IMG/VR virus record: IMGVR_UViG_3300033148_003280
Location: 1 to 53,722 of that record
Length of the DNA: 53,722 nucleotides
Reading direction: 5' to 3' (one strand)
DNA from: a virus
Taxonomy: Duplodnaviria; Caudoviricetes
Positions 1 to 53,722 of the stretch are shown piece after piece. The position numbers were made by a program, and so were the translations under genes. The first letter of the stretch is position 1; every line of letters begins with the position of its first letter. The notes under the pieces are model-generated. The model searched no databases and was not told the DNA's origin. It saw only the letters and a list, made by a program, of their open reading frames with translations.

Positions 1-980
1 AAGCCCCCCATGATATCGCTGATGTTCTTGACCGGCTCCTGCGGCGCGTGCAACTCAGCCTGTCGGCAATCACCGCACAAAATGCGGGTGTACACGCGGC
101 CACCTTCCTTGCCGCAACGGTCACAGGTGACCGGCTCCTGCGGCGCGGCATCGGCTTCGTCGAGTAGGGTAATACATTGTGTTGCTATCCAATCGAGATA
201 ACCCCATTCTGGCCGTTCTCGTGGACATGAATCCCTGTATTGTTGCGCCCGCACCTTTATCTCCCGCAACTTTTCCCGGTCAATGCCCGTGGGCGGGGAG
301 GTGGGAAACGGAGTGATGCCAGCCGCTAATTCTGCTGCTTCCTGCGGTAGGCCGCTTCGCTCTAAATGGTGAGCCCACTCTTTTTTGAGCCTCATTGCCC
401 ACTCTTTTTTGAGCCTCATTATCAAGTTGCCATACCCATACAACGAACCGGCTCCCAGCACCCGCCTTATGGCTTCTGCTTCACCGGGGTACTCAATAGA
501 CTGCATAACAGGTTCCCCGTCCCCCGGCGCAACGGGCGCGGGGGGCGGGAACTGGGAAAGCGCTTCAATTAATTGCTTAGTCGTGTCCACAAACAAAAAT
601 ATCAATATATCGACGGGTGAATATCCGGTAGGGATTTCGATTTCCTGTCCCTCTACCGTAGCACACCAGTCCTTATACCAATCATCAATCTTACCTTTGA
701 TTATCCGCAATTCAGCGATTTCAGCCTCCCCACCATCCCCCGGCGCATCGGGCGCGGCTTCACCACTATCCGTGGTAGCTGGCGCGGCTTCGTCGAGCAG
801 GGCGGTGAGGTCGGCTACAAAGGTTTTACACCATGACGTACCTGCTATTGTTTCATCAGATATCATCGCTTTCCATTCATCCCGCACCCCTGTCACAGCG
901 GCGATGAGGGCGCTGTACTTCTTCCCCAACCTAACAACCTCATAGCCCAATTCATCCATTGTTACATTATCACTCATCAT
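1..980 (-). CDS. Hypothetical modular phage protein, 3'-truncated by the window edge (absent from the ORF track)
   Basis: Hand translation from ATG at 980 (AAGGAG RBS upstream) gives MMSDNVTMDELGYEVV... and stays open to position 1. It has repeated LLDEA and APQEPV linkers and a CDRC..CGDC motif. Confidence 0.8.
   Translation of the reverse strand, partial: MMSDNVTMDELGYEVVRLGKKYSALIAAVTGVRDEWKAMISDETIAGTSWCKTFVADLTALLDEAAPATTDSGEAAPDAPGDGGEAEIAELRIIKGKIDDWYKDWCATVEGQEIEIPTGYSPVDILIFLFVDTTKQLIEALSQFPPPAPVAPGDGEPVMQSIEYPGEAEAIRRVLGAGSLYGYGNLIMRLKKEWAMRLKKEWAHHLERSGLPQEAAELAAGITPFPTSPPTGIDREKLREIKVRAQQYRDSCPRERPEWGYLDWIATQCITLLDEADAAPQEPVTCDRCGKEGGRVYTRILCGDCRQAELHAPQEPVKNISDIMGG
373..420. repeat. 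Perfect 24-bp tandem duplication, in frame (MRLKKEWA x2)
   Basis: gcccactcttttttgagcctcatt occurs at 373-396 and 397-420. Confidence 0.95.
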
Positions 981-1046
981 AGTCTCCTTTATTGCCCCCC
1001 GGCACCGGGGCCATGGGTAGACCCCGGTGGTTTGTCATAGGGCATC

Positions 1047-3329
1047 TCATCCTAAATCAATAACTTTCACCCCGGCAACAACTGGAACGGTACGGCAACT
1101 GCAACCGATGAATTGAATACCGTGCTTTTTAGATGCCTGCACGATCTTCTTTAGCAACTGTCCCTGGCGCTTTTCATCTATCGCCTCGAAACGATTAATA
1201 ACCAGGAGCTTCAGGTTCGCACCTGACAGAACCATGAATGCCAATGCAACGGCGGCGGCAAATAAGGATTTTTCACCATCGGACAGGGACATCAATGATC
1301 GGGGATCGCCGTCGATTATCATCCCGATCTTGAAGTCCTTGCCTGTGGTGTCGATGAAACATTCCCGACCTTTAGGTAGGCATTCATTGATGACCTTAAC
1401 CATTGGGTTGAGCGCAGCGGCAAGGACGGATCCGAGGATTCCAGCGGGTCCGACAATCTTCACGAGTTCTTTAGCGAGGATCGAAGCATCGCGGCTCATA
1501 TCCAATTCGGCATGCGTGGCTTCGCGTTCCTTGTCCGCATTTGCTTCATCCTGCCGAACTCGATAGATCGCATCTAACTTTTCAATTTCGGTCTCGACCT
1601 CGGTCTTTTCGGCTTCGAGCTTTTCAATATCATCAGATGAATCGGCTCGCGCATCACCGGCCATGTGCTCATCGAGATTCGACTTTGCAAGCGTGACATT
1701 GCTTTCGGATAGATCAATGGCTTCCTGTAAAATCTTCTTGCGTTCGTTGAGGTTGTTGACTTTTGACCGCGCATCCCGGTTGATGGAATCGACATCCTGA
1801 ATTTCTTTAGTGAGCGCATCAGCTTCGGTTATGGCCTGTTCATAATCCGCCTTCGCTTCATCGGCGGCTTTGACGGCAGGCTTCAATTTCTTTTGAAGTT
1901 CGGCGATCTGCTCATCCGCATCCTCGATAATCTTCTGCTTCTGCGATGCGGTGATACGGCAGCCCATCCCCGGGACCAATGGGCACATTACCTTATCCTG
2001 ACTGAATATCCGTTTTGCGGTTTCCCTGGTTTCGATCTTAGCCCTGACACCGGCAACTATGTTCGCCGCTTCACTCTTGGTTGTCTCGAATCCGGGACGC
2101 TTTACTTCTAATGCCTGTAATTCCGATTGTTTCTGGTCGATAACGTCATCAGCTATAATCTGTGATTCGGCGTCCTTGATAGCCTTGGCGAACTCGGCGT
2201 CCCGCATCTGCTGATTCGATGAATTGAATTTTGCTTCAGCGGACTCAACGGCACTTTCAAATGTCCGGTAATCCTTCAACCACTTGACATGGGCTTCGAC
2301 TCTTGCCTTGCTCTTTTCAATATCGGCGATGAGTTTCTTCTCGGTTTCGCGAGCCGCATCGAGTTTGGATTTGATTTCGGGCGTCGTGCCATATCCGTAA
2401 TCACCGCCTTCCTCTGCGGTTCTTTTTCTGTATGCCGCCTGCTGGGATTTACTAAGTTCAAGTAACCGCTTCACTTCTGCGTTATAAGTCGATGCGACTT
2501 TCCGCGATGCTTCCTCAAGGGCTTCGACATTATCGTTCACGCGCTTTGAATCATCCCAGGATTTGAATATCTCTGAAATGATATCGGCTGATTGCGCGGT
2601 CAACTTCTCCTGTCGTTCCTCCCAAACGCCTTCCTCGCCTTCCCAGTTCGCACAACCCGGAGCGTCGAGCTTAACCTGTTTCCCGACTTCAAGGCCACAT
2701 TCCCCCCATCCCATTGCCGGGCCTTCCTCGGGTCTGTATTTCGGATCGTTCTTTTTCTTGCCGGCAAGATCAACCATACATTGTGTACAGTTCTCACAGG
2801 TCTTGAATATCCGGTTCGATGCGTTGAAAAGGGATTGCGACACCTGCTCTAATAGTGTGTTCTTATCGTACCCTTCCGGTTCACCCGCGATGCCAAGTAA
2901 ATAAATCTGTTGCTCGCGCGGACTCATATTCTCGAACATTCCGAAATCCAGGGCTTCAGCGCATAGGTTTAACCGCTGATCGATTTCCGCTTGTGCTTCC
3001 TTGACCTTGTCGAGTCCCATAAATTTCAGGGACTGCGTAATCTTGACGCCCTTGCGGTTGATAATGCGCTCGATAGGCGTCTTGGTATCGCCGATATAGA
3101 TCGTGGCGTGAATCGGCAAACCTGGATTCGATGCGAAGTTCTCATAGATCGCCGCCGGGTTTTTGTACCGGGACCAGGGAATAAATCCTGTTGCCGCGAC
3201 AATGCAGGCTTCTGGGATACGGGATTTACCGGCACCGTTATCGCCGGTTAGCACGAGCACATCGGGGATATCCATTGAGATATTCCCGCCGCCTTTGAAG
3301 CCATCGACTTCGAGTGATTTAATTTTCAT
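1047..3329 (-). CDS. SbcC/Rad50/SMC-like coiled-coil ATPase
   Basis: MKIKSLEVDGFKG N-terminus, Walker A GDNGAGKS, long coiled coil with central CPLVPGMGC hook-like motif and signature LSDGEK. Start reassigned to ATG 3329. Confidence 0.85.
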   Translation of the reverse strand: MKIKSLEVDGFKGGGNISMDIPDVLVLTGDNGAGKSRIPEACIVAATGFIPWSRYKNPAAIYENFASNPGLPIHATIYIGDTKTPIERIINRKGVKITQSLKFMGLDKVKEAQAEIDQRLNLCAEALDFGMFENMSPREQQIYLLGIAGEPEGYDKNTLLEQVSQSLFNASNRIFKTCENCTQCMVDLAGKKKNDPKYRPEEGPAMGWGECGLEVGKQVKLDAPGCANWEGEEGVWEERQEKLTAQSADIISEIFKSWDDSKRVNDNVEALEEASRKVASTYNAEVKRLLELSKSQQAAYRKRTAEEGGDYGYGTTPEIKSKLDAARETEKKLIADIEKSKARVEAHVKWLKDYRTFESAVESAEAKFNSSNQQMRDAEFAKAIKDAESQIIADDVIDQKQSELQALEVKRPGFETTKSEAANIVAGVRAKIETRETAKRIFSQDKVMCPLVPGMGCRITASQKQKIIEDADEQIAELQKKLKPAVKAADEAKADYEQAITEADALTKEIQDVDSINRDARSKVNNLNERKKILQEAIDLSESNVTLAKSNLDEHMAGDARADSSDDIEKLEAEKTEVETEIEKLDAIYRVRQDEANADKEREATHAELDMSRDASILAKELVKIVGPAGILGSVLAAALNPMVKVINECLPKGRECFIDTTGKDFKIGMIIDGDPRSLMSLSDGEKSLFAAAVALAFMVLSGANLKLLVINRFEAIDEKRQGQLLKKIVQASKKHGIQFIGCSCRTVPVVAGVKVIDLG

Positions 3330-4401
3330 TGGTATCACCGTCCAATTCCTTATCAAATGCATCCTTGAGCTTGTCTGCGAATTCCACGAGTGCTTCAATC
3401 GGTATGCCCTTATCCGCGAAGTTCCGCACCTTGTTTGCCGCGGCGAATTCCTTATACAGAATTCCGAACGTATCCTTATCCATTGAATCCTTGTGATTGC
3501 GGATATCAGTCAGAATGCGTTTGCGATATTCTACCGGATCCATATCAGGACCATCAATGGGCGCATCTTCAAGGACATCGCCATTTTGGATATTACCGGG
3601 TTCAGGCTCCAGGCTCCCGGCGCGTTTATCAATCTCCCATGCACACCGCTCGCGGATATCAGGCTTATCCTTGATATTCGACATGATCCAATCGAGATAT
3701 TCCGGGGGGAGATCGCACCACTTCTGGTCTTTGTGCTTGCCGAATGGCATTGTATCATTGTCCGAATATCCCGCCTTCGTTGTCGTGGCTGCCTGTTGCT
3801 GATGTTCATTCTGCGGTGATGTGGGTTCGTGGGTGATATCGGCTATCCCGGCGTGACCGAATTCTTCAGCGGTGTATAGCCCCCCTGCGTCATCAGGAAA
3901 TGCACGACGCACTGCTTTTGCCAACGCGCATTTCTCAAGCATGTCAGCCGGGTATGCCGCCCATATTTCGCGCAATACCCCTTTGCTCTTATACTTCGCG
4001 GACTGCTTCCATGTGGCTATCGCCATCGTGGGATGATCGACGCCCTTCATATACACGCCAATTTTCGCGGCTCGCGGTGGGATATCCTGATCCCAGAAAT
4101 CAACCCACTTGTTATCATCACCCATGAATTGTACCGGGGTCGCCCCTGCATAATTCCCCGTTCTCGCGGCGATGGTAATCAGCCCATGGATACTTACTAC
4201 CGGGATGCGCTTCCCGCCGAATGGGATAAGGAATATCTGTCCGGCAAGCGGATTTAACTTTCGGCGTTTGGCCACGGCCATGAAGAAGTCAAACTCAATT
4301 TCGCTTGCCTCGCTTGCGTAAACATCCCTCATCATTTTCTTTTCTGCTGAAGAGAATTCGATCGTCGCAATTCCCTTTTCCTCTGTCTTCGTCTCGGTCA
4401 T
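3319..4401 (-). CDS. bet: Phage single-strand annealing recombinase (Bet/RecT family)
   Basis: LNPLAGQIFLIPF, SIHGLITIAARTGNYAG and W..YPADMLEKCALAKAVRRAFP..GGLYTAEE motifs, plus an internal MPFGKHK..LPPEYLDWI module. GGAGG RBS. Confidence 0.9.
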   Translation of the reverse strand: MTETKTEEKGIATIEFSSAEKKMMRDVYASEASEIEFDFFMAVAKRRKLNPLAGQIFLIPFGGKRIPVVSIHGLITIAARTGNYAGATPVQFMGDDNKWVDFWDQDIPPRAAKIGVYMKGVDHPTMAIATWKQSAKYKSKGVLREIWAAYPADMLEKCALAKAVRRAFPDDAGGLYTAEEFGHAGIADITHEPTSPQNEHQQQAATTTKAGYSDNDTMPFGKHKDQKWCDLPPEYLDWIMSNIKDKPDIRERCAWEIDKRAGSLEPEPGNIQNGDVLEDAPIDGPDMDPVEYRKRILTDIRNHKDSMDKDTFGILYKEFAAANKVRNFADKGIPIEALVEFADKLKDAFDKELDGDTNEN

Positions 4402-5003
4402 AAATGCCTCCTGATTTTATTCGTCTCCCTGTAGGAGCCGGACATCTGGCGATACCCGACCCCTTTATCAGTGAAGCCGATTGATGTGCAAGTTAAAGCC
4501 AGATATCAATATTCATGCCAACCCCGGAAGGCTCCAGGGTTTCCCCGGGAGCCTTTATCGGGGCAGGGGTTTGCAAAGGAACCGGGCCGCTGACCTTAGA
4601 TTTCTCAACAAGGACGTTGCGACCCGGCATATTAAATTGTGTTTCGTCGAGGCCATTATCCCCCATCGCTCCTCGACTTACCCGGCTTTTGTCACCGGAT
4701 GATTCATGGTAGCTACCTCCATGATTATTTTTAAATAAAGTAGGGGCGGTATTGTCCACTCTACGCGCGCCGCCCCCTTCAAAGGTGTTTTCAGAATGAA
4801 CCGGGCAGCCCTTCCGGTAGCCGCCCGGTCCGTCTAACGTATGCTCGTCCCTCATCATAAGGAATGGGAACCGCCGAACCGTACAAGCGGGTTCACTCTG
4901 TAAGATCCGTCGCGGTCGTGTTCGGCGATCCCTTTTCTCGTGAGCGTTTGCATCCCTATCGTATCCCCACATGGGGTAGATTGGCTGTACTCTGTATCTG
5001 TTG

Positions 5004-5309
5004 TTAATCGTTAGACTCATCTGTATCCTCTCCCGGCATCCCCTGAATTTTATCTTCGATCCATTTGATCGCTACCTTATGCGCCCGTACAAGCTCGTTA
5101 AGCGTCTTATAGGTGCCATCCCTTACCTTTCGCTCTAAAAGCTCGTGACAGGCGGTCACAAGCGTAGAGCAGTAAGATACTTCCGTGACCGTGGTTCCAT
5201 CGGGACAACTTTTCGTCGGCTTGCATTTAGCGACCTTGCCGACCATGAAGCCGTGGCTGTACGACTTCAGCGCAAGGGATGAATCAGGGATGTAAATCCA
5301 TTTACTCAT
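5004..5309 (-). CDS. Hypothetical phage early protein (DUF5405-like)
   Basis: Start at MSKWIYIP overlaps the end of the XRE gene. The C-terminus YCSTL..A...LLE...TLNEL resembles that family. Confidence 0.6.
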   Translation of the reverse strand: MSKWIYIPDSSLALKSYSHGFMVGKVAKCKPTKSCPDGTTVTEVSYCSTLVTACHELLERKVRDGTYKTLNELVRAHKVAIKWIEDKIQGMPGEDTDESND

Positions 5310-5514
5310 GCGCGGTCTCCGTTGATTTCGGCTCACTCAACAGCTCATCCAACGTGACCCCCAGCACTTCGGCGATCTTCTTAGCTTTTTCCGCCGTGCA
5401 ATCATTCCGGCCACTTTCGATATTCCCGATATGCCCCTCTGTTATACCCGTCTTATCGGATAAATCCCGTTGCGTCATTCCCTGTGATTCGCGTATCGCT
5501 TTGATGTTATTCAT
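5302..5514 (-). CDS. XRE/Cro-family HTH transcriptional regulator
   Basis: MNNIKAIRESQGMTQRDLSDKTGITEGHIGNIESGRNDCT..KIAEVLGVTLDEL. The ATG lies 9 nt after a -10 box with no SD, so it is probably leaderless. Confidence 0.9.
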   Translation of the reverse strand: MNNIKAIRESQGMTQRDLSDKTGITEGHIGNIESGRNDCTAEKAKKIAEVLGVTLDELLSEPKSTETAHE

Positions 5515-5523
5515 AGTATATTT

Positions 5524-5552
5524 TATATAACATACTTGCGGAAATATGTCAA
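5524..5552 (-). promoter_or_regulatory. Leftward sigma70-type promoter
   Basis: TTGACA-17 bp-TATATA with extended TG on the minus strand, directly before the XRE start. Confidence 0.8.
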
Positions 5553-5605
5553 GGGGTATCTCAGGATTGACGGGAAAATACTTTAAGAAGTAACCCGTAA
5601 GATAC

Positions 5606-5634
5606 TTGACAAAAGATATTGCGGCAAGTATAAT
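5606..5634 (+). promoter_or_regulatory. Rightward consensus sigma70-type promoter
   Basis: Perfect TTGACA(5606-5611)-17 bp-TATAAT(5629-5634). Confidence 0.9.
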
Positions 5635-5661
5635 AAGTGTATCAAATACGAGGTGATGGAA

Positions 5662-5862
5662 ATGAGATACAAATTTACAGCCACGAAGTATGATAACCAA
5701 GGGCGGGAGGTTGATTGCAAACGCTTCCAGTATCAACACAAAGAAGCAGCCGAAGTCTTACGGGCGAGGGTGAAGGGAATTGAGATCACAGAAGACCTCG
5801 GGACATCCGCAACCGGATACACACCCATGTATCGTTGGGAATGCCGCTATCAGGATTACTAA
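5662..5862 (+). CDS. Hypothetical early protein
   Basis: GAGGTGAT SD; first gene after the consensus promoter. Confidence 0.7.
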   Translation: MRYKFTATKYDNQGREVDCKRFQYQHKEAAEVLRARVKGIEITEDLGTSATGYTPMYRWECRYQDY

Positions 5863-5948
5863 GCCATCACCAGCCGGGGACTGCCACCCGGCCTTTGCTC
5901 CACGGGCCGTTATCGACCCGGCGAGGAAAGATAAAGGAAGGTGATGAA

Positions 5949-6158
5949 ATGAACGCGGAAACGGAAACACATCATGGATATCGGGGGTTTGAGATATTGC
6001 TCGACCAGGGGTTTTACAAGCAATGGTTTGTCAGGCGATATGCTACTCCGGGCAAAATCACGCGGGAAGGGACCACGCCAAGGTGTTTTTTCGGCAAACA
6101 TTACAAAACTCTTGGCCGTGCCAAAAGAGCAATCGACATGCATCTTAGAAAGAAATAA
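5949..6158 (+). CDS. Hypothetical early protein
   Basis: AGGAAGGTGAT SD before MNAETETHH; C-terminus KTLGRAKRAID. Confidence 0.7.
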   Translation: MNAETETHHGYRGFEILLDQGFYKQWFVRRYATPGKITREGTTPRCFFGKHYKTLGRAKRAIDMHLRKK

Positions 6159-6185
6159 CGCGGCGGCGATACGCGAGGTGTGGAG

Positions 6186-6395
6186 ATGAAGTTTAGAAGT
6201 AGCGATGGGGGAATTCAACTAAGGGACAACGATGGGGAAACAGTCATTATGAGGTTGTCGGCCAACGCCCATGACGAAAGCGATCCGGTTGAGCTTACGG
6301 TGTCGCAATTCAAAGGGGTAGAAGTCGAATGGCAAAAGACGATATCAACGCAATATATCATCGACCTCGTCAAAAAGCACGGTAAACCTGAATAG
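6186..6395 (+). CDS. Hypothetical early protein
   Basis: GAGGTG SD before MKFRSS. Confidence 0.65.
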   Translation: MKFRSSDGGIQLRDNDGETVIMRLSANAHDESDPVELTVSQFKGVEVEWQKTISTQYIIDLVKKHGKPE

Positions 6396-6487
6396 CCCAC
6401 ACCAGCCGACCCCTAACCGGGTCGGCCTTTTCCCCGGATGCCGGAATCCCCTCCCGGCATCCTGGGGAAAGATAAGGATGTGATGAG

Positions 6488-6628
6488 ATGAAGTATGCAA
6501 ATGACAATTACTCACTGTGGAAAACAGCTTTACTCATAGCGATTAAGCATCATCGCTTAGGTGATATTGAATGGTCGCTTGAGCATCAGCCATTTTACTG
6601 GTCGCGGCTGATGCGTGATGGATTCTGA
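6488..6628 (+). CDS. 46-aa hypothetical protein (absent from the ORF track)
   Basis: AAGGATGTGAT SD; MKYANDNYSLWK...RDGF*. Confidence 0.55.
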   Translation: MKYANDNYSLWKTALLIAIKHHRLGDIEWSLEHQPFYWSRLMRDGF

Positions 6629-6646
6629 TAAAAGGAAGGTGATGAG

Positions 6647-6847
6647 ATGAAAAAGAAGTTACAGAAAATGGAAACCGAATTGAGGGCCATGGTTGAAACT
6701 CTTGAAGAAAAGGCAGGGGACGCATTTGATCGGGAAACGGAGACGGGAGATAATCGAGGACAGGAATTAGAAGATAAAGCCGCATTGCTGGAACAGGCGG
6801 CTGATTCAATATCGGAGGTGCATTATAATGAGCGAGATAACCTATGA
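6647..6847 (+). CDS. Hypothetical acidic coiled-coil protein
   Basis: AGGAAGGTGAT SD; helical heptad pattern. Confidence 0.7.
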   Translation: MKKKLQKMETELRAMVETLEEKAGDAFDRETETGDNRGQELEDKAALLEQAADSISEVHYNERDNL

Positions 6848-7250
6848 AAAGGACAGGATGAAGGAACTCATCACCGCCAACAACAGCCTTGTTGACGAGG
6901 TGCGGGGGCAACGTGCCGAGGTTGAGAGGCTCGATAAGCGAGCCAATAGCCTTGAGAAAACAGCGCTTAAGATTGCAGGGCAACGCGATAAGGCACAGGC
7001 GACCAACGCCGAGCTGGTGGGGGCGTTGGGGGCGCTGCTTGATGACAGCGAGAACCGCCTCAAACGTGGCAACGCGGGTCAAGTGCTGTGTAGTACATAT
7101 CAAAGCATAGTGCATGCCAAGGCCCGTGCCACTCTCGCCAAGGCCAAGGGGAAAGAGACGTTACCATGTGGTAAGGAACCCTACCGGCCACACAGCGAAT
7201 GCCCCGACTTCGAGCCTAAGGGGAACGGGGGGGTAAATAAGGAAGAGTAA
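6828..7250 (+). CDS. Hypothetical coiled-coil protein
   Basis: GGAGGTG SD; AELVGAL..LL...ARATLAKAKG motif common in small phage early proteins. Confidence 0.7.
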   Translation: MSEITYEKDRMKELITANNSLVDEVRGQRAEVERLDKRANSLEKTALKIAGQRDKAQATNAELVGALGALLDDSENRLKRGNAGQVLCSTYQSIVHAKARATLAKAKGKETLPCGKEPYRPHSECPDFEPKGNGGVNKEE

Positions 7251-7276
7251 ATTCCATACCGCCCGCACCCCAATAC

Positions 7277-7302
7277 AAAACACCCCGGCATTTACCGGGG
7301 TG
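7277..7302 (-). terminator. Intrinsic terminator ending the late operon at the convergence point
   Basis: CACCCCGG-loop-CCGGGGTG followed by TTTT on the minus strand. Confidence 0.75.
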
Positions 7303-7329
7303 CTCGCTACTGGCGTTTGAGGAGGGGAT

Positions 7330-7788
7330 TTAACCTAAAGGCTTAACTACTTCTGCGTAGAATTCCTGGAAGTCCTCATGATTAATTAATCCTACCGCCG
7401 ATGGATCGGCGCCTTCGTAGTATGTTTCCCACGTTTCAGGATATAAGTCCATTAGTTTCTCTTTCACCTTCGCTGCGATATTCGCAGCAACAACATCATA
7501 TCCTATTCCGATCACATCCTTCCATCCATCCGCTTTTTCATTACCAAGGATGCCGAGCGGTTCCAGCCAGCCTTCAATGTAACCTGCTATTTCGGCAACG
7601 TTGTCATCTCGGTCAGGCCCGACAAGTTCCGTCTCGATGAACAGCACAGCCTGGTCAATAGCAATATTGAACAGGCTCTGCTTCAGGTTGTCGACGTCGA
7701 ACTTGAAGTCATCGCTGTCGCAGCCGGAAAAGAAAAGCATGCTGACAAACAGCGTTGCGATAATGGGAATTGCAAGAATCTTTTTCAT
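7330..7788 (-). CDS. Lipoprotein downstream of the endolysin
   Basis: MKK, hydrophobic stretch and lipobox FSGC; AGGAGG RBS. Confidence 0.75.
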   Translation of the reverse strand: MKKILAIPIIATLFVSMLFFSGCDSDDFKFDVDNLKQSLFNIAIDQAVLFIETELVGPDRDDNVAEIAGYIEGWLEPLGILGNEKADGWKDVIGIGYDVVAANIAAKVKEKLMDLYPETWETYYEGADPSAVGLINHEDFQEFYAEVVKPLG

Positions 7789-7799
7789 CTGTTTTCCTC

Positions 7800-8450
7800 C
7801 TATGATGTAAATTTGTAATCCGGGTAATCTGCCCGGAAAGATTCTACTAATTGATTATACCACTCATTGAATTGACCGTAGTATCCGTGCATTGCCTGCC
7901 ATATGAACATCCGCATCAGGTCGCAGTTGACGTTATCACCGGGGCAGGATTTATGAGGATCGGGTACGCCGGGCACATACTTGGCTTCTCGATGTCCGAG
8001 CACTTGACGCACAGGCAGATTGAGCTTTCGGCAATATGTCGCGGCAAGTAACGCGACCGCCTTTTCGCGATCACCGCCAGGGTTCGGGCTTTCTCCAGGG
8101 TTCCTATTCTCATCAATGGTGTCGAAGTTCCCGATGACGCAGATACCGATACTATGTGAATTATCACCACGAACCTGAGCCGGCATTTTGTTGATGTTGC
8201 GGCCTAATTGAATAATTCCAGCGGGGAATCCCACATCGGGACGTATCGGCATATCGCCAATATTCACCGCGGCATTGTATCCGATTCCACTAAATCCCCG
8301 TTCGAGATGCCATTTGTGAATTTCTTCTGCATCACCCAGTCGGCTCCAGGAATGATGGATATAGATGCGGTCGATCCTGCGGGATTTCGGAATCGGCAAA
8401 TCATCCATTGATGCAAGGATCGGGAATTGTTGTGAATCAGTTGATCTCAT
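7800..8450 (-). CDS. N-acetylmuramoyl-L-alanine amidase endolysin (Amidase_2, T7-lysozyme-like)
   Basis: IYIHHS, IHKWHLERGFSGIGYN, NSHSIGICVIGNF, VLGHRE and KSCPG motifs. Confidence 0.9.
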   Translation of the reverse strand: MRSTDSQQFPILASMDDLPIPKSRRIDRIYIHHSWSRLGDAEEIHKWHLERGFSGIGYNAAVNIGDMPIRPDVGFPAGIIQLGRNINKMPAQVRGDNSHSIGICVIGNFDTIDENRNPGESPNPGGDREKAVALLAATYCRKLNLPVRQVLGHREAKYVPGVPDPHKSCPGDNVNCDLMRMFIWQAMHGYYGQFNEWYNQLVESFRADYPDYKFTS

Positions 8451-9226
8451 CGGTCTATATCCTCCTCTGGTTTTTTATGAACAGAATACTGCTCGGAATG
8501 CTGGATATAAGTCTTCAATCCTGTCGGCATCTCAAAGTACCGAGCATCGGAATCCTTAATGATTACCTCAAGCTCTACGGTCGTAGTATCACACACGAGC
8601 ACCTTATCCGAATGCTCTCTGAGAATCCTGATGCACATCTGATTATCCAATGCGCCGCGATTCATCCGGGTCGGATTATTCGGGGTTGGCATTGGCACCT
8701 GTCGCTTGCGGTGATTCAGCCCATCGCTCCATTTTTTCGGATATTCCTTGACCATCCTTTTCGCCACTTGCCGCAAGAACCCGGTTCTAAATACAGAGCA
8801 TCCAACAGGACAGTCGTGTTTGAAATATTTGTATGAGCCTTTTTTGGCCTTACGCATCTTATATGTCCATGCAACTTGCTTTGACGGATTCGCTTCCAAT
8901 GCCTGAACCATCCGTAGCGTATAGAACGGCGGGAACCTGTCATCCTCATCCCATATGAATGTGAAATCGGTTTTTGTTAATCTTAAATATTCCTCAAGTT
9001 TGAGCATCCATAGCGTCGGCCATACACCCTCGACATTTGCCTGGATAATATCGAACGGCATGTCGTGTCTTACGTGGGCGGGGAATTGCTTGTGTTTGTT
9101 CCGCTGATACAGAAGAAATAACTGCTTCAATTCGGGAGGGTATATTTGATCCTCAGTGTTTGCTATGGCGTGGGGAAGGTTCCGTGGAAGGAATGCCATT
9201 GTTAAATATCCGACCGTTGACTTCAT
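8447..9226 (-). CDS. GT-A (GT2-like) glycosyltransferase, paralog of 10260-10961
   Basis: YLTMA..AI....Q.YP N-terminus and WDEDDRF DxD-type motif. Confidence 0.65.
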   Translation of the reverse strand: MKSTVGYLTMAFLPRNLPHAIANTEDQIYPPELKQLFLLYQRNKHKQFPAHVRHDMPFDIIQANVEGVWPTLWMLKLEEYLRLTKTDFTFIWDEDDRFPPFYTLRMVQALEANPSKQVAWTYKMRKAKKGSYKYFKHDCPVGCSVFRTGFLRQVAKRMVKEYPKKWSDGLNHRKRQVPMPTPNNPTRMNRGALDNQMCIRILREHSDKVLVCDTTTVELEVIIKDSDARYFEMPTGLKTYIQHSEQYSVHKKPEEDIDR

Positions 9227-9522
9227 CTATTACTCCATCTAATTTCAAAAGATAGCCAACCAAAAATTATTTCGTCTTCATGTTTCCCAATATAGATTCT
9301 TAAATAATCATCCCATAGGTGATATAAAATATCTTTTAGCGACATGGTAAAATATTTCCATCCAAGGATTCTTAGCAGAGTTCCATTGTCCCAGCGCATT
9401 GTTATGCTCTTGCGATAATTAGATGCGTAGCACTTGTCTGGGTGAAATCTAATTACAAGTCCTATGTGCTTGATGTGCTCAATTTTCACGACAGGCTCTC
9501 CTCGATGCGGCTCGATAGCCAC
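9223..9522 (-). CDS. Hypothetical AT-rich protein
   Basis: ORF overlaps both neighbours and is visibly more AT-rich than they are. Confidence 0.5.
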   Translation of the reverse strand: MAIEPHRGEPVVKIEHIKHIGLVIRFHPDKCYASNYRKSITMRWDNGTLLRILGWKYFTMSLKDILYHLWDDYLRIYIGKHEDEIIFGWLSFEIRWSNR

Positions 9523-10267
9523 GACTTTTATTCAAATCATATGCTATCGCACTCACTCTCTCAAAACGTGCATCCTGCATTTCGGGCGTGACCAAGTGTT
9601 GCCAGCCGCGCCTGCCGATCTTATCGCTTTCCGGGAGCTGATCCATTACCTCAAGTTTTCGCTGCCGAATCTCCCAATACGGAGACCATACGAACCATGC
9701 GACATAGAGCAGTGGCGATTTTGCCTGCGGTCGCACCCTTGAATTGTGACGTCCGACATCGTAATGCCCATGCGCTCCACGGTGAAGTTGCCTTGAGTGA
9801 CGGCATCTCCAGAGTGGGTAATCCTTAGAGAATAGCCCGTGATGCTTCTGGGATAGCAGTGGGATATCAGGATCGAGTTTATCATCTGCGGTGTCAGGGG
9901 TATCAACCATCACAGCCGCATCAATCGGAAGGATGCATTTCATTATATGGGAGACGCTCTTAACGACACTCGTGAGATCCTGGGCAACGGCAAACTCGGT
10001 TATATTCAACGCCATTTTCCAGCCCTTACGTTTCCTCTCCTGCGTCATGACTTCTTTATCGGCTCCTGCACAAGAATAGAACGGTTGATAAACGGGCTTC
10101 ACGATATCCCATTCAGGAACCATCTCCCTGATGATATCCTCGGAGTTATCCTTACAGGGATAGAGTGTAATCACGCCATGATCGAATAGGCGCCGATGGT
10201 GTTCGAGCCAATACGGCAGGAGCGGTTCGCCGTCAAGAACGGTCGTGAATAGTGTAAATTTACTCAT
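9479..10267 (-). CDS. GT2-family glycosyltransferase-like protein (Glyco_tranf_2_4 type)
   Basis: TTVLDGEPLLPYWLEHHRRLFDHGVI....KDNSEDII, WKMALNITEF and YDVGRH. Start reassigned to MSKF. Confidence 0.7.
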   Translation of the reverse strand: MSKFTLFTTVLDGEPLLPYWLEHHRRLFDHGVITLYPCKDNSEDIIREMVPEWDIVKPVYQPFYSCAGADKEVMTQERKRKGWKMALNITEFAVAQDLTSVVKSVSHIMKCILPIDAAVMVDTPDTADDKLDPDIPLLSQKHHGLFSKDYPLWRCRHSRQLHRGAHGHYDVGRHNSRVRPQAKSPLLYVAWFVWSPYWEIRQRKLEVMDQLPESDKIGRRGWQHLVTPEMQDARFERVSAIAYDLNKSRGYRAASRRACREN

Positions 10268-10961
10268 CGATATTGACACCTTTACCTTTTCGGCGCGGGC
10301 CGCCATTGCCGCCTGATCTCATAAAGTAATATCGCATCCCGGCATGATCCATCATGCTTCGTGCATATCGTTTCCCGATAACCTTAATCAATGTGGGGTC
10401 AACCGTGAGGGTCATACCGTGTACAATGCGATGCCCATCGGGATGAATCGTTCGTACTTCAGGTACAACCGCTTTGAGTTCATTAGACATAAATGATAGC
10501 GTTCCATTTGAGCGCGGGTAAGTCCCCTCGACTATCTCTCCCTTTTTGACATAGTACGTTTTATTAGTCCATGTTCCGACTGCACCATATTCGACAATCG
10601 GCTCTACGATTTTGCGCGTATAATTCGTTTTGAATCTGTCATCCTCGTCCCACCATACCGCGATACTTTCCGGGTCGGTTAGTTCAATAAACGCTTCGAG
10701 CTTCGCAAGCCAGAGCGCGGGCCATTCTCCGGTAGCATAAGTATTCACGATGTTAATTAACGGACTGGTATTCTTAACGGTTCGATCCTGATGAATTAAC
10801 ACGATTGTCTTTTCGCCTGGGTAATCCTGCTCGATGGCATTGATGATAGCATTCTGCGTGTTGATCGCCTCGTAAGCCATTGTCAGGTATGTAACAGGCG
10901 GGAACTTATTTGGGATCGGTGAAGATTTTTGTTCCAACGTATCGTTTGCGTGCTCCGTCAT
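10260..10961 (-). CDS. GT-A (GT2-like) glycosyltransferase, paralog of 8447-9226
   Basis: VTYLTMA..EQDYP, G.WP.LW..KLE and WWDEDDRF. Confidence 0.65.
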   Translation of the reverse strand: MTEHANDTLEQKSSPIPNKFPPVTYLTMAYEAINTQNAIINAIEQDYPGEKTIVLIHQDRTVKNTSPLINIVNTYATGEWPALWLAKLEAFIELTDPESIAVWWDEDDRFKTNYTRKIVEPIVEYGAVGTWTNKTYYVKKGEIVEGTYPRSNGTLSFMSNELKAVVPEVRTIHPDGHRIVHGMTLTVDPTLIKVIGKRYARSMMDHAGMRYYFMRSGGNGGPRRKGKGVNIDE

Positions 10962-11493
10962 GCGCTATCACCCCCTCGCCTTCCGGGATGTGTTTTGATA
11001 GGCCCTGTAAATAACCGGCGGGGATTTTTTGAATATCAAGATCGCGCCCATTCTTATTAAGAAGATTTCCGAGTGCTACTTGATCGCCATGCTGCTTAGG
11101 GTTAGCGCGGAGATCACGAATCCACCATTTGATTATAACGCTCGCCTTAATAGAATTTCTGACGATCACTATTCCGCTACACCATGTTTTTCGGGTGCCG
11201 AAATAGAATGCACCGATATCGCAATCGAGTGTGTCAAAAAGAGCCGGATACTGCATGAACCAGGAGTCAACATCGACATGTATGATGTAGTCTATATCCT
11301 GATGTTCCAGCATCGCATTCAGAATAGACTGCGGCTTGTGATGCGTATTCGAATTCCACGATCCGCGAGAACGGATAACCTCAATATCAATCGGGATGCC
11401 GAATTTCTCACACGATGCCTGAAGCTTGTCGGCATCCTTTTGATACGGCCCTCCGGTGTGGAAGGCTTTAACTATCCAATTTTTATCACTCAT
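10906..11493 (-). CDS. Nucleotide-diphospho-sugar transferase-like GT-A protein
   Basis: L..SCEKFGI, W..NT..KP..IL, HVDVD (DxD), SG and DQ..L motifs. Confidence 0.7.
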   Translation of the reverse strand: MSDKNWIVKAFHTGGPYQKDADKLQASCEKFGIPIDIEVIRSRGSWNSNTHHKPQSILNAMLEHQDIDYIIHVDVDSWFMQYPALFDTLDCDIGAFYFGTRKTWCSGIVIVRNSIKASVIIKWWIRDLRANPKQHGDQVALGNLLNKNGRDLDIQKIPAGYLQGLSKHIPEGEGVIAHDGARKRYVGTKIFTDPK

Positions 11494-11506
11494 TCTTTCC
11501 GCTCCA

Positions 11507-12163
11507 TTAAAACATCTTCATCTGATTCGCTTCCTTGCTGATGCGCTCGACGGCTATCTTAAAGTAGCCCTCGTCTATCTCCACCCCAATAAATTTGCGG
11601 CCCAACTTCAACGCCGCCACGCCCGTTGTGCCACTGCCCATGAACGGGTCGAGGATGATATCTCCGTTTATCATCTTCAAACACCATACGAATAAAGCGA
11701 CCGGCTTCTGTGTCGGATGCTGCGATGATTCCCCCGATTCCGATGCCCGATATGCCCCCGTCCATAGATGCCTGAAGGCGCGGGGCTTTGTGCCGCACTT
11801 GTGCCATGCAAACTCGCCTTCGCTATTCCTAACCTTCAACCCATTCCGTGTGACCTTATCCCAGAAATACCACGCGCCCCGATATGCCGGGATGTAGTTA
11901 CAATAGTTGTTACATCCCCACAATAGCACATCAGAAAAATCTAAAAATGGTCGGGGGTCGAATGGTTTATTGTCGTTGGCTATCGCATTAAATCCTTGAC
12001 TGCCTCGTTGACGCCCTTCCATGGCGACAAAATCTATCCCATATGGTGGGTCAGTCACCACGGCATCCACCTTATCAAGCAACGGTAGCACGTCCATGCA
12101 GTCCGCATGATATAGCACAGCATCGCCTATTTCTACTTTATCGATGACTGCGGATTCGCTCAT
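11507..12163 (-). CDS. DNA N6-adenine/N4-cytosine methyltransferase (beta class)
   Basis: VTDPPYG, HPTQKP and ILDPFMGSGTTGVAA. Confidence 0.92.
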   Translation of the reverse strand: MSESAVIDKVEIGDAVLYHADCMDVLPLLDKVDAVVTDPPYGIDFVAMEGRQRGSQGFNAIANDNKPFDPRPFLDFSDVLLWGCNNYCNYIPAYRGAWYFWDKVTRNGLKVRNSEGEFAWHKCGTKPRAFRHLWTGAYRASESGESSQHPTQKPVALFVWCLKMINGDIILDPFMGSGTTGVAALKLGRKFIGVEIDEGYFKIAVERISKEANQMKMF

Positions 12164-12687
12164 TTTATCCCCACGAATTGAACATCCTGATTACATATGC
12201 CGAGCATATACCAATCGAACATTCCGTATTTGAAATGCCGCATGATATCATCCGGCGTGATGTTCTTGTAATGATCCGCCCATTTCCCTCCGAGCTTCAC
12301 CGTACCGGAAGCCCATGGGGTGCGATTGGTTGTTCCGTGTTCCGCGAACCTATAGCTGGCAGATATGAACATTAATCCGCCCGGCATCAATAGGTCATAC
12401 ATGCGCGGCAACGTCTCATCAAAATACATGTCGTGTTCCAGGGAATTCACGGAGCATACGACATCAAACATGACGCCCTTGAAGTCGATCTCGTGAAATA
12501 TGCCGATCTTGTCAACGTCCTTACCGGCAACAACATCAACCCCGGTGTAGTCGCAATTCTCAAACAGGGGCCGGAGAGAACCGTTGACATTGAGCGACCC
12601 CATTTCAAGGACTGACTTGAACTCGAAGAACCGGGGCATTGCTATTTTCAATCCCGCGCACCACTTCTGTTGTACTTTATGACTCAT
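12160..12687 (-). CDS. Class I SAM-dependent methyltransferase (small-molecule/glycan type)
   Basis: VLEMGSLNVNG, YTGVD...GKDVD, FDVV.S...LEHD and L.PGG. Confidence 0.8.
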   Translation of the reverse strand: MSHKVQQKWCAGLKIAMPRFFEFKSVLEMGSLNVNGSLRPLFENCDYTGVDVVAGKDVDKIGIFHEIDFKGVMFDVVCSVNSLEHDMYFDETLPRMYDLLMPGGLMFISASYRFAEHGTTNRTPWASGTVKLGGKWADHYKNITPDDIMRHFKYGMFDWYMLGICNQDVQFVGIK

Positions 12688-13277
12688 GCGATTCTCCTCA
12701 TAAATTCATCGATCTGTATCAGGTTAAGCCATGACGTTCTATTCGCATCGAATTCATCCCATGTGGGATCCGCCGGAATATCAAGTAAGGCTTGGCATCC
12801 ATGCCTGATAATACCACATCCCCAATCGATATCGACAACGAACATCTCAAGCTCCGGATCGGTACGCCTGAGTTTCAGATACGACTTGTAAGCCGTCCCA
12901 GACCATAAGGCCTGCCCTTCCTTGCGCTCCGGCGCGGCGTGGGCGGCAATTTTGGGATTGCAATCGTGCATCACGATAGTGCCGTTTGCCGCGAGACACT
13001 TCAGGGAATTTTGGATGTCACGATCAACCTGCTCCTCATGGTGATCGCCGTCGATGAAGATAATATCAAACAGGGCAGAAGGCGCTGTCTCAAAATATTC
13101 ATCCGAGCTAATGGCCTTGACGTTTGGGTTGATAAGCAACGGATTTATATCTATCCCAAATTTATTATCGCACTTGACGCGCGTAAAACATACCCCGTCT
13201 CTCGCGCCGATCTCTAAGTATCTTTTATGCCCATGCTTTTCTATCAGCCTATTAATTATTTCCCATCGGTACTTCAT
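12684..13277 (-). CDS. Class I SAM-dependent O-methyltransferase (Methyltransf_24-like)
   Basis: YLEIG..DG, FDIIFIDGDH and L..NGTIVMHD. Confidence 0.85.
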   Translation of the reverse strand: MKYRWEIINRLIEKHGHKRYLEIGARDGVCFTRVKCDNKFGIDINPLLINPNVKAISSDEYFETAPSALFDIIFIDGDHHEEQVDRDIQNSLKCLAANGTIVMHDCNPKIAAHAAPERKEGQALWSGTAYKSYLKLRRTDPELEMFVVDIDWGCGIIRHGCQALLDIPADPTWDEFDANRTSWLNLIQIDEFMRRIA

Positions 13278-14530
13278 CTCGTAAATATCACCAATCTTCT
13301 ATTATTCCATTTCTTATCGATGAAGATTTCCTTCATGTTCGTGAACCCGGTACATTCCATGACGAGCCTATTCATTTTATCCTTGTTGTTAAGCCCCGCT
13401 TTTATCACCGCACGCCCGGCCATGGCATCGCCGTGGGACGTCTCAAAAAACAGGGTGTCAGTGATCCTGCCTATTCTTTTAAGCGAATTCTTGGCGCTCT
13501 CTAAGCCTTCCTCTTTAAGTATCCACATGAAGGTCGAGAGGTAGCAGACGAAATCATATTCCGGGGGCTTTTCCAAGGCACTGGTAACTTTATCATTGAT
13601 AAATATCGTGCCGTCAATACCATAATAATTTTTGAGCGCATCGGCGACACGCACGGCCTGCGGATCACGCTCGAATCCGACCATTGCGGCCCCGAATCTA
13701 TTCAGCCAGAACGACATCCCGCCGACGGAACTGCCGAGGTCAAGCCCGGTCTTATTAGTAAAATCATACACGCCCTTCATTGCTTCTGCTCGTTTGCCCG
13801 TGTGTTTTCTATGAGATGTCTGCTCAATATTAAACGGTACATCATGATACATCCATCCCGGCCTGGTAGTAGAGCCCGGAACAAGTTTAGTCCCGAGGGC
13901 GGCCATTGCCCGACGAACTTCTTTCCACTCCTCTTGTTTATCAAGAAGATAGTTGATGGCGCGGCGAAGCATTACCTCATCGCCGTCTCTCTGGATAATT
14001 TTCAAAAGTCTCTTATTCGGCCAGGGTTCCGAGAAAGGCTCTCCGATAACGGTGGACATTGAGAAATCAATCAGCGTGATCCGCCCATCCTTAACCATTA
14101 TGTTCCGTGGGATAATATCGTTGTGTCGAATCCCGGCTTTTTTAAGTGTCCGTATGATGGACCCGATTTGCGCGTCCCAATCATCCGGCATATTCTCTGC
14201 TGAAAGGTGAACTCCAGCATCCGTCATCGTAACGCTGAATTCATCGTGACAGATATAGTGCGGAGCATGAACGCCATCCATTGCCTTTAGAGTGCGTACT
14301 TCGCTATCAATCATATAAGGATATTTGATAAGCCACGGTTCCTTAAAGCATTTCTGATGATTACCGTCTTCAAGCACGTTTACTATTGCGGTATGTCCTT
14401 GCCCGATAGGATATGGGCCTAAAAACATCCATCGATCAGTCGGACCACCAAGGATGTCATCACTGGGAATGTACGGAGGGTTTTTCCTTCGCGCCCTCCT
14501 CGCAATTCTTCTTTCCCTTGCGGTAGTCAC
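13274..14530 (-). CDS. Kinase-methyltransferase fusion
   Basis: N-terminal protein-kinase-like fold (GQGHTAIV, HNDIIPRNIMV, IDFS) and C-terminal class I MTase (LDLGSSVGG, GFERD). GAGGAGG RBS with GTG start. Confidence 0.8.
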   Translation of the reverse strand: MTTARERRIARRARRKNPPYIPSDDILGGPTDRWMFLGPYPIGQGHTAIVNVLEDGNHQKCFKEPWLIKYPYMIDSEVRTLKAMDGVHAPHYICHDEFSVTMTDAGVHLSAENMPDDWDAQIGSIIRTLKKAGIRHNDIIPRNIMVKDGRITLIDFSMSTVIGEPFSEPWPNKRLLKIIQRDGDEVMLRRAINYLLDKQEEWKEVRRAMAALGTKLVPGSTTRPGWMYHDVPFNIEQTSHRKHTGKRAEAMKGVYDFTNKTGLDLGSSVGGMSFWLNRFGAAMVGFERDPQAVRVADALKNYYGIDGTIFINDKVTSALEKPPEYDFVCYLSTFMWILKEEGLESAKNSLKRIGRITDTLFFETSHGDAMAGRAVIKAGLNNKDKMNRLVMECTGFTNMKEIFIDKKWNNRRLVIFTR

Positions 14531-14645
14531 TCGACTAATACCCTCCTCTGCTTAATCAAGGCAGGGGCGGCTCACGGAAGCCGCCCCCTCGTTAAAAATC
14601 GGAAAAGAACGCTGACTCGGCGACATTGCTATTGCACAATTAATA

Positions 14646-14918
14646 TTACCCATTCGATTTCCCATTCGTCTTATCGGATCTCCAGCCGCACTGGCAGATA
14701 AATGGCTTATCCACATCTTCGGATACTGCCTGTCCTCCGCAAACCGGGCATTTCTGGATACGCCGATTTGCAGATGCGAACTTACCATTAAACCCCTGTG
14801 GGTCTCTTGCCATTTCACGCACGAGATCAGCATTCAATTCTGCTTCTAAGCGATTGCGTTTTGATTGCTCTACAAATATATCAAGAATGATTTCCCTGTA
14901 TCCATCAATCAATGGCAT
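14646..14918 (-). CDS. Small Zn-ribbon protein
   Basis: CPVC...PFICQCGW; start at MPLIDG. Confidence 0.6.
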   Translation of the reverse strand: MPLIDGYREIILDIFVEQSKRNRLEAELNADLVREMARDPQGFNGKFASANRRIQKCPVCGGQAVSEDVDKPFICQCGWRSDKTNGKSNG

Positions 14919-15225
14919 CACCATCCTTATCAAATCGCAACCTGCAATCACGGTTGAGTTCCGAAACGACCTTACTTAATTCCTGGGTTGTGTCCCTGTC
15001 GCTCTGCATCATTGCCGCGTAATTACTAACGAACTCTATCGTTTTATCGAGTTGTTCTTCTTGCTGTTTCTGCATTTTGGATATGAACTGGTTTTGAGAG
15101 CGTTGCATCATGAAAATAACCACACCCAATATAACGACTACAATTGCGAGAGCGCCCAGGATGGGAGCGGCTGCGGTCAAGTTATTGATTGCGTTTGCAC
15201 CTTCAGTTATTGCTTCATTTGACAT
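14905..15225 (-). CDS. Holin-like single-TM protein
   Basis: One N-terminal TM (ILGALAIVVVILGVVIFMM) followed by a coiled coil; located after the tail genes. Confidence 0.55.
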   Translation of the reverse strand: MSNEAITEGANAINNLTAAAPILGALAIVVVILGVVIFMMQRSQNQFISKMQKQQEEQLDKTIEFVSNYAAMMQSDRDTTQELSKVVSELNRDCRLRFDKDGDAID

Positions 15226-15237
15226 TTGAACCTCGTA

Positions 15238-15402
15238 TTACGGGCGAGACTTTTTCCATCCGCATTTACACACAAATGGATCGCCCGGTCGGTTTGATAC
15301 TACAACGGTATTGCATTTCTCACATCGCACCGTTTTAATCGCACCGCCGCTTGGCTTCCTATTCTCGACTTTGAGTTTATCAACTTTCCTATGTTCAACC
15401 AT
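15238..15402 (-). CDS. 54-aa Zn-ribbon protein (absent from the ORF track)
   Basis: TAATG coupling with the upstream gene; MVEHRK...CEKC...PFVCKCGWKKSRP*. Confidence 0.65.
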   Translation of the reverse strand: MVEHRKVDKLKVENRKPSGGAIKTVRCEKCNTVVVSNRPGDPFVCKCGWKKSRP

Positions 15403-16223
15403 TAGATACCCTCCACATAAGTAGGATTTCTGAGTTTCGTTTCTGAAACGGTCACCACTTCAATGCCTGAATCAATCATGCCTTTTATCAGCGCATCGAC
15501 TTGCTTGACGCGATACCAGGTTTTATTTTTTCTGGCAATATCCCTGTGCTTTGTTTTATTCCAGTACATGTTACCGTACATGTCGATACCGCACATAATG
15601 ATACGCCTCTTTTTGGGAGGCTCCGGTTTTATCATCAACTTCTCGGCAATTTGAAGGAATGAACCAAATACCGTCCCGCCTGCATGTATGAGAGGGGAGT
15701 CGACGTTGATGTGTGCCGGATCAAGCAATGGCCTTGATACATCGAATACTAATCTAAACCAAGGATAATATTTGGCAATGCTTTTCCGCTCGACAATCGG
15801 CATGGGGAATTCACCGCGATTGAATTCCTTCAACCCGAATTTACGACCGCTCTTTTCCATCCTAAATGCCATATCGTTGAAATATTTCTCGTTTCTTAAT
15901 AGCGGGTCTTGAGCCCCAAATACGCTTGCCTTGACAGGCGCATCGCAGGCTCCATTCAAGGCAACTACAAATTTACCTTCCAGCTTATCGTAATGCGGAA
16001 CGCCGTTCGGCCCTGATCCGAGCAAAACTATTTCCTCCGGCCACCTCATCCCGCTCGTCAAAACGTTGACGAAATTACCGGCTTCGACATGTAGCATTTG
16101 CCCGGATGCGACGAAACGCTCCGCGTTTTTCGGGTTAAAGCGAACGACTCTACCGGCCTTATATACCCTTTGCCGATACATCATAGGCTTTAAGATTTTA
16201 TAAGTTTCTGCTCTATTGCCCAT
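15402..16223 (-). CDS. Sialyltransferase/Maf (MptE-like fold) glycosyltransferase-like protein
   Basis: IVLLGSGP, VVALN, D, GGTV....LQIA and IIMCGIDM motifs typical of the CstII/Maf-like fold. Confidence 0.6.
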   Translation of the reverse strand: MGNRAETYKILKPMMYRQRVYKAGRVVRFNPKNAERFVASGQMLHVEAGNFVNVLTSGMRWPEEIVLLGSGPNGVPHYDKLEGKFVVALNGACDAPVKASVFGAQDPLLRNEKYFNDMAFRMEKSGRKFGLKEFNRGEFPMPIVERKSIAKYYPWFRLVFDVSRPLLDPAHINVDSPLIHAGGTVFGSFLQIAEKLMIKPEPPKKRRIIMCGIDMYGNMYWNKTKHRDIARKNKTWYRVKQVDALIKGMIDSGIEVVTVSETKLRNPTYVEGI

Positions 16224-16230
16224 TAATCAG

Positions 16231-17586
16231 TTACACGTTCTCCGGCATATTTTCTATCGCTAAACAATGCTTAATCGTATCGGCTGAATCATCCACGTTG
16301 GTTGTCTTGTCCCAGTTTGCGGGTGTGTCGAAGTCCGCATAGTCAGCGGAAGGTAGAAGCAGGTTCACAAGGTCGCCGTCGTGGATATAATAGACGTTGA
16401 TATTGTTGAAGCTGTCACACGTTATCTGTGGCCATGAGAATGTTTCAAGTGCGCCGCTGGTCTGCAGGGTTATCGGGTCGCTCCATCCGTTGGCTGTTCG
16501 GCGTAGGTAAATAAGTTCATTCCCGGCGGGAATCGTGTCCACGAGAATGACGTGTATCGTGTCATCGACCGGGTTGTGGGTGGCTTTGTGGTTGGATGCC
16601 AGGGTGGTGGCGGCGTAGACGGCATACATCCCAACAGTTTCATTATAACTCAGCGGCCCCGCTACAACAGAAGGAAAAATATATCCATAAAGTACGTTAT
16701 TTATAGTAGCAAATATCCATAGGTAGTCTGATTTGTCGGCTACTATCTGTGGGTAATCACCAAAACGTCCCGTATCAACATACCGATAACCAGCATAGAT
16801 AGATTCGGCCAAATTAAGGCTTTGATCAGCGGTATCACGGAACACCGCCACATACCACGGCGACAACTGCTGTGTCATTGCAATGGAATAGTGGGAGTCT
16901 TCCATCCCTGCGCCTGTATATATTACCCAATTAGGGACACCCGCCGATAAGTCAATATAGCATCCATGGAAGGAAACACCCAACGGTTGTTCCATCAACA
17001 TCCCATGCACAAAGTTCTGCCGTGTTTCCACGTCCACTGCAAGCCATGCCTTATTGTTATCGTCATCCAATAAATTCCATGCACCATCAGCGATCCAGTT
17101 AGCATTTGCGTTTTGCCAGTATTCCAAGTCGTTGCTAACCGCCTCGATATGCGCGACGCCCCACTCCCCAGCGGTCGAGTAGGCTATACCGCATCGCTGA
17201 TTCGTCCATTGGCCTTGTAGCGAGTCCGTGCAGATTGTCGTTTGCACGAATGCGCTCGTGACCGTATCCCAAAACACAATCCGCAATTCATCCGCTACCG
17301 GGATCGTGTATGCTTTCAATGCACCATCCGCCACGGCGTTCGTAATATCCCCAGTCACAATGATAAGTGTATTCCCCCCGATGAATACCGACATATTAAC
17401 AACCCAGTCTCCATCATTACCCGTGCTACCGTTGACCTCGAATGTAACGCCGGGCGCAAATTCCGCAGTTTGATCCCCGGCGATACTGAATGATTCGCCG
17501 ACGGTATCAACCGCGACAATATTATACGCAGCCCCGTAAGCTCGCGATGTCGATGTTACCCCATATATGCACGGCCATCTATACAT
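16231..17586 (-). CDS. Tail/receptor-binding structural protein (beta-propeller-like repeats)
   Basis: Position in the tail module; beta-rich, with repeated P.I..D....I.V.Y blades. Confidence 0.55.
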   Translation of the reverse strand: MYRWPCIYGVTSTSRAYGAAYNIVAVDTVGESFSIAGDQTAEFAPGVTFEVNGSTGNDGDWVVNMSVFIGGNTLIIVTGDITNAVADGALKAYTIPVADELRIVFWDTVTSAFVQTTICTDSLQGQWTNQRCGIAYSTAGEWGVAHIEAVSNDLEYWQNANANWIADGAWNLLDDDNNKAWLAVDVETRQNFVHGMLMEQPLGVSFHGCYIDLSAGVPNWVIYTGAGMEDSHYSIAMTQQLSPWYVAVFRDTADQSLNLAESIYAGYRYVDTGRFGDYPQIVADKSDYLWIFATINNVLYGYIFPSVVAGPLSYNETVGMYAVYAATTLASNHKATHNPVDDTIHVILVDTIPAGNELIYLRRTANGWSDPITLQTSGALETFSWPQITCDSFNNINVYYIHDGDLVNLLLPSADYADFDTPANWDKTTNVDDSADTIKHCLAIENMPENV

Positions 17587-17592
17587 GTTGTC

Positions 17593-18753
17593 CTATATCT
17601 CCTGTATCTTCAGCCATATTTTAGCAGTATCCGACCCGCCGGTCTCTGCTTTCATGCTGGCACTGATTCTCGTCCCAGCATTGAATATATGCTCCGTCCC
17701 CGATGGCGGTGTTACGCCAGCTTGCTTCGTGGCATTAATAATTACATCATCGTAAAAAGATGCCCCGCTGTCATGGCTGAATCGAATCCGATGTAACTGG
17801 CTGACATTTGGAATGACGAAGATGCTGACAATCCGAAATGGCTTAGTCGATGTAGCGGCAGCCCTTAACTCCGTATCCGCTCCCCACACATCGGGGTTGA
17901 CATGAGCGGCAATGGCCACGCCGTTGAAATCATCCGGCTCAATTGTCATCGGAAATTCGCCATAGATATTATCATAGATGTGGTCGCCCACTTCATCATC
18001 TATATTTACATCGTTTTTATGCAATGTGATGTTTTGTAAATGCTGTTCATTCCCCGCGTCCAAATCAAAACCAATCCCACATCCGCCAATATCTATATTC
18101 GTATATATATTGTCATCGCTGTCGGCATGAATAACCTGTATAGCCGTTAAGCAGTCGTGGAATCGTAATGTATCGAACCGACCACGGATGCAGTTATCAA
18201 CCAGCAGCCCCGTCATACGGGTTGGATGTCCCACGAAATCGCAATTCTCTACCTTCCCGTGTTTTACTGGCGCTCCGTCAATATGTAAGGCCGTAGCAGC
18301 CCCGCCTAAATCTTCGCCAACGAACATGCAATCCTTAACGCGGAATCCGCCGGGGGTAATAATAACGCCGTTGTTATTGCCGGTTCCGAGATTGAAATTC
18401 AACTTACTCAACATTATTCTGCCGGTGAATTTCATTATTGATGTCGCGGTCAAATGGGCGTTCTTAATCTTAGCCCATGAGCGACTCACGCCAGCAAGGA
18501 TATAATTGCCTGCCCACGTGGGATCGCCGGTCGTGTTAATATCATAATTTGTTGTATGCGGAGCAATCATAATCAGGGTGGCATCGTCGGCATCCACGCT
18601 CGCGGCATCAAGCGCATCCTGAATGGTGTTATATGCCGATGCCCATGTCCTGCCGTTAGTCCCTGAACCGTTAATAGAAACATAGAGCGTATTATTAACG
18701 GCCCTTCCCAGTGCTGCCGATCCGATCTCCTGTAATTCTTTAATGTAGCTCAT
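17593..18753 (-). CDS. Tailspike-like protein with pectin-lyase-type beta-helix
   Basis: LYVSINGSGTNGRTWASAYNTIQDALDAA N-cap followed by parallel beta-helix repeats; TAATG coupling. Confidence 0.7.
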   Translation of the reverse strand: MSYIKELQEIGSAALGRAVNNTLYVSINGSGTNGRTWASAYNTIQDALDAASVDADDATLIMIAPHTTNYDINTTGDPTWAGNYILAGVSRSWAKIKNAHLTATSIMKFTGRIMLSKLNFNLGTGNNNGVIITPGGFRVKDCMFVGEDLGGAATALHIDGAPVKHGKVENCDFVGHPTRMTGLLVDNCIRGRFDTLRFHDCLTAIQVIHADSDDNIYTNIDIGGCGIGFDLDAGNEQHLQNITLHKNDVNIDDEVGDHIYDNIYGEFPMTIEPDDFNGVAIAAHVNPDVWGADTELRAAATSTKPFRIVSIFVIPNVSQLHRIRFSHDSGASFYDDVIINATKQAGVTPPSGTEHIFNAGTRISASMKAETGGSDTAKIWLKIQEI

Positions 18754-19646
18754 TAGATAATTCTCCACCCTGCCCCTGTCGAATATATATGTATAGATGT
18801 ATCAGGTACAAGTGCTTGCGTCAACTCGCCTTCAATCGTTTCGGCACCGTTACCATCAACGGTTACGATTCCTACTGAGTCATTATCGATATATAAATCG
18901 TATCCCGTGTTGCCGACAGCGGTATAGAGCGTAACCGTTATTCCCCCGGCGGTGCATCGAATTATTTTATCAGCAGTAGTCGCATCCGTATTGATCGCGG
19001 TAACTCTGACACCGAACGGGCATTCGCAAGCGACTAACGTGGGCGATCCATACCAGACCATCACGGTTGTATCAACTTCAGAATCGTTATAAATATTTAC
19101 ATTCAAATCTCCGGCATCGATCGTCCAGTTATAAGTTATCCGTCCCGCAACACGCGCCATGCTTTGTAATACCGTAAATGCCGGACCCCCGGTTACGTTC
19201 TGTGCATTTACTACTACCATGAAATCGAGAGGGTCGTCGGTGACAGCGCCGCAGTTTATTATCGCCTGTTCTCCAACATCAACCGACGTGGGGCCGGACG
19301 ATGAAAGGGCCGTTGTATCTGCCCAGTCAGGAGTATCCGCATCGACCATCGTTAGGACTTGTCCCTCGGTTCCTTTTGCCAGCCTTGACCATAACGGCCC
19401 GGCTTGAGCGGTGATTATATCACCAAGCACCGCCGCCGCTGGATCAGTATCTTCATGTGTGGTTGATAAAATATCATGCAGGATACTATCAGGATCAGGT
19501 GTGGATGGGGGCCTGCCAATGTAACTATTGGCGTTGAATGTTGTTTCCTTTTTCTCATTGGCATCGATTAAATCAAGTGCAATGCGCGCCGTAGTTTTCG
19601 CCGGGGTCTTCATCTTGTTTCGATATGGCGCTTTATTCCGGGGCAT
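18753..19646 (-). CDS. Tail fibre-like protein
   Basis: GDII.A.....RLAKGTEGQVLT fibre motif; C-terminal TVTL..A...G....I...ETIEG...W.I domain. Confidence 0.7.
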   Translation of the reverse strand: MPRNKAPYRNKMKTPAKTTARIALDLIDANEKKETTFNANSYIGRPPSTPDPDSILHDILSTTHEDTDPAAAVLGDIITAQAGPLWSRLAKGTEGQVLTMVDADTPDWADTTALSSSGPTSVDVGEQAIINCGAVTDDPLDFMVVVNAQNVTGGPAFTVLQSMARVAGRITYNWTIDAGDLNVNIYNDSEVDTTVMVWYGSPTLVACECPFGVRVTAINTDATTADKIIRCTAGGITVTLYTAVGNTGYDLYIDNDSVGIVTVDGNGAETIEGELTQALVPDTSIHIYSTGAGWRII

Positions 19647-22237
19647 TATCTAAGCACCCCCGCACCGAATTCAGTCCCGGATATTCTCACTTGCGAATCG
19701 GTTATCTCGATCGCCTGTACCATGAATTGAAGTTCTTCGGGCCCACCCTCACGATAGTCATCCTCGACCGCTACAGTATCGAAAACCATAATCCGGGGAT
19801 CAAAATGCGAGGTTAAGGAAATGGTTCTGTAGAGCCTGATGTATTCCTGCAATAGAATGTATGCGCGGTCGAGTGCCTGAAATCCCGTGAACGTGATTCC
19901 TTCGTCATCCATTTTGGGCTGGTGCGTTACGTTAGTTAACTTCTTTACCAATTCGGGATAATAATCGAGAATGAAGTCGTGCATCACTCCGCTGCCACCA
20001 ATGAAGTGGCCACCATTACCCTCCACGAAAGCCGCCTTACGTCCCGGCCCGGTCGCACCCTGAATTCCTGGATATCTATCGACAAGCACGGCGGTCGTAT
20101 TATTTATCACATCCCACACTTCTGCCCAGCTTGAGAGATCGCCGGACACCGCAACCATATCGCCGGGGTCAAGCTCGGCATTGAATAAACTACCTACACC
20201 GTTTAATTCCCACGGCGGCCCCCCGGCAGTAAATGTTATATTTCCCGTAAGATTAATTACATCCGGCGGTGTCACATCCTGGATACAGGCCGTCACACAT
20301 ATCTTCTGGCTGCCGAATATCATTATTTCCCTGAATCCAATCGTGAGTTCCTTGCCACTTATCACCCAATTAAAAGGTCGGCAGTATAGGCGTATGTATC
20401 GAGCCGTCACAAGCCCCTGTACATCAAAGTCCGTCTGTGCATCCGCATCAAGTTCCACCTTATAAGTTTCAGGAGAGCAGATATTAAAATTGACCCCATC
20501 AACAGAATGATATATCGAAACGGCTTGCTTAGAATCGCCCTTCGTATACCGTTGCGGAATCGTATAAAGCGATATTTGTGACAGGTCGTAGACGGCCTGG
20601 AGATCAATTGTCACGAATTGATAGTATGTATTCCAGGCGGTTTCCTTGTCCGGGATAGTGGGATAGTTATAATGGCAAGCATATGCCTGATAAAATGAAG
20701 TATCATTCAAGCCATAAACAGCCGCCGGATTACAGAGATAATTTACCCCCCATTGAACACCGCAACCGGCTACCGATGGGCCGATAGACCACGGGCCGAA
20801 TCCATCAGGCGGAACCACGATCTCAATATCTGCCGCGATAGTTACCCCGGCCTTGGTTATTAAATTCTCCGACCTCGCGACCGTGCCTGTCGTCACAACT
20901 GCCGATGCGAAATCTTCACTTGTGGCCCGAATCGGGAGCTTTATAATCGGCCCAAGCTCGATAACATTTGAGTAATCTATTGCTACCTGATCGCCGCGAA
21001 CCTGATCGGTCATCGGGTCGTACCAGAGTTTATATCCTTTCGAGTCGGCATAATTCTCCTGCAGCCGCCGATATAGTTCTGCTACCGTCCCTTCGCACAA
21101 ATTCCATCTAATTACTGATAAGCTGATGCCCGCTGCCCTCAAGGTTGACTTGTAGGACGGCCCAGCACCACCTACAGGCCCCTCATACTTATAGAGAAGG
21201 GTAAGCGTCACATTATCAGTTACATAGGCTACAATGCCGTAAGATTCAGCAGGCGCCCCCTGTAAATGTATCCTGTCACCGTGGCTTAATTCTGTGGTGA
21301 AAAGTGTGCCGACGCCGGTGACCACCTTATTGCCAGCCGTAAAAGTAAGGGTTCCTGTTAGGTCTGTTGACAGATCAGTAAGCGGGGATGAATCGACATC
21401 AAATTCAAGACCGAGATCGGGACATGCAGCGGGATAAACCATCATTGCCTCGATAACATCGGCGAGTTCAAGCGTACCCTCGACATAAACTGATACTTCC
21501 ACGACCCGGAACTTATCCGGTGCGAGCTGCGGGTTGTGGAATCGAATCAGGCCATAAGGTGTATCGACAATATATTCGGACGCGAGTATGGGTTCCCATG
21601 GCCCGACACCGCCGGTCTGCTTTTCAATCTCAAATACCATCGGCACCCATGCGCGGCGTGCGGCTCCTACAACTGCCGCATTGTCATCAAAATATGCCCA
21701 ATCATATGGTGGGACATTATCGCGCTTTATCTCAAACGTATTCAAATCACCAGGGTCATCCCAATTATCAGCATGGTCAAGATTGACATTGTCATATGGC
21801 CCTTCAATACGCGCTGACATATCTATCTCGGCAAGCGCCGTCTGCATCTTATCAAGTGGGTCGCGGGCTTCAACCGATACTGATAAATCGCTACGTGCCG
21901 GGGTCTTCATCGTTCCCCTGAATATATATTCCTCTTCCAGTCCGGTCGGTGCATGGATGCTGCATTTCAATCGACAAGCGGAAAATAGTTGAACAGGATT
22001 ACCGCTGTCGAATTCATCCAAGTAAGTATAATCATCTATTGGTATACGGAAGGTGCCGGTGCCGATGACCGGGTTTCCATCGATGACGCTTAGTCCCCAG
22101 CCACCTTCCATCAGCGGAATTTCAACCCACGGGTCATCGTCCGCAGTCATGTATCCGTTGCGAGCCTCAAACGTGTATGAGCGGGATATTGGTTGCCCTG
22201 ATGTTATCAGTGCATCTATGTCTGCACTCCACGCCAT
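19646..22237 (-). CDS. Large tail tip/hub protein with discoidin (F5/8 type C)-like domain
   Basis: Follows the Dit-like gene; VTIDL...S.DG..F...ARYIRL...EI.IFG discoidin pattern; two G.GTLF..EL..GD inserts. Confidence 0.65.
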   Translation of the reverse strand: MAWSADIDALITSGQPISRSYTFEARNGYMTADDDPWVEIPLMEGGWGLSVIDGNPVIGTGTFRIPIDDYTYLDEFDSGNPVQLFSACRLKCSIHAPTGLEEEYIFRGTMKTPARSDLSVSVEARDPLDKMQTALAEIDMSARIEGPYDNVNLDHADNWDDPGDLNTFEIKRDNVPPYDWAYFDDNAAVVGAARRAWVPMVFEIEKQTGGVGPWEPILASEYIVDTPYGLIRFHNPQLAPDKFRVVEVSVYVEGTLELADVIEAMMVYPAACPDLGLEFDVDSSPLTDLSTDLTGTLTFTAGNKVVTGVGTLFTTELSHGDRIHLQGAPAESYGIVAYVTDNVTLTLLYKYEGPVGGAGPSYKSTLRAAGISLSVIRWNLCEGTVAELYRRLQENYADSKGYKLWYDPMTDQVRGDQVAIDYSNVIELGPIIKLPIRATSEDFASAVVTTGTVARSENLITKAGVTIAADIEIVVPPDGFGPWSIGPSVAGCGVQWGVNYLCNPAAVYGLNDTSFYQAYACHYNYPTIPDKETAWNTYYQFVTIDLQAVYDLSQISLYTIPQRYTKGDSKQAVSIYHSVDGVNFNICSPETYKVELDADAQTDFDVQGLVTARYIRLYCRPFNWVISGKELTIGFREIMIFGSQKICVTACIQDVTPPDVINLTGNITFTAGGPPWELNGVGSLFNAELDPGDMVAVSGDLSSWAEVWDVINNTTAVLVDRYPGIQGATGPGRKAAFVEGNGGHFIGGSGVMHDFILDYYPELVKKLTNVTHQPKMDDEGITFTGFQALDRAYILLQEYIRLYRTISLTSHFDPRIMVFDTVAVEDDYREGGPEELQFMVQAIEITDSQVRISGTEFGAGVLR

Positions 22238-22776
22238 TAGAACCTCTCAAACCAGTTCGCAGTTGTGATATCGTCAATGTCCGTAAATTCCCCATCCTTC
22301 ATTATGACGAAGTTGAAGCTGAATACCTTCGCCGGTTTTATGCGTGCGAAATGGGTTCTGTGATCCGTCACCGTGATAACTTGCCCCGCTAATGCTTTAT
22401 CGAACCCAGCCCTTGGAGCGAAGTAGCAGAGCAATGCTTTTTTCGCGCCGTCCACTATGTTCTGTTGAAAAATACAGATCGGTGTATGGTTGAGATAATG
22501 AACGTATAATACCGGGGCGATGTATCTGAAACCACCAAGGTAAACCGTTCCGGATTTAAGATCAACGTGCGTTGATAGCAATGAGAGGCTTGCGGTAATA
22601 GGTAACTGAAGCTGGTTATCAGATACAATAAGCGGCATCCCGTTCCGCGCCGCTTGCACCACGGTATTATTCCCCATATCGACATTGACCTCGGCCATGG
22701 TGGGGTCGAAGTACGTGCCGGCAACCGTGGGTTCCCCGGCTCCATCCAATGTCAAATATGTATATAAGCGTAACAT
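22237..22776 (-). CDS. Distal tail (Dit-like) protein
   Basis: Position right after the tape measure and size only. Confidence 0.45.
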   Translation of the reverse strand: MLRLYTYLTLDGAGEPTVAGTYFDPTMAEVNVDMGNNTVVQAARNGMPLIVSDNQLQLPITASLSLLSTHVDLKSGTVYLGGFRYIAPVLYVHYLNHTPICIFQQNIVDGAKKALLCYFAPRAGFDKALAGQVITVTDHRTHFARIKPAKVFSFNFVIMKDGEFTDIDDITTANWFERF

Positions 22777-22784
22777 TTTACTTA

Positions 22785-25100
22785 TTAGGCATCGAAATGC
22801 TCTCCCCTAAGATATCCCTGGGCCGTTCGACCATGCGGATCGACATCATATGCACCGCTCCGTCCTGAATACACGAAGCTAACCGGTAATGTTGCACCGA
22901 ACTGGAAGAACTGCTCCCAGTTTGAAATATGCGCGCTTACGAATACCGGAGAACTTTCATCTTCGCCACGGCCACCGCCGCCGAATAAGCCACCGGCTAA
23001 ACTGAATAAGCCACTCACGATGCCGCCGCCGAGCGCACCCATTATAGAACCGAATAATCCGCCGCCACCAATGGATTCCTTTATCATGCCGGATATATCC
23101 GTGCTGATCGCATTGCCTATCATGGAAAATATATTTGAAAGGGCGCTCGCTATATCGCCTGAGACTATTGATTTACCGAGCATCCTGGCTGCGCCAAGCA
23201 GTGTTTTCTCAATATCTGTGAATGCCTTTTCGATTGTCTTTTCGGTTTTGTCGTTCTCCTTTAGATATCTTCGTCTTTCGGTAGCCAAATCACCGAACGG
23301 GGACGTACCGCCTCGCTCGCCACCAATTTTATCACTCATCGCTTTTGATAAGCGCCATGATGCACCACCTGTCCCTGCTTCCATCTTGGCAAATGCTGAT
23401 TGCACTATTTCGGGCATGCTCGAAAAAGCATCACGCATTGCATCTTCAACTCTTTCCATTACCCGGTTAATCCCTTTTTCCATCCTTGCAAATTCAAGCA
23501 ATATGCCCGTAACCATCTCGGGAATAATGGAATGGCCGATCAATTTATCTTTCAGCCATTCAAACGGCTTCACAATGCCGCGCGCTAATTCCCCGGCCTT
23601 GTTTTTTATCTTTTCAACTTGCAGGGCAAAATACGAAACTATGGAATCCCAGAGTTCAACCCAATCTTCATATATGGCTTCCCATATTCCGCTTATTGCT
23701 ATACCGAGTTCTATGACATAGCGCTCTATTTGCAACCATGCGCCGCGCCAACTTTCCGTGAATTCACTCCAATGAGTTATAATCCATGTCAAGCCGCCTA
23801 TGATGGCAAGGATTCCGGCTCCAACCGCGCCGATCACCCCCACGATTGCTGCGACCGCCGTTAAGATACTACTGAGTACAACAAGGAAGGGTCCGGCCAG
23901 TGCTATTATCGCAGTCCACTTTAAAATATTCTGCTGCGTTGCAGAATCTAAGTCAGTGAATTGTTTTACAAGCTCAATGATCTTATCAAGCAAGGGCATA
24001 ATTGCTTCATCGAGAAGTTCCGTTAATGCTGGAGTCAGCGTATCTCCTATGCGGATCGCAATCGTTGTGAGCTTTGCCTTAAATACATCCCATTGGAATC
24101 CGACAGCATTCAATCCTTTTGTCTGTTCATCGAGTGCTTCCATGGTTGTTCCAGATGCATCTTTCATTTCCCTCAATTTTTGGTTAAATGTTTCCGCCTG
24201 CGGACCTAATAAAGTAAGAACCGCAAGCACAGCTTCTTTTCTGCCAAACAATTCAGCCAATGCATCATTTGATCCATCCGTAGTGTCCACAAGCGCTTGA
24301 AGCGCACCTACGAAGCCGCGTTCGGCAAACAATGTTTCTATTGTTACGTCTTCTAATTTATGAAGAGCGTTTTTCATTGCAGCGGATTTTTTTATGACTC
24401 CGGTTAATGCCGATGCAAACTGAGTAGCCACTTCCGTTGTGTTACCTGTTACCCCTGTGAGTGTAGCCATGACGGCCATAGTTTCTTCGATACCAATATT
24501 CAATGCACCTGTCAATGGCACGACTTGGCCCAGCGATGCAGCTAATTCCGGGAAGGTTGTTTGACCCAATCGAACCGTCAAAAGCGAAAGGTCTGAAACC
24601 TTTTGCATCGCCTCAAATGAAGTATCGCCATATGCCTTTGTAACCCCTGATGTTAATTTGATTGCTTCTTTTAATGTGGCCTGTCCGGCCTTAGCCATTT
24701 GCGCCATCAGCGTCATGTTCTTCATCGTATCTGTTGAATCACCAAATGCTGATATCATTTCATACAATCCGTCGGTTAGCATTCCGGGTTGTTCACCGAT
24801 AGAAACGGCAAGGTCTAAGACAGCATCTTTCAATTCAAGCATCCGTTCGGTATTCCCAGGCATCAGAGATGCGACATTTGCCATCCCCTTATTGAATTTC
24901 ATGGAGGCATTTATCGCTGCGGTTCCTATTGCAACTATTGGAAGCGTGAGGTTTTTCGTGAGGCTCTTTCCAACCTTCCCGACCCGCTTGCCATACTCCT
25001 CCATCTTTTTAGATGCCTTTTCGACATTCTGAGTATAGCCCCTGAGGTCGGCAAGGAACTTGACCGAAACATCATATGTATTTCCAAGGCCTAATACCAC
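22785..25100 (-). CDS. Tail tape measure protein (TP901 family)
   Basis: GKSLTKNLTLPIVAIG, F..GMANV.., LYEMISA and G.TTFPELA core, with W-spaced repeats and IGHSIIPEMV. Confidence 0.92.
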   Translation of the reverse strand: MVLGLGNTYDVSVKFLADLRGYTQNVEKASKKMEEYGKRVGKVGKSLTKNLTLPIVAIGTAAINASMKFNKGMANVASLMPGNTERMLELKDAVLDLAVSIGEQPGMLTDGLYEMISAFGDSTDTMKNMTLMAQMAKAGQATLKEAIKLTSGVTKAYGDTSFEAMQKVSDLSLLTVRLGQTTFPELAASLGQVVPLTGALNIGIEETMAVMATLTGVTGNTTEVATQFASALTGVIKKSAAMKNALHKLEDVTIETLFAERGFVGALQALVDTTDGSNDALAELFGRKEAVLAVLTLLGPQAETFNQKLREMKDASGTTMEALDEQTKGLNAVGFQWDVFKAKLTTIAIRIGDTLTPALTELLDEAIMPLLDKIIELVKQFTDLDSATQQNILKWTAIIALAGPFLVVLSSILTAVAAIVGVIGAVGAGILAIIGGLTWIITHWSEFTESWRGAWLQIERYVIELGIAISGIWEAIYEDWVELWDSIVSYFALQVEKIKNKAGELARGIVKPFEWLKDKLIGHSIIPEMVTGILLEFARMEKGINRVMERVEDAMRDAFSSMPEIVQSAFAKMEAGTGGASWRLSKAMSDKIGGERGGTSPFGDLATERRRYLKENDKTEKTIEKAFTDIEKTLLGAARMLGKSIVSGDIASALSNIFSMIGNAISTDISGMIKESIGGGGLFGSIMGALGGGIVSGLFSLAGGLFGGGGRGEDESSPVFVSAHISNWEQFFQFGATLPVSFVYSGRSGAYDVDPHGRTAQGYLRGEHFDA

Positions 25101-25426
25101 TAATCAATCACCAAGTCGTTATACTTCTTAATCATTCCCCGCATCTCTAACCGCGCCTCCTGAAGTAACCGCTGCGAATCTTTTGGGTCAATGAATGGAT
25201 TGGAACTTATCCCCTCGATGCGACGTTCGATCCGTTCTAATTGAATCGCAAGGATCGCCGCATCTAAACGAACGATTAGTTCTCCAAGGCTCCATCGCCT
25301 GATGCTATCGGTGCTGTGTCCGCGCCCGACGAGGATGGTTTCGGTAAAAGCCCATCCACCAATCCCACTGTTTTCTCGTCCCTTTTCAGCGGCTCGATTA
25401 TGGCGGAGGCGCGCGAGATAAAATCC
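25100..25426 (-). CDS. Frameshift (gpT-like) extension of the tail assembly chaperone
   Basis: The -1 frame is open from just before G GAT TTT (25426-25420) to a TAG at 25100-25102 that overlaps the TMP GTG. It encodes LVGRGHSTDSIRRWSLGEL. Confidence 0.65.
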   Translation of the reverse strand, partial: GFYLARLRHNRAAEKGRENSGIGGWAFTETILVGRGHSTDSIRRWSLGELIVRLDAAILAIQLERIERRIEGISSNPFIDPKDSQRLLQEARLEMRGMIKKYNDLVID

Positions 25427-25845
25427 ATTAGTCTTTCACCGAAATTACGCTTGATAATCTCAGTGAGAACTTCGAGGGTGACAAGGTAATCAAGTCCCTT
25501 GATATCATCGAGCTTGATATCAGTTCCGCATTCGATGAACCACGGCAAGAAACTCAGGAGCTTATCGCGCAAGTTCGTAATCACTTCGTTCGTGAATACG
25601 TTTGCCTGATCGAAGTCCTCGACGGATTCCAACGCCGCTCCCATTTCCTTTGCCTTGAATGCACCATAGATCGCGCCATGGGTAAGCTGCGAAATAACCT
25701 CGGTTGCATTCTCAAGGTCTTGGAAAGAAATAGCCCGGATGTTGAGCTTCAGCTCTGTACCATCCGGGCGCTCGATAATTATCGGGTAAGGTTTCGGCGA
25801 TGTAATACGCCGAACTTCATTTTCCAGTCCTTCTCTTTCGTTCAT
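25276..25845 (-). CDS. Tail assembly chaperone (gpG-like)
   Basis: Lies between the tail tube and TMP genes; GGAGGAG RBS. Confidence 0.75.
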   Translation of the reverse strand: MNEREGLENEVRRITSPKPYPIIIERPDGTELKLNIRAISFQDLENATEVISQLTHGAIYGAFKAKEMGAALESVEDFDQANVFTNEVITNLRDKLLSFLPWFIECGTDIKLDDIKGLDYLVTLEVLTEIIKRNFGERLMDFISRASAIIEPLKRDEKTVGLVDGLLPKPSSSGADTAPIASGDGALEN

Positions 25846-25868
25846 TTTTTCTCCTCCGATTTTAACTA

Positions 25869-27104
25869 TTAACTCTCTACATCCTCACAGCCCGGCCCGT
25901 TTGCCCAATCAGTTATCGCGGCAAGGTTGCTAAGATCGTAATCCTCAAGATGCCGGTTATACAGTGTGATTTTCCCGTGGTTGAGCTTATGTTCGGATAC
26001 CAGGACATCCCACGTAAACTCAAACCCGTTCTCGAATGTCAGCGTGGACAGATCCAATGACCAACCGGAAGATGCCAGCACCTTCCAGAGTTCGATCTCA
26101 AACCCTCGCGGTCTGATATCAGCCCTGTCATCGTTCTTAAGTGCGATGAGCACGAGATGCATGTAGGGCGGCAATGTTTCAGACGGCCCAATCGACATTG
26201 ACACATATGGGTTTGTCCTATACGCATAAGTGATTGTCACTACTTCTCCATAGCCGATGTCGCTATCCGTCGGAATGCAGACAATGCCACAAGAAGTATC
26301 AATCGAGAAATCATCAGTAATGGTGAACTCGGTGCCTTCGGCATCCTTAACCGTAAACGATCCGGTTGCATCGCCAGGATAGGCATCGCCGGTTCTCGGC
26401 ATATCATCGATTACAACTGCGAAATCATCGCCAACCGGATCGGCTGCGATAGTCAATAATAGAGTCGCGTTAGCGCGTACCTCCCCATCATCATATGCAT
26501 AAATCTTGTATGAATCCGGGGTTACTCCCGCTGGCGGCGTAATCGTCAAGGTGACTACCTCTCCGAGTACCACGTTGACTTCAGGGGACTCAGTATAAGC
26601 GCTCTCGGTTATCCCGTACGTGCAGGTTACTACAAAGTAATAACCGTCCGTAGGGATGGTCCCTCCGACACCGCCTGCTACGCCTGCAACCCCATCAGGG
26701 CCAGGCAGGGCATCGGTTGAGTGGAATCCAGCCTTATGTACGAGCTTGAAGCACCGGCCCGGATAGGCGGGGTAATCCTCGACCGCTGTTTTGATAGTGC
26801 AGTTATCTTGCTGGACAGGGACACCGCAGTTTTTCATGTGGAGGTAAGCGGTACTGGGGTCGAGCGCCTCTACCATCTTGCCCTTGATCTGATAACCGCA
26901 AAACGTAGGCTGCCCCTCGGAATTTACCATCTGTCCGTTGATGACATCCGTTGCAAAAACATTCGCCGGGTCGAGCTTGTCGAGTACGATGTTATCGACT
27001 TTCCCGAAAATCACGAGGTGGTCTGTTACCTCATTCATCAACGCCATAATGCATGGCCCGATATGTCTGGACTCTGGATGTGATGCGTAATTCGTATCAC
27101 TCAT
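25869..27104 (-). CDS. Major tail tube protein with Ig/FN3-like insertion
   Basis: Synteny; central YYFVVTC...ES...V.LT...SYKIY insert; no sheath gene nearby. Confidence 0.65.
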   Translation of the reverse strand: MSDTNYASHPESRHIGPCIMALMNEVTDHLVIFGKVDNIVLDKLDPANVFATDVINGQMVNSEGQPTFCGYQIKGKMVEALDPSTAYLHMKNCGVPVQQDNCTIKTAVEDYPAYPGRCFKLVHKAGFHSTDALPGPDGVAGVAGGVGGTIPTDGYYFVVTCTYGITESAYTESPEVNVVLGEVVTLTITPPAGVTPDSYKIYAYDDGEVRANATLLLTIAADPVGDDFAVVIDDMPRTGDAYPGDATGSFTVKDAEGTEFTITDDFSIDTSCGIVCIPTDSDIGYGEVVTITYAYRTNPYVSMSIGPSETLPPYMHLVLIALKNDDRADIRPRGFEIELWKVLASSGWSLDLSTLTFENGFEFTWDVLVSEHKLNHGKITLYNRHLEDYDLSNLAAITDWANGPGCEDVES

Positions 27105-27759
27105 TATTATCACCTTCTTCCTTTATTTCATCTACAATCGGTTCTGCCGTTTTCAGATATGCTTCATAATCGGCAAGCAATCTTTCAGCCAGCTTCACAC
27201 CGATACCGGGAAGTTCGTCCAATTCCTCGACTGTACGCCCGCGAAGATTGCTGATATTGACGATATTGGCGCGGACTAACGATGCCTTGGCTATCGGACT
27301 CAAGTATTCAAGATTCGTAATTAAGGACTCGCTGACTTCATGTGTGGTTTCGGGCGCCACGGATTCCGCTTCAACCTCAGGCTCGGATTTCGGTACGGGA
27401 TCCGCTTCGATCTTACGCTTGGCCTTCGCGGATTCGCGTTCATGCTTTTCGATAATCCCCGCTTCGCGCCCGCGTTGAGCGCCCTTGAAACTTCGGGCAA
27501 CACCGCTCAACCGCTTATCGAATCCGCGCGGGTCTTGCGGAATCGGCTTCACTGATTTTGACAAAGCGGGCAAGCTAAATAACGCAATCTCCTCGTCGGT
27601 CGGCGCGTTTATCACTCCCCTGCTAAAGACTATCCCGACCTTTCCTGTCCCCTCCATGCGAGAGCCGACCTTCCCATGCGGGTAACAGGCAAGGGTATCA
27701 TCGCCTTCATTAACAACGGCGATAATCACTTTTAATACTCGATAAGGCTTGTAACTCAT
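27097..27759 (-). CDS. Protein with C-terminal HhH / RNAP alpha-CTD-like domain
   Basis: ITNLEYLSPIAKASLVRANIVNISNL...EELDELPGIGVKLAERL. Confidence 0.7.
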   Translation of the reverse strand: MSYKPYRVLKVIIAVVNEGDDTLACYPHGKVGSRMEGTGKVGIVFSRGVINAPTDEEIALFSLPALSKSVKPIPQDPRGFDKRLSGVARSFKGAQRGREAGIIEKHERESAKAKRKIEADPVPKSEPEVEAESVAPETTHEVSESLITNLEYLSPIAKASLVRANIVNISNLRGRTVEELDELPGIGVKLAERLLADYEAYLKTAEPIVDEIKEEGDNNE

Positions 27760-28343
27760 CGGTTTATATCCTCCCGGAACGCTATTTCAAAAGCGAACTT
27801 CGCTCCTAATATGAAATGCCTCATGATGTCTCGGTCTACCATGAAGTCTGAAAAACCTAACCATTGAATTGAATCAACTATCCCGCCTAAACTATTGATG
27901 ACACCGAGCGCTTTATCGTGCAAAATGATTGAGCGGATAGCATCCTGAATTTCAAAGAGTTCGCGTTGTGCCATCTTGAAGTTTACGCGGTTGACATAGA
28001 GTTCATAGGCTAATCGACCGATAAAGCATTCGGAATCACTCAGCCCGGGGTTGGGAATCGCGGTATCAATACCGAAGTAAATAGCGGGGTAACGGTCAGG
28101 ATACTCCATGCTCGTGGGTAAGTAATCATCAACGTGAGTGGCCGTCAAAACGTTGAGGTCTTCAATGGACGGGTAACGCTCTTTCCAGTCGGCCCGGTGC
28201 TTAATGTTATCGGGGTCTACAGGTACCGCCGGATCTGCGGGGTCTGCGGGATCATGAGCGATTGATTGAACCACAATATTGATGTTATCGCTTACGTGCT
28301 CAATGATATGATTGTAAACTGATTTTCGTACCTCGACTATCAT
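27756..28343 (-). CDS. Tail terminator/completion protein
   Basis: Synteny; YPAIYF and I..D..LG motifs. Confidence 0.5.
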   Translation of the reverse strand: MIVEVRKSVYNHIIEHVSDNINIVVQSIAHDPADPADPAVPVDPDNIKHRADWKERYPSIEDLNVLTATHVDDYLPTSMEYPDRYPAIYFGIDTAIPNPGLSDSECFIGRLAYELYVNRVNFKMAQRELFEIQDAIRSIILHDKALGVINSLGGIVDSIQWLGFSDFMVDRDIMRHFILGAKFAFEIAFREDINR

Positions 28344-28915
28344 GCTCCTGGCAACGCCTTCAAAATTTCCTTTTCAAAAAGATTGAGGAGTTGTTGAGCC
28401 TCCTTTTGGTTGGTGTAGATGAATGGCCTTGCAGGGATATTCCTGCTTTTATCGCCGTATTGATGAGTGGGCGCGTAGTCCTTTGTTAAATGTGGGATAC
28501 CGGCTTCCGCCGCCATCCCATCGGTTTGAACGGTATAAACGAGTGACTTATACATCGTCCCGGTATCGCGCAGAATATTCACGCCCTTAATGCCAGCTAC
28601 AGGAACCGCCCCGCCAAAATGCACAATGGCACGAGCCGCGCCCATCCCGATCCTGCCACTCTTCGTCATCGCCCCCTTCATTGTCTCACTCGCTCCCTTT
28701 TTGCTGACTCGACGCCTTGCAATGGTCTCAGCTTTCAGCGGCGCCCATGCTGCACCATCCGGCCCTTCCTGCCTAATAAAATGCCGCTTCTGCATCGCAA
28801 GCATTCTCTGTCCGACTAAGTCCATTGCTGGGCCAGGATGCTTGGCTGCTCGCTTGAGTTCGTCAAGTAATGCTTGAACCTCTTTAAGTCCTTTCACCTC
28901 AAACCTAATGCTCAT
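28340..28915 (-). CDS. Virion morphogenesis protein (Mu gpG / tail completion family)
   Basis: F..Q.GPDG..WAPL...T, ILRDTG.M..S and YA.THQYG...IPARPF. Confidence 0.85.
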   Translation of the reverse strand: MSIRFEVKGLKEVQALLDELKRAAKHPGPAMDLVGQRMLAMQKRHFIRQEGPDGAAWAPLKAETIARRRVSKKGASETMKGAMTKSGRIGMGAARAIVHFGGAVPVAGIKGVNILRDTGTMYKSLVYTVQTDGMAAEAGIPHLTKDYAPTHQYGDKSRNIPARPFIYTNQKEAQQLLNLFEKEILKALPGA

Positions 28916-29634
28916 GGAGTAAATCCCTCCAGCGAATCATTGGTGAAATCGTAAGTCGCACCGCCTGATCCGCCATCATACTTATCCCCACTATAGGACG
29001 GTTTCCGTGCGACCTCTCCGGCATCCTCACTATGGAACCTGTACGTGCCGCGCTGAATCTCTTTAACCCGGACAAGGAATAAATCCTTGTAGTTCACAAA
29101 CGGGTTATTCTCATCGGTACGTCCGCGCCTAAACCACAACCGGTAACAGGTGTAGCCGGTGACCATTTCGAGAACTTCATCAGGCACACCCGAATTGTAG
29201 ATGTTGGCTTTCGGCCCGTCCGAATCACCACCAAGGATATCCGCGCCGAAATACTTACATGTTAGCCGAAGATGTGTATCATCCGTTACTTCACGCACGA
29301 TGTGGATAGCATTGATATTGTCCTGGGGCTGAATCCAATCTTCAACATCAACTTCTGTGAGATAATGCGTACCGGTTCCGACAACGTAATCATTGCCGTT
29401 AATGAATTCCATCGTCCCGGTAAGCTCCACGATAAAAGGTTCAATGGGCAAATCCATATGGCCGCGCACATAGCCGTCAAACTCACGGCTCGCTAAGGCG
29501 ATATTACGCATCAACTGCTCTTCAACGTCTTCGTGTAAGAGCAGACCGTTGCTAATATCGGAAACCGCGTTAACGAGATGCCGCTCGCTCTCCGTTTCGA
29601 GCAATAAGGCTATATTGCTATATACAGGCTTCAA
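28912..29634 (-). CDS. Head-tail adaptor (Mu gp36/DUF1320-like) with inserted beta domain
   Basis: ASREFDGYV....LP, Y.L..RR and L/VKEI..G motifs. Confidence 0.65.
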   Translation of the reverse strand: MKPVYSNIALLLETESERHLVNAVSDISNGLLLHEDVEEQLMRNIALASREFDGYVRGHMDLPIEPFIVELTGTMEFINGNDYVVGTGTHYLTEVDVEDWIQPQDNINAIHIVREVTDDTHLRLTCKYFGADILGGDSDGPKANIYNSGVPDEVLEMVTGYTCYRLWFRRGRTDENNPFVNYKDLFLVRVKEIQRGTYRFHSEDAGEVARKPSYSGDKYDGGSGGATYDFTNDSLEGFTP

Positions 29635-29752
29635 GTTTGCCCTCCTTGACCCACTTCTTTATCCATGGCTTAGTGGCAACAACATCTATCACCTTGCCGC
29701 GACGATAAACGATGCGTCCGCATTTGAGCCTAATCGTCTTCAGTACCCTCAT
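29618..29752 (-). CDS. 44-aa small head-module protein
   Basis: MRVLKTIRLKCGRIVYRRGKVIDV...WVKEGKLE; overlaps both neighbours. Confidence 0.5.
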   Translation of the reverse strand: MRVLKTIRLKCGRIVYRRGKVIDVVATKPWIKKWVKEGKLEACI

Positions 29753-30296
29753 CCTCGTTCGATTCGCCCGATCCCTTATCGCTTCCGGCATCTTCATCCT
29801 CCGGAAATGAATCCTCGATCTCGCTGTACTCGCTAAATGACTCTTTCCATTCCACATATTCTGCGAAATCGGAAAGAAGCCGTTCGGCAAGTTTCACGCC
29901 AATGCCCCTGAGTTCATCAAGTGCTTCCACATCCCATCCTTCGAGATCGCGGATACGCACAATGCCTTTTTCCTTAAGCGACTTCTTAGACATCGGGTTC
30001 AGATAGTCGAGGTCGTCGATAGACGGTTCGGCATATGCGTACTCAGGCGATTCATCGGGCGCGATGACCTCGGTGCTCACCGTCAACTGTCCGGCATCAG
30101 GATCACCGACCACGGGCGGTAGCGATGTAGCTTCGGGTTCCTTGACAGGCGGGGGCGTCGCGGCTGGATCACCCGAGACCACGATCCAGCCGCGCCGAAT
30201 TCCCTCATTAAGTCGCTTATAGTCAGCAGGTACTATACCGCCCTTGGGTATAAACCTGTTCTTGTGATGTAAGGTTCTTTTAGAAATGTAAGGCAT
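29730..30296 (-). CDS. Protein with HhH / RNAP alpha-CTD-like domain, paralog of 27097-27759
   Basis: IDDLDYLNPMSKKSLKEKGIVRIRDL...LDELRGIGVKLAERL; acidic tail; GGAGGAG RBS. Confidence 0.7.
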   Translation of the reverse strand: MPYISKRTLHHKNRFIPKGGIVPADYKRLNEGIRRGWIVVSGDPAATPPPVKEPEATSLPPVVGDPDAGQLTVSTEVIAPDESPEYAYAEPSIDDLDYLNPMSKKSLKEKGIVRIRDLEGWDVEALDELRGIGVKLAERLLSDFAEYVEWKESFSEYSEIEDSFPEDEDAGSDKGSGESNEDEGTEDD

Positions 30297-30310
30297 GTTC
30301 TCCTCCCGAT

Positions 30311-31318
30311 TTAAGTCGGATCAGAAGTGATGTTCTTAATGAGGGCTCCAGCCCTTCCATTAGACAACTTCACTTCATAATCTGTGCGAACCTCGTACCA
30401 TACTCCCTCAACGAAGATGTCAGGCTTTTCGCTGACGGTCATGATGTCTCTGTCGCTGATAACAGCGTTGTTGAAAGCGAACTGCACAATCATCGCAGCT
30501 GTCTTCAGGCTCGGACTCGGATCAACATAACCAACCCACGCCCAGTCATCTCCGGCATCTGCAGAAATCTCTTCCCACATGAATTTGAGGCTCGAAACCT
30601 CAAGCCGTGGATTCTCGTCGTAGATCGCATCGGCTTGGATGACGTTCAGACCAAAGAGCGGATTCGGGAATTTGCCGGTCTGAAGATAGGTGAGACCGTA
30701 CATGGTTTTGAGGATGTCGATCAAAACCGCATTATCCACCAAGGCATCACCGGCTTTCGGTGAAAGGATCAGTGTGTTGGCGGATCTCCCAGAGTGGAGC
30801 TTGACCGCGCGGATAGCCGCCTTGATGTCGTGGTACGGGTTTGCATCATCGGCATCCCAGGGGGCCTCCGCATCAAACCAGTGAGGATCATCTGCGTCGA
30901 CATAGTAAGACGCCTCGGTGAGCAGAATTTCCGCAACCTTGGCTTCGCGTTCGAGTGCGACATTTTCGACAAGAAGCTCGATGCCCTTGCGATATTCCAC
31001 AACTGACTGCGCGGACATCTTTGCTTCACGATCAGTCATGAGATGCCGCTTACCGAACGGCTCGGTCGAGTACGTCGCTTTATCCAGCCTGAAGTTCAGT
31101 TCGGTAGGAACGCCACCATGCGGAATCTTCGTGTCGTGATGGATGTTCTTTCCTTCAATGGGAAGAATGACATGGTAATCGCCGGGGTTCTTATTGACCG
31201 GAATTACCGGGGCGACGCGGTTGGCGATAAGGCCATCGTTGTCGTAGAAAAGGTATACGCCGTAGTTACTTAACTCGGCATTGATAGCTGCCTCTGCAGG
31301 CATTGGGTGTCCAGACAT
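30311..31318 (-). CDS. Major capsid protein
   Basis: 335 aa after the decoration gene; IANRVAPVIPV, RE.KVA..L, W.....NP..DI and G...NTLILS pattern of lambda E/Mu-like capsids. Confidence 0.85.
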   Translation of the reverse strand: MSGHPMPAEAAINAELSNYGVYLFYDNDGLIANRVAPVIPVNKNPGDYHVILPIEGKNIHHDTKIPHGGVPTELNFRLDKATYSTEPFGKRHLMTDREAKMSAQSVVEYRKGIELLVENVALEREAKVAEILLTEASYYVDADDPHWFDAEAPWDADDANPYHDIKAAIRAVKLHSGRSANTLILSPKAGDALVDNAVLIDILKTMYGLTYLQTGKFPNPLFGLNVIQADAIYDENPRLEVSSLKFMWEEISADAGDDWAWVGYVDPSPSLKTAAMIVQFAFNNAVISDRDIMTVSEKPDIFVEGVWYEVRTDYEVKLSNGRAGALIKNITSDPT

Positions 31319-31349
31319 TTTAAGTCCTCCATGAAATTATTCATTCACA

Positions 31350-31811
31350 TTATTCGGCGGGCGCGTAGTCCGCAGCGGGAATCCTGTGGATGAAGATTGA
31401 GCATTGATGGCCATCGCCGGCACATGCTGAAACCGTGAAACCGATAATTTCCTGCGTTGCAGGTGTTGCCTGAACAACGCGACCATTTGCATCAACGGAT
31501 ACCCACATATTCGCGTCGAGAGCCTCGCCGCCGAGGACCGGGACCCTTCCTTCAAGGGCAACGGTGACCTCGATGGAATCTGTCCCCTTGCTCCCGGCAA
31601 TGTACTCGGCGATCTGGGCTGCATTTACGCCGTTTGTGGCAACGCCATAAGGCATCGTCAAGTTGGTACACGGGATGACAACGCCATCTGTTGCACCAAG
31701 CGAAACGACCTGGCCCTCAAGGATCGCCGCGAAAGCGGATTTCTTGTCGATGGAAATCTCGTCGACCTTTTTGATGTCGACCTTGGTTGTGAAATCAATA
31801 GCTCGTGCCAT
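31350..31811 (-). CDS. Capsid decoration/cement protein
   Basis: V.VA.EG.VPV.GG.A......V..DANGR.V motif; lies between scaffold and capsid genes. Confidence 0.7.
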   Translation of the reverse strand: MARAIDFTTKVDIKKVDEISIDKKSAFAAILEGQVVSLGATDGVVIPCTNLTMPYGVATNGVNAAQIAEYIAGSKGTDSIEVTVALEGRVPVLGGEALDANMWVSVDANGRVVQATPATQEIIGFTVSACAGDGHQCSIFIHRIPAADYAPAE

Positions 31812-32353
31812 TACTTCTTCACCTCCATGGTTGCTCTGTCGAGAGCTTCGGTATAGCTCATTTCGGGATTATCCCTCATAAGCTGTCTCCTGCGCTCTTC
31901 AACAGCTGTGTCAATGCCGTGGGCGCGTGCCTTGACAAGCGGATCACCCGAATCCTCATTCAGAATGTCCTTGGCGATTTCGAGCTTCAGCTTCAGCTTA
32001 CCGCCATACATCAAGACGTCCTTGATGATATCGACCGCACTGCGTTCTCTATCCCCGACAACAATTTTTTTGTCAGGAATTACGGCTAATGCATCCACCA
32101 GCCCCATTTCGACCTGAGCTGCCGTGATGTAGCCTTCAGCGTGCATCGTCCGGACATCACTTTTGATTGCTTCGAGTTTTGCTGACTCAAGTAGTTCGTT
32201 CAGCTCGGTGTTTTCACGCAGGAGTTTTTCTTGAGTCAACTGCTCCTGCCTCTCCTTTTCTTCACGGATAGCAGCATTTTCCGCAGCAAGATTGGCTGTT
32301 GAGCCTTTCTCTATTACTGTGGTGCTACCTCCGTCAGCGACTTTTTCAGACAT
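31811..32353 (-). CDS. Nested in-frame scaffold protein
   Basis: Internal AAGGAGG-7 nt-ATG (MSEKVADGG), in frame with the protease. Confidence 0.6.
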   Translation of the reverse strand: MSEKVADGGSTTVIEKGSTANLAAENAAIREEKERQEQLTQEKLLRENTELNELLESAKLEAIKSDVRTMHAEGYITAAQVEMGLVDALAVIPDKKIVVGDRERSAVDIIKDVLMYGGKLKLKLEIAKDILNEDSGDPLVKARAHGIDTAVEERRRQLMRDNPEMSYTEALDRATMEVKK

Positions 32354-33577
32354 CGCTTTTCCTCCTTCGGTAGTTTTTGATATTGCTAAATCAGGCGCCC
32401 CATCGGGGGCATCGCCTGATGTCTCTTTCTGCCACGGTGCTTTCCGGTCCATCTTGTCGTAATACTTTTCAAGATGGCTTTTTACCCCGGCAACATCGTC
32501 ATCCGGGATATCGACGCCGCCTCGCGCTCCACCTATCGCACCCGCCGCCGCAAACACGCCACGCGGCACAGCCTTCAAATCGCCATCGACAACATCGGCG
32601 ATGGGCAGCTTATAACTGCCGAACTTCTCTTTTTCATCAGAGTCGTACCACAAGAAGCCTTCCCGGTACTTATCCCAGTCGATATCATCCTCGCCGCCCG
32701 CGTATTCGCGCCGGTGATCTTCTGCGGCGTCGTTGTCCCATTCCATTTCTTCATCGGCCATTGCTAAGTCCTGAAATGCAACAACGCTCGCAATGATCAC
32801 GTCTAATGCGGCGAGGTTCCGTTCACCTATCCATGCTTTGGCTTTTGCAAGCGTCCAATCCTTATCAAGCGAGAACATCACATTCTGTATCACCATCGAA
32901 CTGGCCTTGCTACCCTCTGGGATGTATTCCGGTTTGAGTTTGCCGACTTTGGCCATTATCCCGGCTTCCTCATCAAGCTCGACGGTTCTGAGTTTCTTCT
33001 CGATGAACCGGGACGGCTGCCGTACCTGATGCCGGATATACTCTTCGGTCTTTTCCCACGCTAACTGATTAGCAATTGCATCAAGGGACTGCCCTTCATT
33101 CACGCGATCAATCTCTAATTGCCGTGTCATCTTTTCAGCATCCTCCTCTTTGAAGATAATAGGTTCCATGCCGACAGCAGCGGGTGTATTCGCACCAAGC
33201 AATGAAAATTCCCATAGATACGGGAAGCCCGGAGTCGGATGGAATGATGCCCAACCGATAGAGCGCTCATTATATTCGCCGCTCTCAACCATCGCCTTGC
33301 CTGATTCCAAAAAGCCGACCGTGGCCACGAGGCTGAATGCACCCTCTGCCGACACATCGTCCTTGACATGAAGCGCGAGAACATGGCCAAATGCTGGTCC
33401 ATAATAATCGTGATCTCTGGCGACCTTAGCCCGCAACATCGCCGGGTCATAAGTCAACGCGATCTCATTCAGGAACTCCTCATCATAACCCTGCCAATTC
33501 CAAGTTCCTTCAACCAGGATTTCAACGTCCTGAATCAGTGCGTAGTCAACTTGGTATGGGTCTTTTTCATATTTCAT
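31811..33577 (-). CDS. Prohead protease-scaffold (Mu gpI-like) with two inserted domains
   Basis: DH..GPAFGHV, GEY..RS and SLLGA..PA..GM protease motifs; coiled-coil C-terminus MSYTEAL. Start reassigned to MKYEK. Confidence 0.8.
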   Translation of the reverse strand: MKYEKDPYQVDYALIQDVEILVEGTWNWQGYDEEFLNEIALTYDPAMLRAKVARDHDYYGPAFGHVLALHVKDDVSAEGAFSLVATVGFLESGKAMVESGEYNERSIGWASFHPTPGFPYLWEFSLLGANTPAAVGMEPIIFKEEDAEKMTRQLEIDRVNEGQSLDAIANQLAWEKTEEYIRHQVRQPSRFIEKKLRTVELDEEAGIMAKVGKLKPEYIPEGSKASSMVIQNVMFSLDKDWTLAKAKAWIGERNLAALDVIIASVVAFQDLAMADEEMEWDNDAAEDHRREYAGGEDDIDWDKYREGFLWYDSDEKEKFGSYKLPIADVVDGDLKAVPRGVFAAAGAIGGARGGVDIPDDDVAGVKSHLEKYYDKMDRKAPWQKETSGDAPDGAPDLAISKTTEGGKAMSEKVADGGSTTVIEKGSTANLAAENAAIREEKERQEQLTQEKLLRENTELNELLESAKLEAIKSDVRTMHAEGYITAAQVEMGLVDALAVIPDKKIVVGDRERSAVDIIKDVLMYGGKLKLKLEIAKDILNEDSGDPLVKARAHGIDTAVEERRRQLMRDNPEMSYTEALDRATMEVKK

Positions 33578-33578
33578 T

Positions 33579-35924
33579 TTATGCCGCCTCTTTAAGTATT
33601 GGCTTCCATCGCCCGAATCCCTCCATGGATTTGACCTTTGGTGTCCCCGCCGCATTACCGTCCCACTCATCTTCAAACACCGGGATTAAATCACTCCGGC
33701 ACATGTAATGCAGTGGCGGGACAATATCCATTTTCTCAACGTCATCTGATCGATATATTTGACCATTGCGGGATGCGCATATGTCAGTCGTGCGGTCATC
33801 AAGAACGGCCATGAATTCCATCGCCGGGATCGCGGCCTTACCGTGATCGGTTCGCGCCGCTTCCATATTGCCCGATACAAACGATGTCGATACATTTGTC
33901 CTGAATATGTTTTCGGCATGCGCGTCGCTTATGACGACTTCCCTGACGGTCTTCTGGAATTGCTTTATCGTGGAGCCTTCTTCGAGCGCCTTTTCAAGTG
34001 CGGGTTTAAGGGTATTCGCAATAGCATCCTCTGACATCCGCGCCGCCGTCAATGCCTGCCGACGAGACCACGCATCAAGTTTCTCAAACTCTTTATCAGT
34101 AAGTATTCCCTTTTCCTTGAAATGCTTAATAGCATCAGCGGCCTTCATGGGTTTCCAGCGTGCCAGCTTTTCAACTCGCGGGTCATGCTCTGCTTCAATG
34201 CTATTCTTGCGCTTATACTTCGGTAGTCCAAATACGATGAACATGCCGTTGAGTAGCCCCCATAAATCCGTGTCATGCATGGTCGCTTTGAATTTCCTTA
34301 CATCGAGACTGAAGTTATCGATGTCGTCAAGAGCCTTTTCAATGCTACCGTTTTTCAATAGCCAGATATCTATTTGATCCGCGAATTCATCATATGACGG
34401 CTTCCCTGCCGTGTACGACGCATCCGATATCTTTTTCTGCGTGTATTTAAATGCTTCGGCGCGCTTGTCTAATCTCGCAGCGGATTCAAGCGATACTTTG
34501 CGCATCACCATTTCATCCCCGATATCGCCGCCTTCCTCCGGCTCCAACTCTTCATCTTCTTCTGCCCCGATATCAGGGGTACCCGCCATACCGCCGCCGA
34601 TAATAGGCTGAATCGTTTCGGCGCCTTCCTCGGCCAACGGTAAATCAAGTAAGCTCGCGGCGTCCTCAATAGATACCGGGATACCCAATTCAGCAGCGGC
34701 CCTCAGTTTATTTATCGTAACCTGATCGTCTTTGGCTGCCTCGTAATGCTGCTTGAACTTCGGCATTTCTTTAACATCGGGGAAGTTCAATTCAACAATA
34801 AATCGAATGAGTGTTTTATTCAATGCCGCAGCAAGCGCCTTACTATCTGACTCATTACGTTCCTGCAATCGCCTTTCGTGAACCTCGCCTAATGCGCGCG
34901 TCCCACTTTCGGAAGTACCGGATGATAGGGTTGCTCCCAGCAACCGGTAAGTCATCTCGGCATTGCAACGCCGGATCAGGACATCGCCGAAGTTGGGATC
35001 GATCTTGATTTCGGGGAATTCTATCTCGTGGTTTTTGCTGATGACAGCATACTTTGATTTGAGCAGTATCTTGGCTGTTTCCTCTAACCCATCCTGGTCA
35101 GTTTGGTTCGTGCCTTCGTCGTACTTTATTATGACGGTGCCGACAGCGCCGCGTTCTTCGGCTCTCATCCATTGCTCGAAGCCGTGATGCTTGAACCACC
35201 AGACCCAATAGACGGACCGCAACAGGCTCATGCCGTATGGGTTCTGATAACGTGGGCGGAAAGCGTAATGGATGAATTTATAGTCCGGCATCACTTCGCC
35301 CTCATTGCTACTCGATGCACCCACGAATACGAGGTTGCGGTCTGCATCAAACCTGAACCAGTCGGGCGGCTTACTTAAAATGCGATCCGGGACGATCATT
35401 TGCTTGCCGTCGATCTCATCGTCTTTCCAGATGATCTCGCTAATTGCATAACCGTTGCGGCAAGCGGATAGAAGCTCTGATAAGTCCTCGTCAAAGTTAC
35501 TGAGTCCAAGTAGCGCGGTCTTCACATATGCGGCAATCTCAATGTCAATCTCTTCATCACTTGCGGGAATGATATCCCAGGGAAGTCGTGCGACTGAATC
35601 AATGCGGGTCTCTATGATACCGGCAAGCACCGCATCGGAGTCGGCCATCTCATCATAAAATGAGAATCGGGACTTGCCCTTGGCACGGATTATCTTATCG
35701 CTGGACCTGTACGGATCGCCGCCGAACATTGTTGAGAATGTATTTCGCGCCTTGGATATCTCATCCCTGAGTCCCGATATATTATAGTTAGACTTGGGTC
35801 GAACATCGTCCTTTGCGAGACGCCCCCCGATGCCGGGGAATATGGTGGTAGCGGCTTTTACTAACCGAGCCTTGAGTGGTTCGGGTCGATGCCGTCTTGA
35901 TCTATTTCGTTTACGCTTAGCCAT
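33579..35924 (-). CDS. Portal protein (DUF935, Mu gp29-like) fused to MuF/SPP1 gp7 minor head domain
   Basis: YDEM..SD, GYAISEIIW, NPYG.SLLR..YW and ALGEVH; C-terminal FRTN, D.RT..IC..R.G and PPLHYMCRS. Confidence 0.88.
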   Translation of the reverse strand: MAKRKRNRSRRHRPEPLKARLVKAATTIFPGIGGRLAKDDVRPKSNYNISGLRDEISKARNTFSTMFGGDPYRSSDKIIRAKGKSRFSFYDEMADSDAVLAGIIETRIDSVARLPWDIIPASDEEIDIEIAAYVKTALLGLSNFDEDLSELLSACRNGYAISEIIWKDDEIDGKQMIVPDRILSKPPDWFRFDADRNLVFVGASSSNEGEVMPDYKFIHYAFRPRYQNPYGMSLLRSVYWVWWFKHHGFEQWMRAEERGAVGTVIIKYDEGTNQTDQDGLEETAKILLKSKYAVISKNHEIEFPEIKIDPNFGDVLIRRCNAEMTYRLLGATLSSGTSESGTRALGEVHERRLQERNESDSKALAAALNKTLIRFIVELNFPDVKEMPKFKQHYEAAKDDQVTINKLRAAAELGIPVSIEDAASLLDLPLAEEGAETIQPIIGGGMAGTPDIGAEEDEELEPEEGGDIGDEMVMRKVSLESAARLDKRAEAFKYTQKKISDASYTAGKPSYDEFADQIDIWLLKNGSIEKALDDIDNFSLDVRKFKATMHDTDLWGLLNGMFIVFGLPKYKRKNSIEAEHDPRVEKLARWKPMKAADAIKHFKEKGILTDKEFEKLDAWSRRQALTAARMSEDAIANTLKPALEKALEEGSTIKQFQKTVREVVISDAHAENIFRTNVSTSFVSGNMEAARTDHGKAAIPAMEFMAVLDDRTTDICASRNGQIYRSDDVEKMDIVPPLHYMCRSDLIPVFEDEWDGNAAGTPKVKSMEGFGRWKPILKEAA

Positions 35925-37453
35925 TAATACCCTTCGAGTACCGTCTCAATATCTCTTACCGGACCGACGCGAGTTTCTTGATGCTGTGCTTTTCGATTGC
36001 CCTTGATGAAATAACGTAAGCAGTCCGGGAAATGGTCATTGAGCTTTTTGGGATTCTCGTTTGCTCCCTTGCCCTCTTGAATATCGGGGTAACTGTATGC
36101 AAGCATCTCCCATATGCCGACCTTACAACTGGGATCCATTAGTAACCCGGTAGTACCATCGGCTCGCACACTGAGATATTCATGGACTTCACGTATCCCG
36201 ATCTGCACATCATCTTTATCAAAACTGATTATCGGGAAATTCTGCCCGAACCCACGGCAGAAGTCACGCGGCGCAGCAGGATCAGCAGGGTCTGATATTA
36301 TCGCGCCCCATATCCACGGCACGTTGTGCCGCGTCCGCATAGCCTGTCCGACTTCGTAAGGCGTGCGTTCGCTGAATCTGTTCTCGCGTAATACCATAAC
36401 GCGATCCATTGAGGTCATCTGCATATCGTAGACGGCATATGAACCGCGCTCACCTTTTGGATCAGACCTCCAACCTGGGTCCATAACGAGAATGACGGGG
36501 CTTCCCTTGTCGGCTTCCAGCGGTACGCGGGATGCGTGAATATCCTCGCTGAATTCCTTGTAGACCGCGCCTGTTCGCTGTGGGCGATTGCAAAGAAATT
36601 GAGCATCCCATGTCTCGTCATCAACCTTCGCTGATTTATTCCTGAAGTCCTCAATAGGGTAGAAGCCCTTTGTCTTACGCGCCCGGCCCTGACATCGATC
36701 ACGGGTCAGCTTCGCACAATTATCGCAACTATCAGTAGCCGGGCAAGTTTCGAGTACGTCCCAGATGCACCATTTATAGACGCGGATACCTGTTTCTCGC
36801 GCCCACTGCAGAACGCGCTGGAACGGCCCATACGCCTTGTCACGGGTCGATGTGTATATATCGAGGGCATGATTGCCGCCACTCGTATGACTCATCCCCT
36901 GGAACTTCTCAATGACACCGGCGCGTTCCAGGGTCTCTACCTCATCAAGAAATGCCCAATGCGGATGCGGCCCTGATACCGCCGCCAATGTCGCGGAATA
37001 TATAGCGAGGCTTGAACCATCAACCGTCTCGGCATTACCTCTGAGTACCGATGCGAATTGATCGGCGATTGATGGTAGCTGGGCAAAATCTGTGAAGTAT
37101 TCATAGCACTTATCGGCCTGATAAACAACCGAACCATAGTGGGCGATCTCAAGTTCATCTCTCAGTATCATCCCGGCATTTTCAAGCAATGCACAATCTA
37201 TCGTTTTACCGCCGCCGCGATTGCCGAGTACGACCGCCGCCGCGAGTGGGCAACGACCAAAAAACGCATCGGCTACGAAATCGAACGGCGCATCGTGCTC
37301 CGGGCAAAACGATTCACGCGGAATGTCATAGCCGTAAACAAGCCAGATGAAATTATGCAGGTCGTCATCGTCAAAAGTCCCGGCGCGATAACGCTTTCGG
37401 AACTCCTCGATATATATCTTGGTCTCGCTACTTTTTATCGCTGTTGCTTGCAT
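35924..37453 (-). CDS. terL: Terminase large subunit
   Basis: Walker A GNRGGGKT, Walker B AFLDE and nuclease MDPG...NDHFPDCLRY. Confidence 0.9.
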   Translation of the reverse strand: MQATAIKSSETKIYIEEFRKRYRAGTFDDDDLHNFIWLVYGYDIPRESFCPEHDAPFDFVADAFFGRCPLAAAVVLGNRGGGKTIDCALLENAGMILRDELEIAHYGSVVYQADKCYEYFTDFAQLPSIADQFASVLRGNAETVDGSSLAIYSATLAAVSGPHPHWAFLDEVETLERAGVIEKFQGMSHTSGGNHALDIYTSTRDKAYGPFQRVLQWARETGIRVYKWCIWDVLETCPATDSCDNCAKLTRDRCQGRARKTKGFYPIEDFRNKSAKVDDETWDAQFLCNRPQRTGAVYKEFSEDIHASRVPLEADKGSPVILVMDPGWRSDPKGERGSYAVYDMQMTSMDRVMVLRENRFSERTPYEVGQAMRTRHNVPWIWGAIISDPADPAAPRDFCRGFGQNFPIISFDKDDVQIGIREVHEYLSVRADGTTGLLMDPSCKVGIWEMLAYSYPDIQEGKGANENPKKLNDHFPDCLRYFIKGNRKAQHQETRVGPVRDIETVLEGY

Positions 37454-37973
37454 GTTTCTTTTTCAGCTTCTCGAAAAACCTGTTGCTCAATTTCTTGTCG
37501 CTCATTAGAAGCCGGATCACTTCAACTGTTGATGCGCCAACCTCGTGTATCTCGTGGACTTCACCTGAGTGCTCCAGCTTGACTATCTCTCCAGGATCGA
37601 CGCCCTCCATTTTGCAAAGTAACTCAACTGCTCTGACTGCCGGGCCGTACTGCTTATCATTCAGCGACCTCATAAATGTTTCCCGGACTCGTTCCTTTGC
37701 TTCGCGCTTTTTGACCGGGCGATCCTCTGCTTCTTCGTCTTCCCACTTCTTATAGACCGCCTTGATGTATCTCTCAGCCGTTGTCCGGCACACAGTGTAT
37801 TTGTCTATAATGGCCCTGACTGTCTGTCTATAGCGTAACCCCGAACCTATCAGGGATTCGACAAACTCATGGCGCTCTTCCATCTCATACTTGTTTTTCG
37901 CGCCGTTGTGAGATATGGCCTTCCGCTTGACGGTCGGCTTCACCTTCTTCGGTTTTGGCTTTTGTCGCACCAT
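37428..37973 (-). CDS. terS: Terminase small subunit
   Basis: HTH-like N-terminal half and KLEHSGEV motif; immediately upstream of terL. Confidence 0.65.
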   Translation of the reverse strand: MVRQKPKPKKVKPTVKRKAISHNGAKNKYEMEERHEFVESLIGSGLRYRQTVRAIIDKYTVCRTTAERYIKAVYKKWEDEEAEDRPVKKREAKERVRETFMRSLNDKQYGPAVRAVELLCKMEGVDPGEIVKLEHSGEVHEIHEVGASTVEVIRLLMSDKKLSNRFFEKLKKKHASNSDKK

Positions 37974-38208
37974 GCCACTTAGTTACCTTACAAATACAAT
38001 CCGCTGTTCTACGGTCACACACGGGGCAATACCTGATTATTTTGCCCACGTATCGAGACCCTGATGCACATGCTTTCCCCATTATCTACCTCATACTGAT
38101 TGTTCAATATAACTATAATCATAATAATTTACTTCTTAATACTTACATCTTATTCCTACTCTTACTCTTAAGACTTACTCTTATATAATTTATATTCTAT
38201 ATATGCGG

Positions 38209-39390
38209 TCATTTCAATTTACTCGCCTTTTGACCGGCGAAATCTTCCCAGCGCTTGATAATGACATCACAGTATTTCGGTTCGATCTCAATTGCTCGAC
38301 ATACCCGTTCGGTTTGCTCCGCTGCTATCACCTGTGAACCGGAACCAGCAAACGGCTCGTAGATTATTTCGTCTGGCTTCGTATGATTCATTATCGGGCG
38401 GGTGAATAGCTCGACCGGCTTCTGTGTGGGGTGTTCGCCTTTCCCTTCCCTTCCAACTTCCCATACCGAGGTCTGCGTCTTATCCCCATACCAAGGCGGT
38501 TGATTCCCCCGCTGCCAACCGTAGAAACATAGTTCGTGTTTCCAGTGATACATGCCACTACGAGTTAGCACAAGGCTCGGCTTCACCCAAATAATCTGCC
38601 TGTGAATTAGGATGTCAGCAGCAGCAGCAGCAGCAGCAGCAGCAAAAAACGTGCCTTGCGTCAACATCGGATGCCATAAATAAAAAGCGGTGTTGATTTT
38701 AAGATGCGGGACAGCGACCCGGATCGCAGACTCAAGAAATGCTTGCAGTTCTTTGCCATCTACCAAATCATCGTTTTTGATATCTTTATGCTTCGAATCT
38801 TTCAAGTTGACGTAATCAATCCCATAAGGTGGGTCTGTATTCATCAGGGCGGCCTTCTCCCCCTCCATCAACCGCTCAACATCCTCGGCCTTTGTGCTAT
38901 CCCCGCACATTACTCGATGCTTGCCGAGTTGCCATATCTCCCCGGTCTTAACTGTTGCCGGGGCTGATTCGGGAACAGCGTCCGGATCGGTGTTGCCGTC
39001 CTTCGGATCGGGCTTATACAACTCATCCAGATTCAACGCCTCAAACGCATCCGGGATATCCAGCTTGAACCCCTCAAGAATATTCTGTAAGTCGGGTAAG
39101 AATTCACCCGCGATATGCGGATTGTTTAATGTGACGTTGAGCGCCCGTTCCTCTGATTCGTCAATGTCTATGATGACGGCATCCGTCTTGACTTCCCCTA
39201 ATTCCAGGAGCACCCTCAATCGCTGATGCCCTCCGACAATATTACCGGTACGCTCATTCACGATAATGGGTTCGACAATGCCCCAGCGTTTGATGCTGGC
39301 TTTCAGTCCCGCCATCGCCTTATCGCTGATCGTACGCGGGTTATAATCAGCGGGTTTCATTCCAGCGACATATCGTTCTTCAATGCGCAT
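38209..39390 (-). CDS. ParB-like N-domain plus DNA N6/N4 methyltransferase
   Basis: PADYNPR, SIKRWG.VEPII and IVGGHQR; TDPPYG, HPTQKP and EPFAGSGS. Start reassigned to MRIEER. Confidence 0.9.
   Translation of the reverse strand: MRIEERYVAGMKPADYNPRTISDKAMAGLKASIKRWGIVEPIIVNERTGNIVGGHQRLRVLLELGEVKTDAVIIDIDESEERALNVTLNNPHIAGEFLPDLQNILEGFKLDIPDAFEALNLDELYKPDPKDGNTDPDAVPESAPATVKTGEIWQLGKHRVMCGDSTKAEDVERLMEGEKAALMNTDPPYGIDYVNLKDSKHKDIKNDDLVDGKELQAFLESAIRVAVPHLKINTAFYLWHPMLTQGTFFAAAAAAAAADILIHRQIIWVKPSLVLTRSGMYHWKHELCFYGWQRGNQPPWYGDKTQTSVWEVGREGKGEHPTQKPVELFTRPIMNHTKPDEIIYEPFAGSGSQVIAAEQTERVCRAIEIEPKYCDVIIKRWEDFAGQKASKLK
38617..38643 (-). repeat. (GCT)9 microsatellite encoding Ala9
   Basis: agc x9 on the plus strand, inside the MTase. 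Confidence 0.95.
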
Positions 39391-39394
39391 GTGT

Positions 39395-39547
39395 TTACCT
39401 ACCGCGTCCGCTGCCCCTTCCGCCGCCATCGCCGTAACCGGGCCCCTTCCCGCTACCGCAAGGCTGATCATTCCCATTCCCTCTCCCGCCGCCATCAATC
39501 CCCTTGCCCTTGCCCCTGCCGTCCTCTGGGTGACTTCCTGTTGCCAT
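39395..39547 (-). CDS. 50-aa glycine-rich peptide (absent from the ORF track)
   Basis: AGGAG SD; MATGSHPEDGRGKGKGIDGGGRGNGNDQPCGSGKGPGYGDGGGRGSGRGR*. Confidence 0.7.
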   Translation of the reverse strand: MATGSHPEDGRGKGKGIDGGGRGNGNDQPCGSGKGPGYGDGGGRGSGRGR

Positions 39548-39653
39548 TTCAATCTCCTATGGTTTAGTTTTTTACTTTGATCTCCATTTCATTCCGGGGC
39601 CGAGCAGGTGGCCCCACCCGGCCCCGCTTGCACATTCAGACAGGAGGTTACGG

Positions 39654-39707
39654 AATAAAAATAGGCATCTCAAATGGGTCAGATTACCGACCGATCCGAG
39701 ATGCCTA
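39654..39707 (-). terminator. Intrinsic terminator upstream of the late genes
   Basis: TAGGCATCTC...GAGATGCCTA stem followed by TTTTTATT. Confidence 0.7.
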
Positions 39708-39772
39708 CATGGGTCTTCAAGCTACCGTGCAACTATAAATATTGCAACTGGCTATCGTCTATAAAATGTGCA

Positions 39773-39889
39773 TTAATCATCTTCAGGTACTACGATATCG
39801 GATGATTTGCAATAAAAATGCTGGGGCCATAATTCCTCATTGATGACCTTCGCGCAGATCTCGTCTATCTCCCGAATCAATTCATCCAT
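39773..39889 (-). CDS. 38-aa leaderless acidic peptide
   Basis: ATG sits at the predicted +1 of the promoter at 39897-39925; MDELIREIDEICAK...PEDD*. Confidence 0.5.
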   Translation of the reverse strand: MDELIREIDEICAKVINEELWPQHFYCKSSDIVVPEDD

Positions 39890-39896
39890 CAATCTG

Positions 39897-39925
39897 GATA
39901 TACCACGAATCTTTTCTATTGTCAA
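39897..39925 (-). promoter_or_regulatory. Sigma70-type promoter
   Basis: TTGACA-17 bp-TATATC with extended TG. Confidence 0.7.
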
Positions 39926-39926
39926 A

Positions 39927-40058
39927 CAGGAGACCCCCGAAAGTTTCGGGGGTAATGGTTGATATTGCCTGTAAGATCGGGCGGTTTTCAGTATCGCGGC
40001 TCTCCGTATGCCACTCCGACACACAGGTCGTAGCCACCCTACTCACCGCCCTGAATCA
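39927..40058 (-). ncRNA. Candidate ~130-nt small RNA
   Basis: Extended -10 TGGTATAAT upstream (40065-40073), nested stems and a terminal GC hairpin. Confidence 0.4.
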
Positions 40059-40076
40059 GCTGATATTATACCACGA

Positions 40077-40100
40077 GAAACCCCCGTTCGACCACGGGGG
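40077..40100 (-). terminator. Terminator of the early/middle operon
   Basis: CCCCCGT-loop-ACGGGGG followed by TTTC. Confidence 0.55.
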
Positions 40101-40124
40101 CAACCATATGGTTAGACGAAAATA

Positions 40125-40385
40125 CTATCGGGAGTAATACCTTAAGCGCATCTTAATGGCACCGTGCTGCCTGATGAAATCAATCACACGCTGGGCGTCC
40201 TTTATTGTCTCTTCATCAGTGGCGGCTGCAGCAATACCTTCAAAGAATGGGATGTCATCATGATCCATCATACTCCAACCCGAATCTTCAGCCGAGAGAT
40301 ATTTTTTCTCCACTGCTAACTTGAGGCCATGGCCCAATGAACCACCAATGATGGGAACTCGATAAACTAATTTTGCACTCATCAT
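40125..40385 (-). CDS. Hypothetical protein
   Basis: GAGGAGG RBS before MMSAKL. Confidence 0.65.
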   Translation of the reverse strand: MMSAKLVYRVPIIGGSLGHGLKLAVEKKYLSAEDSGWSMMDHDDIPFFEGIAAAATDEETIKDAQRVIDFIRQHGAIKMRLRYYSR

Positions 40386-40411
40386 TTCCTCCTCATAATT
40401 AATCGAAAATA

Positions 40412-40501
40412 CTATCGAGCTAACCACGCATCTATGTTCCAAGCGACATAGATTATAATTATTGCCATTGCGATAGATACTATAATTTGCAGTTTCATCA
40501 T
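40412..40501 (-). CDS. 29-aa single-TM peptide (absent from the ORF track)
   Basis: AGGTGA SD; MMKLQIIVSIAMAIIIIYVAWNIDAWLAR*. Confidence 0.5.
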   Translation of the reverse strand: MMKLQIIVSIAMAIIIIYVAWNIDAWLAR

Positions 40502-40502
40502 T

Positions 40503-40940
40503 TCACCTACTCAAAAAGAATTCCTTGCACCACGGCAAGTAAGTTTTGATCCGGTACGCTAACGATGACCGGTACTTGACCTCTGCCTCTAATGCTTTAA
40601 CCAAATCATCCGGCATGGCTCTTGCGATCACATAACACGCATCCATGACCTGTTTTGTGGTTCTGCCGCATCTGCTAAATCCCCGGATCGTATTCTCGCT
40701 CATCATCTCCTCATCGTGATTGAGCGGAAATTGAACCGGCTTATCGGGTGGCGTTGATTCAACTATAATGCCCTTACGGATAAGGCCGCCAAATATTTTA
40801 TTGAAGCGATCCCTGTCAAATACCGTCCCCGATTCGTTCGTTTTGCATCCCTCGGTTTTGCCAGGCTCAGGCACCCCCCGCGACTTAGCTTCATCGGACG
40901 CCCTCATCAAATCGTTAAACATCATCTTCCACCTCCACAA
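40503..40940 (-). CDS. Hypothetical protein
   Basis: ORF in the operon; start probably at MMFND (GGAGG). Confidence 0.55.
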   Translation of the reverse strand: MWRWKMMFNDLMRASDEAKSRGVPEPGKTEGCKTNESGTVFDRDRFNKIFGGLIRKGIIVESTPPDKPVQFPLNHDEEMMSENTIRGFSRCGRTTKQVMDACYVIARAMPDDLVKALEAEVKYRSSLAYRIKTYLPWCKEFFLSR

Positions 40941-41000
40941 GTTTGAATATGCCTTCGTGCATCGTCAATAAATTCCCACCCCAGTTTTTCACACCGCGCC

Positions 41001-41252
41001 TCAATCTTCTTCAAGCAATCTTTCATCTTCGCACTCCTCCAATTCCTTAATGAGTAAATTGTTGAAACTCACAAGGCTATCAATTAGCATGTTCGCTTTA
41101 TCGAGTTCGGCAGCGAGTGGGTTTATGGGAACAGTCCCTGCAGGTGTAACCAATCTCGGCTGACGCAACATCGGGATGAGAAATAAGTAGCATAAGAAAC
41201 ACACGGCAATCGCAATCACGATTATTTTCTGCCAATCTTTTTTATCCGTCAT
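41001..41252 (-). CDS. Single-TM coiled-coil protein
   Basis: AGGAGG RBS; MTDKKDW followed by a TM helix. Confidence 0.65.
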   Translation of the reverse strand: MTDKKDWQKIIVIAIAVCFLCYLFLIPMLRQPRLVTPAGTVPINPLAAELDKANMLIDSLVSFNNLLIKELEECEDERLLEED

Positions 41253-41266
41253 GCTCTTCCTCCTGC

Positions 41267-41473
41267 TCAATTCTCCGAATAATAGTACGAACTCCACGGC
41301 CAAAAACGCGCGACGAACCCAACGACGACCCGCATAAAATACCATTTCCGCATCCGCCTGATACCGCCATATGGTTTCTGATCGCTATTCATTTCGACTT
41401 CGACATTCTCAACATCGAATCCCTTGCCGCCGATATAGAGTTTCGCTTTACCTATTTTCATCTTCATCTTCAT
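41267..41473 (-). CDS. Hypothetical protein
   Basis: GAGGGG SD before MKMKMK; overlaps the upstream stop. Confidence 0.5.
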   Translation of the reverse strand: MKMKMKIGKAKLYIGGKGFDVENVEVEMNSDQKPYGGIRRMRKWYFMRVVVGFVARFWPWSSYYYSEN

Positions 41474-42122
41474 CCCCCTCCTCCGAATCATTACCACTGA
41501 ATACATCAGTCACCTTACCGCTTACAAACATATTAAGGCATACCGGGCATCTCCCGATGCATCTGTCTTTCCCGTCATCGCATCGGACGTACATGCTGGT
41601 GTCTATCATTTTGACTTCGCATTTCGGGCATTTCATTTCTTCGATAACGTCAACCGGCTTCGGCGGATGCTTGAGGGGTTTGCCATCGCCATCGGGCGTG
41701 ATGGCATTGCGCAATTTTATAGGAGACCATGCTAATCCTTCGGCATGCGTTTCTGTTGTGGGCGCTGAGACATTAGTGACGGGTAGCTGATCTCCAAGTG
41801 GCGGCATGCACTTCCTGCAAAACCATTTCTGGGCATATCCTTCATGGGGTTCATCCTGAGTCCTTCCGTCTTCAATATGACCATAGACTACATTGGGAGA
41901 ACCGCATACGGAGCATTTCATTACCGCATCTTTCAGCTTGTCAGTCGGTATGCCCTCGCAAGCATTGACGCATGCTTCGCCTCGTAATCCACTCGCGTGA
42001 GTTGTCTCCTCTCCTTGGGCATGAATAAAGTGCCCGTTCGCATCAAGGAAGTGCCGCTCATTATCATCCCAACGCCACGGCTCCGGTGCCCAATCCTGTT
42101 CCTGCTTCTTCTCATCTCCCAT
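41448..42122 (-). CDS. Mosaic protein with Zn ribbons
   Basis: WAPEPW and ACVNACEGIPT motifs plus two CxxC pairs; GGAGGAG RBS. Confidence 0.65.
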   Translation of the reverse strand: MGDEKKQEQDWAPEPWRWDDNERHFLDANGHFIHAQGEETTHASGLRGEACVNACEGIPTDKLKDAVMKCSVCGSPNVVYGHIEDGRTQDEPHEGYAQKWFCRKCMPPLGDQLPVTNVSAPTTETHAEGLAWSPIKLRNAITPDGDGKPLKHPPKPVDVIEEMKCPKCEVKMIDTSMYVRCDDGKDRCIGRCPVCLNMFVSGKVTDVFSGNDSEEGDEDEDENR

Positions 42123-42423
42123 CGTTCTTCTCCTCCTCGGTCGCGACCTCAACTTCACGGAGCAACCGCTCAAGACTCCATTCGCTCTTATGTCCCATCA
42201 GGAAAGAACGCCGGTACCGCATGAATATATTCTCACGGTCAACATGGCTAAACCCGACCGCTGCGTTCATCCCTTCTGTCGCTATAAAAGCCCGTTCCGC
42301 CATTGCCTTCTCGTACTTAGATATCAACATGCGGCATCTGGCCGATGCAATGCGGTGCTCACGATAAAGCAGCGATATTGTAATTATAGGTATCGCCGCC
42401 AATACAAATCTTGTCCAGTCCAT
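42112..42423 (-). CDS. Hypothetical N-terminal-TM protein
   Basis: RBS and TAATG coupling. Confidence 0.6.
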   Translation of the reverse strand: MDWTRFVLAAIPIITISLLYREHRIASARCRMLISKYEKAMAERAFIATEGMNAAVGFSHVDRENIFMRYRRSFLMGHKSEWSLERLLREVEVATEEEKNDGR

Positions 42424-42674
42424 TATTTCTCCTCCTCATATTCATCCTCAAGTATGGCCGGTATCCTTGCACATTCCACCCATTCGCCCTGCTCGTTTGG
42501 GCTTTCGATAATCCAGCAGTATGCCTCAAGGTCAGGATGTATGCGTATCTCGTCAAATGCTGTCGGGCCATATACCTTATCAATCACGACATGATTATTA
42601 CACCCTACATTAACCTCTACGTTATCGGCCTGAGTAAAGAGGCTGACTTCAATGGCCGGAATTTTAATTTCCAT
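42423..42674 (-). CDS. Hypothetical acidic protein
   Basis: Coupled ORF with GGAG RBS. Confidence 0.6.
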   Translation of the reverse strand: MEIKIPAIEVSLFTQADNVEVNVGCNNHVVIDKVYGPTAFDEIRIHPDLEAYCWIIESPNEQGEWVECARIPAILEDEYEEEK

Positions 42675-42837
42675 CGTCTTCTCCCGGCTGAATAATTATG
42701 ACTAATTGCATCCCGTGTTTCGAGTGCGTCCCCACCTCATTCCGTATAAACCGGAACCCGTGTTCGGCGATGCGATCCTTCACGACATCTATCATGTCGC
42801 GTCTCATCTTTTCGAGTATCTCCTGCGTTGTGCTCAT
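42664..42837 (-). CDS. 57-aa hypothetical protein (absent from the ORF track)
   Basis: ATGA overlap; MSTTQEILEKMRR...EDDGN*; fills the gap exactly. Confidence 0.55.
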   Translation of the reverse strand: MSTTQEILEKMRRDMIDVVKDRIAEHGFRFIRNEVGTHSKHGMQLVIIIQPGEDDGN

Positions 42838-43124
42838 CGTTTATACGTTACTATGAAGTACGCGAATTTTGAAATGCCATATACGGCTATAATGAATGGC
42901 CAGAACACGAGACATAAAAAGAGCGGCAGTAGAAGATCAAGCCCCTTCCGTCTTGGATCATAGCTAATCTCCTCTTCGCCCACCGCAAGATATCTCATCA
43001 GCCCAATCCCTGCAATCCCCCATGCAATCGCACCGACAATTGCCCAAATCATTTTGTCGTACCTCCGCCAACCTCGATCCCGTATTTCCGCCGCCGTCTC
43101 CGTTCTTTCATAATCATCGCCCAC
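42834..43124 (-). CDS. Two-TM membrane protein
   Basis: Two hydrophobic helices; true start may be at MIWAIV. Confidence 0.55.
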   Translation of the reverse strand: MGDDYERTETAAEIRDRGWRRYDKMIWAIVGAIAWGIAGIGLMRYLAVGEEEISYDPRRKGLDLLLPLFLCLVFWPFIIAVYGISKFAYFIVTYKR

Positions 43125-43312
43125 GGCGTGAAAACGATTTTGCGGTCACGGCGTTTCGGACGCTGCCCATAAATCCGCTTGCCCCAACGTTCCATTAGCC
43201 GTGCGTGTTCGCGTTTGCGATCTTGTTTATCCATTTTCATCCTCCAGATTATCAATTTACATAATGGCACAACGAGCAATATTGCTCTGCGATTTCCGGT
43301 GTTGGATTCCAT
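43049..43312 (-). CDS. Small basic protein
   Basis: Arg/Lys-rich; start probably near MKMDK (GGAGG). Confidence 0.5.
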   Translation of the reverse strand: MESNTGNRRAILLVVPLCKLIIWRMKMDKQDRKREHARLMERWGKRIYGQRPKRRDRKIVFTPWAMIMKERRRRRKYGIEVGGGTTK

Positions 43313-43470
43313 GTATCGTATCCCTGATGCCCGTACTCCTTTATCGTCTGTAAATAATCCCAGTCAGTTGTTGGCCCATTATACGGGCCTACGCCAACGG
43401 GATCAGGGAATTCGCAACCCGCGAGCGCGATGAACATCAGAACCGCGATGATTAAAATTATGTGTCGCAT
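43252..43470 (-). CDS. Small lipoprotein with C-terminal CxxCH
   Basis: AAGGAGG RBS, lipobox LAGC and CSLCH. Confidence 0.7.
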   Translation of the reverse strand: MRHIILIIAVLMFIALAGCEFPDPVGVGPYNGPTTDWDYLQTIKEYGHQGYDTWNPTPEIAEQYCSLCHYVN

Positions 43471-43487
43471 GGCTAACCTCCTTTGTT

Positions 43488-43712
43488 TTAAATTTCAATC
43501 TTGCTCTCTTCATTACACGTTCGATTCTGCTCATGCCCAATGTGAAAAGCCCCGCAGTAGATACACTCATAGACCACGAGTCCTGTTTCTCCATGCATCT
43601 CAATGATGCGATCCATCACTTCGGTAGCATATGCGCGTGACTTGTACCGCTGCTTCCCGGTGATGCGGCAATACTTCTGGCCGTGATGTTTGCGCTTTTC
43701 GCGTTTGCTCAT
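43488..43712 (-). CDS. Small Zn-binding protein
   Basis: C..TGK.RY.S...A...YECIYCGAFHIGH. Confidence 0.7.
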   Translation of the reverse strand: MSKREKRKHHGQKYCRITGKQRYKSRAYATEVMDRIIEMHGETGLVVYECIYCGAFHIGHEQNRTCNEESKIEI

Positions 43713-43715
43713 AAT

Positions 43716-44033
43716 CTATCGCGCCCCCGTAATATGCCTGCCCCCATCCATGAAGCCGACATCGATAGCGCGACCCGCGATAACGATCTTGTTGAGCAGC
43801 TCCAGTCGCGGGAATGATATCGCACGGGACTTCATCCCCGCACGCTTAATGTAATTGCGCTTCTCAAGCGCCCGCACATGATCGACTATTGTTTTTATGG
43901 TAACACTAAAAACTTCAGCAGCCTCACGATATGTCGGAGCGTAACCATGACGCTGACGGAATGCCACGTAGAAGTTATAAATTTCAAGCTGCCTTTCGGT
44001 CGGCGGCGTGTCTTGTGTTATTGCGATTCCCAT
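43716..44033 (-). CDS. LexA-type winged-HTH DNA-binding protein without peptidase domain
   Basis: TERQLEIYNF......GYAPTYRE.AE.F......V.HV.ALE...YI.R....SRAI. Confidence 0.85.
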   Translation of the reverse strand: MGIAITQDTPPTERQLEIYNFYVAFRQRHGYAPTYREAAEVFSVTIKTIVDHVRALEKRNYIKRAGMKSRAISFPRLELLNKIVIAGRAIDVGFMDGGRHITGAR

Positions 44034-44067
44034 TATTTCACCTTCGCTTTTTGTGCATAGGTTAATG

Positions 44068-44481
44068 TCATCTCGCTACCTCATCCTTGCTGTAGCCACC
44101 ATCCATATCGACCGTGTGATAAAGCTGCGATTCTTCAGGATGACACACGCACCGGAACCATTTCACCTGTCGATCGTCCTCGAACACGACTAACATATCC
44201 GCGCTGTTTGCCAACCGCCCGCAATATCGGCATCGGTTGAGCTTCAGCCCTTTCGGTTTCCTGACCTTACCATATCGACCGCGTACCCTGCCGGCACCCA
44301 CCTGGCATCTATCACAACAATATTTCACGCGCCCAGGCGGTAATGCCCCGCCACAAGTTACGCACACATCGTGCTTCTGCTGGGTGATCGGCTCATGCAA
44401 CGTCGGTTTTGCGGCACGCACCTTGACCTTGACATTCCGCGACGTGAGTTTTTTATATTCGTCTTCTGTCATTCTAACCAT
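44068..44481 (-). CDS. Zn-finger protein
   Basis: CVTCG..L..GRVKYCCDRC and CRYC..C.C. Confidence 0.6.
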   Translation of the reverse strand: MVRMTEDEYKKLTSRNVKVKVRAAKPTLHEPITQQKHDVCVTCGGALPPGRVKYCCDRCQVGAGRVRGRYGKVRKPKGLKLNRCRYCGRLANSADMLVVFEDDRQVKWFRCVCHPEESQLYHTVDMDGGYSKDEVAR

Positions 44482-44536
44482 TAAGCATCACGCATTCCTT
44501 AGGTGAAATGGTTTCTGTAAGCGTGGCCTCACCTTC

Positions 44537-45064
44537 TCAATCGAGTAGGATTGGCTTTAACGTCTCATCCCATGACCCCAAAGGGAAAATCATCTTTGGC
44601 AAACAATCGCGATCTTCGTATTCCCGCCAATCACCATCTTTGAACTGATACCATAATTTCCCATCCCTAATTTCATATTCAATGTCTTCCATTCTTAACT
44701 CATCCTCCAGTAATTCAAGCGGCTTCCAAACAACCCATACTTTCCGATAATGCCGCTCCATTTTCCGGTCCGGTACCCTCAAATCAATTGTATCCCGCAC
44801 CCAACCAGCCGTTCGGTCATGTACGCACTTGAACCCTTCGCCGAACACAAATAACACAGTCCCGTAGGGGTAATCCCACATCAAATCAGGGGACACAGCG
44901 CACCAGTTCCATCCCCACGACTCATCAGGCGGGTCCGGGCAAGCGGGATCAGCAACCAAGTTGCCCCAGCCATCGTTTTCAGCCGCCCAGTAGTATGTAA
45001 CCTTGTGCTCCGTGGACTGCGGCAAGGGGAGCAGGAATAACAGGGCTATGAGGATGTGGATCAT
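44537..45064 (-). CDS. Secreted 3D-domain (double-psi barrel, lytic transglycosylase-like) protein
   Basis: Signal peptide; VTYY, CAVSPD..PYGT.L...G....V.DR......IDL. Confidence 0.65.
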   Translation of the reverse strand: MIHILIALLFLLPLPQSTEHKVTYYWAAENDGWGNLVADPACPDPPDESWGWNWCAVSPDLMWDYPYGTVLFVFGEGFKCVHDRTAGWVRDTIDLRVPDRKMERHYRKVWVVWKPLELLEDELRMEDIEYEIRDGKLWYQFKDGDWREYEDRDCLPKMIFPLGSWDETLKPILLD

Positions 45065-45504
45065 AACTCCTCCTTGGTTATATACTTCGCAATGTCCTCC
45101 GGCAACTCGCCTGCAAGGAACGCGGTGATGACGGCATCACGTAAGCTCACATCAGCTAAACTCTCGGATTTACACCATTCACCCATTATATCTTCAGCAA
45201 TCACGCAAGACCTCCACTCAATGCTACGGCAGCCGCCCGGCCCCTCAGCAGGAAGCAAAGCATGCCAAACCTCCACCGCCCCCGTCACCCTGACCCGGCG
45301 GCGACCGGTGCCACATTCTGGGAAACGACGATTGCATATGCACTGGTCACCTTTTTTGCCAAGCCGTGGCATTGTTTCATATTCGTCGCCACCATCCTGA
45401 TACCAGTCCTCTTGCAATATGCCTGTCCCCTTACACTTGTCACACTTCACCTCGCGCACCTCGCTGAAGTGGAAGCATAGGCCGCGTAAGTTATTCAGGT
45501 TCAT
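45061..45504 (-). CDS. Cys-rich hypothetical protein
   Basis: CDKCKGTG DnaJ-type repeat; coupled to neighbours. Confidence 0.55.
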   Translation of the reverse strand: MNLNNLRGLCFHFSEVREVKCDKCKGTGILQEDWYQDGGDEYETMPRLGKKGDQCICNRRFPECGTGRRRVRVTGAVEVWHALLPAEGPGGCRSIEWRSCVIAEDIMGEWCKSESLADVSLRDAVITAFLAGELPEDIAKYITKEEL

Positions 45505-45955
45505 CGGGAACCTCCCTGATCTTCTTCCTCTTGCCTATAAAATACTCCTCGTCATCCGCGAGGGGCATCGTGTTTATCGGGCAATCGGAGCCGGGCAAGT
45601 GCTGTAAAAATCGGCCCTTAACAGAATAACCGCATGTACGTGGGTCAAGTTGACATTTACTTCCACAAGATATTTCAACGTTGTTATCATGCACAATCTC
45701 CACAACCGGCCCCCTAACCATTGACAAACCGTCCAGTAGGGCATGGGCGGTGGCTATATGTTCCAATTTGAAATGCATGAACGGGCCGTCACCCGGCATA
45801 CTCATATGTGATGGTAACGGGTCCAATTCTATCGTCATATAATCATCCTGAGCCTTAGTCAACTCGGCCCCCGCACCCTCAACCCGTTCCCTCAACCGCT
45901 TCAATTCGGCGGCGGTGTCCTTGTTAGCTGTCATTAGTGGCCTCCCTGAAATCAT
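45491..45955 (-). CDS. Hypothetical protein
   Basis: ORF in operon; start probably at MTANK (GGAGG). Confidence 0.55.
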   Translation of the reverse strand: MISGRPLMTANKDTAAELKRLRERVEGAGAELTKAQDDYMTIELDPLPSHMSMPGDGPFMHFKLEHIATAHALLDGLSMVRGPVVEIVHDNNVEISCGSKCQLDPRTCGYSVKGRFLQHLPGSDCPINTMPLADDEEYFIGKRKKIREVPDEPE

Positions 45956-46118
45956 AATGTGTAACCTTTGCGGACTCCAATATCACTTTATGTCTATGTC
46001 TTTTAGCGTGAGCATATGCAGCCTTATTAACTGAATCATCAACACCCTCACGAGACCAGCCACAATCCCTACACTCAGCAATCCTACTTGTTATCCAAGT
46101 GCGTACATCACTCATCAC
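45924..46118 (-). CDS. Small Zn-finger protein
   Basis: AECRDCGW......A..HA....H.V. Confidence 0.6.
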   Translation of the reverse strand: MMSDVRTWITSRIAECRDCGWSREGVDDSVNKAAYAHAKRHRHKVILESAKVTHYDFREATNDS

Positions 46119-46321
46119 TCCACCTCCTTGTCCTTAGCCGCTGTTATAACCTTATCCCTGTGCATCTCACCCTCGATATGCCCCCTGTTATATTCAACCT
46201 TGAGGCAATGCTTGCACGGCTCAATGATGAAATCAGCGCGGTCACCGTCGGGAAAGGTCGCGTCAATTTTGACCTTCAAATTCCCATAGCACTTAGCGCA
46301 TCTCAACTTAATGTTAAGCAT
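46115..46321 (-). CDS. Small Zn-ribbon protein
   Basis: CAKC....L...IEPCKHC; GGAGG RBS. Confidence 0.65.
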   Translation of the reverse strand: MLNIKLRCAKCYGNLKVKIDATFPDGDRADFIIEPCKHCLKVEYNRGHIEGEMHRDKVITAAKDKEVE

Positions 46322-46625
46322 CCCGTGCCTCCTTCACCGCAGCATCGGCGGCACGGAGCCAGCAGTCCGCGCAATCTGTTCCATTACATACCGTGGCATC
46401 GTAATGCCGCAAGGCAGGCTCAGGACAACAGTCAGTCCGCGCCGCTATCCATTCAGCCATGCGCTGCTTATGGTCGCGGTCGGCCATCATCCGCCTGAAC
46501 TCATCGGCATCCTTGAGCCAGAGTTTCTCGTTCTCGCGGTCATTGATACCACTACATACCCACATGCCCAAGATAAACCACATCGCGCTAAACCCAAGCG
46601 TTATCAATCCAAGATATTCCATCAC
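46314..46625 (-). CDS. Hypothetical TM plus Cys-rich protein
   Basis: N-terminal TM; CCP...C...C..CW. Confidence 0.6.
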   Translation of the reverse strand: MMEYLGLITLGFSAMWFILGMWVCSGINDRENEKLWLKDADEFRRMMADRDHKQRMAEWIAARTDCCPEPALRHYDATVCNGTDCADCWLRAADAAVKEARDA

Positions 46626-46948
46626 TTCTCCTCCTCAATATCAAACGCCTCATGCATAACATCCTTCGCTGTCTCAAGCGCATCAGTTGGTGAATGGAAC
46701 ATTTCTATCCACGGCTTCTCTTGGTAATGCTCAAATTCAGCAATCACCTTCCGCGCCGTGGCCTTGGCTTCGAGGCCGTCGAGGGCATTAAGGCAAAGCC
46801 GTATCCCTGAATCACTCGCCGCAACCCACATAACTTTCTTGAAACCATCTAACCGCAACATCAAAAACATATGTCCAGCTAAATCCCGTGGTATCAATGC
46901 ACCCCCAAACTCCTCTACCCGCTGCTTCAATCGTTCAATCTCTGTCAT
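46622..46948 (-). CDS. Hypothetical protein
   Basis: GAGGAG RBS; ATGA overlap. Confidence 0.6.
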   Translation of the reverse strand: MTEIERLKQRVEEFGGALIPRDLAGHMFLMLRLDGFKKVMWVAASDSGIRLCLNALDGLEAKATARKVIAEFEHYQEKPWIEMFHSPTDALETAKDVMHEAFDIEEEK

Positions 46949-47559
46949 TTCTCCTCCTCAAGAAACCTGATAACCTTCCCTTGCTTACGCGCATACGCCA
47001 ATTCCTTCCCTGTGGATTCACCGATGTAACCGCCGACGTTGAGGATTCGCACTTCGTCGGCAAGGTCAATTTTGCGTAGATGGAGTTCATCGAGTTGCTT
47101 AACCACATCGGGACCGAGGGCTTCCGCTCCATGTGCTCCGTCTTCGTCCGCATGTTTACATACGCCAACGGATAGAACAATTTTGCCTTCCAAAGTTAGA
47201 CGCCAGCCTTCATCGAAAAACGCTTCCATGAACCGAGTCGAACCACACAGGCAAACGATGGTTGGTCTATCGGCCCGCGGCTTCGCATCGTAGAATGCCA
47301 AGCACTTCAGCGTGTGCGCGATGCTCTCGTAATCATCGAAGTACGAATTGCATTGAGGGCAAACTTCCTCGCCGTCATATTCACGCACCATCCACACATC
47401 GCAGAATGGGCATTTGTGAACGTACTCGACATCGTGCCAAGTATCTTCACCCGGCCCTTGGTCTTCCCCGTCGCATTTCAGGCACCTGTCAAGCGGTGCG
47501 TCGCTGTCGTGCTCGAAGTCAGCGTCGCATATGTGGCAAGTGTATTTACGGTTCGTCAT
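46945..47559 (-). CDS. Zn ribbons fused to a nucleoside 2-deoxyribosyltransferase-like (DUF4406-like) domain
   Basis: IVCLCGSTRF...LTLEG.IVLS...LDELHLRKIDLADEV..LNVGGYIGEST..E..YA...GK. Confidence 0.7.
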   Translation of the reverse strand: MTNRKYTCHICDADFEHDSDAPLDRCLKCDGEDQGPGEDTWHDVEYVHKCPFCDVWMVREYDGEEVCPQCNSYFDDYESIAHTLKCLAFYDAKPRADRPTIVCLCGSTRFMEAFFDEGWRLTLEGKIVLSVGVCKHADEDGAHGAEALGPDVVKQLDELHLRKIDLADEVRILNVGGYIGESTGKELAYARKQGKVIRFLEEEK

Positions 47560-47568
47560 TAGTCCTCC

Positions 47569-47991
47569 TCAATAATGATGTTCTGCTAATAATTGGTTAT
47601 TGTTAATTTCGGCCCAAAATAATCCGACTTCCTCCCTAAAATTATACAGGTTAAACTCCTCATACTGCCCCTTGTTATGACCGAATAATTTTGATTGCCT
47701 GATCGCCGCCAAGATACATGCGGGACAGTTACCTGTCATCTCACGTAATTTATCTATTGCTGGAATCCAGAGGTCGCTTGTCGCGGGGTTACATGATTCA
47801 GCGTGTTGCTTCAAAACATTCGTGAGTACATTGATATCGACCTGTTCATCGCCCGATGCTTCGCAGTACCCGCATACACGGTTCGGATTTGCGGTGCATC
47901 CCCTTTCGTGCTTCTTGATATGGTACGCTGATCCCCCGGCCTTTTTGCAGTAGTCGCAGTAATATCTCCATCGTTTAATCTTTCTCATCAT
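47569..47991 (-). CDS. Zn-binding hypothetical protein
   Basis: YYCDYCKK.......HE..C..NPNR.C..C and CPACIL. Confidence 0.7.
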   Translation of the reverse strand: MMRKIKRWRYYCDYCKKAGGSAYHIKKHERGCTANPNRVCGYCEASGDEQVDINVLTNVLKQHAESCNPATSDLWIPAIDKLREMTGNCPACILAAIRQSKLFGHNKGQYEEFNLYNFREEVGLFWAEINNNQLLAEHHY

Positions 47992-47999
47992 TTACCTCC

Positions 48000-48698
48000 T
48001 CAGAAAAATTCGATGTCTTCACTGAGGTCAAGTTCGCATTCTTCGCCGCCGTCAACTCCCGGTGCTTCCTCATCCATACGCGGTTGTATAATCTGTGACG
48101 CAACTTCCGACAACGGTCGCATCGTTGAGTTGCCCGATTCACCACCACCATCGACACCCCGCAGTCCCGGCACTTCACTACCTTTTGGCCGTTCGGTTTT
48201 CGCATCGGCAAGCACCTTCCCTTGATTTATTATCATTGCGTAACGTTCGGCATCCGTCATCCGCAACAACCGGCCACCACATAACGGACACGGATTCTCA
48301 TAACACAATGGCTGTTCGATGACTTTCCCCATTATTGATTCACCCATGCACGGCCAATTTTCACAGTAGTATCCGATGCACTCAACTATTTCATCGCTCT
48401 GCTTCCTTCCGATGTGCCGAACTTGCCCAGCGTATTTATTCAAATTCTCAGGCTTTAAGAAGTTCTCGACCGACACAGCGAAGCCCTTGCTGTAGCAGGC
48501 TGATAAGTAGTAATTCCACATAGCGCTAAATTTTACATAGCTGTATTTAGCGGCCATGGCGCGAATTGTGGCCTCATCAGTTTTATTAGATGCAAGCGGT
48601 GAATTAAACTTTCGCTTAAAATCAGCCTTCATTGCTTCCCATATGTCAACAATTTCAGCCAATGACAAGATCATCTCCTGCTGATTTTCGGCTATCAT
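48000..48698 (-). CDS. Hypothetical replication-region protein
   Basis: Directly downstream of the initiator; CPLC motif and acidic C-terminus. Confidence 0.6.
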   Translation of the reverse strand: MIAENQQEMILSLAEIVDIWEAMKADFKRKFNSPLASNKTDEATIRAMAAKYSYVKFSAMWNYYLSACYSKGFAVSVENFLKPENLNKYAGQVRHIGRKQSDEIVECIGYYCENWPCMGESIMGKVIEQPLCYENPCPLCGGRLLRMTDAERYAMIINQGKVLADAKTERPKGSEVPGLRGVDGGGESGNSTMRPLSEVASQIIQPRMDEEAPGVDGGEECELDLSEDIEFF

Positions 48699-49509
48699 AT
48701 CCGGCCTTCATCTTCGTGAACTTCGATACACCATCACGCTTATTCCGTAGCGGTGCACACGAATGAAATTGAGCAGACCATCCCGGCCAATCGCCGTTAC
48801 CAGTATCGGCCTTTGCCCAACGGAGAACGGACTCGATGACATCCTGAGGGTGGCCGTCGATGCGGTGAAGACGTTCGAGGGCTTGAGCCTGCCTGTATGC
48901 TTCAGGATGAACATCTGGTGGGTCGCCGGGCTTATTAATTTTGATCTGTTTCATTCCCGGGAATAACTCTCTCAGTAATTTATAACACCAACCCGGTAAA
49001 ACGTCTGCGGATTTGTCGGTCTTATGTCCTGTCTTATGTATCCCCTTATCTTTAGCTTTAGACGATACAGATGCACTGTCATCTGCTTGTATAGGATATG
49101 ATATGTTAGGATTGGTTAGGATATGTTTCTTCTTAGACGGGCGATCCGATAACGGATTAGTCGATGCTTCAAACTTGCCATCCCGATTCGGAAGCCCTGC
49201 TTCGTTCTTCCATCGCATCGTTTGATAGTCATCCCATTTATTCCACTCGCAAATATCCTGATTGTCAATCGAGTAAATAGCTATTGACCCGTGGTCAATG
49301 AAATGCTTGACGGCGACGGCTATCTGTTCCTCGGTATGATTGAAGTCCTGCATCATTCGTTTGAGCTTCGCGGGGTTATTCGGGAAGCGGCCCCAGTCAT
49401 CGGACACGCATAGGAGCCTCCAAAACAGGGCTTGTGTTGCGTCATTAGCTTCAGCTAAAGTGTCGCTTGAGAGGGCGCAATGGTTGATGCTTGTGTAGTT
49501 ACGTGCCAT
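48655..49509 (-). CDS. Phage replication initiator-like protein
   Basis: ALFWRLLCVSDDWGRF...P..LK N-terminus; C-terminal L.RIDG....I..V..WA..D...W.....S...LR.K. Confidence 0.7.
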   Translation of the reverse strand: MARNYTSINHCALSSDTLAEANDATQALFWRLLCVSDDWGRFPNNPAKLKRMMQDFNHTEEQIAVAVKHFIDHGSIAIYSIDNQDICEWNKWDDYQTMRWKNEAGLPNRDGKFEASTNPLSDRPSKKKHILTNPNISYPIQADDSASVSSKAKDKGIHKTGHKTDKSADVLPGWCYKLLRELFPGMKQIKINKPGDPPDVHPEAYRQAQALERLHRIDGHPQDVIESVLRWAKADTGNGDWPGWSAQFHSCAPLRNKRDGVSKFTKMKAGYDSRKSAGDDLVIG

Positions 49510-49510
49510 G

Positions 49511-50050
49511 TTAATGACCACCATCGGGGTGTTTGATTTTATTCCAACAGATACCACAAAAATAGTTTACCGCGTTGCTGGAATCACCGTGTAATTTTCC
49601 GCATGCTTTTCTCATAGCGTCAACAACTTCATCCAGTGGTAACTTCTGGAGAAACAACCGGATAGATGTATTCCTAAATTTCTCTGTGAGTTCCCTCTCT
49701 GGGAATTGTTCCTCAAAAACCTTTGCCACGGCACGAATATCTTTTTTGATACGCCATTCAATCTTGTCGGTTAGCCTTCGATATTCTTGGATTTGTTCTT
49801 CGCGCTCTCGCAGAACCTCAAGATTTTCTGATAGTTGCCCCGGTGCTTTGTCTAACGGGATATCCCGCTTCCCCCGGTTGCAATCAAAGCAAGCAGTTAT
49901 CAAATTGTTGATATCATCCATCCCACCCTTAGATACGGGTTCGATGTGATCGACCTCTAATGTAACTGTTGGCGGTGATTTCCCGCAATAAGCACACTTG
50001 AACCCGTCGCGTTTGAAGACTTCAAATCTTAGCTTCTTCGATAATGACAT
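49511..50050 (-). CDS. HNH endonuclease-domain protein
   Basis: SKKLRFEVFKRDGFKCAYCG....LEVDHI.PVSKGG.DD..NL.TAC..CN.GK. Start reassigned to MSLSKK. Confidence 0.9.
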   Translation of the reverse strand: MSLSKKLRFEVFKRDGFKCAYCGKSPPTVTLEVDHIEPVSKGGMDDINNLITACFDCNRGKRDIPLDKAPGQLSENLEVLREREEQIQEYRRLTDKIEWRIKKDIRAVAKVFEEQFPERELTEKFRNTSIRLFLQKLPLDEVVDAMRKACGKLHGDSSNAVNYFCGICWNKIKHPDGGH

Positions 50051-50074
50051 TCTTTCCCGTCCTATATAGAAACG

Positions 50075-50113
50075 AAAACCCCGGCAACTTAGCATGGACA
50101 GCGGTTGCCGGGG
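50075..50113 (-). terminator. Leader terminator/attenuator hairpin
   Basis: CCCCGGCAAC-15 nt loop-GTTGCCGGGG followed by TTTT. Confidence 0.65.
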
Positions 50114-50162
50114 CATCGTATCTGAGACGTATTTTATTCTGCTGTCCATGCATACTTATCAC

Positions 50163-50191
50163 ATTTTACTTGATTTCCCCTTTGATGTCAA
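50163..50191 (-). promoter_or_regulatory. Sigma70-type promoter for the replication operon
   Basis: TTGACA-17 bp-TAAAAT. Confidence 0.8.
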
Positions 50192-50195
50192 CACC

Positions 50196-50396
50196 CTATT
50201 CAACCCCGGTATTCTTAACACCCAGCACCGCGTAAACGATCACCGCGAACAGCCCGAATACGACCCCCCACAGTATCGCCGCGCCGGTGTCGTACCCTTT
50301 GTTTTTCGCAAGGTGGTAGGTGATGGTAGGCCACAAGACCCAGAGTAAAATGATAAAACATAATTCCATATCAACACTTCCTTTGTTTATTTGCAT
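50196..50396 (-). CDS. Small two-TM membrane protein
   Basis: A..KG......W...FG...V hydrophobic hairpin; start probably at MELC. Confidence 0.6.
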   Translation of the reverse strand: MQINKGSVDMELCFIILLWVLWPTITYHLAKNKGYDTGAAILWGVVFGLFAVIVYAVLGVKNTGVE

Positions 50397-50818
50397 TTGT
50401 CAACGGTCGCTTCGTTTTTGTATATCGTCTTAATTGACACAAGCAACTTCTCATACTTCCCTTGTAATTTCATATGAGCGATTTGTAAATTCTTATATTT
50501 GACAAGTAAAACATCATACGGGATTGGTTCATCAAAAACAGGAATTTTATTGGATGCCGCTTTATAAGCAGCATCCCGGCATTTGTCATTGCAATATTTC
50601 TGCCGGGTAGAATTTTTCGGGTATTCCACTCCGCAATATTCACATATCCCGATGCCGAAATCTTTATCAAAAGTAACCGATGTATAGCCTTCCCTTCTTC
50701 GCCTTTCCTCTCTTATGGCTATATTGTCCTCAACATCGCAAGCCTCATGAAACCTTCTGGTATCATCCATAACGCCTTTCATGTTTGGGTCAGTATTACC
50801 TTTGCCTGGCATCGTCAT
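50387..50818 (-). CDS. Zn-finger protein
   Basis: CEYCG.......RQKYCNDKCR. Confidence 0.65.
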   Translation of the reverse strand: MTMPGKGNTDPNMKGVMDDTRRFHEACDVEDNIAIREERRRREGYTSVTFDKDFGIGICEYCGVEYPKNSTRQKYCNDKCRDAAYKAASNKIPVFDEPIPYDVLLVKYKNLQIAHMKLQGKYEKLLVSIKTIYKNEATVDKCK

Positions 50819-50955
50819 TGCATCCTTTCCATACCTTTCTCAACGGCCTTTTCTTCGGCTCCCGTTGCCACTTGTCGTACCGCTTGATTCGAGTCCACAT
50901 CATGCCGATCCGCGCGCGGGCGTCGGCAACGAAGCAGATGTTATTGATGTTGCGT

Positions 50956-52461
50956 TTACTCAAACATTATCTCCTGCCCCGCCTCGACTTCCTTCCGGGT
51001 GATGCCTTTGAACGCAGCTTCCACATCCGGGAGTCCGTCCTTGATGTATTGCGGGTTGAGTTCGATACCGATTGATGCGCGGCCCATGCGAGCGGCTACG
51101 GCTAAGGTAGTACCGATGCCGGCAAAAATATCCAAGACAATACACGGGCGGGTCGTAGGGTATCGGGCATCGCAGTCGCAGCCGGGACGGAAGCCGAGAG
51201 TTTTGGTAATATTCGATTCCCCCGTATTAAAAACAGACGTTTTACCATGTCGACCTCGTGCTAAATCTGCAGCTTTATTATCCCCATGATGTTGCGTAAC
51301 ACTTTTCTCCGTCACCCTTTCCCACGGCTTCCCACATTTCTTACAGCATCCCTTTTCGGATGTCCCGGCGGCGATACAGCGGCGTACTAATTCAGGGGGG
51401 AAGGTTGCGAAATGGGCGAGCGGGTTCGGATGCGTCGGGATCTTCCAGATGTCCTGCGGGTCGGTATTCTGTTCCCGGATGCCCATCTCGACAAGCTCAG
51501 TTGATGATACCCACACGTTACGGGCGTTGCGGCCTGAGGGGTTCACGAGAATATTACCATCGGAATCCTTGTACCCGCTGTGTCCTTTGAAGCCGGACCC
51601 GCCGCCACCATAATCTGAATCGGCGTGTTTGGTCTTTAAATTCTCAAGTGCCTTTCGGCATGAACGATTCCCAGTTTTAGGATCCTTCGGCCCCCCTGTC
51701 TGCGTGTCGAATGTGGACTGTGATAACCGTTCAATCGTAGCATCAGAATATCCTTCACGGATCGCATCGGCATCATAGAAATACCGCGCCGATTTAGTGA
51801 GCAGGAATATCAACTCGTAACTGGAAGTCGGGCGATCCCCGACCGACTCCGGCATCGGATTATTTTTGGACCAGCATATCTTAGACCGTACCCACCAACC
51901 ATCGGCCTGTAACGCAAGGGCGAGGCGGTAGTCCATCATAAGGCAGTCTTTGGGTTTGAGGCCATCGACCTGTTTATCTGCATTCTCATCCGTACCACGG
52001 GCCGCGTATTTGTAAGCCATTGGCCCGACCGATTTGTTATTACTTCCAGTATAAGCATCCCCGATGTTCAGCCATAGCGTTCCATCAGGTCTCAATACTC
52101 GGCGGACTTCCCGGAATACCTCGACTATTTTGTCGATCCAATCGTTTAGTGTGGACTCAAGGCCGATTTGTTTGTCGATACGGATAGCACCGCATTTTGG
52201 GCAAGTACTCGAGGCCTGATGCCCTGCGCTTCCTGTATTTGATTTCTGTTTATCTGAACAGGGCGTTTCAAAGCGGCCTATCTTATGGTCACACTCAGGA
52301 TCGCCGCCCTTCCATGTTGCCGTTTGATAGTCGCGAAGGCCCCAATAAGGTGGCGACGTAACACAACACTGTATGCAATCATCCGGGATGTCCGCGAGTC
52401 GTTCCAGGACATCGCCTTGTAACCATAACGGCTTAGTATTTACAGGCATCTCAATCATCAA
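50956..52461 (-). CDS. DNA N4/N6 methyltransferase (beta class) with large insertions
   Basis: CVTSPPYWGLRDY, RVLRPDGTLWLNIGD, HFATFP and VLDIFAGIGTT. Confidence 0.92.
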   Translation of the reverse strand: MMIEMPVNTKPLWLQGDVLERLADIPDDCIQCCVTSPPYWGLRDYQTATWKGGDPECDHKIGRFETPCSDKQKSNTGSAGHQASSTCPKCGAIRIDKQIGLESTLNDWIDKIVEVFREVRRVLRPDGTLWLNIGDAYTGSNNKSVGPMAYKYAARGTDENADKQVDGLKPKDCLMMDYRLALALQADGWWVRSKICWSKNNPMPESVGDRPTSSYELIFLLTKSARYFYDADAIREGYSDATIERLSQSTFDTQTGGPKDPKTGNRSCRKALENLKTKHADSDYGGGGSGFKGHSGYKDSDGNILVNPSGRNARNVWVSSTELVEMGIREQNTDPQDIWKIPTHPNPLAHFATFPPELVRRCIAAGTSEKGCCKKCGKPWERVTEKSVTQHHGDNKAADLARGRHGKTSVFNTGESNITKTLGFRPGCDCDARYPTTRPCIVLDIFAGIGTTLAVAARMGRASIGIELNPQYIKDGLPDVEAAFKGITRKEVEAGQEIMFE

Positions 52462-53518
52462 ACAAACTCAACTCCCCGGCGTGTTGCTTCGCACGTCTAC
52501 CTTTCGCCGCATCGTGCATCTTATTTTTACCCGGTACTCGACTCGCGTTTTTCCTGAAGTCCTCGGTGCGTCCATCGGGATCACTCTCGGGTCGGGGCCA
52601 ATAATAACCCTTGTTGCAACTCAGGATCGGCACACCGCGTTCACGCAACTCAGGGATGTAACCGGCCTTCGGGTTATGTCGGTCAGCCTTCAACAGGCTC
52701 GGCGTCAACCCGGCTGCCTTCGCAATGACGCGCATCGCCACAGCATTGCGCCAACCGACATGGCGGCGGCGGATGTAGGTGGCGATGAAGTTTAGTTTTT
52801 GTTCACGGTCACTCATTTGTGTTTCATCCATCAGTTTCGCTTCCTTGCTGATGCGCTCGACAGCTATATCAAAATATTTACGTTCAATTTCAATCCCGAT
52901 AAATTTGCGACCCAGCTTCAACGCCGCCACGCCCGTTGTGCCGCTGCCCATAAACGGGTCGAGGATGGTGTCCGATAGCAGACTAAACCGATTAACAACT
53001 ATCTCCATCATATTAATTGGTTTTGGACACGTATGTCGTTTTTCTTCTTCCTTGCGTTGGAAACCAACGCCTGCCCCGCCACTAATTCTGAAAGTGTCAG
53101 TCTTAGTAACTCCATTGATATTGCCAAATCCGTCAAGGTCTTTACCATAGCATAAAACAGGAGTCCATTGGTTATAACCATATTTACCGAATGAACCAGT
53201 GGTATCCCATGTAATGCAACAAACCCATTCTGGTTGTGGGTATAAGCCAATTTGGGTCGGGCCGCATAAGATATAAGAACGGCCTGTTAGTTTATTTATT
53301 GCTGGTATTATTTTTGATATTAGTGAAATGAGATTTTCGCGAGTATCAGAATAGCCTTCATACTTAAACCCAATCCCATACGGCGGGTCAGTCACCACGG
53401 CATCGACCTTATCCAACATCGGCAACACGTCCATGCAATTCGCATGATATAAAACTGCATCGCCGATGACGACCTTGTTAATATTACTTGGCATCATGTG
53501 TCCCGTGTATTGGTTCAA
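52451..53518 (-). CDS. DNA N6/N4 methyltransferase fused to a C-terminal wHTH-like domain
   Basis: VTDPPYG, HTCPKP and ILDPFMGSGTTGVAA, read in frame into MSDREQK...LRERGVPILS..KGYYW. True start probably ~53497. Confidence 0.85.
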   Translation of the reverse strand: MNQYTGHMMPSNINKVVIGDAVLYHANCMDVLPMLDKVDAVVTDPPYGIGFKYEGYSDTRENLISLISKIIPAINKLTGRSYILCGPTQIGLYPQPEWVCCITWDTTGSFGKYGYNQWTPVLCYGKDLDGFGNINGVTKTDTFRISGGAGVGFQRKEEEKRHTCPKPINMMEIVVNRFSLLSDTILDPFMGSGTTGVAALKLGRKFIGIEIERKYFDIAVERISKEAKLMDETQMSDREQKLNFIATYIRRRHVGWRNAVAMRVIAKAAGLTPSLLKADRHNPKAGYIPELRERGVPILSCNKGYYWPRPESDPDGRTEDFRKNASRVPGKNKMHDAAKGRRAKQHAGELSLFDD

Positions 53519-53722
53519 ACAAACTCAACTCCCCGGCATGTTGTTTCGCACGTCTGCCTTTCGCCGCATCGTGCATCTTGTTTTGGTTCGGTACTCGACT
53601 CGCGTTTTTCCTGAAGTCCTCGGTGCGTCCATCGGGATCACTTACAGGACGCGGCCAATAATAACCCTTGTTGCAACTCAGGATCGGCACACCGCGTTCA
53701 CGCAACTCAGGGATGTAACCGG
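52458..53722. repeat. 208-bp imperfect direct repeat (52458-52665 and 53515-53722)
   Basis: Hand alignment shows 13 mismatches and no indels; the second copy runs to the window edge. Confidence 0.95.
53484..53722 (-). CDS. wHTH-like protein, 5'-truncated; paralog of the C-terminal domain of 52451-53518
   Basis: LRERGVPILSCNKGYYWPRP is shared with the downstream fusion. Confidence 0.7.
   Translation of the reverse strand, partial: GYIPELRERGVPILSCNKGYYWPRPVSDPDGRTEDFRKNASRVPNQNKMHDAAKGRRAKQHAGELSLFEPIHGTHDAK

Follow-up and report, generated by a model that had tools for sequence, protein, structure and literature searches.

A late operon of a virus in the Caudoviricetes (IMG/VR record IMGVR_UViG_3300033148_003280; the whole 53,722-nucleotide stretch analysed is called the window) encodes a soluble fusion of a kinase with a methyltransferase (MTase) that is homologous to the MTase of WbdD, the bifunctional enzyme that ends sugar chains with a methyl-phosphate group in E. 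coli O9a and Klebsiella pneumoniae O3 (PDB 4azs, 4azw, 4ax8 and 4uw0; PMC3482155). The occurrence of a reversed WbdD-like enzyme within a sugar-building gene set suggests that the phage itself probably synthesises a glycan and caps it. We propose that the protein is probably a WbdD-type bifunctional enzyme with swapped modules that adds a methyl-phosphate cap to the glycan product of the adjoining late cassette, with a virion protein as the likeliest acceptor. According to PMC11231755, methyl-phosphate capping is known from only a few bacterial O-antigens, where it stops chain growth, licenses export and always accompanies a coiled-coil ruler. Judged from sequence comparison, phages would use the same two-module chemistry without ruler or membrane anchor, in either domain order and within late glycan cassettes.

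An intact and conserved fusion gene

The kinase–MTase open reading frame occupies positions 13274–14530 on the minus strand including the stop codon, encodes 418 residues from a GTG start and is preceded at a distance of 10 nt by the Shine–Dalgarno sequence GGAGGG (14541–14546, minus strand), a strong ribosome-binding site. Twenty proteins with 67–80% identity and 13 metagenome loci establish it as a real conserved gene. A sequence-only reading of the window had described an N-terminal kinase fused to a C-terminal class I SAM-dependent MTase, and profile searches together with the predicted fold settle both assignments. Every motif named in that reading is present (G43-Q-G-H-T-A48, H136-N-D-I-I-P-R-N143, I154-D-F156 and L263-D-L-G-S-S-V-G-G271), and residues H136, N137, D138, N143, D155, E77, D264, G266 and G270 are invariant in 18 aligned homologues, with K60 conserved in the same alignment at a level of at least 90%. 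The description of the protein as soluble likewise holds, as the maximum 19-residue Kyte–Doolittle hydropathy is 0.95 and there is no hydrophobic segment. An AlphaFold2 (AF2) model built from a 43-sequence alignment reaches a pTM of 0.85, indicating that the two domains form a fixed body in the model; it supersedes an earlier model from 18 close homologues whose kinase half had a low pLDDT of 61.7.

The wider family is large, metagenomic and viral, comprising 783 matches, and cluster look-ups returned no informative names for it. Its modules occur in both orders, as split genes, as kinase–MTase–kinase proteins and fused to glycosyltransferases, and an MTase without a detectable kinase is found in 68 of 168 relatives. 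The family is a clean natural case of domain-order permutation, extending to kinase–MTase–kinase. On the MTase tree the lineage of the window branches off along a long stem as a clade of its own with full support, and architectures reshuffle often across the tree. Glycosyltransferase domains are fused to 4 of 22 long relatives; in P0148, P0032 and P0157 the modules are joined to GT2 domains, and in homologue P0014 an MptE-like protein is fused in frame to the kinase–MTase. An IMG/VR scan with the close-family alignment gave no match, and scans with single proteins of distant same-order relatives (P0023 and P0024) gave no viral loci, so that genomic context for this group comes from the fusion protein P0148. 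A scan of genome contigs with two peptide patterns from alignment A4 recovered only a phage fragment from a Phycisphaerae MAG and one weak archaeal match. A literature search found no published viral kinase–MTase of the WbdD-like kind.

Unequal kinship of the two halves with WbdD

The MTase module spans residues ~215–418 (13277–13888, minus strand) and combines a conserved 'GSS..G..YH..PF..HRK' lead-in with motif I (D264, G266 and G270), W336 and R411. A profile of this half alone finds WbdD as the best match in the PDB at E 4e-23, with the next family at 1e-15, and on this evidence we regard its homology with the WbdD MTase as specific. The whole-protein profile also matches WbdD best in the PDB, aligning both modules in reversed order, and WbdD is the best match in a fold search of the model, with named methylphosphate-capping enzymes among the best fold neighbours. 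In WbdD, H132 and H133 are each essential for methylation, and R203 and Y16 have likewise been shown to be essential. The two histidines align to M335 and W336 of the phage protein, which are invariant in the 18 close homologues, and the acceptor pocket therefore differs. R203 aligns with the family-invariant R411; Y16 may correspond to the invariant Y228, a pairing based on spacing, as the alignments begin at WbdD residue 31.

The kinase half is a minimal protein-kinase-fold domain at residues ~31–212 (13895–14440, minus strand) with a glycine loop at 43–48, K60, E77, the HND...N motif at 136–143 and DFS at 155–157, the last of which does not vary among the 18 homologues. The model contains the N-lobe strands, C helix and catalytic core within ~180 residues and keeps the catalytic motifs intact; as modelled, the domain appears to lack an activation segment and a full C-lobe. 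Single-sequence scans of Pfam, PHROG and NCBIfam gave kinase and MTase matches that all fell below threshold, including PF00069 for eukaryotic-type protein kinases (20.5 bits, below the gathering threshold of 31.7, matching residues 117–163 only), PF06293 for lipopolysaccharide (LPS) Kdo/WaaP kinases (20.3 bits against a curated cut-off of 21.3) and KdkA NF002475 (26 bits against a curated cut-off of 142). With a kinase-only profile, TTK and other protein kinases come first in the PDB (E 1e-6) and WbdD is absent among the best 60 matches listed. D138 pairs with WbdD D351 in the profile alignment; the WbdD kinase stretch is a weak match in the whole-protein search (15 bits, i-E 0.08), and in a collinear alignment of relatives with the WbdD order the kinase adds almost nothing to the MTase (96.5 bits with the kinase vs 95.5 bits for the MTase alone). 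By these comparisons the kinase half is no nearer to the kinase of WbdD than to ordinary protein kinases. The likeness to WbdD with swapped order that the sequence-only reading had proposed thus stands for the MTase, by profile and fold, and for the order itself; by sequence, a specific tie between the kinases finds no support. VIA and Foldseek lists for the model are filled by MTase matches, and a BFVD search gave no matches beyond generic MTases and small kinases of viruses.

Several further features separate the phage enzyme from its known counterparts. WbdD is ~700 residues long, whereas the phage protein of 418 residues lacks the coiled-coil ruler, membrane helix and polymerase-docking region, has a kinase ~70 residues shorter, carries R142 in place of W355 and is encoded by a phage in a late operon without an ABC transporter. 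Ruler-less viral MTase–kinase proteins (A3 set, loci L017–L024) are homologous in both halves at 30–39% identity, measure ~360–430 residues and lie without coiled coils in phage glycosyltransferase clusters, but their domains follow the order of WbdD, and some are encoded as two separate genes. As described in PMC11231755, the N-terminal MTase–kinase of Klebsiella pneumoniae O7 ORF6 pairs a WbdD-like MTase with a different kinase and still makes a terminal methyl-phosphate, and it joins these modules to GT2 domains, an arrangement shared with P0148, P0032 and P0157. According to the same paper, the O7 protein differs from the phage enzyme in that its kinase is aminoglycoside-kinase-like rather than protein-kinase-like and follows the MTase, and in being bacterial and ABC transporter-dependent with a coiled coil and a CBM.

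Glycan genes in the window and in relatives

The cassette that contains the fusion gene is part of the late operon and lies on the structural strand, with the tail fibres on one side and the endolysin on the other. The fusion gene heads a run of MTases and glycosyltransferases, as the earlier reading had noted, with one more putative glycosyltransferase upstream beyond three small ORFs. This conserved upstream partner (15402–16223, minus strand) is an MptE-like/DUF115 protein and putative ulosonic-acid-type glycosyltransferase, whose Atlas neighbours bear the name of WaaZ-type Kdo transferases for the LPS core. The intervening conserved ORFs (14646–15402, minus strand) encode a Zn-ribbon protein (15238–15402), a single-TM protein (14905–15225) and a second Zn-ribbon protein (14646–14951). 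Downstream, a Methyltransf_24-type MTase (12684–13277, minus strand) overlaps the fusion gene by 4 nt and follows its homologue in all ten loci that extend past the gene, and a Methyltransf_23-type SAM-dependent MTase (12160–12687, minus strand; phrog_32762) is assigned by Pfam and PHROG. The remaining minus-strand genes comprise a probable GT-A glycosyltransferase (10906–11493), syntenic in relatives, with weak Nucleotid_trans/GT34 matches and a DVD motif, a GT2-like protein (10260–10961; Atlas features 0.97), a Glyco_tranf_2_4 family glycosyltransferase (9479–10306) whose PF13704 domain is matched by 22 of 22 relatives, and, as the last gene before the endolysin, a tentatively assigned GT2-like paralogue (8447–9226) of the 10260–10961 protein with 31–37% identity in tblastn cross-matches. 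Single-sequence PDB searches with three neighbour genes gave no match.

Glycosyltransferase co-occurrence had been set beforehand as the test on which the glycan reading could fail, and at all eight of the distant viral loci inspected the gene lies in a glycosyltransferase cluster, together with sugar-nucleotide enzymes and sugar O-methyltransferases. These distant clusters hold heptosyltransferase-type GT9 and rhamnosyl-O-MT-like genes, and at two of the eight loci (L021 and L023) the cassette directly follows the capsid gene. Within the window, Pfam and PHROG scans of the ORFs find glycosyltransferase-like genes and no initiating phosphoglycosyl transferase, flippase or ABC transporter; since, in addition, related cassettes adjoin capsid genes, we favour a virion-protein glycan as the acceptor.

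Proposed capping reaction and competing explanations

In the reaction that we propose, the sugar chain would come from the MptE-like transferase, four GT-A-type glycosyltransferases and two further MTases; with ATP as donor, the N-terminal kinase would phosphorylate a hydroxyl group on a terminal sugar, and the C-terminal WbdD-family MTase would then methylate the sugar phosphate to form a methyl-phosphate cap. Our best guess for the acceptor is a glycan carried by a virion protein, with assembly in the cytoplasm. Methyl-capped glycans are also made by other viruses, whose sets of glycosyltransferases and MTases, including mycobacteriophage virion glycosylation cassettes and the machinery of chloroviruses and mimiviruses, modify virion proteins in the cytoplasm and need no export machinery of the host. 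The literature search found no kinase or methyl-phosphate cap reported for the glycans of these viruses, and their systems have no sequence relationship to the phage kinase–MTase, which had no match in a tblastn search of 50,697 GenBank phages. If the proposal is correct, phages make their own phosphorylated, methyl-capped glycans, a new chemical feature of virion or infected-cell surfaces that would bear on adsorption, on how the immune system recognises therapeutic phages and on stability in the environment. The protein would also offer a small soluble enzyme for studying and engineering glycan phosphate capping, free of the membrane context that complicates work with WbdD.

[quoted passage not shown] We consider this possible, though distinctly less likely: WbdD itself acts on undecaprenol-linked polymannose at the membrane, the MptE-like neighbour falls near WaaZ-type transferases, and the repressor-like and LexA-like genes of the window make lysogenic conversion conceivable, but the cassette sits in a late operon ending at the endolysin rather than beside lysogeny genes, and no integrase was found in the window. 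The polybasic N-terminal tail could bind anionic lipids, yet from its sequence it is almost without a hydrophobic face. Five putative transferases with three MTases suggest de novo building of a glycan, and the position after the capsid gene in L021 and L023 also argues against a host acceptor. A separate explanation, which we judge unlikely, is that the two domains work independently, the MTase O-methylating a sugar hydroxyl and the kinase phosphorylating elsewhere, so that no methyl-phosphate is formed. WbdD of serotype O8, which is kinase-less, methylates a sugar hydroxyl directly, and phosphate methylation by the phage enzyme is therefore not guaranteed; the loss of the H132/H133 pair, the many relatives with an MTase and no detectable kinase and the frequent reshuffling on the MTase tree point the same way. 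Against this, the two modules have been brought together repeatedly, with either one first, as neighbouring split genes or as kinase–MTase–kinase, and such recurrence argues for coupled steps, as do the methylphosphate-capping enzymes among the best fold neighbours and the fixed two-domain body indicated by the model.

Activities outside glycan synthesis fit the evidence less well. A host-takeover protein kinase acting on host or phage proteins, or a system that phosphorylates RNA 5′ ends and adds a methyl cap in the manner of MePCE and BCDIN3D with the arginine-rich tail binding RNA, is very improbable. In its favour, the kinase half finds protein kinases as its best matches by sequence, the MTase half has MePCE and BCDIN3D among its top matches by fold, and we take the tail to resemble an arginine-rich motif. 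However, the kinase of WbdD also looks eukaryotic protein kinase-like, the phage domain of ~180 residues would, by the model, lack an activation segment and a full C-lobe, polynucleotide kinases are P-loop enzymes, and the E value of 4e-23 for WbdD is far closer than that of MePCE (E 1e-8, over 47 residues covering motif I only). MePCE and BCDIN3D, which are Bin3-type RNA 5′-phosphate MTases (PDB 6dcb, 5una and 6l8u), lack a kinase partner and have RNA as their substrate, whereas the glycan-biosynthesis context recurs at all eight loci and fusions to glycosyltransferases exist. Least credible is a DNA hypermodification pathway in which the kinase, MTases and glycosyltransferases decorate modified bases. 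Phage glycosyltransferases often glycosylate DNA, an N6/N4 DNA MTase lies inside the run and three more DNA MTases are encoded in the genome, but no base-hydroxymethylase or similar gene was found in the window, and the sugar-nucleotide, GT9 and rhamnosyl-O-MT-like genes of the distant clusters also speak against it. The N6/N4 DNA MTase is absent from 5 of 5 related loci spanning its position and from 13 of 13 loci by tblastn, identifying it as an insertion; because this insertion is unique to the window, we rejected the DNA-modification reading.

Returning to the capping enzyme, its arginine-rich N terminus had also been noted from the sequence and is borne out by 8 R/K among the first 20 residues. 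The polybasic tail (residues 1–17; 14480–14530, minus strand) forms a helix at residues 4–15 in the model, and this 12-residue helix is the only extra element. The length-limiting role once suggested for the protein finds no support in the window copy, as there is no coiled coil, membrane region or polymerase-docking region; without a ruler, the modification would be a terminal cap or decoration rather than a length gauge, and capping itself is plausible, with product and acceptor as proposed above. In some homologues the tail gains a docking-like module as well as a tandem-repeat helix, which is ~60 residues long at the N terminus of L003, L011 and P0005. These proteins raise the speculative and rather doubtful idea that phages possess a mirror-image WbdD system consisting of a small docking module shared with the MptE-like transferase, a variable-length repeat spacer, a kinase and an MTase, in which repeat number would set the length of a methyl-phosphate-capped virion glycan and the window copy would be a minimal ruler-less form capping a short defined oligosaccharide. 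The layout of L003, L011 and P0005 reverses the MTase–kinase–coiled coil–docking order of WbdD, and in both the kinase adjoins the spacer.

Relationship of the kinase–methyltransferase to WbdD

The kinase–methyltransferase (kinase–MTase) is encoded on the minus strand at 13274..14530 as a 418-aa protein with a GTG start, and GGAGGG lies 10 nt upstream of that start. All of the kinase and MTase motifs named in the sequence-only reading are present, and are invariant or nearly so across 18 aligned homologues (67–80% identity). Both folds of the proposed fusion appear in a structure predicted with 43 diverse relatives (pLDDT 91.3, pTM 0.85), in which a short helix, a kinase N-lobe, the C helix, the catalytic core and two helices reaching to about residue 212 are followed by a conserved β-hairpin lead-in and a Rossmann-fold MTase. 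Single-sequence Pfam, PHROGs and NCBIfam scans return sub-threshold matches only, including APH, Pkinase, Kdo and RIO1 over approximately residues 114–167, Methyltransf_11 over residues 263–355, Bud32 (E = 1.4e-8) and KdkA (E = 3.6e-6).

By sequence profile, the MTase half in particular is closest to WbdD, the Escherichia coli O9a O-antigen terminator in which the MTase precedes the kinase. WbdD is the top match of the close-family profile among PDB sequences (E = 1.9e-13), with query residues 277–379 aligned to the WbdD MTase and residues 141–188 to the WbdD kinase through its catalytic loop, DFG motif and then 'WP' motif, bearing out the suggested likeness to WbdD in reversed order. An MTase-only profile built from 27 sequences matches WbdD at E = 4e-23 and 85 bits, with the runner-up family at 61 bits. 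The kinase half behaves differently: its own profile ranks protein kinases such as TTK at the top (E = 1e-6), aligned across no more than the catalytic loop and DFG, and the best 60 matches listed do not include WbdD. WbdD's own kinase is likewise nearest to eukaryotic kinases (PMC3482155). Small viral 'Ser/Thr kinases' of 160–207 aa in BFVD also align to the kinase half.

Using the WbdD residue roles given in PMC3482155, we find that the catalytic Asp (D351) corresponds to D138, catalytic-loop D350 to N137, and W355, which stacks on Y230, to R142. Among WbdD residues essential for methylation, R203 corresponds to R411, an invariant Arg in the family, H132/H133 correspond to M335/W336, which are invariant here, and Y16 possibly corresponds to the invariant Y228, by spacing only. 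On this comparison, conservation extends to the SAM site and to part of the acceptor site, but the pocket is not identical. In full-text searches of the literature outside subscription-only papers, we found no viral kinase–MTase of this kind; the nearest report (bioRxiv 10.1101/2021.07.29.454249) is an annotation-level 'SAM-dependent methyltransferase (WbdD)', encoded by an Asgard-archaeal virus, which might terminate a mannan. Compared with the WbdD-like pairs of other viruses, the present protein adds the reversed domain order.

Repeated reshuffling of kinase and methyltransferase domains

Searching 1.84 billion representatives exhaustively, we identified 783 proteins at E ≤ 1e-3, with 196 at 1e-10 and 26 at 1e-30. 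We assigned architectures to 168 proteins (the best 150 of the 783 plus 20 close ones, two being common to both): 36 have the kinase–MTase order, half of them (18) from the close family, 58 have the WbdD order and are mostly 355–436 aa, 68 are MTase only and 6 are kinase only. A profile made from 19 relatives with the WbdD order matches WbdD at E = 1.4e-26 and, in two WbdD chains, aligns in one collinear stretch through the kinase DFG. Nearly all of the score comes from the MTase, which by itself gives 95.5 bits, versus 96.5 bits.

A FastTree phylogeny of the MTase domain (132 rows, leaving out kinase-only proteins, 14 of the close family's 19 and rows that span under 150 of the 218 MTase positions) shows the window's lineage as a clade with full support, set on a long stem. 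On this tree, where 58 of 129 forks are unresolved, the kinase–MTase label changes at least 10 times, and well-supported branches force no fewer than 6 of these changes, indicating that order, fusion and fission have been reshuffled repeatedly. Such reshuffling fits two coupled steps that are independent of a fixed order. The metagenomic protein P0041 (531 aa) is kinase–MTase–kinase and keeps HRD..N and IDF[S/G] in both kinases, plausibly the architecture expected of an intermediate if domain order was swapped by duplication. In another kinase–MTase relative, P0033 (767 aa), the MTase half is broken by an intein (Hint and LAGLIDADG).

Glycan-synthesis genes around the homologues

Relatives with the WbdD order occur on 11 viral contigs, at 24–39% identity to the narrower alignment (A4) used as query. 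In eight of these (L017–L024), ORF annotation reached about 6.5 kb from the match. The eight represent perhaps five or six independent lineages since L019, L020 and L023 are alike; outside this count, L025 shows the same pattern as L024, and L026 and L027 hold weak partial matches. The sequence-only reading had made co-occurrence with glycosyltransferases (GTs) a test, and all eight loci encode three to six GTs each (GT2, GT1/4, GT8 and GT9). Further neighbours are epimerase/dehydratases (L017, L021, L024), UDP-glucose dehydrogenase (L022), UDP-GlcNAc 2-epimerase (L024), a cytidylyltransferase (L019) and Methyltransf_24/CmcI-type sugar O-MTases (L019, L020, L023), and GT2–MTase fusions lie directly upstream of the homologue in L019, L020, L021 and L023. 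In L024 the MTase and kinase of the homologue are separate neighbouring genes; this cluster also has an intein inside its Polysacc_synt_2 dehydratase (L024:13204-15294). A fusion scan of 22 long relatives points the same way: P0148 joins the kinase–MTase to a GT2, a further MTase, a GT2-like domain and a GT9, P0032 and P0157 combine GT2, MTase and kinase, and P0128 combines a GT1-like domain with an MTase. Phage markers near the homologues place these cassettes in late modules: a major capsid gene immediately precedes the homologue in L023; in L021 the capsid gene is a few genes upstream, with adaptor and structural genes on the downstream side; and L018 resembles the window in having an amidase downstream.

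Close relatives of the window's gene occur at 13 metagenome loci of at most 8 kb each, which are close kin and so not independent evidence. They share a syntenic arrangement in which an MptE-like gene, a Zn-ribbon ORF, a transmembrane ORF and a second Zn-ribbon ORF precede the kinase–MTase, and Methyltransf_24, Methyltransf_23 and four GT-like genes follow it. Methyltransf_24 comes after the homologue in 10 of the 10 loci that extend past it, and GT genes are present in all five that reach that far (L001, L006, L007, L010 and L012). In a cellular-genome scan with two peptide patterns, the family's one match beyond a weak archaeal hit was L015 (= L008), a contig of 8 kb from the bin of a Phycisphaerae MAG; its tail-fibre genes and shared cassette mark it as a phage fragment, and the binning is at most a faint hint of the host.

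In the window, a tailed phage genome (a single viral record of 53,722 bp, estimated completeness 97%) with all genes on the minus strand, the cassette lies between structural genes and endolysin. The terminase (35924-37453), portal (33579-35924), major capsid (30311-31318), tape measure (22785-25100) and tail fibre (19646-22237) genes are followed by the cassette, an amidase endolysin (7800-8450) and RecT (3319-4401); residues 533–620 of the large tail-fibre protein form a discoidin (F5/8 type C, galactose-binding-like) domain, which suggests a carbohydrate receptor. Genes from the kinase–MTase to the endolysin abut or overlap by a few bases and so form one late operon. Within the 115-nt gap upstream of the kinase–MTase start is a perfect 8-bp, GC-only hairpin (14564-14587; GGGGCGGC, 8-nt loop, GCCGCCCC), preceded by a T-rich stretch, followed by no T-run and uncalled by a terminator scan, which could be a processing or attenuation site. 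Three small ORFs conserved in related phages (14646-15402) separate the kinase–MTase from the MptE-like gene: two Zn-ribbon proteins that tblastn cross-hits show to be paralogues, and a single-pass membrane protein that weakly resembles spanins.

ORF 15402-16223 has MptE-like/DUF115 and WaaZ-type Kdo-transferase proteins as Atlas neighbours (TM 0.6–0.66, leads only), and its homologue is fused to a kinase–MTase in P0014 (27% identity, E = 5e-14), a single sequence on a 2.6-kb contig. ORF 9479-10306 belongs to Glyco_tranf_2_4, a family matched by all 22 of its relatives (best E = 5e-9); its PDB profile search gives one weak match, GmaR (E = 0.019), a cytoplasmic flagellin O-GlcNAc transferase. 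ORF 10260-10961 is GT2-like (Atlas features 0.97) with a paralogue at 8447-9226, and ORF 10906-11493 has only weak nucleotide-sugar-transferase matches. An N6/N4 DNA methyltransferase (11507-12163) interrupts the cassette in the window phage alone: none of the 13 related loci has it, even the five spanning its position, so it is an insertion; three further DNA methyltransferases lie elsewhere in the genome (38209-39552, with a ParB-like N terminus, 50956-52461 and 52451-53518). Positions 9227-9478, about 250 nt between two GT genes that are only 2 nt apart in L010, are overlapped by a 99-aa ORF (9223-9522) with no match in any related locus and are therefore probably also an insertion specific to this window.

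A predicted methyl-phosphate cap and its possible acceptors

The best-supported reading, predicted from sequence and context, is that the cassette would assemble a cytoplasmic glycan during late infection, whose terminal sugar would be phosphorylated by the kinase domain, and that the WbdD-type MTase would then methylate that phosphate. In Klebsiella O7, a WbdD-like MTase and an unrelated kinase make a methyl-phosphate cap, and according to that study every known terminator carries a coiled-coil ruler (PMC11231755). By contrast, neither model nor sequence of the window's kinase–MTase contains a coiled coil, so the length-limiting role first proposed for it is not sustained and we read the protein as adding a cap or decoration rather than gauging length. 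Virion proteins are favoured as the acceptor by the position in the late operon and next to capsid genes, and by missing export genes: Pfam and PHROG scans of the window's ORFs found no initiating phosphoglycosyl transferase, flippase, ABC transporter or sugar-nucleotide enzyme. Host lipid-linked glycans, the kind of acceptor that WbdD caps in O9a, are a serious rival.

Some close homologues have a longer N terminus. In L003 and L011, and similarly in P0005, the protein starts with a module of about 45 aa common to the N terminus of the MptE-like protein (48% identical), followed by a helix rich in K, E and L that spans about 60 residues and whose coding sequence is made of 15/30-nt tandem repeats, then a polybasic stretch and the kinase. 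Module and helix form an in-frame extension (L003:670-1014, also L011:1295-1627), which could combine a shared docking module with a variable spacer. The layout is that of WbdD in mirror image, the kinase adjoining the spacer in both, making the repeat helix a candidate ruler and a lead to follow.
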